Origin: Moniliella sp. 'wahieum'
Taxonomy: Eukaryota
Length of the DNA stretch: 64,000 bases
Direction of reading: 5' to 3'
NCBI GenBank assembly: GCA_003971905.1
Contig: RSEE01000075.1
Location: 1 to 64,000 of the forward strand
In this document: positions 1-64,000 of the stretch, piece by piece
How the letters are laid out: each line of letters begins with the position of its first letter
Numbering within the stretch: the stretch's first letter is position 1
The notes under the pieces: generated by a model
The model's input: only the letters and a program-made list of their open reading frames with translations
Databases searched by the model: none
Told to the model about the DNA's origin: nothing
Translations under genes and position numbers: made by a program

Positions 1-22
1 CCTAACCCTAACCCTAACCCTA
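1..22 (+). repeat. Telomeric repeat (CCCTAA)n / (TTAGGG)n, chromosome end
   Basis: CCTAACCCTAACCCTAACCCTA at the very start of the window; C-rich strand on +, as expected for a left end; followed by a telomere-linked helicase. Confidence 0.92.
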
Positions 23-41
23 GGGGAGGGCCGAGGGTAGA

Positions 42-90
42 TAGCGAGCTACCGAAGGGGAGAGAGTTATGCCGAGGCGATAGCTCGCTA
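42..90. repeat. Telomere-adjacent inverted repeat (13-bp arms, 1 mismatch)
   Basis: TAGCGAGCTACCG (42-54) vs CGATAGCTCGCTA (78-90), whose reverse complement is TAGCGAGCTATCG; 23-nt spacer. Confidence 0.75.
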
Positions 91-150
91 CGAAATCGTC
101 CGCTCTATGCAGCATATGCCCTCCGTTTCTCGATTGGACGCACCGTTGAC

Positions 151-216
151 AAGTTACACCCACCCATCCCTAACCCTACCCAACCCAACCCAACCCACCC
201 ACCCTCCGATGGCCTC
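151..216 (+). repeat. Direct repeat copy 1 (DR1) with degenerate telomeric core
   Basis: AAGTTACACCCACCCATCCCTAACCCTACCCAACCCAACCCAACCCACCCACCCTCCGATGGCCTC; hand alignment to 8286-8349 gives 5 mismatches and 2 single-base gaps. Confidence 0.9.
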
Positions 217-404
217 AGGACCGAGTACTACATCATGTTGGGCTATGCCCAAAGGACACCGAATATGGTGTCTGCCAGGTTGATCAGGAGGTGTGCTGAA
301 AAAAAATATTTTTGCGTTGGGTGTGTGGTGGTAGGTGCTGGGGACGGCCTTCCGGGTGGTGGTGGTGGTGGTGGCGGCGGCGGGCGGCGGCGGGCGGCGC
401 GTTG

Positions 405-435
405 CTATTTAATTAAGGCCGCCCTATTTAATTAA
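405..435. other. Tandem AT-rich boxes CTATTTAATTAA x2
   Basis: Exact 12-mers at 405-416 and 424-435, each containing palindromic TTAATTAA, within GGCGGC/CCGCC-rich flanks. Confidence 0.7.
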
Positions 436-545
436 TCCGCCGGCCGCCAACATCTGGTAGGCGGCCGTCACCGTTGGGTGGTCACCGGACGGCCGGCCAG
501 AGGAATCAAATCTGCCCAAATCCTTCCACGTAGAGGGCACGGAGG

Positions 546-2014
546 CTACCCAGGTACTTTCTGCTCCTCTGGCGCCCAATTCAGGAGCGGAATCTTCCCA
601 TCCATTTCGGAACATATGTCTAGAGTTTGAATGATGGTATGCATTGCTATGTTCCTATACATGCTGGATGTTGACGACGGGGAGCAGAGGCTTGATGGGG
701 AGCGCAGGGTTGGTGGCGAGCACAGGCTTGGGGGTGGAGAGCGTGGGTGGGGGGCGCATGCTTGGAGATGATGAGCAGAGGTTGGTGGCGAGCACAAGCT
801 TGGGGATGACCAGCACAGGCTTGGTGCCGAGCACAGGCTTGAAGATGGGGAGCACAGGCTTGGGGATGAGAAGCACAGGCTTGGTGGCGAGCACAATTTT
901 GGCGATGACGAGCACAGGCTTGGAGACGATGAGCACAGACTTGGAGATGATGAGCACCGGCTTGGTGGCGAGCACACGCTTGGGGAGAGAGCGCAGGCTT
1001 GGACATGATGAGCACAAGGTTGATGGCGAGCGCAAGCTTGGACGCAACAGAAAGAGCACGACGTTGAACTGGCCCATGGGCTACTCGAGTTTGAGCATGG
1101 CCCCGACGAGCGTTGGGATGGAGGCAATGACGAGGGAGAACGGAAGGATGAGAGGAAGAACGCTGGTACAAGAGCGGGTCAGATTGAGGCAGGGTGACAT
1201 GGGATGGAATGGAGTGGGATGGGATGGGATGCGTACCGATGCGCTGAACGACGTTGCACATGGCCCAGACGGCGGTTGGGATGAGCATCTCAAGCAGGGT
1301 GACAGCAGGGGCAGCCAAGCGAGTGCACATCGGCCGGCAAAGGTTCGGAAGGGGACGGCATGGCAAGCTGCACGGTCTGCTGGGACGGGGGCGAGGCAAG
1401 TCGGTACATGGCCGAAACGAGCTTCCACATGGCCAAGCCAAGCGCCCAGACAGCCAACGCAAGCGCGGCAGCGGTGGCAGCAGGCGAGGCATGCACAACG
1501 CCATGCACCATCCCATGCTTCCGCTTGCCTGACCCGACGGTGGCGATGGGCGATTGAATGGAGGTGGTGGCCGAGTCAATGGCGGAGATGGCCTGGGCGG
1601 CCGTGGGAGGTAGGAGCGCGGCGCTGGGGCGGGTCGGGAAGCAGGTGGACGTGGGAAAGAGCGCCAGGGTGGTGGGCAGTACCTGCAGAGACCCACAAGC
1701 TGGACAGAAGACACACAAGCGAGAGGGTCAGTGGAGGGCCGGGGTGTGGCAGATGAGGCGCGGGAAGGCCCCGGAGAGCGGAAACGGAGGCTCAAAACGG
1801 GGTGAAACGAGGCAACAGACCTTGGGGGGCGGGCAAAGCCAGCCGGGTTGGGGGGGGGCGTGGTAAGAAACCAACCGCATCGGTCGCCAGGCCAGGTCAT
1901 ACACCCGCCCCTGCCTGAACCAGTTAAAATCTGAATTGCACCGATGCATGGGGTGGGCTGTGCGCCGTCACATTGGCTCGGCCGCCACCGATTAGACCTA
2001 CGCGCTACCACCAC
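546..2014 (-). CDS. Hypothetical spliced repeat-containing protein (boundaries and frame uncertain)
   Basis: Canonical minus-strand intron 1236->1163 (GTACGC...CTGAC...CAG) joins ORF 647..2014 in frame to ORF 546..1127 (SSSPSLC repeats). Confidence 0.4.
681..1041 (+). repeat. Subtelomeric minisatellite of 18/21-bp units with core GAGCACAGGCTTG
   Basis: Repeated GAGCACAGGCTTGGTGGC and GAGCACAGGCTTGGGGATGAT variants; all frames across it give periodic peptides. Confidence 0.9.
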
Positions 2015-2557
2015 CTACTCGTCCAGCGCCACACGCCCGTTCTCCATCATTGTGCGATGCCTTCCCCTGCCCCTGTGCGCGGCTGGGCTGAAAGAGGACG
2101 CCTGGGGCACGCTACGCCACCACTCGTGCTCTGACTCGTCCCATATGGGGGGGCACCGACGCTGTTTGTTCGAACCGTGCGCCGTCCCGACCCAACCTGA
2201 GCCTTTTGTAAGTGGTCTGACCTCAATTCTGGACCCATCCAAAAGCGTATCGTCTGTCCTGCAACGCCTGGTTCCCGTTCATGAACAAAGTGTATCCAAT
2301 TGCCCATCTGGCGACAATCGGGGCTGCTGCTGGCTCTGTCAACAGCGACAAGTAACGCTATGACGGGCATCGCTCCCCGAAATCTTCTGTTCCATCTCCC
2401 TCCCGCGTACTCTATAGATAAAACCCTCGGTTGTGTGTTTGTGGGTAGCCTAGCGACCGGGATGATTTGCATTGTGAACAGACTCGATCCTCCGTTTTGG
2501 AACTCTGACCGGCTCATCCCGCCATGTGTGCTTTCTGTTCAAAGCACTGTGATCTTC

Positions 2558-5500
2558 TCAGTCCGACGAGATGGAGATCGTGTCGGGGGACTGGTGTCTG
2601 AAGTCGCTCCAATCATCGTCACTGTTGAAGCGGCTGTCGGGCGGACTGGTGATGCTGTAGGTGTCACTTGTTTCCAGAGAATGAGAATGGGAACGGAATT
2701 GCTGCTCCATGAAGTACAGGAAGCCAGCAACGAAGAGCGAATGTCTGGCAACCCTCTGACTCCCAAAAACCAAGGGCTCCACCAACTCATTCCAAGGCCA
2801 GTGTGTACGGTCACAGCTTTGGGTTGAAGCTTGAGCTCACGGGGAAACGATACCTTTAGCGGCAGGAGGTGGACACGCACCCGCGCCCAAATCCCGATAA
2901 AGTCTTTCGGCGACAAAGTCGACAGCGCCGCCAGCACGAGTGGAATCAATCGTACCCACTTCGAGGGCGAGGCCATTGCCTGATCGCAGGCGGTTTTGGG
3001 GGCTGTACCTTCCGGTGCCCCTGCACCCCTGCAGACCTGAACCTTGCTCAAGTCCCCGTTCAACATGGGAACGCGCAAAGGCCAAAAGCAGCCATAACAA
3101 GTTCCATGTTTCGGGGCACGGAGATGGCTCCAAGCGATGCAGGCCGGACCTTCCAATAAGGTAATCCGGGGGCAATCCCCAATCGCGTGGTCTAACCAAT
3201 CCGTACCTCCCGAACCAAAGTCTCGCGCGAAACAGAGTGGACAGCATGTAGATTCGGTCGTTTCTTCCGGGCGCACGACCATTTCATACTGGGTAACCAG
3301 ACGACCAAGTTCGGAGGGAGTGACCTTGCACATTTGCTTTTGACCCCCGGGGATCGGCACACGTGTTGTTGACAGTGGCTCTTTGGTGCGCGAACCTCCT
3401 TGTACGTCCTCAGCATCCCGAAGGATCCTTGTCTGCCGCCCAACGCCCTTTTGCCCATCACGAGGCAAAAGGGGCAGTTTCGACTGGCCTGAAATGCCTA
3501 CCCCAGCGCGCCCGTTGCGAACCGGGGAAAGGGAAGCGCCTCCCGGCAAACGGGGACGGTTCTGTCGAACGGTTCTCGGTGGCTGCTTTTGCTGTTGCTG
3601 CTCGTGCGTTGTACGCCTGCGCTTCACTCCCTCGTCATGGCCCGAAGAAGAAGTGGTGGATGGGCGAGCGCGCTTCAAGCGTTCGTGCTCCTTCTGCTGC
3701 GGCCTTGGCTGCTGGTCGGGAGAGGGAACAACCGGAAGCGCAGAGGCCCTGATGAATGATGTGCTTGCTGAACTGGGGCGTGCGGTTGCCGCCCTCGCCG
3801 AGCTACTGTCCAGAGGCTGTGGGAGTGGGGTAGTAAAACTCGCGTCCCCAACAGAGCAGCACGGGCGTTGCAGTCTGCATGCAGTACACAACCTTGCGCC
3901 CTCCACATTCTCACACCGAATCGCCTTGCCGTAGAGGCAGATGTGCACAGCCTCCATCAGGCAAGGCGCGTTTTGCAACCAATGCGCCACAGACCCCACG
4001 TACGTCCGACGCTCATCCGTGCTAGGCCGCTGAGCCTGGTACGCTACCTGGCTTTGGGAGGCAAGAATGATCATCTGACCTTGCTGCCTTGGGCCTCGCG
4101 CGGCCCGTCCGGCTGCTTGGATCAGATCCAGACCGGTAAAGGGAATGCCGACCCAGATCACCTTGTCACAGTCCGGCACATCCAAGGACACGGCCAGGGA
4201 ACTGGTCCCTACCAGAACAACCTCGTCCCCGCGTACGAATTTGGCAAGGTCTTCTGCTCCCTCCTCTTCCTCGGCACCGTGGCTTTCGCCTTCGTCCAAC
4301 GTGTCCGATGCAGGCCGGGGGGGGAGGGGGTAGGTAGTGCTAAAAAGCAAAAAACAAAAGGCAAAGGGTGGGGGTTAGAAAACAACCTTAAAGTCAAAAA
4401 GGGGGTAACAGAAGACGTACGGGTACTCCCAAGCGCTTTGCAATGCTCCTCGTTTGCTGGCGCGAATTGGTGATCACGATCGCGCGGGAGGGGCGGGTGG
4501 ATGAGAAGGGCTGTTGAGCCATCCCTCCCGCGCCTTCAACCGCTGTGACAGGACCCTTACCAAAGTTGCTTCAACCCCGCCGTTGTCTGGCTTTTGGTAG
4601 ACATACTGCACCTCCGGCCGGGGGGAACATGGATTGTGATGCGCGAAGTGAAGCGTCCCTTCTGGCGACAACATCCGCTCCAGCTCTTCGACGATCCCTC
4701 GCGGCGCAGTGGCAGACAGACCCAGGAGGCGTGTATGAGGGAGAAGATTCGAAAGATAGCAAAGATCCTCAAACTCGCGCCGAAAGTTGCGTTGCAAGGG
4801 AATGAGATGCGCCTCCTCCAGCACAATGCGCTCCAGACGACCGCGTTGGGCCAGCGCACGCAGCATGTCCACCAAGGGCTTGTGGGCGAGTTGACTGACT
4901 GTTGCGAGCACCACACGAGTGCCTGGCCGGAGCTGAGGAACCTGTGGGTAGCCACCCGCCAAAGTGCCCTGCCAGCACTCATACAGGATATTGTGCCGGG
5001 CCAAGCGTTGCTCAAAGTCGGCAATCATACTGTGCAACGGCACCACAATCAATTGTACCATCTCAGCCTCAGCAGTCATGGTCGGGATGAGCCACATGGC
5101 CGTCTTGCCTGCGCCCGTCGGCATACACACCATCGACGCCGCCCCGAGGGGTTGGAATAAGATGTGGTGAAGACAAAGAAGTTGTGTATCGGTCAAACCG
5201 CAGGTGCCATACACCCTAACGCCCAACTCGCGTGCTTTGGCCAAACGCGTCCAGGGTGTTGCGGGAAGCAGGCGAGCAGGCGTGTCTGGGCGGAAGCAGG
5301 TTGGAAGCGCAGGAAGGGAAAGCTGTAGCACATTTTGTTGCCAGTCCCGGCTTACGTGCTGCGCAATGGGAAGCATGGCCAAGTCGAGGTACCCAATCTG
5401 GTGGGCGCTTCGACCGTAGGCCAAAGTAGTGGTGCTTGATGAATGTCCTGCCTGGGCCGCCTGACCATGCCATGTCACCGTGCGCTCCCAATCCATCTGT

Positions 5501-8457
5501 TGGTAGCCCGCTGACCCACCCTGCTCACCGCCACCACATCCACCCGAATTGGTCGTAGGGTCCGCGACCCCTGCACATCTCCCAGTAAGGTCCGCGTGCG
5601 TTGCCCTTTGGATAGGGCTGTACAATATTGGCGCCATGCCCTCAAAGTCAAAACCGGAGCCACAAGCTCGTTGGGCCAGTTGGCACGCAGAGCACGGTTG
5701 AGGTGGACCGTCGTCAGCTTGCCCGATTGCGCAGTGACAAACAGTTGGGGTTGGCAAGCTGGCACGGCAGCCGGGTTGCGTGCCAGCTTACGACGCAGAA
5801 TGTCGGTAGCAGGCCGGACGAGGAGCAGGTAGGCTTTGAGGACAAGTGCGGTCGTAGGATCAGGAAAGCGGGCCGAGCGGAGGGCGGCTTCGGGGCTGCT
5901 GTACATGGACGTCTTGCTCCGCCGTAACACGACAAAGAGGTCGTTCCCGGCAATGTAGATGCTGCGCTCGCAGGATAGCTCATTGACGCAACGGACATCA
6001 AGCGTCTCCACGCCGCGTGGAGAGACCCCAGAGCATACATGGATAGCCAAAGCCAGCTGAATGAGGAACGCCTCCTCGAGCTGGAGGACAGACCGGCCAA
6101 GTACCAGCTGGTCGTCTTCGTCCATTTTCTGATTCGACAATGTGCGCGAGAACAGAGAAAATGTCGTGACCTTGTACCAGCCGGCGGTTCTCAGGCTCGC
6201 TCGCAAAAGAGTAGTTCTCGGCCTGGTTGTTGAGCGTGTCTTTCAGATGGTGACCGTGAAGGGAATGCCTTCTGAAGAAATGCCCATACTCTTGCTCGCG
6301 CCCAACGGTGAACAACTTGAGAAATGCACTCTCCAGTCGGGCAAGGACCGTACTTGCAAAAACATACAGTTCGTGGTGCGGAACCACGATCCCATTCGGC
6401 CACGTGGTCTGGTGCGACTGGTAGAAAAACAAGCTGTCGCTCTTCAGCTCCGAGCGGGCCCGGCTGGCATACTGCAGCACGCGCGCCAATTGACCAGCGA
6501 TCCCAGGCGAGTCGACCACAACATAGTTGTTCTGATAGTCGATCAGTTCCGCCCTGGCACGGATCGGGTCCCGCAATTCGGGCTGCCTAAAGGAGCGCAA
6601 ATGAAGCGAGGCAAAGGCCGACAACCGCAAGCACCACATTAACCCAGCCATGAACGGAGACACATGTCTAGGCGCCCTGAAAAGCAAGCAAGGCTGGCCA
6701 TGGCGTGGCCCTTGGGCCGGTAGCATTTCCGGTCCTTCGTCTTTCCATTCCTCGTCCCCGTCGGCATCCGTCGCATCCTCTTCTCCGTTCAGCCGGTCAT
6801 CCAGGTCGGCATTGTCCTGCTCCTCCATAATAGTGCCGATACCTGAAAGGGATACAGGCTTGTGTTGTTCATCTTGCCCCGCCGCCAAGGGGTCTGTGGT
6901 AGGCCGATGCCAAATGCCAAGGCACTTGCTAAAGGCAAAGAGCCAGACCGGGCCAACATCCTCCAGGGCAGGCATCCAGGGTTGCTTCACTACCACATCC
7001 AGCCAAATCCCAATCGATCTAAAGGACAGGTCCTTCTCAAGGAATTCTGCAGCCTCCTTCGGATCCGTAGGGTAAGTTTGGGATACCCTACCTAAGTGAA
7101 GACGTTTCAGGAAACTCTCGAGCGGGTTCTGGGTGGTTTCAAACCCAGCCTGGCGCAATGCATTTGCCAAGGCTTGCTCATGGCTTGCCAAAACCCTTGT
7201 GGCCAGAGGGGCAAGAGGATGCTCTTCGGCTGTACCCTGCGATTTACGAACGGCGACCAGTAACATGGTAAAAAGAAGACAGTCTGCGAGATGGGACGTG
7301 TAATTTTTGAGTGTTGAACAACCGACATCCAACCCGTTCTTTCGTAACTTGGCATCTGGGCCAACGAGCCAGGGAGTGGGCAGGAAATGCTGTAGCTTTT
7401 TGGTACTTTCCAGCAAACCGATGGCCCACGATAGCAGTATCGATGCTGCGTGTCGACGCACCCTCTGCCAGCAGTGAAGGTCGCTCGCCTCAGCCAATTC
7501 CATCAAAGGAACACCTTGGAACAGCCGAGTAACGTGCCACATCCGGGGCCAAGAACCCATTAGGTGCTCTTCATCCACGACACGCGTCAAAGGATCAGCT
7601 CCTGGCATGTGTGGCTCCATAGTTCCCGGAGCGGCTTCTTCGACCTCAAACAAATACCTCAGAGGCCCTCGTCTGATCCGTCCAAGGTCGTTTGCATGCG
7701 GAAGGTCCTGCTCACCCACACGGGCCGGACGGGGGGCTGCTGGACGAGCGGGCGGAGTCTGGCCGGGACCCGGTGGAGCATCAACCTCTTTGGCGGTCAC
7801 CTCAGCGGATTCCGAAGCACCTGTACCCGCACCCCGACGCGCCCCGCGGCCGCTGCTTGTAGACTCCACCGTGCGAACGCCATTTTCAAAGGGTTCGAGA
7901 GCATTCTGTTCCTCATTGTCCTCCTGCTGGTTCCTTGTGGCCGCATCGTTCGTAGGACTCGCCAGCCCAACCGTCGTGGCGGGGTTAGAAAAACCCAGGC
8001 AACTACCATCGGCCCTAAGGATGGCACGCTTGATCCCGTATGCCACATTTTGCGTCGTCATGCGCACGCTGACGTATCGATGGCCGAAAGAACGTTGATG
8101 GTGTTCCTGATTCTCCCGGTAACCCAACACCCGGAAACACTTCCTGCACACAAGGTGCTTATCGCGGACAGGCACCCTATCCACAGGCTCCGTAAGAGGC
8201 AAAGGAAACATATCCTCCGAAGGTGTGCGTGGTTGCATGTTTTCGGGCATGGCACGCAACACGGAGCGGGCCTCTTTGGGTTCAAAAGTTACACCCACCA
8301 TCCCTAACCCTACCCACCCCGACCCACAACACCCACCTCCGATGGCCTCGACGATAGCTCGTGTACCACGTTGGCCCAGGCCGCGCGCCTCGCCGGGTTC
8401 ATCAAAGTCCCCAAGACATGGCAGGGACTCGTCGTTGCGGCCGAGCTGCTGGAGCAC
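2558..8457 (-). CDS. Telomere-linked RecQ-like SF2 helicase (TLH-type) with N-terminal Zn finger and tyrosine-recombinase-like domain; frameshifted in this assembly
   Basis: Joined from ORFs 5998..8457, 5475..6206, 4474..5757 and 2539..4350 plus intron 4420->4340 (GTACGT..CTAAC..TAG). Motifs: CRKC..HH..H; SGVSPRGVE; GHSSSTTTLAY; Walker A MPTGAGKT; LEEAH; LSAT; QAAGRAAR; RQC-like C..C..CTAC. Transcribed towards the telomere. Confidence 0.88.
8286..8349 (+). repeat. Direct repeat copy 2 (DR2) with interstitial telomeric core CCCTAACCCTA
   Basis: AAGTTACACCCACCATCCCTAACCCTACCCACCCCGACCCACAACACCCACCTCCGATGGCCTC, matching 151-216. Confidence 0.9.
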
Positions 8458-10391
8458 CAGTTCGGATGGACCATGGCGGGCGAACGGATAAGCAAAGGGG
8501 TGGATCCACCTCCCTTTAGCACGGCTGCGCCCAACGTCTCTCTCGAATCACAGCTGGCTGATTTCATCAGTCCCTATCCCTGGAATCCGGATCCACGCTT
8601 GCCCGAAGACCACGTTTCCAGCGTTTTTCTCAACACCCCGACCAGCGTCTTTCACCCGAGAGAGGATGGTTTGATCGATGTGGGCGTGCTCCCCTCGTTT
8701 TATTGCCCAAGCTCCGTTGCCTTGCCGCCGCTGCCGCTGCCCAGCCCCTGGACATCTTACCAGTATGTATTGCGGGTCCATCGAGAGGGGAACACGGTGC
8801 TCTTTTTTGGACTTGGAGTTGGGAGGTCGATGATGGTACGTTGCCCCCCTTGTTGGGTGGCCCTCCCTTTGGCTCTGCTACAGTGTTCTAACGCTAACTT
8901 CCTTGTGGTACCGACACCGACAAGACTGGGTGGATACTGGAGAGAAACGCCGTATCCCCTTCAACATGTCGACTGTTTCTTTTGAGTCAGAGAACGCACC
9001 GGAGGTGGTACGCACCATGTGTTTGTGTTGTGCAGAACTTACCTACCCACAATACCGACGCATGCTGGACCAAATCGTGATGTTTTCCGCGGTCTGTTAC
9101 CCGAAGGTGTACCACCTGTATGTCCGACTGTTTAGTATCTGCGTCATACCAAACAAATGTATTAACCCTCCCTTCAGCTCTGGAAAGTACCGCACCAACC
9201 TATCCACATTTAACGTTGAGACTGGGGTCGAGGACAAAGGTGTGGTGACAGATCATCCCTGGTTCAAGAACAAGGTGCCGTACGACGCCCGTCCAGACCT
9301 GAAGAGAGAACTAAAGTATGTCGAATGCATCCTCTGGGGTTTTGGCCGCTAACTCTATCGCAGCTCCGAAGTGTTCAACTGGAAACTGTTTGCGGATGAC
9401 AAGTACGTGTACCTCATTTCGCAGGGCGACCTTATCGCCATGTCACCCGAAACGGGACAAACCGTGTGGTCCTTTAAAGACATGTGGAAGGATGGGAACG
9501 CTAGCCATTTGGACAATGCCGCTCATTTTATCCTCGATCCTGAGCGTATGGATGTCGATGGTCATTCGATGGAACGCGTAGTGGGAGATGGTGTACGTAC
9601 CCCCCCGCCCACCTCGTTTCTTCTTGTTTCTTCTTTTAACAATAGCTGAGCTGACTCGGGATGGAGGTAGCGACCCCATCGATACAGCATTGGCATTGGG
9701 ACGGGAAGCATGGCTGTGCAAGAAGTGTTTTTCGACGCGACTACGGAAACGCTTCTGATCAGTGTGTTCCAAGCCGGGATCCAGCACCCATTTCCGATGG
9801 ACGGCTTCCACGCTCTTTGGCTCATCAAGGATTAAAAAAATGATCGTGTCGGAACGTGTGAGCTGGATGGCCTTTCTGCAGCTGCAGGAGTCCACGTTCC
9901 CTCACCACTGTGGCCATTCCGTGGGCAACGGGCGAATGCTCTTGCCACAGATCAACTACGGCTGGCGATGGAACAGGAAGGGCAAGTCTACCCGGGAGGA
10001 ATCCCACGCGGGTCCAAGCCCGATGGCTTGCTTGTGCCATTTGTCATTGACTGGAAACACGCGCGGAAGCCCGAGGAGATCCGGCTGTGCCGGCTGGTCG
10101 CCGGGCCCGTCTGGCGCTCCCTCTCGCCCGCCGGCTACCACAACATTGTCACCCGGGTTTCCAGCAAGCGCCAGCGGGGCGGGCACGAAGCCTTGCTCTG
10201 GGCCAGCGTGCTCGGAGCAGCTGCGTCTCAAGTTCAATACGTTGACCGCCACCGGCGCGACGTTGATCCTGCTGGACGAGGAGAGCCAGGCGCACCGCGA
10301 TCGGGTCCTAGACGACGGCGGGCTGCAAGTCGGTGCGTTCCTCGTGTGGGACTGGGGCCAGCAGGCCGAGCGCTGGTTGGAGGAGCACTAG
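8342..10391 (+). CDS. Hypothetical protein with PQQ-like beta-propeller blade motif (multi-exon, frameshifted)
   Basis: Chain of protein-like ORFs 8371..8985, 8903..9352, 9371..9649 and 9968../9762..10391; DDKYVYLISQGDLIAMSPETGQTVWSF resembles a propeller blade; ends in FLVWDW..stop at 10391. Confidence 0.5.
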
Positions 10392-10609
10392 CCTGGCGCG
10401 CCGCGAGGCGCGGCAGAACCACTCTCTAGATCCGTGCCGATCGGGGCGCCACAAAGTCAGTGTTTAACGTTTAACTATGTTGTGCCAAAGCTGCGGTGGG
10501 GTAAATAGACCTGGCTGTGGTCCGTGCGCACCGCCCCGTTAAGCAGGTGGGCAATATGTAGCCGCCAAAGTACACACCCGCCCGAAGGACGCAGGCGACA
10601 CGGTGCGTC

Positions 10610-11293
10610 TTGCTCGCCTTGCTCGACCGCCTGCCGCGCGAGTTGGCGCAGCACGTGCTCTCGCGTGGCGTGCTGTCCGTCGCGGACGTCGCGCGTGTGC
10701 GGCGACATGCAGGTGTTGGCGCGCGCACGCACGCGCCCTCGCCGCCCGGTGGCAGCTGATCCCGTCACGTCGCATGGCGCTCGTCGATGCGGTGGCCTCC
10801 TGGAACGACCAGTACGACTTGGCGCTCCAGTCGTTGTTGGTCCTTACGCCTGCTGCGCCCTTCGTGCCGCCCAGCCACGCGCGAGCGCGCGAACGAGGGT
10901 GGTACGACGCCATTCTGTTTCTGCGCGTGCTGTGGTGCAGGGCCGCGGCCGTGCGCTGACGGGGGGGAGCCGGTTGGGTTTGGCTTTGCGCTGTTGCGGC
11001 GGGTGGCGCCGTGGGCGTATGAGGACAGCGACGTGGAGCAACAACAAGACGGCTATGAAGAAGACGAAGAGCAAGGGGCGGAGGAGGAGGAGGAAGGACC
11101 GCACTTTGGTGATCGAACGCACCGATGGCCATCGTCGGTGGATCCTGCGCCCCCGATGCTCACTCGCTCCTCTGGCCCGACGTTTAGTCCATACCCTTCC
11201 GGTAGCATTTTCGAGCAGCCGAACCGTACGTTTGTTCACACTTCCTGTTCATCGTTGGTACTAGGCCTACTTACTTATTCCAAGGTTGGATAA
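10610..11293 (+). CDS. F-box domain protein (5' end not resolved, frameshifted)
   Basis: LLDRLPRELAQHVLSRGVLSVADVARV / ATCRCWRA at ~10619-10725, read across one frameshift, fits the F-box consensus; acidic tail in ORF 10787..11293. Confidence 0.6.
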
Positions 11294-11444
11294 GTGATGG
11301 AACTACGGCGCGGCCCATCTCGCGCGGGGATCGCCACCTCACCCCGGCGACTATGCGTCGATCAGGTGGATCATGTAAAAAAGGGGAATGCGATTACTAC
11401 AAGAACGCGGTCGAGGAGGGAGAATGTATCTCTAAATGGCTGGC

Positions 11445-14400
11445 TTACTGCCTCTGGCGCTGCAATCGGCGGTGGCGCAGATCAGCCGCCAGAAGAATAG
11501 TGTCCACCATTGACTGACCCACCGGGTCCCGGTTCCAACTTGACCGGTTGGCCCAAACCAGGTCAAAGCACGCCGCTCGCAACGACTCGAGTCCTCGACA
11601 CTAACTCATGCAGGTAATCAATGTGGCGCTGCAGTGCAGTTGTCCACCAAATAGGGAGACAAGATGAGATGGTGCGTAGGCTCATCGAGGGATGCATCGG
11701 TCGTCGGTGCTGGCGACAAGAGGGTAGTCAAGCGGGTCCGTTTCGAAGGCGATAGTTCATCTGCCCTGCCGTCTTCGTGGATCCGTTTGGACCCGTTCCG
11801 TTGTGGGGAGCCAACAGTATCTGTGCCAATGGGGTCAGCCACAATGGAAGGCGCCTCCGCGTCGTCGGCCACAGCCCCGCTCCCGGTGCTGGTGGGGGCG
11901 CAGGAGTGGCATCTGGAGGTTTCGTCTTCTCCGATTCCTTTTGCCTCTTTTGCCTCTCTTGCTTTTCCTTTTCTTGGGATTGTTCGGCGGCCTCACGCCG
12001 GGCTACGCGGACAGCCAACCGCTCACACTCGACCCGGAAGGCAGGTTCGACAAATTGGTCGAGGAGGATGTTGGCCATGTTGAGCATCTGGTGGGCCTTG
12101 AGTGCCCGCTCTCCATCCACCACTTCGGCCGCCTCTGCATTGTGCGCAATCCGTTGCAGATCCTCAACAAAGTTCGACACACAGAGGTAGTGGTCATAGT
12201 ACAGTTTCTTTGCATCCGCTCCAGCGTAGTCGTGTAGAGCACGGTCCGCTGCCATTAATGGTATCGGCCTCCTCCTCGTCAGCTGCTTGTGCTGCCGCCG
12301 TTACCTCGTCCACCGCTTCGGCCTCGTCCGCACCTGCTTCTGCCATTGTCACCTCGGGAGCAGCGTCCGTCTCCCCGGCCGGTACACGTTCCATCGCGTC
12401 ACCAGCAACGAATGTGGCGGCTTCCCCGGTCGGAGAGCGCGCAATGACGGTGCCCTCGGAGGGGGAGGCATGGCCATTCGCCCCCGCTGCCTCTCCACCC
12501 GAAGCAGAGATGGATCCCGGAGTCGGGTTGGTCAGTTGGTGAATCGAGATACGCTTGGTCAGTGTGGTCTGTTGTTTGCGCATCCTCTCCGCCTCCTTAG
12601 CGGCAGCACGAGCCCGGCGGTTTTTCTCGATCTCCTCGGGGGACTTCTCGTAGGGAAGGTCAAGCGTGTATTGCCCCTTTTGGCGCGTCGAGGGGAAGTT
12701 GGAGGTAAGGTAGGTGAGATTGTACTCCTCCTGTCAGAACGGGGTCAGCGGGGGATCAGAACCCAGCGCCAGGACACAAAAGCCGGCACAGAGCGCGGGG
12801 AAGAATACGCACCCAAACGTTTTTGGTAAAGACTTTGAACTTTTTGCGCAGCTCAGCCAGGACAGGCCCCAGCTTGAATTTGAGTTGCTCCAACAAGCGT
12901 TCGTCCGAAGCGATTTGTTCCTGTAACTCTTCCTTGGTGGGTTGACGGGGCGGCAAGGCCGGTGCCAAGGGAAGGTCGGGAAGGACGCGGCGTACTTTCG
13001 GTACACCTCCAGGGAAGAACGGTGGAGGCTGGGCCAAGTACGAGAGGAGAGGCTTGAAGAAGGCTCGACGCTGGTCTTGCGAGGGGGGGTTGAGCAAAAT
13101 TCCCGGTTTAGCAAACCATGCTTGCACCTCAGGGTCCAGTTCGTCCCGGGGACAATCGGCCACCCCGAGGAGCAAAACCGGTTCGTCGGTCGCCAAGCCA
13201 TCGAGAAGCGAACGCATCAGCGTGATCGTCGACCGCGGGATGGTATCAATCGTCCACGACTGAAGCGAGGGGGCAAAGAGCACAGCAGGTTTATGCCGCC
13301 GTGCTTCAACAAAGAGCTGGACCAAGGCTGTGTCGGGGGGGCGGCTGGCGTCGCCGAGCAAGGTTGGCAAGTCCAAGCTGGAAACATGGTACCCTTCCAG
13401 GTTGTAGAGCAACGCTCGTGCGAGCACATTTTGTCCATTCCCGGCTGGACCATGGATCAGCATCCGGGGCGATACACCCGTAGCGACGAAAACTGTTGCA
13501 GCAGAACTTCGTGGTTGAACGTGTCCCCGCCCAAGTGGGGCGATGGGTCTTGCCACATCGCCTCCTCCAAGGCAGTGCGCTGCTTGGCGGGGGGCAAGAG
13601 ACTGTCCAGCAGGTCCTGTGCTTCGGCCTCTGCGTCGGCGAGGAGTGGTTTGAGGTGTTCCGGCAGAGGCGTGGCTTGGGACGAGGCGGAACGTGCGGAA
13701 GAAGGAACAATCTTATTGATGGCCAGCATAAAGTCTTTCGGCGTTGCCTGGACAGTCTCGGGACGAAGGAGGAGGCGCGGTGGTGGTGTTAGATTTGGGG
13801 GTAGGTGCGCTGGACGGCGTTGAGCGCCGCCTCGGTGCAGAGCGCGCGCAGATCCGCACCGCCGTAGCCCTTGGTGAGCTGGGCAAGACGGTGGAGCATG
13901 GCGGGGTCGGGGGCGGGGTCCCACTGGCGCGTGTGGATCCGCAAGATCGACTCGCGCGCCGGCAGGGTGGGGAGGGGGAAATAGAATTCGCGGTCGAACC
14001 GCCCTGGACGGCGAAGGGCGGGGTCGACCGAGTCGGGTCGGTTGGTCGCCCCAATGACAACCACTTGGCCTCGGCCGTCCATGCCGTCCATGAGGGCGAG
14101 GAGGGTGGACACGATCGACGCATGGATCTGGTCCTGCTTGCTGCTCCGCACAGGCGCAAGGCCATCGATCTCATCGAAAAAGATAATCGCCGGCTGGGAG
14201 CGCTTGGCCTCCTCAAACAGGAGGCGCAGCTGTCGCTCCGCTTCGCCCACCCACTTGGACAGCACGTCTGCACCCTTGCGCATAAAGAAGGCCACCTTCT
14301 GCCCTTGGCCCTCGGAGCTGCGGGGGCGGCAGCGCCGTCGGCGGCGGGGCGCGTGGAAGCGGGAGCGGGCGCACTGGCCGTGCCCGATACGCTGGCCGCC

Positions 14401-16041
14401 AGCGCCCGCGCCACCAACGTCTTGCCCGTCCCGGGGGGGCCATGGAAGAGGACGCCGCGCGGCGGAGTGATGTGGAAGCGCTGGTAGAGCTCAGGATAGA
14501 GGAGCGGCAGGGTGACCATCTCCTTGAGCTGCTGCAGCGTGCTGTCCAAGCCTCCGACCGAGTCAAAGTCGACTTGCATGTTCGTCCCAAGCGGATCAAT
14601 GTCCGCCATCGGGTCGCCACCCGTCTTGATTCGACCCATCGTGTCGGCCGCACCATGGCCCGACAGGTCGCCTTGCCCGCCGCCTGGCGCCGCATCTCCC
14701 GCGCCCAGCAAGCCGCCCGAGATGCCCCCGGGCACTCGCAGCCCGGCCCCGGGGAGTTTACCCTTGCCCCGTCCCCGCGCCGTCTTGGCATAATCGTCGC
14801 TGTCCGACGACTGGGTGCGCTCGCCAAAGGCGCGCGCGAGGTCTTTGCCCGTCATGGACTTGGGCAATCGGTCCCAGGTCGTCGCCCCGCCAAACGGACG
14901 GTCCCCGCCGCCGCGTCGTGCACCCGGATTGGCCCACCCTGGACCATTCAGGCCCGTGTAGGGGCGTGCGCGGCGCGGGCTGCCGCCGCTGGGCGCAGGA
15001 GCAGCGGGGGTGGTATAGTTGACCTCTTTTCGCGCACGCAGACGCATCCCCTGGCTCTCCGGTTCCTCTTCTTCGGAAGCAGACGGACCGAGTGAAGATC
15101 CACTGGCCGCGTCGCTACTGACAAACTCGTCTTCGTCCGACAAGCGAGCCTTGCGTTTGGTTGTCTTACCTCGGGACTTGGTTCGACTGCGCAGGCGATG
15201 GCCAGCAACCACGGGTCCATCCCCCTCCTCCTTCTCGTGTTCCTCGGCGCTGGTGGCGCGGCTGTACCGAGGGCCTTGATACTGGGCGCTTTTGCTTTTC
15301 AGCGCCGCCTTGCGCGTGCGCGCCAGTTCTTGGACACGCGTCTGTGCCGTGCTTGTCCTTCGGGGCTGGTCTTGATCGTCCGAGGTACGCTGCGAGCTGC
15401 GACGGCGCGTACGAACTCGTCGGGCCGGTACTGCCTCCTCCTCCTCCGTGTCATTCACGTCCTTTCACGCATGCTGGTCAAGTTGCGCGTGGAGCGACGA
15501 GGGCGGTGAGAAGGCAGGTCCTCATTGTGCATCGTCGCGTCCTCCGCATGGCCGAGGCCACTGGAATTGAACGCTTGCGGGGGGCGAGAGGTGCGCCCAC
15601 TTCTCGTGGTGTGAATAACCGGCGCCACTTCGTCCTCGTCCTCATCATCCTCCCCATCACGATCAGTATCACCATCCGCATCTTCATCCTCTTCGGCGTC
15701 TGCGTCGAACTCGTCCGGGTTGGCAAGTCTGTGGGTGGCAATGCGAGAAGCAGCGCGGGACGAGCGGCGTGCGGGGACAGGTTCGTACTCTTTTTGCGCA
15801 TCTGGATCGGCGGGGGGGGAGGCGCGATCGGGCCGGGCTCGAGAGAGACCTGGGCCCGAGCTTGGTTGGCGCCAGAGGAGAAGGCACTGATGCGGATGCG
15901 CCGGATACGTGGTGGGGGCGCAGACGCCGGGCTGCTCTCGCCCGGGAAGGGAGGGGGGGAGGAAGGGTGTGAGCCAGGGTGGATGTAGGCATGAGGCTCG
16001 GCATCGGCCAAGGCGGCCGCGGCGCGAGTTCTTCGCGTCAT
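11445..16041 (-). CDS. YTA7: Yta7/ATAD2-family AAA+ ATPase histone chaperone with degenerate bromodomain
   Basis: VDFDSVGGL..LKEMVTLPLLYPE..PPRGVLFHGPPGTGKT; FFMRKGADVLSKWVGEAERQL; FFDEIDG; PALRRPGRFDREFYF; second AAA domain HGPAGNGQ; C-terminal LESLRAACFDLVWANRSSWNRD with stop at 11445. Confidence 0.95.
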
Positions 16042-17963
16042 GGGAGAGGGAGAGGGAGAGGGAGAGGCAGGGTGGGCGGGCCTGCGGCGGGGGAGGGGGA
16101 GAAGAGAGAAGCCAGGGGAGGTGGGATCGGCAGTGGAGGTGGTGGTGGTGGGAATGGCGGTGGTGGTGGTGGTGGTGGTGGTAGCGGTGATGGTGGTGGG
16201 AGCGGTGCTGCGGGCAGAACACGGCCGCGTCGTGTGATGTCGGCTGGTTAGCCAGTGTTGGTTGGTTGGAATGCGCTGGGCTGCAACGCGGGGCTTACGT
16301 CAGCCATCGGGACAGCGCTGGCGGCGAGTGGCTGATAATAATCTTAGGAGGGGGGTAGGCAAAGTGGTGTACAACCACCACCACCACCACCAGCTGGCAC
16401 CCCAGACAGCCAGCCTCCCACTGAGCATTCTTCTTCGTTCTTCTTCGTCCCGCCGCCACAAAACACACCGCCAATTCAAGACAGATGAATCACAGCAAGC
16501 ATGTCATTACAGAGGGTGTGACTGCACCACCGATGTTTTTTTGCTCTTCGGTGTAGTTTCTTTCTCCACACCGTTCACCGCCCTCCTACTCTCCCGCCTC
16601 AGATGCTCAACCCGTGCATCCAACATCCAACACTCAGGGATCTTCGATGCGACCCCCCATCCTCACATGTCACAGGCCTCCCTGCTCGGTGCATCAAGGG
16701 ACGGCGACCGTCGCATCCGCTATTTACACCGGTGATTTTGTCCAAGCAGGCTTCATCCATGCTTTAGCCTGTGCAAGTAAGCAGGGACTGGGATTTGCAT
16801 CCGTGTTACCCGGAGGACTTGGTACTTATGTGCATCATAATCCCAGTAACCGTATTGGAGAGACCATGTATGAGATCTGAGATGCTCAACGCTTCACAGT
16901 TAACCCCGCCCGTCCAGCTGGGGTGCAAAAAGCGCCTGCGTGTTGGGCAAACCCCGGCTGCAGTTCCGGTTATGGCGAGGCACATTTTGCGGCTGCGGTT
17001 ATAATAATAACGGCTGTGGGTCTGCAACTCCAGGCGATGGCGCAGCGGTTCCTACGCCATTGACCCTCCGGCGTATAGGAGTTGTGCCCCCCCTTCCTCT
17101 GCTCCATCAGGGCCATGACCTCGTTATTCCCTCTCGTCCCCGCCCCCCAGAACAGGGGTAACCGCTACCCTGCCTCTTCGATTAGCCACCTACACTCCTG
17201 CTGTGTGGGGGGCAACACGGGTGGTCTCATCGATGGGTGAGTGAATTGCATACGTAGATACTAGTATCCCTTCGTACTCCCCTCCCTCCCATATATACTG
17301 AACGCGGTGCTACTTATATGAACACAGACCTTTGCGCTGGAGCTATCCGGGCCAGACCTGCACTCTGTCCCCTTGACGCCACACGACCTCTAATGTTGCG
17401 CTGTAGTAACTTGACCCAATGTGAGTGCAACATGAGAGGGATAGGCTCCTCCGCGCGCTGTGTTGGGATCTCAGATGCAGGATCATCGAGATCATCGAAT
17501 AATGTTTTTTTGCTCCGCATTCTTGTCCCGCGCGGGTGCTGGACCCTGGTATGGGCGTTGTTCGACAGCGCCGCCGCAGGCCATGCGCATTCCTTTATTG
17601 GAATTACGGTGTGCTGTTGTTATATATATAGCGCCCGTGTGTGTTCTTGTTCACCTCCGTCTTCGCTCTTGTCATCACCTCCTTCTCCTGGTTCCCCGCC
17701 AGCCCCCAGCCGTTTGCTTGTCCGCTATTTTTCCAGTTACGTTTCCTCGAGTCACTCTCGGTCCTCTCTGTGAGGCTTGGCCAAACAGATGAGAGACTAC
17801 TAGGGTTCTCCCCAGTATAATCCGGTTGGCTGACTGTGGGGTTGTTCTGTCTTCGCTGTGACTTGTATTCATATATAGCCACACCCCAAACACCGATTCG
17901 GTCTATTCCGCCTTATACTCCGTTTGAGATCGATCGCAAGCGCTGTTCTGCCTGTCTTGCACT

Positions 17964-18831
<868 letters not shown>

Positions 18832-19546
18832 AGAGTGTGACCCAACGCATTTCCCCCCTTCCACCACGGAACAGTACATATAGATTTTCACTCTTCTTTC
18901 TCTTCTTCTCACTCTGCTCCTGGATCGGGAACGGCAGCGCTCCCTGCGTGTGTCGCATGCCCTACACATGATATGATGTGAGGTCCCCAGCGAGATTCCC
19001 CTTCGCGGTTTTTGTTTGGGCCCTTTTTGGGCGTCCATGCATATGTTCTTTTCTCACCACAGTGTGTCTGTTCCTTCGCTTTCTTGGGTTGGGTACGAGA
19101 GACTATAACAGAGAGGGGAAATAGAGGGGGCAGGAGGGTCATCCACCGACTTTTTAGGAACCCAGGCCGTACCGCAACTCGGCCTCTTCAGCGCCCAGGA
19201 TGCAAACGATTCAAAACTGATCAATTCCCGGTCCATTCCACCCCTTCTATTCCCCCTCGTTTACCAGCGACCGTGCTAACCAATCGGCTGTTGGCGCGCC
19301 ACAGACGTGTACTCTGGGGCAGGCGGGCATGCTGGTTGTGGAAGCTGAACTGGGGGTCGGCGGTTGGAGGCAGCGGGGCCAGATAGAGTCGAAAGTGCAT
19401 CCAACCAGGAGACGGACAAGGGCGCAGAGCACAACACCCTGCAATGGAAATGGAAACGTTCGTCGTCGTCAACCGGATGCTGAAAGAGACGGCGCTGTTG
19501 GTGTTTGGGCGCTGAGGTGCCGGGTGAAAGCGCATGTTGGGGCTCG

Positions 19547-19667
19547 TGTGGGAGGCGAGCAAGGCAGGGGAAGAGATGGTGTGGATGCAATCAGGGGGAG
19601 GCAGCCAGCCGGCGCCACAGGACGGGTCAGTGGAACAGGGGCGGGACGGGGCCGCCTGCTCGCACAA
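19547..19667 (+). repeat. Dispersed intergenic repeat, copy A
   Basis: Colinear with 27870-27980; identical 20-mer GAGATGGTGTGGATGCAATC and shared ACGGGGCCGCCT..CGCACAA end. Confidence 0.85.
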
Positions 19668-21536
19668 CTCTTTTGCGACTGGGCTCTGGCGCATCTCGGT
19701 CGCATCACTAGCTCAGCGCTATTGGCTCGTCCCGGTGACCGGTGACGCGAGCACGTGTTGGCCACTGTCACATGTCACATGTCACATGTCAACATGGCAA
19801 TGTCAATGTCAACGCCGCTCGTCACGCGTCCCGAGTCATGCATGATGAATGGCTTCATTCATCATCCATCCGTATCATGCATCCACAGCCACTGTGTCTA
19901 GCCCCACTGTGTGGAAGCTTGAAGGGAGTCCTCCTGCCACAGTGCTCCTCTGCCCCGGCTGCGCTGCGCCTCTGAATCCGAGATCTGACACAGGCTCGGC
20001 CACCAGAGGTTTTTGTTGATTTTGTGTGGCGTGTGTTGACAACCCCAACACAATGATCCAGCCGTGTGGCATGTGCGTCCCCACAGGTTCCCACCCAGCC
20101 TCAGGCCTCAGGCGGTTATGAGCATCCTTCATCGATCATCCATCCTTTGTTCTCACGTATAGGAGGTCCCATGTCTAACTTCAACACCTGTTCTTCCGAC
20201 GCCGGAAGCTTAAAGCTTAACGCTTGAAGCTTGAAGATCCTCAGGCCATACTGTTCCATGGATACGCCTGCCTCCATTCCAATCTAACCTGCACAGCGCT
20301 CGCGGCCATTGTTGCGGGGAGTGCGTGGCGAACGCTACTGAGATCTGAGACGTGAGACCATAGAGTACGGTTTGGAGGACGGAGGTTTGCTGGTTTAGGA
20401 GGGTGGACCGCGAATGAACTGGGAGCGTCATCGTACTGATGAGTGTGTGTGTACTCGCAACATATGTTGAAGCTCGAAGCTTGAGCTTGAACGTTGAACG
20501 TGAACGCAGATCGCCGTCACAGCCTCGCTCCCCCCCCCTCCCCAAACAAGACACGCCCCGCCTGTTTTATTGATTGGCTTTTTGTGCACCCGCCGACCCC
20601 GTTGGCAATGTCGATCCGCCCATGGCGGGCTGCGCCGATCGGGGCGCCAACAGCTCGATTTTCCGGTGGCCACCAGCGCGTTCGCCAGCAGATGGCCTAG
20701 GTGGGTGCGGAAGCAAGGGAAAGGCAAGGCAAGGCGAGGGTCGGCGTCAGGCCTGCCAGCTCAGCGGTCACATGGTCACAGGCTACCAGCTCCCAGCACC
20801 CAGTACACATGCCCCCAGCTGTTCCATCTTGCTGGGGGCGCTGGTGACACACGGGAGGAGAGGGAGTGGCGTAGTGTGTGCGTACCCTGAGTCCTGAGTA
20901 ACTGTATTCGAGTAACTGCTGAGTGTTCAAGTTGAACGGTGAACGTTGAGTACTGTGTATACTGAGTACTGAGGGAGGGAGTATATGAGTATACTGCGTG
21001 TACCGACACTCAATACAGAGTCGCATTCCTGAGACAGAGGACCGAAGCTTGGCTGGGTGGCACCCGCACGGGGCCGGTGTGTGTTCCAGTGTGTGCACGG
21101 CGGTAGCCAGCAGGCGGGGGGGCACTGGGCTGGCGACGCGGCGTTGGCAAGCACGAGGGCGCACGCAGCACGCCGTGCACGAACCACAGCGCATCATGCA
21201 TCGGGGCGTCACGCGTCACGCCTGCCCTGTCCCGCCACCCGTCACACACCGACCAGCTCAGACATGCGGGACGATGACGCTCGGGTCGATTATAGACCCA
21301 CGCGCCGTGGGGGTGGGCGCGGAGGGAACAGAGGGAGCACAGTGCGCAGCGGAGCGCACTCGGCTCGACGGGCGGCAATGCGATGGCAGCAGCACACGCG
21401 CGACGGACGGCGGCGTGTTTGGGCCTGCTGGGGCCGCTGGGATCCCATCCATCCCACTCCTTTCCCCCCGCGGAGCCTCCCAGCACTCCACACGCACCCA
21501 CTCTTTGCTACCCCAACCGCCGTCGCTGTGGCGGCC

Positions 21537-24500
21537 ATGAGTCCCACGCCCTGGCTGCCCTCTGCCCCCACCGCCTCCCCGCCCTCGGCCGCCTCCCCAT
21601 CCGACCTGCAAGCACCGCCGCTGCCGCCCGGCCCAGCCGCCCGCTCGACCTCACGCTCAGTGCCAGCGCCCTCCACAAGCGCCGCCGCACCCACGCGTCG
21701 CTCAACATGACCGGCCTCGCCCCTGCCCCCGGCACATCCACCGCCCCCCATCCGCTCCTCCGTCCCGCAGCCGAAGCCAATCCGAATCCCATCCCGCGCA
21801 GCAGCAGCAGCAGCAGCAGCCCCCGCCACCCCCAGCAGTCTCTCCGCAACAAGCAACGACCCTCCCCAACACCAGTCGCGTCCCCCCACCTTCTTTTCGC
21901 CGCCACACCCGGATCCGCATCAGACCGATCCAACAACCTCCCGCACTCGTCCCGCACCCCTCGCCGACAAGGGCGCCGCTGCCAAGAACACCGATGTCTG
22001 GCCCGATGACGTTGAAGTTGCATTTTGGGAAGGTGAGTGGCGCTGCTTGATGGAGCTTCTCACACCAATCGCCAATTCTCTTTTTTTGTTCTGGGTGGCT
22101 GACCACGGAGATTATGCATCCTCTCCCTCTCTGCCGTGATCACAGCGCTTCGCTTTATCCCCAAGCTCGGGCGACGCAAAGTATTGGTTCATGGCAAGGC
22201 GTGTGGCCGCAACGAACTGATTGCGGACTACATCCATCGCAAGACGGGCAAACAGCGCTCGCGCAAGCAAGTGTCTAGCCACATTCAAGTCCTGAAAAAT
22301 GTCCGCAAGGACGATGCCGAGTTTCTTCACCTCATAGCCGAGCCACGTTGTGAAGACGACTTTTACGTGCCCGCTGGTGGGATGATGTACGCCCTTTTGC
22401 TCGCCAGCTCTGGCTACGGTGGCCTAAGTGGTCCCTATGGTGTGCCCGGATGGGAGATGGCGGCCGAAACGGTTGTCGAGGGCAACATCAATCGTCTTAC
22501 CGACCCTACCCTTACCGCTCCTCCCCCGGCGGACAACATGCCATCCGTGCTGCCATCCAGTTTTTCAATGTGGGCGCACTGCAGCGACAGTGAAGAGCGG
22601 CATGTGTACGTGACGATGGAGACTGGCACTGCGCCCTGTACCAGTGTAATTGACGGGAGCAAAGCTATCGACACGGTACATTTGGGCCAAGTACGATTCC
22701 CCCACTTGTTCCGCATGTTTGATCAAATTCCCTGCCCGTTTCTACACATTTATGCCCCACTTAGCGTTCCCCACGCCGACGTCTTTCTTCCCGACTTTGA
22801 CCAGTTTAGCACCCAGCTCACCCTCACCAGCTGCGATGCCCACGCCTCACCTCAGTCACCACCGTCTTCTCACACGGAAAACGCATCCTGTCCCTCATTG
22901 AGCCCCTGGATCCGCCCCGGCAAGTTGCGGCTGTCTCCCCACGACAACGGAGGACGTGACGACAAATGCAGCGCCTCGCTACTCGTATATGCACTACGCT
23001 CCCTTTGCCACGGACTTTTGGGCAGACTTGCTGAGTCGCAGTCACCCGGTCCACTTTCCCAAGACGAACGATTCTCCAACGTTTGGCAAGGAGCCGAGCG
23101 AACGCGCGGCGCTGGCCATGGCCGTCGCAGGCATCTCGCTCATCCAAGAATTTGTCGTGACCGACGAAACCATTCCTGCCCAGTCGTACAAGGGGGCGAA
23201 GGCGACGAAGAACTTCTGTCACCCGGACAACAAGTGGGCGAAGTGCACCTGGTTGTATCGTGGGACTTGGAGTGCGTGGAACCCACGTCCTCCTGCATCG
23301 TGCGCACCAGCCAAGCCGCGCATCTCGCTTCTCACCTCGGCCGCGGCGCGGCGTGCCAGCGAGCCGGACCGGTCCCGCCAGCCAACGGAGCAGATGACCA
23401 GCGCGTTGCCTCTCGGTCCGCGTCGGGTGACCTATCCGCACCCCACCGTCGTGCCCCCTCCTCTCTTTGCTCCTGCTTCTTCTGCAGGCGCAAGAACAGG
23501 CACAGCCGCCGCCGCGTCTCCGCGCTCTTCTTCGTCCAACACGCTGATGCTCAACTTGCCCATGTCCAACTTGCCCATGTCCAACTTGCCCAGTTTGCCC
23601 AGTTTGCCCAATTTGCCTAGTCTGCCCAGCCTGGCCACCTTGGACGGCCACACCACACTGCCAGCTTCGTCCAGTGCACCGGACCGCCTGCCTCTGCCTG
23701 CTGTCAACGTTACTGGTGACGTTGACGGCCTGGGCCAGGGGCCAAGACACCCGCCCACTGCTCATGGGCTCTCGGTACCGCAGCCGGGGCATGCGAACTT
23801 GGTTCCCCCCGCGTCGGATGCGGCGCTGCAGGGTCCGTCGCACCTCCATTTGCAAGCCATGCCCACGCTGCTGCGCAAGCGTACCTTGTCCAATGCGACG
23901 CGCGAGTACCACCGCCAAACCTACCCCGCCCGTCTGTCCATTCTGCCGCGTTCGATGGAGCCTATGGGCGCGGGGAAACGGATGGGGATGGGGATGGGAT
24001 GGGGACGGGTATGGATACGAGTATGGGCACGGGCACGGGCAAGGGGATCGGTGCTGGCATGGGATGGGGATGGACATGGACATGGGTACGACAAGTGTGG
24101 ACAAGGGTATGGCTCTTGGCACACCCCAATCGTCCGGCCTGAGTTGGCCTGGGTCAGCAGGCACGGGAACGGGGACGTACCCCGACAGCAGCAGTACCGA
24201 AGGAATCTGGTCCTTTCGTTCCGAGCCGGCGATTCCGTCGCCGCTCGATGCCAGTTTGCCCACCACGCCCATTCCCGTCCTGCACCCCGCGCGACGAGAC
24301 CAATCCGCCGCTACGTCTGTCGCGCGCCATGTCCGACTACCATCTCGGGCCGAACCACGGCTACCAAGGCTACCAGGGCCAGCAAGGCCACCACAGCCAC
24401 CAAACCCACCAAGCTCACCACTGCGCGTCTTCTTCGCCCTTCTCCGCCACGCCGTTGGGGTCGCCATCGATGCTGGACGGGCGACCGCCTCCTGCGGAGC

Positions 24501-24713
24501 CGGCACGGCGGTACACCTGCCGCCGGCGACTGCGGCATGCCCACCAGCCAGACCAGTTCCACCCTCACGGACAGCTTGCGCAACTTTAGTTTCCACTCGA
24601 CGCCGATGCCTACCGTCGCTTTGCCCGAAGAAGCACCAATGGCGATCCGAAGAGCGTCGATCCTGACCCACCCCCGGTTCCCATGCCCGCAGGTGCAGAG
24701 AGGCCCCAGATGA
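21537..24713 (+). CDS. TEA/ATTS-domain transcription factor (Tec1/AbaA family)
   Basis: DVWPDDVEVAFWE | intron 22033-22145 | ALRFIPKLGRRKVLVHGKACGRNELIADYIHRKTGKQRSRKQVSSHIQVLK; ends approximate. Confidence 0.93.
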
Positions 24714-27459
24714 ACAGGAGACCGAGGAGGTTGTCGTATCATCGTCGCACCCGACCATTCCCACCATTCCCACCATTCCAACCGTTCCAACCGTTCCAAC
24801 TAGTTCGACCGGTTTTCCCGGCTCGACCGTTCCCATCGTTTCTTCTTTGCCCCACTCTCCTTCACCCATCACCGACCTGTTTTGCTCGGTCTACCCTCAC
24901 CTTTGGGCCGGGCCATAATCACCGGAGCGAAAAGTACCTCATTACCTCGATCCTTTCGTTTTGATTCCCGTCACCTTCTTCATTTTTCCTCCTCATTTTT
25001 AATCCTTCATTCTTCCTCCTGCTTCTTCCTCGTGCCCGTTTCCTCTTTACTAATTACTGATTTCCGGTACACCGGGGAAGGAGCTTGCCTCTCTTGCCTG
25101 TCCAACTTAGTCAAGTTGGCTCGAACTTTTGGCATTGTTGCTGGCCGCTTTCCGCACCCTTGCTCCCCTTTCCTTTTGATTTTACCTAACCCTTCCTGTG
25201 GTTGAGCCTCTAAGGCCCCTGCTCGAGGCTTGACGTCGTTGTGTTACCTACCCCCTGCAACGTCTTTTCTCCTATCTTTCTCTTTCTCTTCCTTTTCCTC
25301 TTATACTTCTACCCTCTTTAATTGTCCTGTGCTACCTGTTCTGACCTGACTTGCCTTGATTGATTCTGTCCTGTCCTTCTGTTTTGTTCTGTTCTGTTCT
25401 GCGTCGTTAACAAGCTCTGCTGCGTTTTGGTGTATAGAGCGCGTATGCGGTCGTGTGGGGTTTTGCGAGAAGGGCGAGAGAATTCTTCGCCTCGAGGGCC
25501 CTCTGTTCCTTGCTGCCCTGAGGGTAGCGGAAAGTTGCTGAGTTGATCTCGTTGCCTATATCGTTTCTTGCTTTTTCTCTTTGCGTTTAGGTCTATTCGA
25601 TTTGGCCTGGATTGTCCTTGGCCCAGATTTGATCGTATAATCCCCCTAGGACGGTTCCTTTCCTCTTTTAGTTCTTTGGATCTTCATTCGTTTTTCGATT
25701 CTTTTCTTTCTTTCTTCGGTTTACTTCATTCAACAGTCGTCTCCATCACTTGGTATGAACCTCCTTTTTTCTCAATATCCATCCCACCTATTTTGTCCTG
25801 TTCTTTGCTTTTACCACAGTAACTACACGATCGACCAACGCGAGTTGGGCTGGTTCATGTCCGAACCTAGTACAACAATCACCGACCCAATCGTGGCTGT
25901 CTGTCTGCATTGCTCTCGCCTCAGGCCTCACCAGCCTGTTTGATGGGGAGATCACCACAGACTGTCGCGATGCGCACGTAACGCTCATGCGTTCTTGCCC
26001 CTTCGCCCTATCAGGGGCAACTACATCCACTTGTGTTGCCACGCTCAAGCCGACACGCTTCCCCCAACACCCATGACAACTATTCTCGGACTTAGTTGTG
26101 TACGACTCGGCTCAGCGCTCACCCGAGATCGCCTTCGGTTCCCCGTTGGGCCGAGGAGGGTGCGGTAGGATATAGCACTTCGTGGTGGTAATAGAGCTTT
26201 GGCGCGGGAAGTCAGGCCCTAGTAAGTTGGGATTGGCCGAATGGTGAACCAGTGAACGTGGTGAACGTTCGTTCACGTTCAACGTTGATCATCTCAACGT
26301 TCAACCTTGAAGCTTGAAGCTTAAAGCTTAACCACCAATCTGAGAATTTAGTCGAACTTGGAACATACATCTCGGAGAAGCAGATCTGGACCCTAGCAGG
26401 GGGCTACCCCCGCCTACGCCCGTATGCGTCGGGGAAATACAAGGGAACAGTCTTCCCCATTGTTTCAGGCGGGCATGCCGAGTGGGTTATTTGAACGGAT
26501 TGAACGGATGGGGTCGATGATGTCGATGTCGATGAAGGTGCACCATCTTCGATGGAAGGCAGGAATGGCAAACGAGTTCAAACTCTTCCACCAAAGGTTG
26601 AACGGCGATCGCTGAGCACTGAACGTGAACAACCTCAGCGCTGAACAAAGTCCTCCGTTGTCCGTTGAACCAATTCTCAACGTTCAAAACGTTCTGCATA
26701 CTCTCAACAACTGTATCGTACGTACGGGGTACTAGACCAAGTTGCCAAGTCTGTAACGAACACCCCCATCAACGTCAACGCCAGCGTCATCAACAAGAGA
26801 TGAAGCCAGAACAGCATTGGAGTGAGCTAGTGAGGCCTAAGGCCTGAGGATCTGAGGGTCTCAGGATTGAGGGCGAGACGAGCGTAGGACGTTGTTTGGA
26901 AGGTGTGGCGGTGCTCACAGGATGGGCTGAGAGTTTTCTCATGATGAGTGCATTCGTTCTCGGTACACCATGTGTCCGTGCTCTACTCAGTACCACCCAG
27001 TACGATCAGTCCCAGTAGAGAAGATGCCTTTGCGACGAATAGCGACGGGACTCCAAGAACATATGCGGGCTACGATCATTATCGATCACACTGATCATTC
27101 GATCATTCGAGCACATTCGATCACTCCATCAGGAGAATAGGTAAAACGAACCAGATCCCCATCCATCTCTCCCGCCGGGGACGCCTCCATATCGCGCATC
27201 CGCGAATCTCACGATCGCGCTCTCCTGCCTCTTCGCACGGGAGGTGGTGTGCATATATGTATGTGTGTGTGTGTGAACTAAGAACGACAACGCGGCCCCA
27301 CCAACTGCGAAGGAAACGAAACAGCATAACATGGCCAGTGTCAACCGACCACGACCCGCTACTGCTTATATTGAAGCTTGAAGCTTGGGCCCAACGAAGC
27401 GGTTGACCAGACGCTCGCTTCCCAGACGTCTGCCCTACCAACATTCCATCTTCACATTA

Positions 27460-27871
27460 TCAGACCGGTCTGCAGTGGGGGCGAACTATCCAGCACCTCA
27501 TTCTTGACTCTTGCCCTTGGACATTCTGTACGCCCGTTGGGCCGCCATCGACCACATCCCAAAGGTAGCTGGCCGACGCTGCGGGCGCGAGCCTGTACCG
27601 GGGAACCATTCCTTTCGATACGAGGCAGTTGGAGTCGGGGAGTGGGGGTAACTCGGACAAAATGGACATGTCGTGGAGGCGTGCCGGAGTGCGACCGCCG
27701 GGAAAGGCGCCGGGGGTGGGGGCGGGTGTCATAGGCGAGCCCAGCTCCGGCGACGGGGGTGGGAGGCCGCCAGAGCGGCTGGGATGGGTTTCGGTTTTAC
27801 GGGACATACCAAGGCCCGTGGCGTCAAGATAACTGTGGTGGGGTGTGGAAGAAGCCTCTCTCGTCATCATG
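27460..27871 (-). CDS. Small hypothetical S/T-P-rich protein
   Basis: ATG directly after repeat copy B; LPPPSPELGSPMTPAPTPGAFPG looks protein-like; no family recognised. Confidence 0.3.
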
Positions 27872-27980
27872 TGGTAGGCGGGCAAGGCAAGGGAGGAGAT
27901 GGTGTGGATGCAATCCGGGCAAGACAGCCCGGAGCAACAGGAAGGGAGGGACAGAGGCGGAACGGGGCCGCCTCGCACAA
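27870..27980 (+). repeat. Dispersed intergenic repeat, copy B
   Basis: Same-orientation homolog of 19547-19667. Confidence 0.85.
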
Positions 27981-29398
27981 GCGCTCGCTCCTATTCGACA
28001 CGGCCGGGTGGGGGGAGAGGCGTTCTTGGATACTACAGCGGGTTTTGGCAGGGGTGGTCAGTACGTCATTGAACGTAGGTTGAGCTGAAGATGGGGAGAT
28101 GTTGTGACATACATGGGATGCCGTACGCGGGGCGAGCACGACGGGGTGGCGCAAGCCGACTAGCAATTAATAAACCTGGCGGAGAAAACCCACCCAACTC
28201 GGTGTCAATTCAAATCCTTCTCGTGGTCTCTCGCCCGCCGCGGTTGGATGGGGCTGGGCATGTGATTCGATCAGGGGATCAAGAAGTGCTTGCGCTGCTT
28301 GTCCAATGGAAACGGATGGGGGTTACCAGTTCATGGCTTCTTCATGCCAGTGACCTCTTTCGATGGGGCCTTGATCCGGGGGGCTTGGATGGTGGTTTGT
28401 ACCTGTCACATGGTCACAGCCGGGGCTCCGGTGCGCCGGACGAAACGTGAGGCGAGGGAGACGGAAGGTGATCCGAACGGCGGGTCGACGGTAGTGGGAT
28501 GGCGCTGTGTGGGGGCCTGTTGTGAGGCGCACGTTGAGGTGCGGGAGTGTGCTTGCTTGAATGGGCAAGAAGCGGAGGCGGGAAGGACAGACGGCGGGGC
28601 TAGGCGGTCCGGGCGGTGCGCTGAGGCTGAGTGTTGCGGGGCCAGCGTGAGAAGAGGGGGGTGCATCGAGGGACCGAGATAAGCGCTAAGCGCTCCCAGG
28701 CATCGATCCTCGAGACAACCGCACGGGGTGGCTGTGGCCAGTCGCCGGATCATCGACCGTCAGGCATCACCCAGCGCCAATCGATCGCGCTTGATCAGGG
28801 CGTGTTGCTAATCAGCGGCGGCCACGCCATCCTCAACGCATGCATGCATCGCACAATCCTAATCGCCACTTATCAGGGCTCGCCTGCATGCATCACCCAT
28901 CCCCCGGCGCCCGGCTGATGCGTGGCCCGCGTGCTGAGGCTCTGCGCCAGCCCCCCCCCCCCCGCCAGCCACCGCAGCCCGCCACCCACACTCGCCCCGT
29001 GCGGCCCACACGCACGCGGACAGGAGGCAGCCGCTGCTAGGGTTGGGCCTTGGCAGCGCTGCTCGCGGCTCGCAGCTCGCAGCTGTCCTGTGTTGTGCTC
29101 TGTCTCTGACGCGGCTGCAGGGCGGCCGTGTCATGTGCAGCACACCCGCCCAGTGCCCCCAGCGCACGCCGTCCCTGGCGGGCACAGCGCCAGCCTTGCT
29201 GTGATGCATGCTCGCTCACGCCTCCGATCTCAGACCTCATCCGCGCGGCTTTGCTGGGCTGCTGCTGCTGCGGCCTCCTCCCCGGCCCATCGCCGATTAG
29301 TCGATTGGGCCAGCGAATACTCGCCGCCTCCACCGCCATCTCCCCTGCCCCGCTCGCCATCCGCCTGCCCATCCCCGCCGCCCAGCTCGCCCGCCGAC

Positions 29399-32300
29399 AT
29401 GCTCTCCATGTCGTCGCCCCCGCTCCCCGTGCGGGCGCACGACGACCGCTCCCGCCTCCGCCTCTCCGCCCCCCCCGCCTCCCCGCCCGCCTCCGCCCGC
29501 CCAGCCCCGCCGCCCCCCCGAAACCCCCATCCCCCGCCCCTCTCCTCACCCCGCCCCCAGCGCCCCCTCCCACCCCCCCCGCGTGTCTTCACCCGCCCCG
29601 CGCGCTCCGCCCTGCGCCGCCCATCGACGGTGTGTGCCCCCCCTGCTCTCGCTCTCCGCCGCCGCCCGTCGACGCAGCTGCTGACCTCGTCTTCTGTCGC
29701 GCCACAGCAGCCACTCCCCTCCTCCGCACAGCAGCCACTCCCCTCCTCCGCACAGCCCCCACCCCCCCTTAGCGCCCCTCGTCTCCTCCCCCCCACTGCC
29801 CCCCCGCCTGCGCGCGCACCGCTGGTGCGCAGCACCTCGGCCCAGACCCCGTGCTTGCCCGACCCCCTCCACCCCTTTGTGCTCTCCTCGCCCCCCTCGC
29901 CCCTCGCCCTCGCCCCCTGCTCCTCCCCCCCCGCACCCGCTTTCCCTTCCGCGCCGTATCCTCCTCCTTCTCATCCCCCGTCCCATCCTTCCGCCGCCGC
30001 ACCCCACCACCACCGCTCCATGCCCATGCGTCCCACCACATCTCCTTCCTCAGCGACACGTCCGCCCCCCGCTTCTCTTCCCAGACCCTTCCCCATTCCT
30101 CCCGGCCAGGCACGCTGGACGCGTGCTCGTCTGCCTCGCCCCGACGAACCGCCTCGGCGGCGTCGTGCCCTCCTTCATCCTCCGCGCCCGTGCCGCTCAA
30201 CGCGCCGAGGGATCCGCCAGCGGAGACGACCTGTTTGTCCTTGTCCTTGTCCCGCCAAACGTCGGGGGCCGAATCGCTCCGGGCAGTGAGCTCGCCCGGT
30301 GGGATGAGCTCCTTGGACACGAGCCACCACCCGTCCCGCTCCCGCAGGGGGGGTCCCTTTCGCGCCTTTTTCCGCCGCCGGCAAACCCAGTCCTCCCTAC
30401 CGTCTGCAGCCCCGAGCGACGAGGACGAACCGCCAGCCGGCATGGACGGCGCACAAGAAGATGCCGCAGCGACCTACGACACGTCCGGACGGTTTGACTT
30501 GCCTGCCATGGGCACCTCCTACCCCGGCACCATCGCCAGTACGTCGCCCACCACCACTCAGCTCGACTTGACGCCGTACGAGGAGGCCCAGGCGCCCCAT
30601 TTCGGCCTGAACATGGAGAATGTGGAAGCGCGGCGGCTGCCGGATAAGCCGTCGGGGGAGACGACTGATTTTGTCTACACGTCCCTTCCGCCCTTTAAGC
30701 TGCCTGGCAGCGGCACCCTGCAGCCCATCCCCAACGAGTCGCCCACTCGCTTTTTCCAACGGGCCGTGGTCAACGCCGCGCCAGGGGACATTATTTCGCG
30801 TCTCTTCCTATGCCGATCCCTTTTATCTCGCTGCCCTTCGTGCTGGCATGGAGCGCTATGACTATGCCGGCGACCCAATCGACATGGCGATGCGCAAGTT
30901 TTTGCTGAACGTTTCGCTGCCGTCGGAAGCTCAACAGATCGATCGCGTGTTGGAGGCGTTTGCCGTTCGCTATACTTTCTGCAACGCTGACATCTTTACG
31001 GACCCAGGTATGCTGCCTTTCCTTTCGTTTCTACCGTAGAACCCAGACCGCAGTTCCCAGACCCGTCATCTGACCCCTACTCTCCGTTTTCCCAGACTCG
31101 CTCTACATCCTCGCCACGTCCATCATGCTGCTCCACACGGACCATTTCAACAAGAACCTCAAGTCCAAGATGAGCAAGGCGGACTATGTCAAGAACACGT
31201 CGGGCGTGATGCCGTTGATGCAGGCGGGTGTGATGCTAGAGTATGTGTACGACAATGTGACCTGTGCTCCGTTTGTCTACCCCGACCAGGAAGGACAAGA
31301 AACGGGTCAAGGGCAAGCTCAATCCGTACGCGCTGCTTTCGCACAACCGCTACCGTGACTTGGCCTCGGACTTTGCTCGACTGTTTACGCTGCAGCCCAC
31401 GTTGGCCGTCGATCACGATTATACGACATTGGATGCAGCCAAACTGCTACGTCATTTTTGAGTCGCCCACCATCCGTACGGCCAGCTACATGGCCTCTCC
31501 CATCGCCATGGCATCGCCCTCTGCGCTGGCCGTGTACACCTCGGGCCAAATCCCACAGACCGAGGTGATCAACACGGTGCGGGTCACCAAGCTCGACCTG
31601 CTCCAAGGGCGGGAAGAGTCCGATTCCATCTCGGTGCGCAAACCAGTCGCGTCCAACTGGTCTTCCTCCAGTTCGCGCACGCGACGCTGGGGCTTGCTGT
31701 TGACCAGCAGCCAGTTGGCCATCTTTAAAGACGCGTCATATGGGGACATGTTACTGCGGCACCTGGCCAAGTGCGCGCAGGACGCCAAGAAGGCCGACGA
31801 GGTGTTGCCTAACTTTGCGCCCGACTGTCTCTTGCACCTGTACGACGCAGTGGCATTTTGCGACAGCGAGACGGACCGCGTGCCCAACGCGTTCAAGGTC
31901 CGCGCCGACAACCCCAACACGGGCGTCCAGCGGCTCTTTTTCTTCCAACCTTCTTCCGCGGCCGAGCGGACAGACTGGATGGCGAAAATCAACTTTGCCG
32001 CCACCATGCGCTGGGCCGGGGTGAAGAAGGTGGATGGCGTGTCGAAGGGGGAACTGATCGCGTTGGCGCGCATGCGCCGCGGCTCGGCCGCCACCGCTCT
32101 GTCCTTGTCTGGCAGTGGCACCGGCAGCGGTGCCGGCAGCGGTGCTGGTGCCGGTGCAGGAGCGGGCGTGGCGCACCGCAACAGTGCGGTGACCACGAGC
32201 AGTGGGGGCAGCAAGGCGTCGCAGCACCGGCCCAGTTCGTCCTCGGTCCGACGGGCGAGTTTTTCAACGACGTGGGGAGCGAGACGGTGGGCCAGCGCGA

Positions 32301-33192
32301 GTCGATGCGCGAGTCGCGTCTGGCCGAGCTGGAGGCCAAGTTTGAGGCCAGGCTGCGGTGGGCGAACGGAGTGATCGAAGCGGGCCAGGAAACGATGGAG
32401 ATGACACAGCGCACCGCACGGCACTTTAGTATCCTCACCCCGCTCCAGAAGAGCACGCGCGACCGTCTGATGCTGAGCGCTGTGCACTGGGCCAACCACC
32501 TGAACCAGCTCTACCTCACCACCTTCAAAGCGCATCTCCGTCGCCATCTTGCTCTGTCCCCTCGACGCGCCCCCCACGCCCACGCCCACGCTCACCCCGT
32601 CCCGCCGCTCCTCCACCGCACATAGGACCACTTCCCACCCGTTCGGTTCCTCCCCGCCAGGCGAGTACAGCTTGCCTGCGCTCCAGCGCCAGCTCAACGC
32701 TTTCCGCTTCACCCCGCTCTCCTCCGACCCCGCCCTGCCCCCCTTTGACCACCGCCGTCTCTCGGCCACACAACAGCAGCAGCACACCATCTGCCACAGG
32801 ACCAGCACCAGCAACCGCACCCGCAACGACGGCTGATCGCACCCGCGCATCTCCACCTTGGCGAGCCCCACGGACCATGGCCGTCACCCGCCGGTTCGCT
32901 CTGCCTCGACCGGCACCCCTCCTCATTCGTTTGCGCTCTCTGGCGTCCCGCCCAGCCTGGGCACGGCGATGGACCCCGCGCTGGCCTGGTCAGCTGCCTC
33001 GCCTTTCCTGCCTGGACCAGGGTCGGGACTGGGTCGGGACCAGGGTCGGGACTGGGTGTGGAGGCGTTGGCGCCCTCCCCGGCTCCCATGCCCGAGCCCC
33101 TTAGCCCACTTGACCAGGACCCGCGCGACCTACGCGACCAGCAAGAACGGGACCACAGGGAGCAAAGCGAGGGACACCAGCAGCCTGCCTAA
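29399..33192 (+). CDS. Sec7-domain ARF guanine-nucleotide exchange factor with PH domain (Syt1-like)
   Basis: DPIDMAMRKFLLNVSLPSEAQQIDRVLEAFAVRY; IMLLHTDHFNKNLKSKMSKADYVKNT; PH-like RRWGLLLTSSQLAIFKD...DWMAKINFAA; Pro-rich N-terminus; ends approximate. Confidence 0.9.
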
Positions 33193-34199
33193 CTGCTTGA
33201 GAGGACGCTGGACCAAGACGCGGAGCAGGACCACGTACACGAAGATCGCGTGGGTGGGCGCACGCGTGCCCCCCCCCCCCGTTCGGGGTGCCGGCCGCCG
33301 GCGTCTTGCTCTGTCTGTCCTAGCCTCCCCGTGGGTGTGAGGGGTGGGGGAGGGGGTGTCTTTGTATTTGTACAGCCTCTTGCTCTGGTGTTGGAGAATC
33401 AACTTGGTCCCCCCTCCGACCTTTTTGTCTTTACCCCTTTTCCTTTCCTTTTCCTTTTCCTTTTCCCTTTCCCTTTCCCTTTCCCTTTCCGTTTCCCATG
33501 TGGATCCACCGCCTTTCCCCGTCACATATTCATACCTCCCATGTACCCCTCCCTCCACACCTCCCACTTCTTCGCCCGCTTTCATCTCTGCATCGCACCC
33601 GCCGCTTGGCACCAATATCTATTCTCGAATCTCCTTTGCCGTATTATGCTTGTTTGGGCGCTGAGCCAGTGCCTCTCGTAGCTCCCCATCTACTGTTCCA
33701 AAGTGCCAAACCGCAGTGGGGGGTGTACCCGAGGCGGTACGTGGCATGGGCTGGACAGTGCATGTGAGCGATCGTACAAAGCGAGGCAGAAGACAAGGCA
33801 GAAGCGTGGCAGGGCTCCAGGGCTCCAGGGTTAGATACAGAGTGCTGTATGTCGTAGTAGTATAGTGCGGAGCTGCTAGCCTTCAGGACGAGAACGTACG
33901 CTTCCGTTGCTCACAAACGATTGTTTGCGGATGAGTATGACCCCAAAACTGACAGCTTCAGTCCCACCGTGCAACGATGACTAGATGACTACCGACTTGG
34001 ACGATCCCTAGGACCCGACGTGTATCTGGCTATTCCTATTCCTCCTCCTCCTCCTCCTACTCCTACTACTACTACCACTATTACTACTACCATCCCTCCA
34101 CTTGTTCCACTCCGCCTTTCGGTGCCCCATTAACCCTAAGACCCACTGTCGCATGTCTAGTCACTAGTCACTGGTCCACTTTTTCCAGCCCAATCACAG

Positions 34200-36490
34200 T
34201 CAAAGCACAACCAAATCCCAATCCCACTTCCAATCCGACGCTGCCGCACTGGCACGGCTATAGAGCATCGAAGCCTGCGCGGTCCCCTTGTCTCCCCCCA
34301 CCGGGCCGCGAGCGATCCATACCGGACCGTACGGGCCCCAGGTGTTGGCGAAGACAAGCGTACACGTTACACTGGTACATAAGGGTACACGGTAGGAGGG
34401 TACGAGGGTACGAGGGTACGAGGGTACGAGGGTATGGATATCGAGGTGGATCGGGAAGCAGGGAGGGAGATACGAAGGAACGAAACAAGGGCACGGTGGA
34501 CACGACTGCGGTAGTGCTGTTGTGTGCAAAGAACGGTGTGTGCGAAGACGGGGCCGGGCGGGGGGGGGGGGTGTGTATGACCACGTTGCGGTGGATGGCC
34601 AACGCAAGCTTCGCCAGGTGAGAGCCAAGAGCATGAGGTAGCCAAGAGCGGGGCAACAGGAAGAAGGAGGCTCAGTAGGCACCGGACTCACTTGAGGCCT
34701 GCCCCACAAATCAAGTCCAACCACAACCACAAGTACGTACGTCCACTTGAGCTTACCGCTTACCCATACAGCGAATCGGCGCATTGGGCCAAGGTGAGCG
34801 AAACGTAGCCGAGCAAGCACCGCACGGGGTCGGGAGGCACAGGTCGAGAGGTAGGATAGAGCATCAGGTCGGCCGGGGCATGGACGGACTGGGACCGAGC
34901 GCACCGCACCACACGCGACACGCTCCCCCCCGCCCCACGCATCGACCTCGTGCCCATCCCACTTGTCCCACCCCTCCCTCGACCGGAACCGATACGGGAC
35001 CCTGTACCGGACCCGGGACCGGAAACCGAAGCCGAAGCTGAGCCGGAGCCTGATCCCGTCGAGCCCAGGGAACTAACACTGGGCCGCTCACCACCTCGCG
35101 AGTGTGGAGCCACGTGCGCGCTCCCCTCCGTCCGACCGCGCATCACGCCCACTTCCAACACTTGGCCCGCGGGACCGTACCCGCCAAGAGCACCAACTGC
35201 GTCACGTCCCATGTGCGACGCACGCCCTTAGCTGCCGCAGCTAGTACCCCGGTCCCGCCTTCGGCTCGCCAAGCTCGTCCCCTCCGCCGCCAGGCGCGGC
35301 GCAAACCATAGGGTGCCGGGTCCGGGGTGCGTGCCAGCGAAGTGCGGCTGTCCTCGGTCCGCGCAAGGGGGGCGGGGGTGGTCACGGTTGAGGGGGAGGG
35401 TGGAGAGCCAGGTATAGGGGGAGGTACGGTGGTCAAGATGGTGGGTGGGACGGCAACGGGGGAGGAGAGGTGGTAGAACGAAGGTAGTGCTGCAACGCTT
35501 GGACCACCAGTGGGTCCCACGCTAAGGCACACTCGCTCGGTTCGTGCAGCGGGAGGAACATGGGTTGGTCTGGGACGTGCGGCGGCGGGGCGGAGCGGGC
35601 TGTGCCACCGGGCCGGACACGGTGGAACAGGTACACGAGGCAGGCCGAATGGTCTCGTTCCTGTCGTTGGTCGTGGTGGTCGCGCTCGTTGTATGGTCGT
35701 GGTGTCGGTCGTGGTGCGAGTGGTGCAAGTCGTGTGAGTCGTGTGAGTCTCGTTCGGCACGGTGGGAGGGGGAGGAGAGACCAGCGAAGTGGACCAAGAC
35801 CAGTGCAGCCTCCCACCACACCGACCTGGCAGGCGGCGTACCGCTGCACACAGCTCAGTCCAGCGCAGCAGCAGGTGCGCCAGCGCTTGCACGCCCAAGG
35901 CAATTTTGGTTTCGCATGGCGTTGGTGCTGGATCAGGCGAGGGATAGGCAGCGCCTGCGCCTTGGTCTGGGCCTTGGTCTGGGCCGTGGTCTGGGCCGTG
36001 GTCTTGGCCTTGGACTTGGACTTGGTCTTGGACTTGGTCTTTGGCTGCGGCGTCGGTGTCGGCTTGGGTAGTGGTCCCCACGCCAAAGCGGTCGCCTAGG
36101 GAGGACAAGGACCGAGATGCGGTGGAGGAGCTCGCGTCGGACAAGGGCTCGGCGGTCGGAGTGGGCGACGGCGGGAAGCGGTGGTTTGCTCTGTTTTGGT
36201 AAGGGGGAGTGGGAGTGGGAGTGGGAGTGGGAGTGGGAGTGGGAGTGGGAGTGGGAGTGGAAATGAGAATGGGAATCCGAATGAGAGTCAGAATGGAGAG
36301 AGACGGGCTGGGGCGGAAGGAGGCGTTTTGGGATGGGCGCTGGGGGCTGGGGCTGGGTGCTGAGGGTGTGGTGGGCGGCGCGGGGTGGGCGAATGGGGTG
36401 GAGGAGGGGGGCGGTGGATGGGCTGGTGGTATGGGGGGAGGTGTATTCGTCGGCGCTGATGGAAGGCCGGGCAGAGCGGAAACCGACCAT
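34200..36490 (-). CDS. Hypothetical low-complexity protein (multi-exon)
   Basis: ATG at 36490 (MVGFRSARPS..); protein-like segments in ORFs 35933..36490, 35143..36144 and 34760..35212; GTAAGC and GTGAGT donors near 34755 and 34692; 3' end uncertain. Confidence 0.4.
34396..34434 (+). repeat. Octamer tandem repeat (GAGGGTAC)x~5
   Basis: Read directly from the sequence. Confidence 0.9.
36205..36260 (+). repeat. Microsatellite (GGGAGT)n
   Basis: Read directly; encodes HSHS on the minus strand. Confidence 0.9.
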
Positions 36491-36611
36491 GGTGATGGGG
36501 ATGGGGGTGGGGATGGCGATGGCGATGGCGATGGTGATGGCGATGGCGATGGCGATGGCGATGGCGATGGGGGTGGGGGTGGTGATGGCGATGGGGTTGG
36601 CGATGGCGATG
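36488..36611 (+). repeat. Microsatellite (GGCGAT/GGTGAT)n
   Basis: Read directly; a similar tract lies at 42640-42698. Confidence 0.85.
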
Positions 36612-37257
36612 TGAATGAAAATGGGAATGGCCGTGGCGGAGGCAGACGAGCAGACAGGACGAGAAAGGGCTGAGACTCGAGGGCGGATGGCGAGTACGCT
36701 CCTCCACCGACGTCATCGCTCCTCGTGTGGATTCCAACATTTCAACACGCGGGGGGATGAGAGGGGGTTGGCATGCGACATGTGATGTGGCGTGTGATAG
36801 GGGTGGACATGGGATGTGGCGTGTGCTAGGCCATGTGATACCGCAAGCGCGGGGTAGCATCATTTAATGCCCGGTCGATGGCACGCACAAGCCCCGCCGC
36901 TGCCGTTCTCTCTCTCCCCTGCAGCGCCCCTGCAGCGCCCACGCAGCGGCTGTGGACGCCGGCGGGAGGCACTGCTTGTAGTGCAGGACGCTGCCGCACC
37001 CGCCCTGTGTGCGCGCGGCGTTATGCATGCCGGTGGGCCCCCGTGCAGCGCTGGTTTGCCAACGCACAAGCAAACACAGCATACACACGACGCATGTACG
37101 CCCCCCTGCGTGGTGGGTGCTGCTTGCTGCGGCTGGCGTTCTTTTGTGCGCTTCTCCCACCCCCACCACCTCCTCCCCTCTCCTCCCCCCCTCTCCTCCC
37201 CTCTCACACCACCTTCTCTTGCCGTCGCGCCAACTCCTAGTCCGTCTGTTGCCCAGC

Positions 37258-40200
37258 ATGCCCCCCCCACGCCCCCTTCTCCCGGCCCACCCCCCCCCCC
37301 ATCCCCCGTCCTCCCCCACCAGCTACGACGAGTGGATCGCCGCCCCCGCGCCGTCGCCCGCCCACGACACCTACTACCCCCCGCCTCCCCCGCCCGCCCC
37401 GCCAACACCTTCCGCACCCTCCTCCCCGCCCACCACAGTCCCCTCACCCCCTCCTCCCACGTCACCCTCCCCACCGCCAGCACCGACCACCTGCTCTCCT
37501 CCCCCCACCTGCCCCTCCCCGCCGCCCCTTCCCCTCGCCCCCCCCCCTTTGCCAGCTCCGACTCCTACTACTCCCACTACGCCCCACCCCATGACCGTGC
37601 CTTCCCGACCGCCAAGCGCCCCTGCCCCTGCCTCTGTCCGAAGACGACTTGCCCCGCAGTGTTACCCCCCACAGACCTCGTCCTTCCCACAGCCCATGTT
37701 CTGCCCCCCCCTTGGACGAAAAGAATGATCCTTCCGTAGCGGCCCGCATCGAGACACTCACAGCATGTACCCGTTCCATTGGCTTGACCCTGGCATGGCG
37801 TCAGTTGTCCGTCCAAGGCACTGGCGTCGGTGCCAAATACGCTCCCGATATGCTCTCCTCTATTCTCGCGCCCCTGTCCTGGGCCACCAAGCCCTTCTCC
37901 CGCGCCACCTCCCCTTCTGCCAACAACGTCAACGTTCTCTTTCCTTCCTCGGGTCTCGTTCGTCCGGGCGAATCGCTCCTGGTGCTGGGCCGTCCCGAGA
38001 GCGGATGCTCCATCTTCCTCAAGACCTTGGCCAGCTACCTCGACGACGACTATGTAGTAAAAGGTGACTTGCGCTATTACCACCTCCATCCCAGCCACAT
38101 TCGCAGTCGTTTCGTACGTTGTTGCATCCATTCTTCTTTTTGTTCCTGGCGACTGGGTTCAATCGCTTTGCTGCCTCACAACTGCTACTGACACCTACCC
38201 CCCCCACCGCACCCGTGCACGCGCGCATGTATATGCGTGTTTCTCTTTCTCTCTTTTTTCTCCCAGCGAGGCGAGGTTGCCTACCTGGGCGAGGACGACA
38301 TTCACTTCCCCACCCTCACCGTGGAGCAGACGATGGACTTTGTCAATGCCGCGCGCCGCCCGGGCAGGACGCGCGTCCCGATTTGGGCACGTCAACGACC
38401 GAGGACAAGTCACGAAAAACGTACGCAGCCACCCTGCGCCATACCCTGGCCGTCGCACTTGGCCTAGAGCACAGATACACCACCAAGGTCGGCGACGCTG
38501 TCATCCGTGGCGTGTCAGGAGGGGAGAAGAAGCGGGTCAGTCTGTATGAAGGCATGGCGCTCATGTCGCGCATTCTTCTGCTGGACAACCCCACGCGTGG
38601 CTTGGACAGTAACCGCGCCACCGAACCACACAGGTCCTCCATACCGTCGCACGCGCCTCCAATGCAGTCCTGGTAGCAGCCATGTACCAAGCTGGCGAGC
38701 CCATCTTTGCTCAGTTTGACCGTGTCTGCCTCCTCAACGGTGGACGGGTGGTCTACTTTGGCCCGACGATTGCGCCGTGGCCTACTTTGACAGTCTTGGC
38801 TTTCAACAACTCCCGCACCAAAGCTCGGCCGACTTTTTGGTCAGCGTTACCGACCCGTCCGCGTGCAACGTCCAGCGGGCTTTGAAGGAGTTGTGCCGGC
38901 CACGGCGGCGGCAATGGAGGAACACTGGAACAATAGTCACCTTGCTACTCTTACACGTACCGAAACGCACGCCTTTCTTGATTCGGTCCAACCTGTTCGC
39001 AAGGACGACGACCAGAGGGGCAGCGAGTTATTGGCTGCCGCTCTCAACACCCGTAAGGCCAAGCATGCCCCGCGCAACTCACCCTTTATCACCACCTGGG
39101 CCCAACAGATCCGTATCTGTTTCCATCGCCGCTACCTGATGCAAATTGGCGATCCGGCCACCCATGTAACCATCATGATCGCCATGATTGCTCAGGGCCT
39201 CATCTTTGGCAGTGTCCTTTACCAACTTCCTCATAACACTCACGGTCTTTTTTCTCGTGCTAGCTCCATGTTCTTCATGTACGTTCCAACCTCTCCCTCC
39301 CCCACCGTTTCGCTATAATTGCACTAGGAAAAAAAATACAAAGCCCATCGCACCCCCTGTGCACCTACCCACACCACCCTTTCTCTTTCTCTCTTGCGCC
39401 AAAAAGATATACTAGGAGAGAGAGAGTGTGTGTGGGTGGGTGGGTGCGTTCAGTGACGATTTATTTTGACGTATGCGCCTCATCTCTTCCTCCCCGCAGG
39501 CTCCTCTTTACTTCCTTTATGGCTCACACTGAGATTGTGATCAGCTATGCCCAGCGTCCGATTGTCATTCGTCACAAAAAGTTTGGCATGGCGCGTCCGA
39601 GTGCCGACTCGTTGGCCAACTCGATCTTGGAAATTTTGTTTCGGTTCCCTCCCCTGGCTGTGTTTATGGTGACCATGTACTTTCTCTGTGGCCTGAGTGC
39701 GACCGCGAGCCAATTCTTCATCGCGCTTGGCATTACCTTTCTCCTTACCGAGCTGTGCGTGGGCATTGACCGTATGCTGGCAGCCATGTTCCGGGACATG
39801 TCCCACGCAGCCATGGTGGCCGGCTTGCTCGTGATTGATTTTGCCTTGTACGCCGGCTTTGCGATTCCTCAACCGTTCTTTGTCAAGTGGTGGGACTGGC
39901 TGCGCTGGTGGAACCCGATGAACATGGCATTGAAATGCTCACCACCAACGAATTTCGTACCCTGACTGCCACTTGCTCTCAAATGGTCCCGGCAGGTGGA
40001 TCCTACGACACGGTTCCGGTCGCCTACCGGTCCTGCTCGGCTCCGGGTGTTCCGCCAGGGACAGATAAGGTGTCTGGATCCGAGTATCTCAAGCTCGCTT
40101 ATGGTTGTACGTCCTCCTCATCCTTATTCTTTCCTTTTACATTCCGTTTTCGTCCTTCTTCTCACCCCTGATGTTGACCGTCTGCGTTTCCTATCTGTCT

Positions 40201-42613
40201 TCTCAGTCGACTGGGACCACCGGTGGCGACTGACGGGTGCCATGCTGGGGATTTGGCTCGGATCCGTGGTGGCGTATGCGGTAGCCTGCGAGTTCCAGAA
40301 AGATGCCAGCACACGGATGGCTGCCCTTCTGTATTCGCGTCGTGCGACCAAGCTCTTGTCCCCGCTGCAGGTGATGGAGGAGCGAGCCAAGTCAGCTCGG
40401 TCGCTGGCGCACGATGCGCCTGTTGGCCCCATAGTGACGCCAAGCCACAGTGATCCCTTTCCTGGCCTTGCAGCTGCGCAGCGGGATAAAGACCAGCGCG
40501 TGTTTACCTTCCAAAATGTATGCTACGATGTGATGGTCAAGGGCCAGACGCGCCGCTTGCTGTCCGACGTAACGGGCATTGTGCCTCCGGGCCAATTGAC
40601 GGCGATCATGGGCCCCTCGGGCAGCGGCAAGACAACCTTGATGAATGTACTGGCGCAACGAACCAAGGGCCTAGGCGTCGTGTCCGGTACTTTTCTCTGT
40701 GACGGTCTCCCGCTTCCGTTGGGCTTTCAACACGAGACGGGATACTGCGAGCAAACCGACACGCATCTCTCTACGACCACTGTGCGTGAGGCGTTGCACT
40801 TCTCTGCGCTGCTGCGGCAGGCGACCGGGTCAAAGAAAGACAAGTTGGCGTGGTGCGAGCAGGTGATCGACTTGCTCGATATGGGCGCCTGGGCCGATGC
40901 GTGGTAGGCACGGCAGGCGACTGGCAAGCGCTCAGCTTGGAACAACGGAAACGACTGACGATTGCCGTCGAGGTGGCAGCCAGGCCGAGTCTGCTGTGTT
41001 TCTGGACGAACCGACGAGTGGGATGGACACCTTATCGGCCCGATCGATTGTGCATTCGCTCAAACGTCTTGCCCTTGCCGGCCAGTCCATCTCTGCACCA
41101 TCCACCAGCCTAGCGGCGACCTCCTCGCCCAGTTCGATCGTCTTCTCCTCCTTGACGAGGAAAGGTGGTGTTCAATGGTCCCTTGCACACCCCGACCCGC
41201 TCGTGCGGCGCGGTGCTGGACCACTTTCAGGTCCATGCCCATCGTCTCTGTGCCGGTGACAACCCAGCAGAGTTTATGATGGACTGCATTGCCGCCCCGC
41301 CGCCCGAAGCGACCGATTGGGCCAGCGTTTATTCGCACAGCTCCATGGCGGCCCACACCAAAGCCGCCATTGCATCTGCCATCCAAGCCGGTCGTACCGC
41401 CTCGTCTCTTCGCTCCTCCTCTGATGCGCACTTGCACGCACACGAGCACGCACAAGAGTACGGCGCTCATCTGCCCACCCAGCTGGCCCAGTTGTTCCGC
41501 CGCACCTGGATCCACTTTTGGCGCAGCCCCAATTACTTGGTGTCCAAGTTTGCGCTCAACTTGATTGCCGGTCTCTTTGTCGGCTCGTCGTTTTGGCGCC
41601 AGGGCACGCAAAGTTCCCCGTCCAACCTGGCCATTCGCGTGTTTGCTCACTTTGTTGGTACGTCCCAGCCCATTTTTTTCTTTCCTTCCTTCTCCCTCCT
41701 CTTTCCACTGCGCTGTTAATAGGGACGGATGAGCACAACCGACTAACCTGAAGAACGGGCGCGGGATGCATTCTCAGCCAACGTGCTGGCTGTCCCGCTG
41801 GCGCAGCATATGCTGCCCATGTACGTCGAGATGCGGAGCGTGTTTGAAACGCGCGAGCGGCAAGCGAAGATTTACTCGTGGTATGCGTTCCAGGCCACGT
41901 TTTTGGCGGTGGAGGTGCCGTGGGACTGGGTGTGTGGGCTGGCGTATTGGGTTCCGTGGGAGATGATGGTCGGCAACACGGGTCGCACTGGTGGTCGCTG
42001 CTGTGGTTTGTGCTGCTGTACTGCACCTTCTGGCCAGCGCTGGGCGTCTGGATCCAAAACATGGCGCCGGACGCCTTGCTGGGCGGCATCCTCTTCGAGT
42101 CGTTCTACTCGTTCTGCCTCATGTTCTCCGGCATCGTCACGCCGCCGTCGCTGATGGTTGCGTTTTGGCACTGGATGAACAAGCCACGCCGCTGCGGTAC
42201 TACATGGAAGGCCAGGCGGGCAACGCGATGCAGGGGGAGCGCGTGCGCTGCTCGGCCGTCGACCTGGTCCCGATCCAGCCGCCACCAGGATGACGTGTGC
42301 AAGCTACTTGGCCGACTTTAGTCCGACCTGGGACGACGCCCAGCGCGCCCTGGCCCAGCACACCCTCCCGCCGGGGCAAGGGTACTGGGTGCCGCTCGAC
42401 CCCGCCACCAGCGCGGGCGCGTGCGGATGGTGTCCGCTGAGCCATGCCGACGCCTACCTCGCCACGCTCGGCATGGACGCAAGTAAGCGCACGCGCGAGT
42501 GGATCTTTGCGTTGTACGTCGTGGCCAACCTGCTGTTCTGCTTTGCCTCGTTTTATGTGTTCCGCATCGCGTCCCCGCGCGCGCTGCTGGCGCGGTGGCG
42601 CCGCAAGCGCTAG
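37258..42613 (+). CDS. Full-size PDR/ABCG multidrug ABC transporter (NBD-TMD)x2
   Basis: NBD1 [39 protein letters not shown]2 [48 protein letters not shown]; two transmembrane domains; several introns. Confidence 0.95.
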
Positions 42614-42881
42614 GCGCGGCACGGGGAGGGGGACGTCGAGATGGTGATGGTGATGGTGATGGCGATGGTGATGGTGATGGCGATGGTGATGGTGATGGCA
42701 ATGGCATTGGCGGTGATGCCGGTGATGCGTCTTGGGCTGACAGCGTCATAGACCTGCGACATAGCACGTGCATCCCACTGCGGAGCCACTGCGGGGCTGA
42801 ACGTTTCAGGGTGGGCTCAGGGGAAGGGGAAGGGGCAGCCCCACCGCCCAACTCCGCTGCGGCTGCGCCTCCACCTCCGCC

Positions 42882-45800
42882 ATGCCCGCGCCTCGACCCG
42901 ACCGCCACGACGGCCGCCCGTCGCCGACGACCGCCACGACGACCGCGGCGCTGCTGGCGCTGCCGACGACGACGACCCTGCTCGACGGCGCACATGGCTG
43001 CACGTCGTCCACTCCTATGCCCAGTCCATCGCCGATGCCGACCGCTCCGAGGGCGCCACACCGCCAGCCTGCGCGCCGCCGCCAGCGCAGCACCCAGCTC
43101 TTCCACCGCATCGCTGCCTCCTTCCGCGCCGCGCCTCCCACCGCCCACACCACCGCTCTCCCTCCACGACCCCGACCTGCCCCGCTCCCCGAGCCGCCGA
43201 CGGTGCCGACGCCGCGCCGCTCCTCGGCCCGAGCGCGGGCCGCCGCCGCCTGGGCCGGCCACCCGGGCCCAGCCGCGTGGAAACGGCTTCCAGCGCACCC
43301 AAAGCCTTGACGCGCCGCCGCGTGTACATGAACATCCCCATGCCCCCTCGGAGCTGGACCGGTACGGCGAGCCCAAGGCGGTGTATGCGCGCAACAAGGT
43401 GCTCACCACCAAGTACACTGCCTTGTCTTTTCTGCCCAAGTTCCTCTTTGAGCAGTTCCGCCGCATCGCCAACGTTTTTTTTCCTCCTGCTCATTTCTCC
43501 AGATCCGCGTCGAGTTTACCGCTGGCAACCATCCCCAGGTCGCCATGCTACCGCTCGTCTTTATCCTCGGCATCACCGCCGTCAAGGACGGCATTGAGGA
43601 TTCTCGTCGGCACGTACAGGACAAGGGGGTGAACAATGTCCTACCTTGTGTTGGGACATGGCTGGCGCAACGTCAATACGCCCCACGATACCCCAGTGCA
43701 TTTCGCCGTCGTTCGCCTCCCGGGTGCGGGTGCGGGGCCGGCACTAGCAGGAACCCGTCGCGGAGGGTCCGCAAGCTTCGTGCTGCCCATGCCGAAGACG
43801 ACTTGATTGCGATGGAACGTCTGGCTCCTGCGCTGGAGCAGGACGTGGAGTCGATGCAGGACGGGCACCACGCTGTACGATGGGTCTGCAGCCTACACAT
43901 CTTCCCAGTCGTTTACCAGTCTGCCGATGTGGGCGAATCAAACTAGTGCCGCGACCACCTCGTCCAGCTCGGCTGGCTTGCACCCGCGCAAAGCCGATGT
44001 GTGGACGAGACGCGCACGGTCTCGGGCACAGTGCGGTGGGAACATACCATGAGAGAAAGTCGAGGTGGGGGATGTGCTGCCTGCAAGAAAACGAGGCGGT
44101 GCCAGCGGAGTGGTGATTCTAGCAACCTCCGACCCAGATGGCCAGGCCTACGTCGAAACCAAAAACCTGGATGGCGAGACCAACCTCAAGCCGCGCCAGG
44201 CTCTCAAGGCAACCCAAAACATCCGCTCGGAATCCGACTTGCAACAGGCCATGTTTGTTGTCGATGCCGAGGCGCCCAGGCCAACCGTACAGTTTCAATG
44301 GCGTACTCGAGTTTACTCCTGCCGTTTGCCCAAACCCAAACCCAACCTCAAAACACAAACACAAACCCAACCCAAACGGGACGGCCGATTCCGATACCTT
44401 TTCCCTGGCCGCGGCGGGTGCGACCGAGGTGGGGCGAGCGAGCATCGAGCCGTCACAATCAACGAGTTGATGTGCGTGTGCACGTTGCGCAACACGAGTT
44501 GGGCCGTGGGCCTGGTCCTGTTCACTGGCAATGACACGAGATTATGCTCAACTCGGGCGAGACGCCATCGAAGCGGTCCAAGATCGAGAAGGAAACCAAC
44601 TTCAATGTGGGCTTTAACTTTGTCTTGCTGTTTGTCATGTGCTTGTGGTGCGCTGGTGGGGGGCTCAATTCAGGCCGAACGAACGACTCAAGGGCGGTGT
44701 ATGAGCGCATTCCCTCTACGCTCTAGCCCCGCTGCCAATGGAGCCACCTTTTGCGTACGTTGTCTCCCCCCCCTTCTATCCTGCCAGGCCAGCACGTCTG
44801 GTCTGCTCTGTGCCCCGCTCACGTTTAACATCTGATTTTGTCGTAGCGCCACCATCTGTCTTTCAAAATATTCCATTCCCTCTACATCTCGATCGAAATC
44901 GTCAGACGATCCAAGCGTTTTTATCACCGAGATCGCGAAATGTATTACGAGCCACTGGATTACCCTGCATGCCCAATCGGAAATGCCGACGATCTTGGCC
45001 AGATCGAGTACATCTTTTCCGACAAGAGGGTACCTGACGCAAAATGTAATGGAGTTCAAAAATGTTCGATCGCAGGCACCACTACGGGTCGGGGCATGAC
45101 CGAGGCCATGCTCGGCGCCCTTCGGCGCCAGGGGAAAGTCGTTACGGACGTCGAGCTGGCTGAGCAGGACAGATACCTCGAGGGACGAAAAGCAAGCTAT
45201 GCTCCAACGACTGGAGGATACCTGTCCCAATCCGTATTGCAGCCGGACCTTGACAATCGTTAGCTCCCGCTCGCCACGACGCTCGGTGCGTGTCCGGCGA
45301 GCGCTGACAGGCGCAGCAGCGCGACGCGGCAATCGGCTTTTTTCGCGCGCTCGCGCTCTGTCACACGGCACTCGTCGCGTCCACCGAGGCCGGAAACGGT
45401 GGACTACAAGGCCGAGTCACCTGACGAGGAAGCGCTCGTCTCGGCCGCGCGAGACTTGGGGTTCGTCTTTGTCAAGCGCACTCACCATTTGCTCGAGGTC
45501 AACGTGTTGGGCCAGAGGGAGACGTACGAGCCGCTTCACGTGCTGGCATTTACTCGACGCGCAAAACGGATGAGCGTGATTGTGCGCGAGACGCAGACGG
45601 GTCGGATCTTGTGCTGAGCAAAGGTGCCGATTCGGTCTGTACCAACGCTTGGCTCGCGACCACGATCGTGCATTGAAAGCTCAGACGAGCAAGGACTTGG
45701 AAACGTTCGCCAATGCGGCGGCTTGCGGACCTGTGTGTGGCGTACAAGTACGTGTCGGAGGAAGCGTATGGCGCATGGGCTGAGGGTCATGCGGCAGCAG

Positions 45801-48406
45801 CTGCTTCCCTCACCGAGCGGGGACGAACGAGTGGACGAGTCGGCGGACCGGATGGAACAGGATCTGTACCTCTTGGGCGCTACAGCTCTGGAAGATAAGT
45901 TGCAACAAGGTGTGCCCGATGCGATTGCTCAGTTGCGCCGCGCAGGCATCAAGATCTGGATCTGACGGGCGACAAGCTGCAGACAGCTATCGAGATTGGA
46001 TTTAGCTGTAACCTCTTGTCGACCGACATGGAATCTTGATCCTCTCTGCCGATAGGCGGCCGACGCCGAAGCGCAGCTGATCGCTGCATGCGACAAGCTC
46101 TGCTCGCGCTGCGGTCGACCGATTGTGACGGTACCCGCGCCCGATGCGGCCACGCCGACATCTTCCGTGCCGTCGTCTCTGCCGCGGGATGGTTTGCCGT
46201 CGTGATCGATGGCGAGACGCTCAAGTGGGCGTTGCGGGCGGACCACAAACCGCTTCTTGGCGCTGACAACGCAGTGCGAGGCGGTGGTCTGTTGCCGCGT
46301 CTCGCCAGCGCAGAAGGCCGACGTGGTGCGCCTGGTCAAGCAAGGCTGTGGATCCATGACGCTCGCCATTGGTGATGGCGCCAACGATGTGGCGATGATC
46401 CAGGAGGCCCATTGCGGCGTCGGAATCGCAGGTAAGGAAGGTGCCCAAGCGGCCATGTCGGCCGACTATGCCATTGGACAGTTCCGATTCCTGGTGCGCT
46501 TGCTCTTGGTCCATGGACATTGGTCCGTGGTTCGGATTGCACGGATGCACTGTGTGTTTTCTTCAAGAACATCATTTGGACCTTGTGTCTGGCGTGGTAT
46601 CAGCTTATGGTGTGCGTATTTTCCCTTCTCCTTTTTTCTCCTTCTCCCCCCACCCCTTCATCCTCTCCTCTCTTTTCCTCTTCTCTCGCTGGGCGGGACA
46701 GGGCGATTGACCAAATATGTGGATCATGGACATGGCACAGCGAGTTTGACGGCACCTACCTCGTTCCCTACCCCTTCATCTTGCTCTTCAACTTGGTCTT
46801 TACCAGTTTGCCCAGCATCCTGCTCGGTGCGCTGGACCAGGATGTGAACGCGGCGGCGCTCATGGCGGTGCCCGAGACCTACTTCAAAGGCCGGCAGGGC
46901 AAGTACTACACCCGCCCCATCTTCTTCGGCTACATTATCGATGGCATCTACCAATCGGTCGTCTGCTTCTTTCTGCCGTGGGCCATGTGGGGCAAGTACC
47001 CCGCTACCAACGCCGATGGTCACGATATGATGTCGCTCTACTCTTTGGCACCTCGGTCGTGGGGCGGCGGTGACGTGCGCCAACTTGGCCGCGGCGGCCA
47101 TCAGCAGTTACTGGACCTGGCTCTTTTGGGTGATTGAAGTCCTGTCGATCTTTGCGTTTTTTATCTTCTCAGCCATCTACTCGGCGTTCAACTCGTTCAT
47201 CTTTGACGATGTCGCGTACTACCTGTATGCCTCGGTCCTGTTCTGGGTCACGCTGGCCATGACGGTGGTACTGGCGATGCTGCCGCGGGTGTGCTTTTTG
47301 GCGTGGCGCAGTAGCTTTTACCGGACGACTGTACGATCGTGCGGGAACAGTGGGTTGTCGGCGACCTCAAGGACCGTCTCGGTGGGGCACCGCCACCGTC
47401 GTCGCGCCGAAAAACGAAGGGACAAGCGAATGCCAAGCAAATCGCTTCCTTAGGTTTCACTCCAGAGTTGGAGGCAAGCGACAAGCACTACCAAGCTCGG
47501 AGCTCGCGCTCGCTTCCACCGCTCCACACCTTCCTTCGCCGAGTCCATCAGCGGATACCGTGCCTCGATCCCTGTGCGCCCCGACCTCGATCTCGACCCG
47601 GACGAGGCGAGTGTCTGGGCAGCTCCGGTAGACGAGTACGACGTTGGCGGCCATCGGACGCTCGTCATTCACCAAGACGGCCGTCAAGCTGGATAAGGAC
47701 ACGGCACTGCCCCAGGACGTTCCCCACGGCCAGAAGGCAAGCGCGGGGATGGACATTCGCTTGGTCGACCTCGACAACGACCTCAATCTCGACAACGACC
47801 CTGACCTCGACACCGGCCCTGACTTCGACGTCGCGCCTGCCGTCCCGCCCCTCGTCCGCTCGCCCTCGCCCTCGCCGTCGTCGGTCTATGGCCATCCATC
47901 CTTCTTCCCACCTTCTTCCCATCCCCGCCCACCCCCCGCAGAGAGAAGAGTCTGGCCGATTTGTCGGAGCCGAGCGTGCGCTATCGCTCTTGCCACCCGC
48001 CATGGGATCTGCTCCCTTGCCCGCGCCCGTGCCCGCGGGGTCGTCCTTGACGCCGCTGCCCCCGCCTCCGTCCAGTAGCACAGTCAGCTCCACCTACTCC
48101 GTTGCCTCTCCTTCCACCGCCGCGCCGCCTCCGCCCTGGGCATTCGATCGGTCCACGTACGATGAACCTGCGCGGCTGGACCGTGGGCCGAGCTGGGCGC
48201 CTCGGACGATGTGCTATCTTCCTTGGCGCCCACCGTGTCCTCTCGTCCTCTCCCTTTTCCGCGACCCCACTCTCCCGCCTCCTAACGTCCCTGCTCCCCG
48301 CGGCCCATTCACTATCCACCCACTATCCATCCTCTATCCACCCTCCCAATCCTTACCCAGGTGGACGACGACCCCCCCCCATCCCGCCTCTCCCCCAGCG
48401 CCTTGA
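42882..48406 (+). CDS. P4-type ATPase phospholipid flippase (Dnf1/Dnf2-like)
   Basis: [48 protein letters not shown] at ~45010-45026; [48 protein letters not shown]; ends approximate. Confidence 0.95.
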
Positions 48407-49587
48407 CCTCTCTTACGTCTTCCTACCGCCATGTTTCTCCTGTTTCTCTTCTATTTTCTCCCCTTCTTTTTCTCCCCTTCTCTTTTCCCTTCTCTGCCCC
48501 TAGGATCAGGCACCGCGCCAAGCACACAAGGACGCTCTCCTGCCCCACTTTGCTCTCTCTTCCGCACCCCCTTATATCTTGCGGGACGGCTGGCCTCCTT
48601 CGGCTGAACGTCCACCGCTTCGTTGTCGGGTTGGTGCTGGCACCCGTGTGTGTCGGGCACACTCCCTGTTTTGATCTAGGGTCGATTGATGTATGATATC
48701 CCATCTGTGCCGTGTCTAGACGTCGTGAGGATTGCCGTGGTGGTGTGTGGCGGCGGTACTCAGTACTCAGGATGGGTGCTGCGAATACGTACGGGGCGGG
48801 CGGGCGTGTCGGCGGCCTTCGCACGGTCAGAGGGGGCCGAGGGGACGCGCTACTGACTGGTCGGTCGGTGGAAACGAACGAAGGCGGAGAGGGCGACGAG
48901 TGTGGCGTTCAAGTCACGCACTGGTGCGTAGTCACTCGTGACGTGGCGCACCTGAGACGGAGGACTCCACCTGAGCCTCAGCGCTGAGCTGAGCTAAGCG
49001 TGCGGGTGGAGGGGCGGGATGGTTTGAGACGCGGCGCACGGATGGTTGAGCTGGGGGCTTGCCTCATCGCTTCTTCAGCGCCCCCGAAACGGGGGGCAGG
49101 CGGGTGGCCGGCGGTGCGTGCTGCTGTGCTGCTGCCCACAACTGCGCCCTGCGGGGCGGGGGGGCAGGCGCCGGGCGCCGAGGGGCCGGTGGCGGCGCCC
49201 TCGCCTGCGCTCCCAGCTCGGCGGGAGCGACGCAAGCGGGGGGGGAGACGGACCAACAACCCTCGTTTGCGTGTCCAAGGCCGGAGGGGAGACGTGGTGG
49301 GCTCGGCTGTGCTCCGCTTGCTCCTGCCAGCTCCTTTCCACGCGCCTCCATCACATCCCAGTCACCTCATCCCCGGTGGCTACCCCTCCAGCATCACCCC
49401 CATCACGCCCCCGGCCTGCTCCCCTCCTACTTCTACCTGGCCTTGGGTGTCTTGCTCTCGGCCACTCCTGCTCTCCTCGTCTCTGCCATCTCCCCACCAT
49501 CTCCCCACCATCTCCCCACCATCCCCTGCCACCCCCCCCCACCATCTCCCCACCATCTCCCCACCATCCCTCAATCGCGCGCCCCCG

Positions 49588-51395
49588 ATGGACTCGAGGC
49601 ATGCGTCGGCCGACATGCCCCCCACCCCCTCCGACCCGCCCGCCCTCCCAACCCCCCCCAAACACACCCTTCCCCTCCCGCTCCTCCCCCCGCCGCCTTC
49701 CCGTTGCCCACCGACGCTCCTCTCGCCTCCCCCCCGCCGCTGCCTGCCATGTCCTCCTCCCGCTCTCCTTCCCCTTCGGTCCCCGCATCCCGCACGCCGG
49801 CCAACCCACCCGTTGTCCAACGACCACGGCTCGACCCCCTCGACATGTCCTTCCGCTTCCCACCCGCGTCCAACCGCCCGTCTGTGAAGACATCCAATTC
49901 GTCTGCCCCAGCCGCCGCCCGTCTGGCCATGCCCCCACCCGCCCTTCCTTCCCCTCCCTCCCCCCCTCTACCCTGGCCTCCATCTTCCCGCTCCTTCTCC
50001 CGATCGAACCGCCCAAGCCTGGGCCGGCGGCGTGGGCCATTTTGCCCCCGGGTTGCGATTCAAGTTGCTGGAAGTACTTGATGCTCTCGTCGATCACATT
50101 CCTCTTCCGCGGGAGGGCGAAACAGTGACCGCGGTGGAATATGGCGCGGTGCACTCCCGTGGCCACCCGCTTCTTCAAGCCTTTGCTGCCCGCCTTTCGG
50201 CCAACTGCCTCCAAGCTCAATCTCTTCCCTACCGAACCTCCGCCCCAGCCCCAGCCGCGGCCCACGCCCGCGCACCCTTCTTTTCTCTCCTCCACACCGA
50301 CATGCCCGGCACCGATTTTCGACAGATTATGGCCAGCAACGAGCAGGACCACTTTGTACCCGAGGGACTGGCTTCCCACCTGCTCGAACACGTGTTTGAA
50401 TCCTACACCGCTCGTCCCTTTGGCGCCGCTGTCACTCCGCAGGCAACAGCTCGGTTCGGGCTCAGTCTGATGGACTTGCATTGGGCCCACCCTCGTCCGG
50501 CTCAAGTACCTGCACCGTCGATTGTTGGATCTTCCCCGCCCAGCCCAGAGGACTTACCGGACATTCCATTTGCCGGCGGATTCCCCTCCACCGTCCCCTT
50601 GCCCTCGCCTCACCCGCTAACGCCCCCGGCTGTCGCCCACCATGGACAGCAGAGCTACTTTGCCTTGCACAGGCCAACCGCCCTGGGGGACCTCGCGAGC
50701 CTTGGCGCTGGATCGGTCCCACGCCGTCCTTCAGTCTCGGACCCACGGGATCACCATACCCACCGTGCCCACCACACCCACCACTCCCACTACACCCACC
50801 ATGCCCACGTGCACCATGCACGTACATTTTCCACCCCCTTGTTGCCCCCCTCATCGGTCGCGAGCTCAGTTGCGCTGGGGTGCGATCCTGACCCGCAACC
50901 AGCCGAGGAACTAGCTTTGTTCCTCGCTGCTCGTGCGTCTGAATTTACCACTGGCGGGATCCTACTTGTTGCGTACCTTGCCGCCCCTTCTTCGCCCACT
51001 ACGTCCCTCTCTTCTCCCCATGCGCACACTACCGACTCCACCTTTGGGCGTGCTAGTCACCCCGCGCTTGCCTCCCCGCCGGACGGGAACGGTAACAGCG
51101 ACGGCAATGGAGATGGGGATGGGGATGAGGATGGGGATGGGGATGGGGACGCAGATTCGCACGATTTTTGGACGGCACTAACGACGTTGCTGGCTCCGTG
51201 CATCCAACGTCTTATCTTTACCGCTCGTATCTCCCCAGACGTAGCTCGACGCATGTTGGCTCTCCCGCTCTCCCTCCGCTCCTCGCACGATACCCGCGCC
51301 ACCTTGGATGCCCAGCAGGACTGGGACGTGGTCTGGTCGTGTGGCCTGGAAGAGGGAAAGCAAGAGCAAGAGCAAGAGCAAGAGCAAGAGGAGGT

Positions 51396-51434
<39 letters not shown>

Positions 51435-51837
51435 TGCAGGTTCAGGCGGTAGATCCAACGACCCGATCGCGAGGCACAAGTACAACCAAACTCACCTCCC
51501 CTGGCCTAGATCGGAACCTGGAGCCACACGTATTGCGCATCCAGCATGGGCCGGTGCGCGCGGGGGCGTGTTGACAAGCACGACGTTTGCGCGGGAACTG
51601 GTTGCGCTGGTGCAATCGATCTACGAGGCACATTTACGTCGTGTCCTGCGTACCCGCGCACGCTTGTCCCAGGGGTCCACGGCGATCGTCCTCGACGCCT
51701 TGTGGGAACATCTCTTGGTTCGCATACAGGATTTGCGCCAGCTCAATCATCCCCTCCTCCGCCGCCCTGTGCATGTCGAAGTGTGTGTTTGGCTCTTCAG
51801 CGGCGCAGTCGCACCTGATGCACGATGCTTGGTCTGA
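49588..51837 (+). CDS. SABATH / Methyltransf_7-like SAM-dependent methyltransferase-fold protein with low-complexity inserts
   Basis: Motifs in SABATH order: TAVEYG, LHTDMPGTDFRQI, GLSLMDLHWAH, LALFLAARASEFTTGGILLV. Confidence 0.65.
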
Positions 51838-52145
51838 GTGCGAGAGTGCGTGCAGCGCCACCAAGAAGAGGAGGAAGGAGGAGGAAGATCCAGCAGAGAA
51901 AGAATGTTGCTGTTCGCTTGGCTGCTGGCTGTTCGGTTGCGGAGTATTCGCTGTGTTTTGTTTGTTTTGTTTTGGTTTGTTTTGTTTTGATTTGGTTGTT
52001 CCCGTTGTGGGCGCGGGCGGCAGGTGTCGGGTCTCGTGTCTCGGTGGGGGGGAGGCTCGTTTGGCCTGTGCATGCTCTCTCATACGGGTTTGTCACGGTC
52101 GGTTTGTATTGTCATCGATCTCATCCACGCATTGTATTCATCCCT

Positions 52146-52216
52146 CCATCCATCCACCCATCCACCCATCCACCCATCCACCCATCCATCCATCCATCCA
52201 TCCATCCATCCATCCA
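52146..52216 (+). repeat. Microsatellite (CCAT/CCAC)n
   Basis: Read directly from the sequence. Confidence 0.9.
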
Positions 52217-52927
52217 TATCCAGTCTTCATTGAACCCAACATGCTTTCTCGTCCTTTTGTCGTTGACGTATTCCCTTTGAACTCTCCATAATCATGGTCG
52301 GACATGTGGACTTTTGTCACAGGACATGTAGATGGTTGTGTCGTGCCTGAGGCCCTGCCTGCACACCGGGCGCTGGGACGGAGTAGTGATGTTAATGACG
52401 GGAGCAGAACTTTTCGTTGTTCGTGTTGTCCGTTCCACTTTCTAGTTTAATGGTTCTCCCCGTCTTTCTGGTCAACTGCAACCGAGCGTCGTGCCTCTGC
52501 CCTGGCTATAATCCGTACCACGCGACTTTGCCACCTCTCATCGATCTGCAGCTTCACTCTGTACGACTCGATTGCCACATCTCATCAATCTTCTCAGTGC
52601 GCTCGCCTTGAGCTTCGATGGCCAGACGAGCCTCCATAGCTCGTCGATCACATTGCCAACGGGAAGCGCACTGGGGATTAGGGATACGCTTTCTGGTCGG
52701 TGCAATGGGGCGGGGTAAACTTTCAATTCTCCACGGTATATTGGGGCTTAGTGCGTATCCAGTGTGGGTTTAATGAGGTCTTCCCACGCTCGCCGCCGCT
52801 TGGCGCCAACGCCCCTGCGCGCCGACTTTGTTCGTCGCGGTCGTCTGGGTCGTCTTTGCTGTCATCGCCGCTGTCGGTGTGCCCGTTCTTCTCTGTGCGT
52901 TCGCCATCGCACCCTCCCCCCCCGCCC

Positions 52928-55233
52928 ATGTCCTCCCTCGACCACGAAGACAGCCTCCAAACCGCTGCCCGTCCCTCCCGCCTCGTCCCGGCCGCCAGCT
53001 CGGGCAGGGCGGCAGCCTCGCATCACATTCATGCGCCCGTGCTCGTCTCCGCCTCCCCCGCCTCCTTCCTGGCCCGCATTGGCCTGCGAGGTGCCCGCCT
53101 TCTGATGGCAGTCACCATCTTTGCCTCGCTCGGTGTCCTTCTGTTTGGGTACGACCAGGGCGTCATGGCCAGCCTCATTGTCCACCCCGCTTTCCTCGCC
53201 TACTTTCACCGCCCTACCTCGGCCCAGATCGGTACGGCAGTCGCCATTCTCGATCTCGCTGCCCTCTTCACCGCCCTCCTTGCCGGTACACTCGCTGACC
53301 GTATCGGTCGCAAGGCCACTATAGGCTGGGGTGCCATCCTGTTCACGTGCGGCGGACTAGTGCAGACTGCTGCATGGAGCTTACCCATGCTCATTGTCGG
53401 TCGTGCACTAGCCGGGTTCGGCGTAGGGTTACTCACCATGGTCGTGCCCACGTACCAGAGCGAAATCTCCATCGCCGAGCACCGTGGGTACCTCGCCTCG
53501 ATCGAGTACACGCTCAACATTGTCGGGTACGCATTGAGTGTATGGGTCGGGTATGGCGCCAGCTTCATCACGGGCAACACAAACGTTTCTTGGCGCTTGC
53601 CCCTCAGTATCCAGATCTTCGTCGGCTGCATCTTGGCTGTGGGAACGGTGGTCTTACCCGAGTCGCCTCGGTACTTGCTCGATAAGGATCGCGATCGCGA
53701 CGCCATGCGCGTTCTCCTCGATCTCCATGGCGACACGAGGACGGATCCAACCAACGTGCCAAGTAGGTGCATGTCGATGTGATGCTTGGCCTCCCGGCTC
53801 TGTTCGGACAGGCATGGGGTATTAGCTACGAGATGGGGAGCAGAAGGAGGGTAGATTCCACACGGGGGTTAGGACGGAAAAAACTGACCGACCATCGTCT
53901 CTCTCTCTCTCTTATCTCCCAGACTCGAATTCCGCGAAATCAAACAAAACGTCCTTTTTCTTCGCGGACAAGGCGACCGCTCGTACCGTGCCATGTGGAA
54001 ACGGTACCGCTACCGCGTGCTCGTGGCTTGCAGCAGCCAGTTCTTCGCCCAGGTTCGTACTTTGGCGTGCGTCCGATTTGCACGAACAAAAGCGGCTGTA
54101 CTGACACGGCACGGCACACTCTTATTGTCCTTGTCTCTCCATTTGTGGGCGATGCAGATGAATGGCATCAACGTCGTTAGCTTTTACGCCCCACGTCTGT
54201 TTGCCAGGGCCGGATGGGAGGGGGAGAGACGGTACGTGAACTTCTAGGCGGTGTAAGTTATCTACTTTTTTGTCGGGACATACTTACTGGTTCTTCACCC
54301 CCGTTTTTTGTCGTAAATTGATTGGTTTGGGTATTAGCGGTACTCATGACCGGGATCAACGCATGTCTCTACGTCGGCTCCACCATCCCGTCTGGTTCCT
54401 GATTGACAGCTGGGGCCGATGTCCGATATTGATCTACGGCGGCTTGCTTGAGGCGCTGTTCCTGATGCTCATAGGACTGTTCCTCTGGCTCGACATGCCC
54501 CTTTCACCGCAACTAACCGTGGTGTCGGTGATTGGCTACACGTGCTCCTTTGGCGCCAGCTTCGGCCCTGTACCGTGGTTGTTACCGCCTGAGATTATGC
54601 CGCTGAGCTTCCGTGCCAAGGGCGTTTCCCTCTCGACTGCCGTCAACTTCTCAGCAACTATTACGTGGGGGAAACAACGCCTATTTTGCAGGACCTCATT
54701 ACCTGGCGCTTGTATCCCATGCACAGCCTGTTCTGTCTCGCCGCCGTCTTGAGCGTCTACCTGTTTTACCCGGAAACCGCAGGCGTACCCATTGAAGAAA
54801 TGGCATCGTGTTTGGTGATGAACTTGCCTCTCCGATCTCACAAGCGCACTTGGTGTCGTCGCTCGAAACGGACGAGGAGCAAAGTGCCGCCACGGAGATC
54901 GTGTTCGATCACATGAACATCGACCAATCCGAAACTCTTCCTTTAACCTCTACCCCGCACCCGTCCCGCCGATCCACCTCTTTCGCCTCTCACCCTCGCT
55001 TTTCCCTCGACGGTCCAGAGGTCATTGTCGATGAGGCCCAGGCGGCAGCAGCAGATGTTGATCCTGCTACACCTGCCCACCCTCGTGGATGGCGTCGGTT
55101 CTTCGTTTCCCTGTGGGAGTCGGGACCGAGGTCAGGACCCGCGTACGTCCTTGTTCAGTCCGGGCCTTCTTCCACCCCGATTCCACAGCTTGATGGGTAT
55201 TTTGGTTTGCGGTACTGCCTGGTACGGATATAA
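52928..55233 (+). CDS. MFS sugar porter family transporter
   Basis: GVLLFGYDQGV; DRIGRK; PTYQSEIS; PESPRYL; QMNGINVVSFYAP; PEIMPLSFRAKG; PETAGVPIEEM; several introns. Confidence 0.95.
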
Positions 55234-57161
55234 GGATACCCACAGCCGATGGGCTACCGGAGGCGACCGGGCGAAAGGGATGGTCCCTGGGCCTGATCTC
55301 TGTGATCCATGATAAATGTGAACGATCGATGACCACCTTGTCCCACATTCAGTCCCGTGTTGGGCCGACAGCGGTTGCGGTTGTGTTGCGGGGGGCGGGG
55401 GGGTGAGACATGAAACGGGTGTGGTGAAACATCTTTCTGCTGCTTGCTTCCGGCCGGAAGAAGCAAGGCAACCGCAATGCACTGCTACTGGCCATCCGCC
55501 GGCAGCGGATGGCTTGAAGCTTACTAGTAGGACTGCAATGGCTGGATGAGATGTCGATGACTATAATAGCTCGGTGACAAATCGATGGGTATCTGGCGAA
55601 AAACGTTGTGGCGTGCAGCGCTCATTCTCCGGAGCACTCCAGCTCGGAGGGGACCCGATGTGTTGTGCTTCTTCGTCCTCACCTACACTGTCTGCTTCGA
55701 CTTGGCCAGATGCGGGGGAATAACCAGAGTGTAACATGTATCGTTGAAGAAAATAACGCGTAACGTCTTGGGCTCACATCCGTTTGGGGTGGTGATGATG
55801 GCGATGATGGTGATGATGGTCATGGCCCTCTTTTGGTTGCTCTCCTGGTGGTGTGGTTCTACCGTAGACTGGTTCTGAATGTGCCCCCTGCCCACGTAGG
55901 CACGCATATTAGTCCGGCCAAAGAATAATGACACCGCTGTCCGTGGCAAGTGGCGACGCACTCTTTTGCATATCCAGCCCCCCCTCCCCCCGACTTACAG
56001 TGGTCGTCGTCTGATAACTCTCACTCTACTCTGGTCTTTCGCCCTGCCCCGCATGATGTTCTGTACTGCCGAGCTGGCCTGCTATCTGGTGCTTCGCTCT
56101 GAGAGAGACTCTTGGGTTCACGCGTAGTTAGTCATTGTACTGCCGAGCAGGTCTACTCTCAGGTGCCTCGCACAGTCAGAGATGTGCAGAAGTTGCTGGT
56201 ATACTCCCTGTTCTCATGTCCAAATAAGGTGCACTTTTGCTCCTTAAACAGTACCGACAATTGCGCTAAACATCGCATTGAGATACCATCCGATAGTCCT
56301 GCTGTTGTTTCGTTGGAACACCGTTGCTACTTGCTGAGGTACGCCTGTTGATCATCTCTCAAAGTGTATGCCATGATGCGCTGTACCAACTGGGGCTGTC
56401 GTTCTTAGTTCTTTGGATGGGTACACCGAACTGGGATCTAACGCTAGAAATAATATCATCTGCCATCTGTCATCGATCATCTGCCATTGATCATCGAATC
56501 ATCTGTCATCTGTCATCCATCCCGATCGACGACTATTATCTTCTTCCCTTTCTCTCCCCATCGACCATCCATCTGCCAGCTGCAGATCCGTCCGCATCGA
56601 ACGCATGGAACGCATCGGGCTATGTAGCACAGTGACCAACGTGGCCTGGCTCGGGACAGAGAAGGTGGGGCGGGGCACAGCTAGGTAAATGGTAAATACA
56701 AGAATGTGCAAGATCGGCGGGCCCAAAGATCGCGGGACGCCCGCTGGTCGGAACGGGAAAAAGGCGCAGCAATTCAAGCACGGTAACGAACGGGAAGGAA
56801 AAAAAAGGTACAGACGCCATGGCTCTGGTGGGGCCCAACCACCAAACACACACACACACACACTTCCAAGCGTACAAGCGTACAACGTAGCAAGCGTATT
56901 AAGAGAAATAGTGTCGGTGGGGGCCGCCATGACCAGAGCGCACGAATGAAAAATAGTGAAGAGACCCAAATGGGATCGATGGGATCAAGAATGGCCGCAA
57001 GTCGCAAATGGCAAGTGACAAGTCGGAAGTGGGAAGTGGGAAGTAAGAAGTGAGAAGTGGGCAACCGGAAAGCAGGAGGGGGGGGGGTCCAAAAGAGCGA
57101 AGAGGAGAGATATAAATCGAGTTGGACGGACGCGCGACAAGCGTCGTTCGTCGGTCCCAGT

Positions 57162-60100
57162 TCACACAGAAGGAATGTAAGGCAACGAAGCACGGCGCAC
57201 TTGCCGTTCGGCACGGCGTCGTGCCGTCAAGGCCAATGCCGCAGCGTTGGGGTTGGCGTTGGCGTTGGCTTCGGTGGGCCCAGCGACGGAATCGAGTGGT
57301 GGCACGGCCGAACCGAGCGGGGCAGGCGAAGCAGGTGGCGATCCCGTCACCGTCTCGGCATCTTCGTTACCGTTGGCTGAAGATGCGACGGCAAGAGAAG
57401 GTGGGGTGGGGGAGATCTTGGACGGTTCGTTATCGCGCGGGCGCGCCAAGCCGACGGAGGCGCAGATACACGTGCTCCAGCCGACAAAGACGAAGCGCAC
57501 GGGACGATGGTGTTGATCGGGGAGAGTTTTCCGCCTGAGGGGGGCACGAGCGCCACGGGGGAAGCGCTCGAGAACGAAACTAAGGACCCAATTGACGCAT
57601 GGCCCGTCAAGGGCCCCGATGGCGCACGCATCGAAAGCGTCGGTGTCGTAGCTGGCGTGGTGGAGAAGGTGGTAGAGAAGGTGGTCGATACCGCGTCAGA
57701 TTCGCTCATCACGGCTGGCGTAGGCGAAAGCGCGGCAAGCGTGTGTGTTGAACTGGCCCCCGCAGGTGCCGGGGGGGCTCCACCGAGCGCAGCGCGGCCG
57801 GGGAAGCGACAGGCTCAGACGGTGGCGGCGGGCATTGTGGGTGAGCAAGCTGTGGGTCAAGGCGTGCTGGAGCGGCGCGGTGCTCTGGACGAGCGTGAGG
57901 GGCAGCAAGCCGCCATGGGCGCTGCCAGCAGACGAGACACTGCCGCGGTCGCGATCGCCCAGCCCACCGGCGGGCGTGGCGCTGCGTGCGCACGGGGAGC
58001 AACGATGCGGTCGCGCCGCTGTGCTTGCACTGGCACCTGCACTCGCGCCCGCACTCGGCGAAAACACCGCCGCTGCCGTCTTGTCGCCGAGCAACGTGCG
58101 TCCCGTGGCGGTGTGGCCAAGGGCGGTGGACCAGCGGCGGTTGGGCGGCGCAGCGGCAGGGTGGGCTGGAGAGGAGTAGTAACGTTTGCCCACGGCCCCG
58201 GTGCGGGAGGGATCGGTGGCGCAGCTGGTGCCGAGGTCAGACTGGTACCGCCGTTGCGCGCGGCGCCGCCGGCGTCCGATGTGCCCGATGCAGAGGCGCC
58301 GACTCGGGCTCGGTGGAGCGGTGGTAGCGCAGTGGCCAGGCCCGAGCCCGAGGCCGGTTGCGAGCGCCCCTCACGCGCATGCCGTTGCTGGAACACGTAC
58401 GCACCCGTCCCGTACCACTCGGCCATACGCGACGCCAGCGTGTCCACCTCGTCCTCGTGCTGGATGCGCGCGACGCGGACCGGGCCGACGGCGGCATAGA
58501 CGCCCTCGACGCGCGGCTGTCGCCCCCGACATGCCCCACGGGCGTCGGCGACCGCATCCGGCCGCCTGACACGGACGGGATAGCATCGCGTCGAGCGAGC
58601 GCTGATCCAGTGCCGATTGCGCTTGGCGCCGACGCGTTTCGGCTTCGGCGCCGGACCATTCTCCCGCCGTGGCCGGCGTGGTAGACAGTGGCGACGGGCC
58701 CCGAAGGGGCAGCGGACGACGCGCGGCCGGAGACTGAGGCGCGGTTGCTGGGCTGTCGCGCGCGAGGAGAGTGTGAGCGGCAAGAGCATGGGTCGTCGAC
58801 GGCCAACTCGGTTGCCGGCCGCTGCGCCACGGACGCTTGCGGTGGCTCGATGGCCCGCACCGGCGCGAGCTCGATCAGTGGCGCCGCGTCCGTCGGTTCG
58901 TCCGTCGATTCCACCAGCTGCAAGCGCCTTGCGCCCCGTAGCGTGTCCTGCTGTGCGTCGGCCAAGAGCGACGCCGTTGCCTCGCTCGACGCACGCGCAT
59001 GGCCGTGGAGAGACGTGGTTCGGGGTGTGGCAGGGCGCCGAGCGAGGCGGGACTCAGTGTCAAGGGCGAGCCAACGACCGACGACGTTTCCACCACCGCT
59101 GGCATCGCGTCGTTTCCCCCGGCCGCAACCAGACCCAAGAGCGGCAACGATCCGCGCCGCTGCGTGCTGCTCGTCCTGAGCTCGCGCGTCGTGTCCGAGT
59201 GGAAGGGCGGAGGCGGTGGTGCGACGCGCGCGGCGGCGCGGCGAGCGTCAGTGGCGCCCACCGCGGCGTGAGCGACGGCGAGGAGAAACGCGATAGACTC
59301 TCGGCCGAGTAGAAGGGGGAGGGGGGCCGAACCGAGGCGATCCGGGCGCCGCCGAGTCGTCGTCGTCGGACCATACTGTAGCTGAGGCTGGTCGACTGAG
59401 CAGGCGCGTCGGGTCGCTCAGCGCCGTCACAGCCGACAAGACGCCCGTGGAGCGCGAGTGGGTGGGCAGCGTGTACAGGCCCCTTTCGGGCGGCACCATC
59501 GTCGTCTCCGTCTCTTCGGCTGCTGCTCGGCGGCGGCGTCGAGCGCAAGGCCCGTTGCTGCAGCTGCCGCCATCGACGCCCGCCGGCCCAGGCCTACCCT
59601 CCAGGGCAACCATACCTTCCATCGCGTCGGTCATCGACATGACGCGGGAATGGGCAGCAAAGGAGCCCGTGACCGAGTCGGCAATCATCTCCCCACTGTT
59701 GGACAACGTGTCCCAGCGGAACGCACCGGCGGCGTATGAGCCGATCGATCCGGACGGGCTGGGGGGCACGCCCGTTGAGCCTGTGCCCGAGGCCAAGGGG
59801 GTGGACGAACGGGAAGCCAAGTCGTGTGCACTGACCAAGCGCGCATCCCCATCTGCGTCTCTGTCCCCGTTTGCTTCTGCTTCGGCATCCACTTCGGGGT
59901 CCACATCGGGATCGGGATCGGTCAACGCCATTTCCCAATCGGTCGAGCCGGAGATGAAGGAGGATCGTTGAGAAGAAAGTGCGCCTGGTGTGGTAGGACC
60001 CAGTTCGCCTGCGCGGTCAGACGAGCGGGAGAGGCAAGGGTCGCCGTGCTGCCCGTCACGAAGGGACGAGGGAAGGGAGGAACGGTGGTGGCGAGAGGAG

Positions 60101-63100
60101 AGGCGGGCGGAGGAGCTTCCGCTGGAGGCCAGCGCGGCCGCGGCAAGTGCCTCGGCAGGGTAAAAGAACGAGTCGCGGTTGCGCGAGGCGGTGTGGCGGC
60201 GCTGCGTGTCGATGGTGCCGGTGACGGCGCCAGGTCCACCTCGGAGTTGCCGGCCGAGTTGAGGATTTCTTCGTCAAACGAGGCGAAGGACGTGGAGCGC
60301 GGGGCGAACGGAGCGGCGTGCGGCGCGGTCAGCGCTAAGGCACGGCTGCGCGGACGCGCTTGTGTCCCGGTCCCAGACACACTGCGGCGCGAGTCGGACG
60401 AGGTGCGGTCGTGCGACGACGAGATGGCCGATAAGGGATCGTGGCTCGTCCGCATCCGCAACGCATACGACCAGGCCGACGACGACGCGTCCGACGCTTG
60501 GCTGCCCGGACGCGCCAGCGCGGCCGACGCCAGACTCGACGCCAAACTCGACCGCCGGTTTCAAAGACACCTCCTCCAGCAACCGAAGCGCCGCTGGCGT
60601 CAGCTCTTCCACTTGGTCTGTCCGCTCGCCCACGCTCCCTCGGGTCGGGGAGGAACGCGGGCTGTGGCCATGGCGAGACGAGCTGGCGGGGTCCGTCAAG
60701 CTGGCCACCTCGCTCGCCAATGCTGCCGCGACAACAGCGGCGCGCGCCGAGCCAATGGACGCCCGCGTGCTCCTGGGCCGATCGGCGGCGCTGGCCTGCT
60801 CCCCAGAGGGGGTGGAGGCGGGAGCCAAAGCGGGAGCCAAAGCGGGAGCCGAGAGAGGAACCGAGCCAGAAGCCGAGCTCGGCGCCGCGGCGGTGCTCTC
60901 GAGCGAGTTGGCACGCTGGTTGGCGGTGGTGATGGTAGACTTGCGCGGGCGCGGGGCCAAGCCTTGCAGCGTATCGGGCGGCGGGACGAGGGAGGTGGCA
61001 TTGGTGATATTGGTGATGCTCGCGGGGCCCGAGGGGGAGGGAAGAGGAAGAGGGTCGGCAAGGGCAGCGGGGTGGCGGTGGGGAATGTCGAGAGAGTGAG
61101 CTCGGACGGGGGCGGTGGCGGTGGCGGTGGCGGTGCGGGGCCCCGGACGACGGCACGGCGCTCAATGGTGTCCCGGGCATAGGGGGGGACTCGGACTCGG
61201 AGGGACGCCCACTGCCCGGGGCCATGCCCAGCGCCGTGGGCACCGTCGGCGAGTCGGGCTGGGCCGGGCTGAGCAGCGGGGTGGCCACCACGCCGCTGAT
61301 GACCGACAAGTGCCGCGGCGCCTTCTTGACGATGCCGGGGGAGCCCTGGGCCACGAGATGGGGCGAGAGATGCGGGGCGACGAGCGGCGCACGGGACACA
61401 GCCGCTTCCCTCTTCTCCTGCTCCTGCTCCTGAGGAAGACAATCGGACGAAGAAGCCACCGGCTCGCTCACTTCCGACGCGACTGATGCGCCCCGGCCCG
61501 AGCGCACAGACGCCGACGTGGCCGCCGCTTGCGACGTGGCCGAGGGTACAGCTGAGGGCACAAGGTGGGACTGCTGGGACCCCATCGACACCGACGCCGA
61601 CACCGATGCCGACGCCGAGGACGACGCAGGGCCGAGGCGGAAGGGACAGCTGCCGGTGCCGCTGACGGGGCATGTGACCCTCGACGGGAGCCAACGAGCG
61701 AAGCGACTTTGGACAGACGCGATCCTGGCCGGGACCGCGTCGCGCTATGCTCCTCGCCTTCGCCCGATGGTACCATCGCCATCGCTGTCGCCGTTGTCGT
61801 CGCCGTTGCTGTCCCTGTCCCTGTCGCCGTTGCCGTCGGGACGGGGTGGACGCCCGAACGCGTGCCCGTAGCTGAGCCCGGTCGGCGAAGCAGGTCCAGG
61901 ATGCCGGCCGAGTACGACCGACGGCGTCCGACCTGCCGTCCGGCCGACGGTTCGGTCGCACCTGCGCGCCCGGCGACAGATCCAGATCCCGAAGCAAACC
62001 CAGACCTAGACCCAGGGGCAGGAGACACATCCGATCCACCAGACGGACCTGGGGACTTCATTTTAGCTGCTGCCGCTGTGCGCCGCAGCCGAGGACGAAG
62101 GAGGAGGGACCTTGGTCCGCAGTTTGCGCAGCGCACCAAACGTGGGCAAGCGCATCGGCGTCTGTGACGGTGTCGCGGTCTGGGTCGCGGTCTGGATCGT
62201 GGTCTGAGTCGTGGTCTTGGGATCGGCATGCTTTTCCTCCCAGCCCCATCCTGAGGCCGAATTCGACGTCGTGCTGCGCTGGTGCGGGTCAGAGCGGATG
62301 CCCAACGCCGAGGCTGGACGCGGGCGCAGGCCCAAGCCCAAGCGCGACCGTGACCGAGGCGCCGGCGCAGGCAAAGCGGGTGTGGGTGTCTGTGCCCTTG
62401 TGGTGTCTGTGCCCGTGCAGTGTTGGTGTTGGTGCGGGAGCAGCTGAGGCCGGTCTGCACAAGTGGTGAGGAGAGACTGTTTCCAAGAAGCTGTGGGGCC
62501 GCAAAATGCACCAAATGCGTGTCCGTGCACCGATGCGCCCCCACCACGTCCGTCAAGGCGTCCGAGCCGGTCCCAAGCGAAGAGGTATCTTCAAACACCG
62601 ATACCAGCGCCGTTCCATCCGCTGCATCCGCGTCGAGGTCGAGCGCCGCATAGCGCTCAGCATTCCCAGCCCCATTTGCACCTGCATCTGCATCTCGACC
62701 CGCCTCGGCATGTGCATGTGCATCCCCATGGGCATGTGCATCTGATCGCGCCGCGCAATGAAGAGATTCGCACGACAGCGGCAGGCCCGCCCGGTACGCC
62801 GCCAACAGTCGTGCGGCGGCAGTGGGCTGGCCCGAAGCAGCACCACCACCACCCGCAGTGGTACGCCCTCCAGCAGGAGCAGGAGGGAGCGCATCGGACT
62901 CAGCCAGGTCCTCAACCCAATCGTCCTCGCTGCGTCCGGAGGCGGAGGAGCCGGGGCCGGGGGGCGCGCTAGCCCGGCGCGGAGGGGGCACAAGGTGTAC
63001 CTGAGTTTGCTGTTTATGTTCGAGCGAGAGGAGAGAGCGCGTGTCGACGAGTTCGCCGCCGTACGGCGTGTCAATGACCACATAGCCGTTATCTGGATCC

Positions 63101-63963
63101 CACCGGTTGCGAGCACCAGCGTCCGAGGCACCAAAGCGCGCGTCGGGTCCGTCGTGCCCGGCTGACTTGGGGTAGCGCGTTAACAGGTGCAGTTTCGCCC
63201 CGAGCTCCACGACTCGCGCACTGGCCCCGTGCAAACGCGGGTTGACGTTGGTGTGCATCGGGCCCCAGCCCGCAGCCGAGGCTGGGCGCGGCGGGACGCC
63301 GTTGCCCCCAAACCCAAGTCCAGACCCAAGTCCAAGTCCAGACCCAGGGACAGACCCAGACATGGCCGCACCCACGCCCGGCCCGGACCCTGGGCGTCGA
63401 CTTGCCGTGCGCGGGACGAGGGAGACGGAGGACCCGACGGACCCGACGGGCGGGAGGGTACCCGCCAAACTGGCCACTGACATCTCCGCCGGTCCACCAG
63501 GCCCAGCTCGCGCCCTTAGCCCCAGTCGAGAAGGAATGTGGTACTCGTTGCTAGCGAGAAGCGAGCGCTGTTCCGCCGAGGTCAGACGCGTGTGGCTCGA
63601 CTTGGGGTGCAGGTGTGGCGCAGTAGGGGCAGGGGCAGTCGCGCGCGCCGCACCGTTCACGCCCATGCTCATGCTCATGCTCAATGTGGGCACAGCAGAG
63701 GGCGACGATACGCTCGGCAAAGCTACTGCTGACCCTGATGCTGATGCTGATGCTGACGCGTGCGGGTGAGGGTGAGGGGGGACGTGGCTCGAAAGCGAAA
63801 GCGAAACCGACGGGGCGGAATCGGTCGTGGGCGTAGCGAGCGCTTTAGCCGGGCCAGTCTGTTTGCGCGCCGGTCCACTGGTCGTAGACGGCGGCAGGCG
63901 CGGCGCGCGCGGCGGCGGCGGCGCAATCACAAATATACTTTGGTGGTGTTTGTCGGACGCCAT
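57162..63963 (-). CDS. Very large hypothetical Ser/Ala/Pro-rich protein (frameshifted ORF chain)
   Basis: ATG at 63963 (MASDKHHQSIFVIAPPP); consecutive minus ORFs 61468..63963, 60335..61603, 59922..60545, 59248..59931, 57857..58789 and 57347..57712 share similar composition. Confidence 0.6.
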
Positions 63964-64000
63964 GCCGCGCGGGATGGAGGGTGTGAGAGACCAGCTGTCT

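What the first reader, a model, noticed from the sequence alone, without database searches (positions are those of the whole stretch)
151..8349. 8.1-kb unit bounded by telomere-cored direct repeats: candidate excisable, telomere-targeted element
Seen: 151-216 and 8286-8349 match with 5 mismatches and 2 gaps. Similarity has a sharp left boundary at AAGTTACACCC and decays weakly to the right (ATCATGTTGGGCTATGCC vs ACCACGTTGGCCCAGGCC). Both copies contain CCCTAACCCTA, and together they bracket the recombinase-helicase gene. Known: tyrosine-recombinase elements integrate via circles and leave directly repeated attL/attR cores; yeast Y-prime helicase elements form tandem arrays and circles. Inference: DR1 x DR2 recombination would release a ~8135-bp circle carrying its own recombinase and helicase, which could re-insert at telomere-like sites on other ends.
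Basis: partly seen in the sequence, partly recalled or inferred. Interest (0 to 1): 0.85.

Follow-up and report, generated by a model that had tools for sequence, protein, structure and literature searches.

The report
Telomere-linked helicase unit with repeat borders
The end of this fungal chromosome carries one 8.1-kb telomere-linked helicase element bordered by two copies of a 66-base telomere-like module, a known kind of subtelomere; its helicase protein also carries a domain that looks like a DNA-cutting-and-rejoining recombinase.

Summary
151-216 and 8286-8349 match at 59 of 66 columns (5 mismatches, 2 gaps; blastn E 2.4e-16). This is the only real similarity between the unit and the other 55 kb. 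Both copies hold CCCTAACCCTA, and they bracket a minus-strand RecQ-type telomere-linked helicase (TLH) gene. The window starts with (CCCTAA)3.7, so this is a chromosome end.

All four flanks of the repeat are unrelated. That topology fits reciprocal recombination across the module.

TLH regions flanked by telomere repeats are already described in Fusarium oxysporum (6.1-13.1 kb, single or in arrays). Yeast Y' elements are similar. So this is a new member of a known kind.

No circle, empty site or second copy could be tested. The gene cannot be read in one frame and lacks one zinc finger that relatives have.

The "recombinase" label gets fold-level support. The domain upstream of the helicase keeps an R-K-R-H-Y set, invariant or nearly so across 34 relatives. 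Its model (pLDDT 83) matches tyrosine recombinases first, but weakly (best E 8.7e-3). I found no paper making that link.

The parts
1..22 (+). Terminal telomere repeats, (CCTAAC)3.7, C-rich strand reading inward: left end of a chromosome
23..150 (.). 128-base 'cap' between the telomere and DR1. It is not a truncated TLH 5' end. It holds a 10-11 nt inverted repeat at about 41-90.
   Evidence: No similarity to 7800-8285. Centroid stem; the fold of the whole stretch is no better than shuffles (z +0.98).
151..216 (+). DR1: boundary module. It reads AAGTTACA, then about 46 nt of degenerate C-strand telomere tract (CCCTAACCCTA, then CCCAA and CCCA units), then TCCGATGGCCTC. It may start at 145.
   Evidence: (period-5 ACCCA array 158-201)
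217..2538 (-). Interval from the TLH 3' end to DR1. It holds (GGT)n and (GGCGGCGGCG)n at 355-399, two CTATTTAATTAA at 405-436, a compound tandem repeat at 679-1042, and a proline-rich open frame at 647-2014(-) with no family match.
2539..8250 (-). [quoted passage not shown] First plausible ATG at 8250-8248. One C2H2 at 8148-8080. Recombinase-like 'TLH domain' at about 6125-5340, with R 6017-6015, E 6008-6006, K 5915-5913, R 5633-5631, H 5445-5443, Y 5418-5416. DEAD at about 5187-4696. GTACGT...TAG intron candidate at 4420-4340. Helicase_C at about 4272-4096. Stop at 2539-2541. Frame path against relative P0001: -1, -2, -1.
8286..8349 (+). DR2: second copy of the boundary module, 35 bases upstream of the ATG at 8250. 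It lies inside the upstream open extension of the TLH frame, and an in-frame ATG at 8301-8299 lies within it. It may start at 8280.
8350..12000 (.). Sequence proximal to DR2. No TLH or module similarity and no C2H2 frame; ordinary fungal genes follow further in.

Best explanation
The first 8.4 kb of the window is the end of a fungal chromosome. It carries one telomere-linked-helicase region of the kind called TLHcr in Fusarium oxysporum and Y' in budding yeast.

The two repeats are copies of one 66-72 base boundary module. The module is a degenerate telomere tract in the same orientation as the real telomere, held between fixed non-telomeric edges.

Because all four flanks differ, the 8.1-kb TLH segment lies between two copies of a module that otherwise would sit 128 bases from the telomere. 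There are two ways to reach that arrangement. Either a circular copy recombined with that module, or an eroded end primed from the module on another TLH-bearing end and copied it outward (break-induced replication).

I take the joint to be made by recombination guided by the telomere-like homology. The host recombination machinery is the default engine. The TLH protein (C2H2 finger, recombinase/topoisomerase-IB-like domain, RecQ helicase) is a plausible helper.

Shown here: the repeat, its boundaries, the gene's domains, and the fold and residue conservation. Inferred: the recombination history, any present mobility, and any catalytic activity. This particular copy is probably not autonomous.
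For: - Chromosome end: telomere repeats at 1-22.
- Repeat: E 2.45e-16, the only real unit-to-rest similarity. Discrete on both sides with four unrelated flanks.
- Telomere-like core, same orientation as the telomere.
- Gene: DEAD and Helicase_C, RecQ/BLM best solved relatives. Colinear tblastn match to relative P0001 from 8283 to 4519. One C2H2 finger near the start.
- The architecture matches what the papers give for TLH proteins: C2H2 motifs, a roughly 250-residue TLH domain upstream of the helicase, RecQ motifs (passages).
- Known anatomy: F. oxysporum TLHcrs are 6139-13114 bp. [quoted passage not shown]
- Telomere-like repeats end 181 bp upstream of the M. oryzae TLH start codon. Yeast Y' is a 5-6 kb helicase element in arrays of up to four (passages).
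- Short subterminal telomere tracts are proposed to drive tandem amplification by attrition-induced repair, rolling circle or circle templates (passage).
- TLH is present in 14 copies in one Botrytis cinerea strain and absent from two others (passage).
Against: - Plain telomere-guided models predict variable pure-repeat junctions. They do not predict a module with fixed non-telomeric edges shared by both copies.
- The distal copy is not the terminal telomere; it lies 128 bases inside it.
- No tandem array, truncated second unit or solo module is present in 64 kb.
- Multi-copy status at other chromosome ends could not be checked.
- Membership in the TLH family rests on architecture and position.
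- A conserved catalytic set in the TLH domain argues that the protein does more than help.
Confidence: 0.55

Rival explanations
1. The unit is an autonomous, Crypton-like DNA element. Its own tyrosine-recombinase domain recombines DR1 with DR2 (attL and attR), releases an 8135-bp circle, and reinserts it at telomere-like sites on other chromosome ends. The RecQ helicase would assist strand exchange or branch migration.
For: - The topology of a repeat between four unrelated flanks is the classic signature of conservative site-specific integration.
- The TLH domain keeps G, R, E, N, R, K, R, Q, H, Y invariant in 14 sequences at 19-24% identity to the first. In 34 sequences E, K, the second R and Y stay invariant, and the first R and the H are at 90% or more.
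- The AlphaFold model has pLDDT 83.1 and pTM 0.78.
- Foldseek against PDB: the first 32 rows listed (ranks 1-39) are all tyrosine recombinases, best E 8.7e-3, prob 0.99. With the earlier poorer model, 15 of the first 15 were recombinases or topoisomerase IB.
- The viral library gives the same picture, best E 1.3e-2.
- The nearest named clusters by language-model features are PF00589, NDC10_II, DUF3435 and ResT/TelK, at 0.84-0.86.
- hhalign places R38, E41 and K74 on Cre positions 173, 176 and 201.
- The window's copy keeps all six residues.
- 53 of 163 held proteins carry the domain, always beside the helicase where both are present; 14 of those 53 built the model.
Against: - No fold match reaches E 0.001.
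- Atlas scores are under 0.9, so they are a lead only.
- Pfam, PHROGs and PDB sequence searches find nothing.
- hhalign against Cre (E 0.13-0.15) and lambda Int (E 0.23) is not significant.
- The histidine of the HxxR box is not conserved. The set matches the topoisomerase-IB pentad as well as it matches a recombinase (the pentad is recalled).
- No inverted repeat of 8 nt or more lies in or around either repeat.
- The gene cannot be read in one frame and lacks one of two fingers.
- F. oxysporum reports telomere repeats at the borders of truncated units too (passage), which a fixed att site would not give.
- No circle, empty site or second copy was seen or could be sought.
Confidence: 0.2
2. 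The module is a cis-acting chromatin or promoter element, not a recombination joint. It would be a binding site for a telomere-repeat-binding factor that sets silencing or insulation on both sides of TLH. It would make TLH expression depend on telomere state, as proposed for yeast X elements and the M. oryzae HAR-CDEF array. Its two copies would then be kept for function.
For: - DR2 lies 35 bases upstream of the first plausible ATG, in promoter position.
- The M. oryzae telomere-like HAR-CDEF array ends 181 bp from the TLH start codon, and the authors suggest a role in propagating silencing. TLH genes of S. pombe are expressed on telomere crisis (passages).
- The two copies are 89% identical, including the irregular repeats.
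Against: - A regulatory role does not explain why exactly two copies bracket the unit with unrelated flanks.
- It does not exclude the joint model; both can be true.
- No protein-binding data exist, and the factor's motif is recalled, not tested.
Confidence: 0.12
3. DR1, or the whole distal arrangement, is an assembly artefact at a contig end, or the repeat is a chance match of two C-rich low-complexity tracts.
For: - Chromosome ends are hard to assemble.
- The TLH frame breaks lie near short homopolymer runs, which could mean consensus errors.
Against: - E 2.45e-16.
- The non-repetitive edges AAGTTACA and TCCGATGGCCTC are shared exactly.
- 0 of 100 shuffles give even one CCCTAACCCTA.
- The contig ends in proper telomere repeats.
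Confidence: 0.05

Closest known systems
TLH-containing regions (TLHcr) of Fusarium oxysporum (bioRxiv 10.1101/2024.02.27.582403; passages and section 14 read)
   Same: A 6.1-13.1 kb unit with one TLH gene at the chromosome end, with telomere repeats on both sides (terminal and interstitial), single or in arrays. The protein has C2H2 motifs, a TLH domain and RecQ motifs.
   Different: - Here the border is a 66-72 base module with fixed non-telomeric edges and only 1.8 canonical repeats.
- The distal copy lies 128 bases inside the terminal telomere, not at it.
- There is a single unit and no array.
- The preprint's figures and supplements could not be seen, so its junction sequences were not compared.
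Y' elements of Saccharomyces cerevisiae (passage in PMC1635262; circles and interstitial TG tracts recalled)
   Same: A helicase-encoding 5-6 kb subtelomeric element, not at all ends, with tandem arrays. Telomere-like tracts lie at unit borders. Movement is by recombination, including circles (recalled: Horowitz and Haber 1985).
   Different: The Y' helicase is highly diverged. No sequence comparison was made here, and Y' borders are plain TG1-3 tracts (recalled).
TLH region I of Magnaporthe oryzae with helicase-associated repeats (PMC1635262, passages)
   Same: TLH points its 3' end at the telomere. Tandem repeat blocks lie between TLH and the telomere (compare 679-1042 here). Telomere-like motifs lie just upstream of the start codon (181 bp there, 35 bases here). 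Many copies are truncated or frameshifted.
   Different: M. oryzae has long AT-rich repeat arrays rather than one short module on each side. That strain had no extended interstitial telomere arrays.
Cryptons, tyrosine-recombinase DNA transposons of fungi (Goodwin et al. 2003; only the citation was seen; properties recalled)
   Same: A eukaryotic DNA element with a tyrosine-recombinase-type catalytic set. Integration is presumed to go through a circle and leaves short direct repeats.
   Different: Cryptons have no RecQ helicase and no telomere link (recalled). No sequence similarity was tested or found, and Pfam recombinase models do not match the TLH domain.
MoTeR telomeric retrotransposon arrays of M. 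oryzae (PMC8381367, passages)
   Same: Telomere-targeted units with telomere-like sequence at one end, separated by short interstitial telomere tracts. Amplification follows telomere failure.
   Different: MoTeRs encode a reverse transcriptase. Here there is none, only a helicase and a recombinase-like domain.

Membership tests
[quoted passage not shown] | RecQ-type superfamily-2 helicase core | tested here: met
   DEAD 1.7e-12 and Helicase_C 5.8e-8. Best solved relatives are BLM, RECQ5, RECQ1 and RecQ, at 3.6e-9 and weaker.
[quoted passage not shown] | Conserved domain of about 250 residues directly upstream of the helicase ('TLH domain') | tested here: inconclusive
   A conserved domain of about 240 residues sits there in the window and in 53 of 163 held relatives. 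That it equals the published TLH domain is inferred from position and size (passage). No named TLH protein was available to align.
[quoted passage not shown] | Two N-terminal C2H2 zinc-binding motifs | tested here: not met
   Only one motif lies in the TLH frame, at 8148-8080. None lies upstream of DR2. Relatives P0001 and P0019 have two. U. maydis TLH is reported to lack them (passage), so the family allows exceptions.
[quoted passage not shown] | Location next to the terminal telomere repeats | tested here: met
   Telomere repeats at 1-22. The gene's stop at 2539 is about 2.5 kb from them, and TLH is the first gene from the end.
TLHcr / Y'-like subtelomeric unit | Telomere or telomere-like repeats on both sides of the unit | tested here: met
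   DR1 plus the terminal repeats on the distal side and DR2 on the proximal side; CCCTAACCCTA in both.
TLHcr / Y'-like subtelomeric unit | Same unit present at several chromosome ends, or in tandem arrays | not testable with these tools
   Only one window was available. No second copy lies within it, and the cap is not a truncated second unit. No eukaryotic contig collection was on hand.
Tyrosine recombinase / type IB topoisomerase superfamily (for the TLH domain) | Catalytic-domain fold | tested here: inconclusive
   Model pLDDT 83.1. The first 32 PDB rows listed are all tyrosine recombinases, best E 8.7e-3, prob 0.99, TM 0.40/0.34. BFVD best E is 1.3e-2. There were 0 matches at E 0.001 or better.
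Tyrosine recombinase / type IB topoisomerase superfamily (for the TLH domain) | Catalytic residues in order: Arg, Lys, (His-x-x-)Arg, His/Trp, Tyr | tested here: met
   R38, K74, R172, H222 and Y231 are invariant in 14 sequences. K, the second R and Y are invariant, and the first R and the H are at 90% or more, in 34 sequences. All are present in the window. The His of HxxR is not conserved. The assignment of roles is by order and by the Cre alignment, not by experiment.
Tyrosine recombinase / type IB topoisomerase superfamily (for the TLH domain) | Match to the family's sequence profiles | tested here: not met
   No PF00589 or related hit at E up to 10 for 14 members. PHROGs gave none, and the PDB sequence profile gave none relevant. 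hhalign against Cre gave E 0.13-0.15 and against lambda Int E 0.23.
Site-specific integrative element (attL / attR) | Direct repeats with unrelated flanks on all four sides | tested here: met
Site-specific integrative element (attL / attR) | Dyad-symmetric recombinase-binding arms around a crossover core | tested here: not met
   No inverted repeat of 8 nt or more (seed 6) within 120-250 or 8255-8385.
Site-specific integrative element (attL / attR) | Circular form, empty sites, dependence on the recombinase | not testable with these tools
   This needs reads, other strains or ends, and bench work.

The most novel reading that the evidence does not exclude
Telomere-linked helicase regions as a whole are a family of selfish DNA elements that encode their own tyrosine-recombinase/topoisomerase-IB-type enzyme, fused to a RecQ helicase. 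The 'TLH domain', described as TLH-specific and of unknown role, would be that enzyme. The telomere-like border modules seen here would be its recombination sites. This would explain why TLH genes sit at chromosome ends, why they are flanked by telomere repeats, why they form arrays, and why they come and go between strains. A related form of the idea: the enzyme resolves junctions at telomere loops to make circles for telomerase-independent telomere maintenance.
Probability: 0.2. Interest if true: 0.85.

Novelty: new member of a known kind. Interest (0 to 1): 0.55.

Why it matters
TLH genes have been known at fungal chromosome ends since about 1998-2002. The papers I read still call their function unknown (passages). 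If the border module is a true recombination joint, this end gives a compact, sequence-defined substrate to test how such units move between ends. The substrate is a 66-base module, a 128-base cap and one unit.

If the TLH domain is a working DNA breaking-and-rejoining enzyme, the family becomes directly testable. One can mutate the tyrosine, look for covalent DNA adducts, and test recombination or junction resolution on module-bearing DNA. That would change how subtelomere dynamics, strain-to-strain gain and loss of TLH, and telomerase-independent survival are read in fungi.

If neither holds, this is one more ordinary TLH subtelomere.

Tried and rejected
1. The cap 23-150 as a truncated second TLH unit (tandem array): rejected, no similarity to 7800-8285.
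2. Rightward extension of the repeat: not above chance.
3. A missing first zinc finger or first exon upstream of DR2, or elsewhere in the window: none found. tblastn with the N-termini of P0001 and P0019 gave only chance hits, E 0.5 or worse. The C2H2 pattern scan of 1-12000 gave one relevant site.
4. Word-indexed protein search for longer relatives of the 437-aa frame: none at E 0.001 among 8000 candidates. The tool itself calls this weak evidence, and the exhaustive search then found 1263.
5. Searches with the domain profile for longer and near-length proteins: 8 and 7 hits. None had a helpful name or a recombinase Pfam domain.
7. Sequence-level link of the TLH domain to recombinases: Pfam, PHROGs, PDB sequences, and hhalign against P1 Cre and lambda Int were all negative or not significant.
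8. RNA families and tRNA genes as possible targets: none in 1-10000 and 1-12000.
9. Hairpin in the cap plus DR1: the fold is no better than shuffles.
10. Inverted repeats at the repeats: none.
11. Literature link between TLH and tyrosine recombinase or Crypton: one search gave 0 papers. Searches gave papers that I checked by passages and found unrelated. Searches gave one listing each, not opened. Of the 58 papers, 40 titles were listed and none suggests the link. Subscription papers are outside the library, including Rehmeyer et al. 2009, which defined the TLH domain.
12. Complex prediction was not used; no binding claim is made.
Full report
WHAT IS THERE

The window begins with CCTAACCCTAACCCTAACCCTA, which is 3.7 units of the C-rich telomere strand. 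Position 1 is therefore the left end of a chromosome. G+C is about 55-70% throughout.

Further in lie ordinary fungal-type genes:
- AAA ATPase pieces at 12756-15464
- a TEA/ATTS factor at 22103-23620
- a PDR-type ABC piece at 39966-40907
- a sugar transporter at 52682-53782

That the organism is a fungus is inferred from these genes, from the TTAGGG-type telomere and from the gene described below. No tool named the organism.

THE REPEAT

blastn gives 89.4% identity over 66 columns, E 2.45e-16. It is the top hit of 1-8285 against 8286-64000. Everything below it is (GGT)n low complexity.

Motif counts back this up:
- CCCTAACCCTA occurs four times in the window, twice in the terminal telomere and once in each repeat. 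None of 100 shuffles had any.
- AAGTTACACCCACC occurs only at the two repeats.
- CCTCCGATGGCCTC occurs exactly only at the two repeats.

Each copy reads AAGTTACA, then about 46 bases of degenerate C-strand telomere tract, then TCCGATGGCCTC. In DR1 the tract is CCCTAACCCTA followed by CCCAA and CCCA units, which Tandem Repeats Finder reports as a period-5 array at 158-201. The tract has the same orientation as the real telomere.

The two copies share their irregularities. They therefore descend from one sequence and are not two independent telomere additions (inference).

BOUNDARIES

Left: the match could run six bases further (GTTGAC / GTTCAA, 4 of 6) and then stops. The 128 bases between the telomere and DR1 show no similarity to the 486 bases left of DR2. 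378 of 500 shuffles and 374 of 500 other windows score at least as high. The cap is therefore not the stump of a second, truncated unit.

25 of 300 shuffles, 38 of 300 other windows and 116 of 1000 random 44-mers do as well.

The module is thus discrete, and all four flanks are unrelated. No inverted repeat of 8 bases or more lies in or around either copy. There is no tRNA gene or Rfam family nearby.

THE GENE

Between the repeats a large gene runs on the minus strand.

Helicase: Pfam finds DEAD (1.7e-12) and Helicase_C (5.8e-8). The best solved relatives are BLM, RECQ5, RECQ1 and bacterial RecQ.

Relatives: an exhaustive HMMER search with the 437-residue frame found 1263 proteins at E 0.001 or better. 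One is a close relative, P0001 (1373 aa, 41% identity, E 7.9e-57).

Frame path: tblastn lays P0001 colinearly on 8283-6187 (frame -1), 6095-5607 (frame -2) and 5487-4519 (frame -1). A further frame change precedes a clear GTACGT...TAG intron candidate at 4420-4340 (read). Two GT...AG stretches, 6177-6129 (49 nt) and 5576-5521 (56 nt), would restore the frame if spliced. However, the first also reads as protein similar to P0001. I cannot say whether the copy is intact, decayed, or carries consensus errors.

Start and fingers: the first plausible ATG is at 8250-8248, 35 bases from DR2. An in-frame ATG also lies inside DR2, at 8301-8299. Only one C2H2 motif lies in the frame, at 8148-8080. Relatives P0001 and P0019 have two, and DR2 sits where the first hundred or so codons of P0001 would be. 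No finger-encoding frame lies beyond DR2. The copy may therefore be shortened at its 5' end, exactly at the module.

Family: the architecture is C2H2, a conserved domain, then a RecQ core. With the position as first gene from the telomere, this is what the papers describe for telomere-linked helicases (passages).

THE 'RECOMBINASE'

Pfam sees none. The roughly 240 residues just upstream of the helicase are nevertheless conserved.

Distribution: a profile built from 14 segments finds the domain in 53 of the 163 proteins held. Those 14 match by construction.

Conserved residues:
- In 14 sequences at 19-24% identity to the first, the invariant columns are G34, R38, E41, N49, R55, K74, R172, Q219, H222 and Y231.
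- In 34 sequences, G, E, R55, K, the second catalytic R, Q and Y stay invariant. The first R and the H are at 90% or more.
- The order Arg, Lys, Arg, His, Tyr is the catalytic set shared by tyrosine recombinases and type IB topoisomerases (recalled). The histidine of the recombinases' HxxR box is not conserved.
- The window's copy keeps all six: R 6017-6015, E 6008-6006, K 5915-5913, R 5633-5631, H 5445-5443, Y 5418-5416.

Fold:
- A first AlphaFold model was mediocre (pLDDT 68.5). Its first 15 PDB matches were all Cre, XerA, XerH, an integrase or topoisomerase I, with best E 0.08.
- A second model, of a shorter family member with 34 sequences, reached pLDDT 83.1 and pTM 0.78.
- Its first 32 listed PDB rows (ranks 1-39) are all tyrosine recombinases: XerA, a staphylococcal integrase, Cre, lambda Int, XerH, Tn1549 Int and XerD. 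Best E is 8.7e-3, probability 0.99, TM 0.40/0.34.
- The viral library agrees, with best E 1.3e-2.
- No match reaches E 0.001.

Other leads:
- Language-model features point to clusters carrying PF00589, NDC10_II, DUF3435 and ResT/TelK at 0.84-0.86. That is below the 0.9 the tool asks for, so it is a lead only.
- hhalign against P1 Cre is not significant (E 0.13-0.15). It does place R38, E41 and K74 on Cre positions 173, 176 and 201. That those are catalytic positions of Cre is recalled.
- Lambda Int gave nothing. Sequence profiles of Pfam, PHROGs and PDB gave nothing.

My reading: the fold assignment is probable, about 0.8, but not proven. Activity is untested.

That this domain is the published 'TLH domain' is inferred from its place and size. 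No named TLH protein was available.

WHAT IS KNOWN

[quoted passage not shown] The authors add that this holds for full-length and truncated units, and they attribute it to rearrangements (passage).
- In M. oryzae, a repeat array with telomere-like motifs ends 181 bp from the TLH start codon. Tandem repeats fill the interval to the telomere, and only 4 of 11 copies look intact. The authors compare the region with yeast X and Y' (passages).
- Rahnama et al. propose that short subterminal telomere tracts allow tandem amplification by attrition-induced repair, rolling circle or circle templates (passage).
- In B. cinerea, TLH is present in 14 copies in one strain and absent in two (passage).

A helicase unit bracketed by telomere-like tracts is therefore a known kind, and 8.1 kb is within its size range.

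What differs here:
- The border has fixed non-telomeric edges.
- The distal copy lies 128 bases inside the telomere.
- All four flanks differ.

HOW IT MOST LIKELY WORKS

The arrangement cap-module-TLH-module-unique is what results in either of two ways. A circle carrying one module may recombine with a module lying 128 bases from a telomere. Or an end eroded into its module may invade the inner module of a TLH-bearing end and copy outward to that end's telomere. Both routes use the module as the joint.

I put 0.55 on this general reading, with host homologous or break-induced recombination as the default engine.

I give it 0.2.
- For it: the four-flank topology and a catalytic set kept across the family.
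- Against it: no dyad arms at the site, a copy that may be broken and shortened, telomere repeats at truncated borders in Fusarium, and the lack of any circle, empty site or second copy.

A purely regulatory role for the module gets 0.12. Artefact or chance gets 0.05.

NOVELTY AND SCORE

The finding as given is a new member of a known kind.

The by-product is the more interesting part: the TLH-specific domain looks like a DNA breaking-and-rejoining enzyme. I found no paper that says so.
- One search gave 0 papers.
- Searches gave papers that proved unrelated when I checked passages.
- Searches gave one listing each, which I did not open.
- One search found 58 papers; 40 titles were listed and none suggests the link.

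The library lacks most subscription papers, including the 2009 paper that defined the domain. The preprints' supplements were closed. The claim 'not in print' is therefore weak.

Interest 0.55.

WHAT STAYED OPEN

- Other chromosome ends, other strains, reads, and any eukaryotic contigs.
- Whether the gene is spliced or broken.

Noticed in passing
window 405-436 (with 355-399): Two copies of CTATTTAATTAA lie 17 bases apart. They are AT-rich palindromes in a 60% G+C stretch, right after (GGT)6.7 and (GGCGGCGGCG)2.7. They could be a protein-binding or origin-like site in the TLH-to-telomere interval.
   Followed up: no
window 679-1042: A compound tandem repeat with periods 18, 21, 39, 60 and 81 lies between the TLH stop and DR1. 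It overlaps a proline-rich open frame at 647-2014(-) with no family match. Its position resembles the helicase-associated repeats of M. oryzae (passage).
   Followed up: partly
window 41-90: A 10-11 nt inverted repeat (TAGCGAGCTA / TAGCTCGCTA) with a loop of about 30 nt lies in the 128-base cap. It forms the only stem in the centroid fold. The fold of the whole stretch is no better than shuffles.
   Followed up: partly
window 8148-8080 and 8286-8349: The TLH frame has one C2H2 motif where relatives P0001 and P0019 have two. DR2 occupies the place of the missing N-terminal part. An in-frame ATG lies inside DR2 at 8301-8299.
   Followed up: yes
window 6177-6129, 5576-5521, 4520-4340: The frame path against P0001 is -1, -2, -1. 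Two GT...AG stretches of 49 and 56 nt would restore the frame together. A third shift lies near 4520, before a GTACGT...TAG intron candidate at 4420-4340 (read). Whether these are introns, decay or consensus error is not resolved.
   Followed up: partly
proteins P0019 and P0007 (relatives, not in the window): The N-terminal zinc-finger region of some relatives matches Pfam OrsD (PF12013), at 7.7e-17 and 2.4e-6. This family is named after a secondary-metabolite cluster protein. The window's own N-terminal frame had no Pfam hit.
   Followed up: no
window 16098-16446, 29400-29933, 36262-36651, 37182-37524: These stretches give tblastx and blastn hits to 297-461 and 1406-1777 of the unit. They look like shared low-complexity Gly/Pro-rich or GGT/GGC repeat coding sequence, not TLH homology.
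   Followed up: no

Follow-up and report, generated by a model that had tools for sequence, protein, structure and literature searches.

The window analysed here, the first 64,000 nucleotides of contig RSEE01000075.1 from Moniliella sp. 'wahieum', begins with telomere repeats and carries beside them a gene for a telomere-linked helicase (TLH), and the question this locus raises is what kind of domain precedes the RecQ-like helicase of the gene. The first-pass annotation had read it as the catalytic domain of a tyrosine recombinase. Our analysis partly supports that interpretation: a recombinase-like identity of the domain is likely, and its catalysis and mobility are inferred.

As a conserved block the domain is not new, since its position and length are those of the 'TLH domain' credited to Rehmeyer et al. 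2009, as cited in the preprints 10.1101/2024.02.27.582403 and 10.1101/2022.03.07.483234; the excerpted text of both treats it as TLH-specific and without an assigned function. No link between the TLH domain and tyrosine recombinases was found in the literature searched. Relative to the TLH literature, as far as the excerpts extend, what is new is the fold assignment together with a putative active site, and the fold assignment offers a testable clue to the function of these long-mysterious genes.

Organisation of the locus and state of the gene

The features of the locus are as follows.

1..21, plus strand: terminal (CCCTAA)n telomere repeats, with which the window opens (direct sequence reading).
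145..216, plus strand: imperfect direct repeat of 72 nt, distal copy, whose core is telomere-like (CCCTAACCCTACCCAACCC...) (repeat family D7, blastn).
679..1042, plus strand: minisatellite array with 18-, 21-, 39-, 60- and 81-nt periods, between the telomere and the TLH gene's 3′ end (Tandem Repeats Finder; repeat families D3 and D5).
2539..4374, minus strand: open frame for a Cys-rich tail and the helicase C-terminal lobe (Pfam Helicase_C, E 5.8e-8).
4340..4420, minus strand: probable 81-nt intron (GTACGT ... CTAAC ... TAG) inside the helicase region (sequence, stops in all frames).
4474..5610, minus strand: frame in which the recombinase-like domain ends, with its His, its Tyr and, after them, a conserved S..W helix, and which also encodes the N-terminal lobe of the helicase with Walker A GAGKT (Pfam DEAD, E 1.7e-12).
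5416..5445, minus strand: box II-like motif GHSSSTTTLAY, with His at 5443-5445 and the presumed nucleophile Tyr at 5416-5418.
5601..6125, minus strand: frame with most of the recombinase-like catalytic domain, comprising the box I Arg in SPRGVE, the beta-hairpin Lys and the second Arg in WRQ.
6127..8283, minus strand: N-terminal region of the gene (tblastn of P0001 106-778, 26% identity), with a C2H2-like motif C-x2-C-x12-H-x5-H at about 8148-8080.
8280..8349, plus strand: the 72-nt direct repeat again, here its proximal copy, bordering the gene at its 5′ edge.

No Pfam family matched the N-terminal region at 6127..8283, and in the homologue alignment a conserved D..YSF..P.N motif directly precedes the recombinase-like domain. 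The best phmmer match covers residues 50-214 of the 255-aa query ORF, and the matches are limited to its recombinase-like part.

The relation of these frames to one another is clearest from P0001, an intact homologue of 1373 aa with a DEAD helicase downstream of the domain. By tblastn, its residues 106-778 align to window positions 8283-6187 (26% identity), residues 817-985 to 6095-5607 in another frame (45% identity), and residues 1013-1339 to 5487-4519 (40% identity). Since the pieces switch frame there, frame changes lie within 6187-6095 and 5607-5487. A third, near 4500-4519, was placed by reading the frame translations against the C-terminal sequence of P0001, as the tblastn piece merely stops at 4519. 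The reading frame is disturbed both upstream and downstream of the putative intron. The pieces are colinear with P0001 and are therefore derived from one polypeptide. As assembled, however, the window copy is a pseudogene with at least three frame changes, unless these are assembly errors; barring such errors, no fusion protein would come from this copy, since its open frame is interrupted. A fusion of zinc-finger region, recombinase-like domain and helicase, as proposed, is a single polypeptide in homologues, but not, as assembled, in the frameshifted copy in the window.

Putative active-site residues and predicted fold

A codon check located all five codons on the minus strand exactly where they had been claimed: the box I Arg is CGC at 6015-6017 in the context HVCSGVSPRGVETLDVR, the Lys is AAG at 5913-5915 in RRSKT, the second Arg is CGC at 5631-5633 in LRAWRQY, the His is CAT at 5443-5445 in QAGHSSS, and the Tyr is TAC at 5416-5418 in TTLAYG. 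The frame change postulated between the first three residues and the last two is indeed needed, because Arg, Lys and Arg share one frame and His and Tyr share another.

We collected 33 homologues by exhaustive phmmer search and aligned them with MAFFT, taking as denominators the sequences that reach each column. The first Arg and the Lys are present in 33/33, the second Arg in 30/31, the His in 29/30 and the Tyr in 29/29; gaps stand in place of the second Arg, His and Tyr in the fragments P0008 and P0019, of His and Tyr in P0002, and of Tyr in P0020. The Glu of RGxE is kept in 32 of the 33. This near-invariance indicates that the five-residue pattern is more than chance. The box II spacing H-x8-Y noted before is likewise general, with a His-to-Tyr distance of 9 in 29/29 homologues and in register with H333 and Y342 of lambda Int. 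Replacement of the first His of HxxR, also noted in the window copy, proved to be family-wide, His being present in only 2/31. The distance from the second Arg to the His varies from 27 to 71 residues across the family; it is shorter in Cre and lambda Int. The five residues and the H-x8-Y spacing are retained in sequences about 16-28% identical to the P0001 fragment. DEAD and/or Helicase_C were detected in 8/33 homologues, always downstream of the domain and in 7 of the 8 together with ResIII. The domain is also present in homologues in which no helicase was detected, and in P0023 it precedes an OrsD zinc finger rather than following it.

Sequence profiles gave little. The domain was unmatched in Pfam (four window ORFs at E<=1, the 33 homologues at E<=0.01, 16 family members at E<=10), in PHROGs and NCBIfam at E<=1, and among PDB sequences by phmmer or profile at E<=10. 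The 16 members yielded only six unrelated single matches, and therefore neither DUF3504 (Crypton-derived) nor DUF3435 (Starship captain) was matched in them, nor was any Pfam topoisomerase model, at E<=10. Aligned by hhalign to nine lambda-Int-type phage integrases, the family profile gave P 0.027 untrimmed and P 0.01 trimmed (140 columns, score 22.9), and its His and Tyr, like its box I Arg and second Arg, lined up with theirs. The trimmed score was above that of 100/100 shuffles of the integrase alignment in 10-column blocks and of 99/100 in 20-column blocks. Against XerC, XerD, FimB, FimE and Cre, P was 0.13 over 27 columns, or 0.057 after trimming with the second Arg out of register, and hhalign probabilities were <=4% throughout. 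The best named clusters in the ESM Atlas, taken as a lead only, were Phage_integrase, NDC10_II and Integrase_2 (scores 0.82-0.84).

Template-free AlphaFold2 models were built for P0001 701-1080 (pLDDT 82, pTM 0.86) and for the shorter, domain-only P0025 (pLDDT 79.6, pTM 0.80), both confident overall but with pLDDT <50 near the Tyr. The predicted order runs from a long helix and the Arg through three strands, the second of which is followed by the Lys, to helices, a helix holding the second Arg, the His, a short helix that ends in the Tyr, and a final helix. In a Foldseek search of the PDB with the P0025 model, tyrosine recombinases or TelK make up all of the first 27 matches listed (ranks 1-41), including Cre, XerH, archaeal Xer, XerA, protelomerase TelK and integrases of S. 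aureus, Tn1549, SSV and phage Brujita (best E-value 4.8e-3, probability 0.96-0.98); the first unrelated match among those listed comes at rank 42, where the probability is 0.03. TelK has E 0.27 and two unnamed 'DNA Topoisomerase' entries E 0.64-0.71. Against BFVD, integrases or tyrosine recombinases make up 35 of the 39 named rows in the best 50 (probability up to 1.00). With the P0001 model, type IB topoisomerases or tyrosine recombinases account for 14 of the 19 rows listed to rank 20, the three best being human topoisomerase I (E 0.26-0.29, probability 0.33-0.54). The recombinase fold foreseen earlier is therefore that of the nearest neighbours of P0025 in both libraries, but the statistics are modest: Foldseek E-values all exceed 1e-3 (best 3e-3), TM-scores range over 0.25-0.47, and most rmsd values lie at 10-22 A.

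Taken together, these results indicate that the TLH domain of the window is probably a very divergent member of the tyrosine-recombinase/type IB topoisomerase ('DNA breaking-rejoining') fold, fused in intact relatives to a zinc-finger region and a helicase.

Possible activities of the domain

The TLH domain retains the Arg, Lys, Arg, His and presumed nucleophile Tyr, and intact relatives join an upstream zinc-finger region, the domain and a downstream RecQ-like SF2 helicase in one chain. As the most likely chemistry, a DNA phosphate would be attacked by the Tyr, giving a covalent 3′-phosphotyrosine link, after which the strand would be rejoined; at telomeric or subtelomeric DNA, the fused helicase would open the substrate or branch-migrate it. 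The capacity to cut and rejoin DNA, not supported as stated in the first-pass annotation, is inferred from the conserved catalytic-type residues.

The TLH protein could instead be a transposase, the domain moving the ~8.1-kb TLH unit between chromosome ends, site-specifically at telomere-like sequence and with the aid of the helicase, although we regard this as rather unlikely. The gene is flanked by the 72-nt direct repeat with its telomere-like core (copies 145-216 and 8280-8349, 87.5% identity over 72 nt, E 2e-17), the only such pair found by blastn between 1-2600 and 8200-64000; however, telomere healing or ectopic recombination can leave short telomere-like tracts without a recombinase, the repeat has no evident paired inverted binding arms, and one gene copy and one repeat pair were seen within the 64-kb window. 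Every catalytic-type residue is conserved, and the helicase-less homologues and the order in P0023 fit the pattern of a shuffling mobile module, but the DUF3504 and DUF3435 models were unmatched in the 16 members scanned at E<=10. TLH genes are multi-copy and restricted to chromosome ends in several fungi (PMC1635262 and 10.1101/2022.03.07.483234, in excerpt), a spread that the literature attributes to homologous recombination. The earlier description of TLH as the enzyme of a mobile element is not supported as stated, the flanking repeat being circumstantial support.

It is unlikely, too, that the domain is catalytic but works alongside the helicase to maintain telomeres in the manner of a topoisomerase or resolvase, relaxing or resolving recombination intermediates in telomerase-independent end repair while the gene itself is not moved. 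Type IB topoisomerases conserve Arg-Lys-Arg-His-Tyr without the HxxR histidine, a residue set that the family resembles, and RecQ helicases usually partner a topoisomerase (RecQ-Top3 pairing). Human topoisomerase I heads the matches to the P0001 model, but these matches are weak, the domain-only P0025 model favours recombinases (Cre, XerH) and Pfam topoisomerase models were unmatched in the 16 members scanned. According to the available text of PMC1635262, S. pombe TLH genes are expressed in telomere crisis, whereas M. oryzae TLH regions are dispensable for telomere propagation.

Less probable still is a recombinase-fold domain that acts as a non-catalytic DNA-binding module. Domain II of Ndc10 is a domesticated fold of this kind, and the nearby NDC10_II cluster (score 0.84, a lead only), the strong divergence from all recombinase HMMs, the lost HxxR histidine and the low-confidence modelling around the Tyr would fit. 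Yet Tyr (29/29), both Arg, Lys, His and the fixed H-x8-Y spacing are kept at ~16-28% identity, and a pure binding module is disfavoured because it would have no reason to keep a nucleophile Tyr and the other catalytic residues. Finally, an unrelated helical domain with a coincidental motif and generic helix-strand packing behind the fold matches is very unlikely, for while the sequence-profile libraries give no significant match, Foldseek E-values and TM-scores (<0.5) are modest and hhalign P is 0.01-0.13, two independent structure libraries are headed almost solely by tyrosine recombinases, the family's best-conserved polar residues, five in all, are of the five catalytic types and keep the canonical order and secondary-structure elements, and the block-shuffle control was beaten in 199/200 trials.

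Comparison with known systems

The reading we prefer, a divergent breaking-rejoining domain fused to a helicase, places the window gene among fungal TLH genes, its segment corresponding to the published TLH domain by position, length and architecture. Like these, the gene adjoins terminal telomere repeats and carries a C2H2-like motif close to its N-terminus, and a conserved block of ~250 residues immediately precedes its RecQ-like helicase, with tandem repeats between gene and telomere and telomere-like sequence upstream. In M. oryzae, as far as the excerpted literature goes, many TLH copies are disrupted by stops and frameshifts, as the window copy is, and the minisatellite array recalls the 'helicase-associated repeats' of its TLH ends (PMC1635262, in excerpt).

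The domain has its Arg, Lys, Arg, His and Tyr in the order known from Cre, Xer and lambda Int, with box I likewise RxxE, and the predicted topology agrees, the Lys following the second strand of a three-strand sheet; His and Tyr are spaced H-x8-Y as in lambda Int, in a gapless alignment. Unlike these recombinases, the TLH family is unmatched by HMMs, lacks the HxxR histidine in 29/31, has extra sequence inserted between second Arg and His (27-71 residues) and is fused to a helicase. No core-binding domain was identified in the TLH family.

Cryptons and Starships, the latter with DUF3435 captains, are fungal elements with a tyrosine recombinase as key enzyme, and their integration as circles would leave short direct repeats. 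They differ in that DUF3504 and DUF3435 were unmatched in the 16 TLH members (Pfam, E<=10), and they are not known to have a fused RecQ-like helicase or telomere linkage. Type IB topoisomerases and TelK belong to the tyrosine-recombinase superfamily and use Arg-Lys-Arg-His-Tyr chemistry; their matches to the TLH domain were weak (E 0.26-1.7, probability <=0.54), with TelK in both PDB searches, and the TLH domain differs in having no Pfam match.

The Y′ elements of S. cerevisiae are subtelomeric, encode a helicase and can have telomere-like tracts at their borders. The TLH locus is like them, the excerpted text of PMC1635262 describing them as subtelomeric helicase-encoding units sometimes bounded by telomere-like tracts.

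Layout and integrity of the TLH gene

The gene for the telomere-linked helicase (TLH) lies on the minus strand and is directed toward the terminal telomere repeats at the start of the window; its 3′-most open frame ends at 2539, placing it within a few kb of these repeats. It is a single long gene spread over several frame pieces:

1-21, window start: terminal CCCTAA telomere repeats, read in the sequence
about 8283-6127, minus strand: frame piece 1, in one frame; 849-aa ORF without a Pfam match
about 6125-5601, minus strand: frame piece 2, in a second frame; 255-aa ORF without a Pfam match
about 5610-4474, minus strand: frame piece 3, in the first frame again; Pfam DEAD, E = 1.7e-12
4420-4340, minus strand: probable 81-nt intron (GTACGT...CTAAC...TAG), within a disturbed stretch
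4374-2539, minus strand: last open frame; Pfam Helicase_C, E = 5.8e-8

The DEAD and Helicase_C matches, which were the sole ones in the Pfam scan of the TLH gene ORFs, mark a RecQ-like SF2 helicase core, a label that refers to these domains and not to a phylogenetic placement in the RecQ clade. Upstream, at about 8148-8080, lies a C-x2-C-x12-H-x5-H motif whose counterpart in the alignment is a similar one in P0001, the intact 1373-aa homologue; no Pfam zinc finger was matched in the window ORF. The first-pass annotation had joined the pieces into a single protein, and by origin they are indeed one polypeptide: in tblastn, three stretches of P0001, a protein with a DEAD helicase downstream, match the window in colinear order, and the frame switches between 6187 and 6095 and between 5607 and 5487. 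We read a further apparent frame change near 4500-4519 from the frame translations compared with the C-terminal sequence of P0001. Within the helicase region, at 4320-4520, there is also a frame mismatch at a run of C right after the probable 81-nt intron. Neither a second TLH copy nor other homology to P0001 was found within the window by tblastn.

Two GT..AG stretches, of 49 nt (6177-6129) and 53 nt (5623-5571), are the sole intron candidates for the first two frame switches. Each would restore the frame but delete segments aligned to conserved family helices, for which reason we regard the first two switches as genuine changes of frame in the assembly. Short single-base runs lie at both, which fits either assembly error or decay. 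In M. oryzae, the available part of a published account reports full length for just 4 of 11 TLH copies (PMC1635262), so that a decayed copy in the window would be ordinary. As assembled, the TLH copy in the window is disrupted.

Beyond the TLH gene the window holds ordinary fungal genes. The open frames at 22103-23620, 39966-40907 and 52682-53782 (Pfam TEA/ATTS DNA-binding, PDR-type ABC transporter and sugar transporter) are ordinary fungal subtelomeric genes in content. Long G-rich repeats with a 12-nt period (GGTGAT and GGGAGT types) at 16108-16219, 36190-36671 and 42589-42763 are probably low-complexity coding repeats, and an isolated 63-nt direct repeat (19544-19606 and 27867-27929, 86% identity) has its copies 8.3 kb apart.

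Homologues and catalytic-type residues of the recombinase-like domain

The five codons that the first-pass annotation had assigned to a tyrosine-recombinase active site are all correct in the window, and Arg, Lys and Arg share one frame while His and Tyr share the other, as stated there:

6015-6017, minus strand: box I Arg, in SPRGVE
5913-5915, minus strand: Lys, in RRSKT
5631-5633, minus strand: second Arg (R-II), in AWRQY
5443-5445 and 5416-5418, minus strand: His and Tyr, in GHSSSTTTLAY

With the 255-aa frame as query, phmmer run exhaustively over 1.84 billion cluster representatives (E ≤ 1e-3) gave 33 matches, all confined to the in-frame part of the query, the best being P0001 (1373 aa, E = 3.7e-29, 46% identity). 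A word-indexed protein search returned no match between the 255-aa ORF and longer proteins, only the homologue P0004 with the family alignment, and only P0001 itself with the P0001 domain region. The domain regions of the 33 matches were aligned with MAFFT, the window pieces being added as separate fragments. Conservation is expressed per sequence reaching each column; gaps fall at R-II, His and Tyr in the fragments P0008 and P0019, at His and Tyr in P0002, and at Tyr in P0020.

Table. Conservation and spacing of the catalytic-type residues among the homologues
Gly preceding box I: 33/33, no exception
Arg of G..PRGxE: 33/33, no exception
Glu of G..PRGxE: 32/33, one Asp
Lys: 33/33, no exception
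Arg of (W/Y/F)R(Q/H): 30/31, His in P0012
His of QxGH: 29/30, Thr in P0029
Tyr: 29/29, no exception
Spacing, Arg to Lys: 33-36 residues
Spacing, Lys to Arg: 83-118 residues
Spacing, Arg to His: 27-71 residues
Spacing, His to Tyr: 9 in every case

The suggested check, invariance of Arg, Lys, Arg, His and Tyr among homologues, thus came out with one substitution each at the second Arg and the His and with none at the other three. The first His of HxxR had been described as replaced, which is true both of the window, with Arg in its place, and of the family, where His occupies the column in 2 of 31 sequences. This His varies among accepted superfamily members too. The ordered and conserved series Arg, Lys, Arg, His/Trp, Tyr by which the superfamily is recognised is present in the homologues, and all five residues are in the window.

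The window has a conserved block of the size and place expected of a TLH domain, and among the 33 aligned homologues this block lies upstream of a helicase in 8. Pfam OrsD was matched in 4/33. The recombinase-like domain also occurs in predicted proteins without a detected helicase, namely P0016, P0023 and P0028 together with 21 matches without any Pfam domain; in P0023 the OrsD zinc finger comes after the domain, not before it. Many of the helicase-less homologues may be fragments, but other architectures of the domain are possible.

Predicted fold and probable superfamily assignment

AlphaFold2, run template-free on the 33-sequence alignments, produced confident models for residues 701-1080 of P0001 (pLDDT 82.0, pTM 0.86) and for the 286-aa P0025, a homologue that comprises little besides the domain (pLDDT 79.6, pTM 0.80); near the Tyr, however, pLDDT is under 50 in both models. 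The modelled elements run from a long helix, through a short helix started by the box I Arg and three strands with the Lys just past strand 2, to further helices; the second Arg sits within a helix, followed by the His, a short helix that ends with the Tyr, and a final helix. The catalytic domains of solved tyrosine recombinases have the same layout of elements.

When the P0025 model was compared with the PDB by Foldseek, the first 27 rows listed (ranks 1-41) were all tyrosine recombinases or the protelomerase TelK, including Cre, XerH, archaeal Xer, XerA and the S. aureus, Tn1549, SSV and phage Brujita integrases. The best of these had E = 4.8e-3 and probability 0.98, no row had E ≤ 1e-3, and the first unrelated structure stood at rank 42 with probability 0.03. 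Against BFVD, 39 of the top 50 rows carried a name, and 35 of these were integrases or tyrosine recombinases (best E = 3e-3, probability 1.00). The longer P0001 model gave weaker PDB matches (E of 0.26 and above), and 14 of its 19 rows listed to rank 20 were human or Leishmania topoisomerase I, integrases, XerA, Cre, Flp and XerD. TM-scores were low throughout (0.25-0.47), with high rmsd. As regards the anticipated tyrosine-recombinase fold, the top neighbours are almost only recombinases, with probability up to 0.98-1.00, but E is at best 3e-3 and TM-scores stay within 0.25-0.47.

Sequence profiles were less telling. The recombinase-like domain matched neither Phage_integrase or its relatives in Pfam nor anything in PHROGs, NCBIfam or the PDB sequences (phmmer and profile). 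With hhalign, the family profile compared with lambda Int alone gave P = 0.25 with Arg, His and Tyr in register, and P = 0.027 over 156 columns with nine lambda-type phage integrases. When all 33 sequences were used and the comparison was trimmed to the catalytic domains, P was 0.01 (score 22.9, 140 columns); both the box I and the second Arg lined up, as did His and Tyr, with the Lys a few positions off. This score exceeded 100/100 block-shuffled integrase alignments with 10-column blocks and 99/100 with 20-column blocks; the reversed alignment scored 16.1. Comparison with XerC, XerD, FimB, FimE and Cre was not significant (P = 0.13, box I only), and for the same set after trimming P was 0.057 and the second Arg did not fall into register. 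The named ESM Atlas neighbours were Phage_integrase, NDC10_II and Integrase_2 clusters (scores 0.82-0.84), which count as leads only. We regard the sequence-profile support for a recombinase identity as weak.

Because the five best-conserved polar residues correspond to the five catalytic types, in canonical order, on the canonical elements and with an exact H-x8-Y, and because two structure libraries yield almost only recombinases, we consider that the domain probably belongs to the tyrosine-recombinase/type IB topoisomerase superfamily, with a predicted working active site. By the established chemistry of the superfamily, the Tyr would attack to form a covalent 3′-phosphotyrosine link, followed by religation. 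The original reading is supported in part: a recombinase-like identity is likely, catalysis and mobility are hypotheses, and the copy in the window is disrupted. A resemblance to type IB topoisomerases appears in the longer P0001 model only, as a Foldseek match to human topoisomerase I (E 0.26-0.7), and the domain family has no Pfam match of that type. If the site works, a covalent link between protein and DNA should form and should disappear on mutation of the Tyr, and the recombinase-helicase fusion would join the short list of eukaryotic enzymes in the superfamily.

The published TLH domain, flanking repeats and possible mobility

The block probably corresponds to the ‘TLH domain’ of fungal TLH proteins, to judge from its place directly upstream of the helicase and its length of about 250 residues. 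In the available text of two preprints this domain is credited to Rehmeyer et al. 2009 and called TLH-specific, without a function, and the function of TLH genes is still called unknown (10.1101/2024.02.27.582403; 10.1101/2022.03.07.483234); the words recombinase and integrase have 0 occurrences in the main text of the former. A literature search combining ‘tyrosine recombinase’ and tlh gave Vibrio and Xanthomonas papers only, none of which states a tie between TLH genes and tyrosine recombinases. The recombinase-like identity of the TLH domain is likely, and we found no printed statement of it, or of any TLH-tyrosine recombinase link, in the literature searched; subscription papers, Rehmeyer 2009 among them, and preprint supplements lie outside that search and may hold prior notice. 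A working site would set self-mobilisation against a role in end repair as ideas for the multiplication of TLH genes at chromosome ends.

Two repeat features flank the gene:

145-216 and 8280-8349: imperfect direct repeat of 72 nt, telomere-like in its core, on both sides of the whole TLH gene; 87.5% identity, E = 2e-17
679-1042: minisatellite array, located between the TLH gene 3′ end and the telomere, whose nested periods measure 18, 21, 39, 60 and 81 nt

The 72-nt copies are 8134 nt apart and have shared unique edges; blastn found no homology between the gene flanks besides this repeat. Insertion of a circular unit could have created the repeat as a recombination site; just as well, it could be a scar from telomere healing or from ectopic exchange. 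The evidence consists of one locus and one direct-repeat pair. We think it unlikely that fungal TLH genes are, instead of housekeeping telomere helicases, the enzyme genes of a so far unrecognised class of eukaryotic mobile element. On that reading, a tyrosine-recombinase-type domain fused to a RecQ-like helicase would bring the unit into telomere-like sequence, and the telomere-like direct repeats at 145-216 and 8280-8349 would be left by this insertion. Were it so, the reading would extend, by published alignments, to fission yeast and choanoflagellate genes, and the spread of TLH over chromosome ends would reflect active transposition, not passive recombination.

As to the Crypton and Starship transposons, neither DUF3504 nor DUF3435 matched any of the 16 family members scanned (E ≤ 10). 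An element of that type would have defined ends with target-derived direct repeats and several insertions; the window shows one 72-nt direct-repeat pair around the gene. The minisatellite array resembles the helicase-associated repeats of M. oryzae. In the available part of its description, TLH ends of that fungus carry helicase-associated repeats together with upstream repeats with telomere-like units (PMC1635262), a layout parallel to that of the window, and the Y′ units of yeast are likewise parallel in layout to the TLH end described here.

Follow-up and report, generated by a model that had tools for sequence, protein, structure and literature searches.

What enzyme is encoded by the first gene behind this chromosome end, and could it move its own coding unit? 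The window analysed here, 64,000 nucleotides of Moniliella sp. 'wahieum' (contig RSEE01000075.1, positions 1-64,000), opens with a CCCTAA tract at 1-22, and the first gene after this telomere is a TLH-type gene on the minus strand, running from ~8301 to 2539 and transcribed toward the telomere, the position known for the TLH family; deeper in the window lie the fungal host genes for an AAA ATPase, a TEA-domain gene, a PDR-type ABC transporter and a sugar transporter. Although TLH genes were recognised at the chromosome ends of fungi more than two decades ago, what they do is still called undetermined (10.1101/2024.02.27.582403; PMC1635262). The TLH proteins are described in the first of these as composed of C2H2 fingers, a TLH domain of ~250 residues without assigned function, and a RecQ helicase. 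A preliminary description of the present DNA proposed a fusion of zinc finger, tyrosine recombinase and helicase, and all three parts were indeed found in one chain, in the order zinc finger, helical region, recombinase-fold domain, RecQ helicase and C-terminal tail (Table 1). The interpretation given there, an enzyme that cuts and rejoins DNA for a mobile element, is supported in part.

Using the 171-aa piece encoded by 5610-6122 as the query (cut-off E <= 0.001), we searched 1.84 billion representative proteins and identified 32 matches, of which the best, P0001 (1373 aa), is 46% identical over the query (E 2e-28). P0001 aligns to window positions 8283-6187, 6095-5607 and 5487-4519, and a frameshift-aware alignment to it places frame breaks near 6120, 5527 and 4502. 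Since P0001 spans these segments in one open frame, the separate window frames form one polypeptide in a relative, as had been proposed, and since this single frame carries all the recombinase motifs plus the helicase, the motif arrangement is more than chance. The breaks had been expected at ~6125, ~5606 and ~4480, with one frame change at 5606 to join the motifs; the three breaks and the need for that change stand, but its position fits better near 5527, not exactly placeable because both of its frames cover 5787-5475, and a fourth break near 4330, directly after the GT-AG intron 4420-4340, had been missed. The called product of P0001 ends where this intron sits in the window. The Pfam families identified are DEAD, in frame 4477-5787, and Helicase_C, in frame 2542-4374; the two upstream frames of the gene gave none. 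Homology begins at 8283 for P0001 and at 8304 for P0033 in the frameshift-aware alignment, and the first in-frame ATG before homology begins, at 8301, sits inside the inner copy of a 72-bp repeat; the gene start and the final 1.3 kb are unsupported by relatives.

Table 1. Features of the telomere-adjacent unit (window coordinates; box I and conserved Lys counts refer to the relatives)
Feature	Position	Strand	Basis or remark
Telomere tract (CCCTAA)n	1..22	+	Window sequence and motif positions; only ~3.5 units visible
72-bp direct repeat, telomere-side copy	145..216	+	Contains CCCTAACCCTA
72-bp direct repeat, inner copy	8280..8349	+	Where relatives have first zinc finger / OrsD region
TLH-type gene, whole	2539..8301	-	Stop-free reading path of ~1,890 codons with one intron and four frame breaks
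C2H2-type zinc finger (C-x2-C ... H ... H)	8080..8148	-	Aligned to P0001 finger
Mostly helical region before catalytic domain	6373..7620	-	Family-conserved in alignment; model pLDDT 66.5
Tyrosine-recombinase / topoisomerase-IB-fold catalytic domain	5330..6372	-	Interrupted by two frame breaks; alignments, structure comparison
Box I G-x3-R-x2-E	6006..6029	-	Arg CGC 6017-6015; Gly 43/43, Arg 43/43, Glu 42/43
Conserved Lys AAG on beta strand/turn	5913..5915	-	43/43; secondary structure
R-x-x-R where H-x-x-R expected	5631..5642	-	Second catalytic Arg CGC 5633-5631
Box II His-x8-Tyr	5416..5445	-	His CAT 5445-5443; Tyr TAC 5418-5416, predicted nucleophile
RecQ helicase domain 1	4421..5190	-	Pfam DEAD E 1.7e-12
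Walker A	5121-5101	-	Helicase domain 1
Motif II E-E-A-H	4818-4807	-	Helicase domain 1
SAT motif	4716-4708	-	Helicase domain 1
Intron	4340..4420	-	GTACGT donor, CTAAC branch, pyrimidine tract, TAG acceptor
RecQ helicase domain 2 and Cys cluster after it	3840..4339	-	Pfam Helicase_C E 5.8e-8; matches to 10/43 relatives
Motif VI	4119-4096	-	Helicase domain 2

All five catalytic codon positions given in the preliminary description were confirmed on the minus strand, the codons of Arg 6017, Lys 5915 and Arg 5633 sharing one frame and those of His and Tyr lying in the frame that continues into Walker A. Their conservation was counted in 43 relatives, 32 from the first search plus 11 from two profile searches. 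The first Arg and the Lys are present in 43/43, together with another Arg, while the column of the second catalytic Arg holds Arg 38, His 1 and gap 1 (40 rows counted). After five truncated proteins (P0002, P0007, P0023, P0027 and P0031) were left out, the box II His is found in 36 of the 38 that remain, the exceptions being P0026 (Arg) and P0029 (Thr), and the Tyr eight residues on is kept in 37/37 relatives reaching it, P0021 stopping after the His position. The conservation of the first Arg, the Lys and the second Arg is partly selected because these residues were inside the search query, but the His and Tyr lay outside the query of the first search, and among its 32 relatives they are still found in 25/27 and 26/26, respectively. 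That this catalytic set is conserved at a column identity of only ~25% argues for chemistry. The distance from the Tyr to Walker A varies from 104 to 226 residues.

The structure comparison gave a clear match to the tyrosine-recombinase fold, Xer enzymes ranking first with an rmsd of 3.2-3.4 vs 4.7-4.8 for topoisomerase IB, at an identity of 7-17% to the Xer, Cre and lambda-integrase enzymes. The structural alignments to solved enzymes begin at model residue 1, corresponding to window ~6372, and end at Tyr 5418-5416, opposite the nucleophile region of the solved enzymes; the domain thus begins upstream of the range first given for it, 5416..6030, at ~6372. The superfamily hallmarks are all found, namely the catalytic-domain fold and Arg, Lys, second Arg, His/Trp and Tyr in this order, but not the His of H-x-x-R that marks the Int/Xer/Cre enzymes: its replacement, noticed earlier, holds for most of the family, with His 2, Ser 14, Arg 8, Gln 7, other 8 and gap 1 in 40 rows, the window having Arg. 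It is almost certain that the domain has a recombinase-type fold and is fused to a RecQ helicase, and on the conservation pattern the family is very probably active in phosphotyrosine chemistry.

As to the neighbouring parts, the finger at 8148-8080 fits the second TLH finger pattern as given in 10.1101/2024.02.27.582403, and a search of 7900-9400 and 100-2600 with the N-termini of 12 relatives gave no first finger on this error-rich assembly; Ustilago TLH proteins likewise lack the two-finger pair according to the same account. The helical region 6373-7620 gave no clear fold match in the structure comparison, and no core-binding (SAM-like) domain was recognised before the catalytic domain, where the model reaches a pLDDT of only 66.5. 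The helicase is clearly of RecQ type, the top PDB matches of P0001 being RecQ5, RecQ1, RecQ, BLM and WRN, and it is fused in 18 of the 20 relatives having at least 240 residues beyond the Tyr (absent in P0022 and P0030), although 10 of these 18 came from a search limited to long proteins.

The closest known system is the TLH family of fungi and Monosiga (Magnaporthe TLH1, S. pombe tlh1/2, Ustilago UTASa, Fusarium and Botrytis), which is also the telomere's neighbouring gene and, as described in 10.1101/2024.02.27.582403, carries a C2H2 finger and a conserved domain of ~250 residues immediately before the RecQ helicase; OrsD/PF12013 was found in many of our relatives, while the present copy differs in being without the first finger and in its motif II, EEAH. 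By its position, the recombinase-fold domain probably corresponds to the TLH domain. If the TLH domain is an enzyme of the tyrosine-recombinase fold whose catalytic residues are all intact, the question of its function narrows to one residue, the Tyr. No link between TLH and recombinases was found in literature titles and abstracts (subscription journals and Repbase lying outside the search), and the word 'recombinase' is absent from the main text of the TLH papers searched, including 10.1101/2024.02.27.582403, PMC1635262 and 10.1101/2022.03.07.483234, which assign no function to the TLH domain. The TLH family is thus known, and the recombinase reading of its central domain, a strong fold assignment, is new to the literature searched.

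Unlike Xer, Cre and lambda integrase, the present domain has large insertions, a non-conserved HxxR His and a RecQ fusion, and no inverted-arm site or core-binding domain was recognised here. Cryptons, Starships (DUF3435) and DIRS/Ngaro are likewise eukaryotic tyrosine recombinases, but here RecQ lies in the same chain, and the unit is telomere-bound and without reverse transcriptase. Neither DUF3435 nor any other integrase Pfam was found in the window frames (E <= 1) or in 32 relatives (E <= 0.05), and by Pfam the domain falls in neither the Crypton nor the DUF3435 family. Academ and AcademH DNA transposons have inverted repeats and rely on a DDE transposase for their movement. These eukaryotic DNA elements also bear a RecQ-type helicase (PMC3627910; PMC10799480), whereas here RecQ shares its chain with a tyrosine-recombinase fold; the pertinent sections of PMC3627910, PMC4522978 and PMC10799480 treat RecQ and tyrosine recombinases separately. 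The telomere-inserting nimaviruses (majaniviruses and relatives), in which a tyrosine recombinase with a C2H2 finger is tied to telomere-repeat insertion, are a precedent, although, compared by description, they are large crustacean viral genomes vs an 8-kb one-gene unit here, and no RecQ fusion is described in the corresponding part of PMC10871703.

The surroundings of the gene bear on its mobility. The two copies of the 72-bp direct repeat are 87.5% identical (83 bits vs at most 38 in 30 shuffles), both contain CCCTAACCCTA in telomere orientation, an 11-mer that otherwise occurs in the window only in the telomere, and they enclose an 8.1-kb unit of which the TLH-type gene is the one recognisable gene. 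Such a layout, which an integrated circle would leave, suggests a mobile unit at this one locus; units between direct repeats are known from Cryptons and Starships, the present repeats being longer than the short terminal direct repeats reported for Cryptons (PMC3627910). The repeats are no more than suggestive because no inverted arms were found in the 72-bp sequence and subtelomeric repeats have other origins.

We favour, with a probability of roughly one half, the reading that the domain, most likely an active strand-transfer enzyme, is the recombinase of a self-mobilising unit. From the chemistry of the family, Arg6017, Lys5915, Arg5633 and His5445 would position and activate the phosphate, and Tyr5418 would form the 3'-phosphotyrosine link. 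The enzyme would serve its own coding unit by recombining telomere-like sequences, for example the 72-bp direct repeats, so that the ~8.1-kb unit is excised or inserted, probably via a circle. The RecQ motor fused to it may unwind or branch-migrate the joint, and the zinc finger may assist DNA binding. The wider proposal, that TLH genes are undescribed eukaryotic tyrosine-recombinase DNA elements whose 8-kb circle is excised and inserted at other chromosome ends, is more tentative. If true, it would explain the telomere linkage of TLH genes, their copy-number swings and their strain-specific presence (one Botrytis strain is reported to carry 14 copies, and two other strains have none; 10.1101/2022.03.07.483234), and the present copy would be a near-intact example showing both attachment sites; TLH units would then be telomere-targeted mobile DNA of a new group, with the potential to reshape subtelomeres.

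The fold is also compatible with a topoisomerase IB-like monomer that would nick and swivel, relieving strain or unlinking strands ahead of the RecQ motor in recombination-based telomere maintenance, the gene serving the host and spreading passively by subtelomeric exchange. This would be a helicase-topoisomerase IB fusion at telomeres, likewise not found in the literature searched; it is an unlikely reading, as the rmsd lies above that of Xer, direct repeats stand on both sides of this copy, and patchy presence among strains with many copies fits a selfish unit. The structure comparison gave no match to topoisomerase IB N-terminal lobes. The strict telomere linkage and the common superfamily would also suit a protelomerase-like telomere resolvase, cutting a replicated junction and sealing hairpin ends; in the feature search a protelomerase cluster ranks 30th with a score of 0.82, and the helicase could act as in Borrelia ResT, for which unwinding activity is reported (PMC5388405), but we regard this as improbable. 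That the fold is real and now serves as a non-catalytic DNA-binding module, like Ndc10, is the most improbable of all, against the Tyr in every relative reaching it and the invariant first Arg and Lys at such low column identity.

Apart from what the family does, this copy could be a dead pseudogene, its four breaks and missing first finger being real. Two of the breaks add a base, whereas the seven host shifts described below all look like lost bases, motif II reads EEAH, and broken copies are common among TLH genes (PMC1635262); we give this possibility serious weight while thinking it the less probable one, since all catalytic residues are kept, the reading path runs through 1,888 codons without a stop, and the gene has a host-like G+C with no sign of RIP-type decay in its composition. 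Because the assembly is error-rich, the breaks speak only weakly for decay and are more likely assembly errors. Read by eye, the sugar transporter has three frame shifts between 54340 and 54830, and the ABC transporter has four between 40860 and 41200, across motifs that are normally contiguous in their families. Pfam confirms one host case: positions 308-403 of Sugar_tr are in another frame than positions 395-449, on overlapping coordinates. The host genes of the same assembly are thus broken more often than the TLH-type gene, at 7 shifts per ~2.5 kb read vs 4 per 5.7 kb.

The motif II of the helicase in the TLH-type gene carries EEAH in place of DExH. Since EEAH is likewise found in motif II of P0006, one of the 43 proteins related to the gene product, this substitution need not be explained by a sequence error. 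Near the end of the gene, past the part supported by the relatives, Cys/His clusters with C-x-x-C pairs were observed, possibly an additional zinc-binding domain. The host genes for a PDR-type ABC transporter, a sugar transporter and an AAA ATPase, the last with a degenerate second AAA domain, all change frame repeatedly without introns in the stretches tabulated below, and the assembly therefore looks unpolished, so that reads are required for every 'broken gene' call in the genome of Moniliella sp. 'wahieum'.

Features in the window
Feature	Positions	Strand
Tandem array	679-1042	
Cys/His clusters	3090-3250	-
Helicase motif II (EEAH)	4807-4821	-
Family-less open frames	8308-9650	+
AAA ATPase	12760-14490	
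PDR-type ABC transporter	40860-41200	
Sugar transporter	54340-54830	

Another relative, P0022, retains the full catalytic set of the recombinase-fold domain (Arg, Lys, second Arg, His and Tyr), followed by an OrsD domain in place of the helicase. Two uncharacterised Feldmannia virus proteins, the viral structures of highest probability among the named matches (ranks 2-3), may be possible relatives, the matches (TM 0.42 and 0.32; E 0.06-0.08) being not significant. The metagenome scan locus L001:5562-5768 was rejected as a chance match, and is matched by 0 of the 43 relatives.

Between the end of the TLH-type gene and the telomere lies a tandem array of related 18-, 21-, 39- and 60-bp units with the core GAGCACAGGCTTG, resembling the repeat blocks reported to adjoin TLH genes. 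In the alignment, weak similarity to positions 217-260 continues for about 45 bases beyond the inner 72-bp repeat. A row of open frames without family assignment starts at this repeat and is directed away from the telomere, with a weak hint of a PQQ-like propeller (E 0.08).
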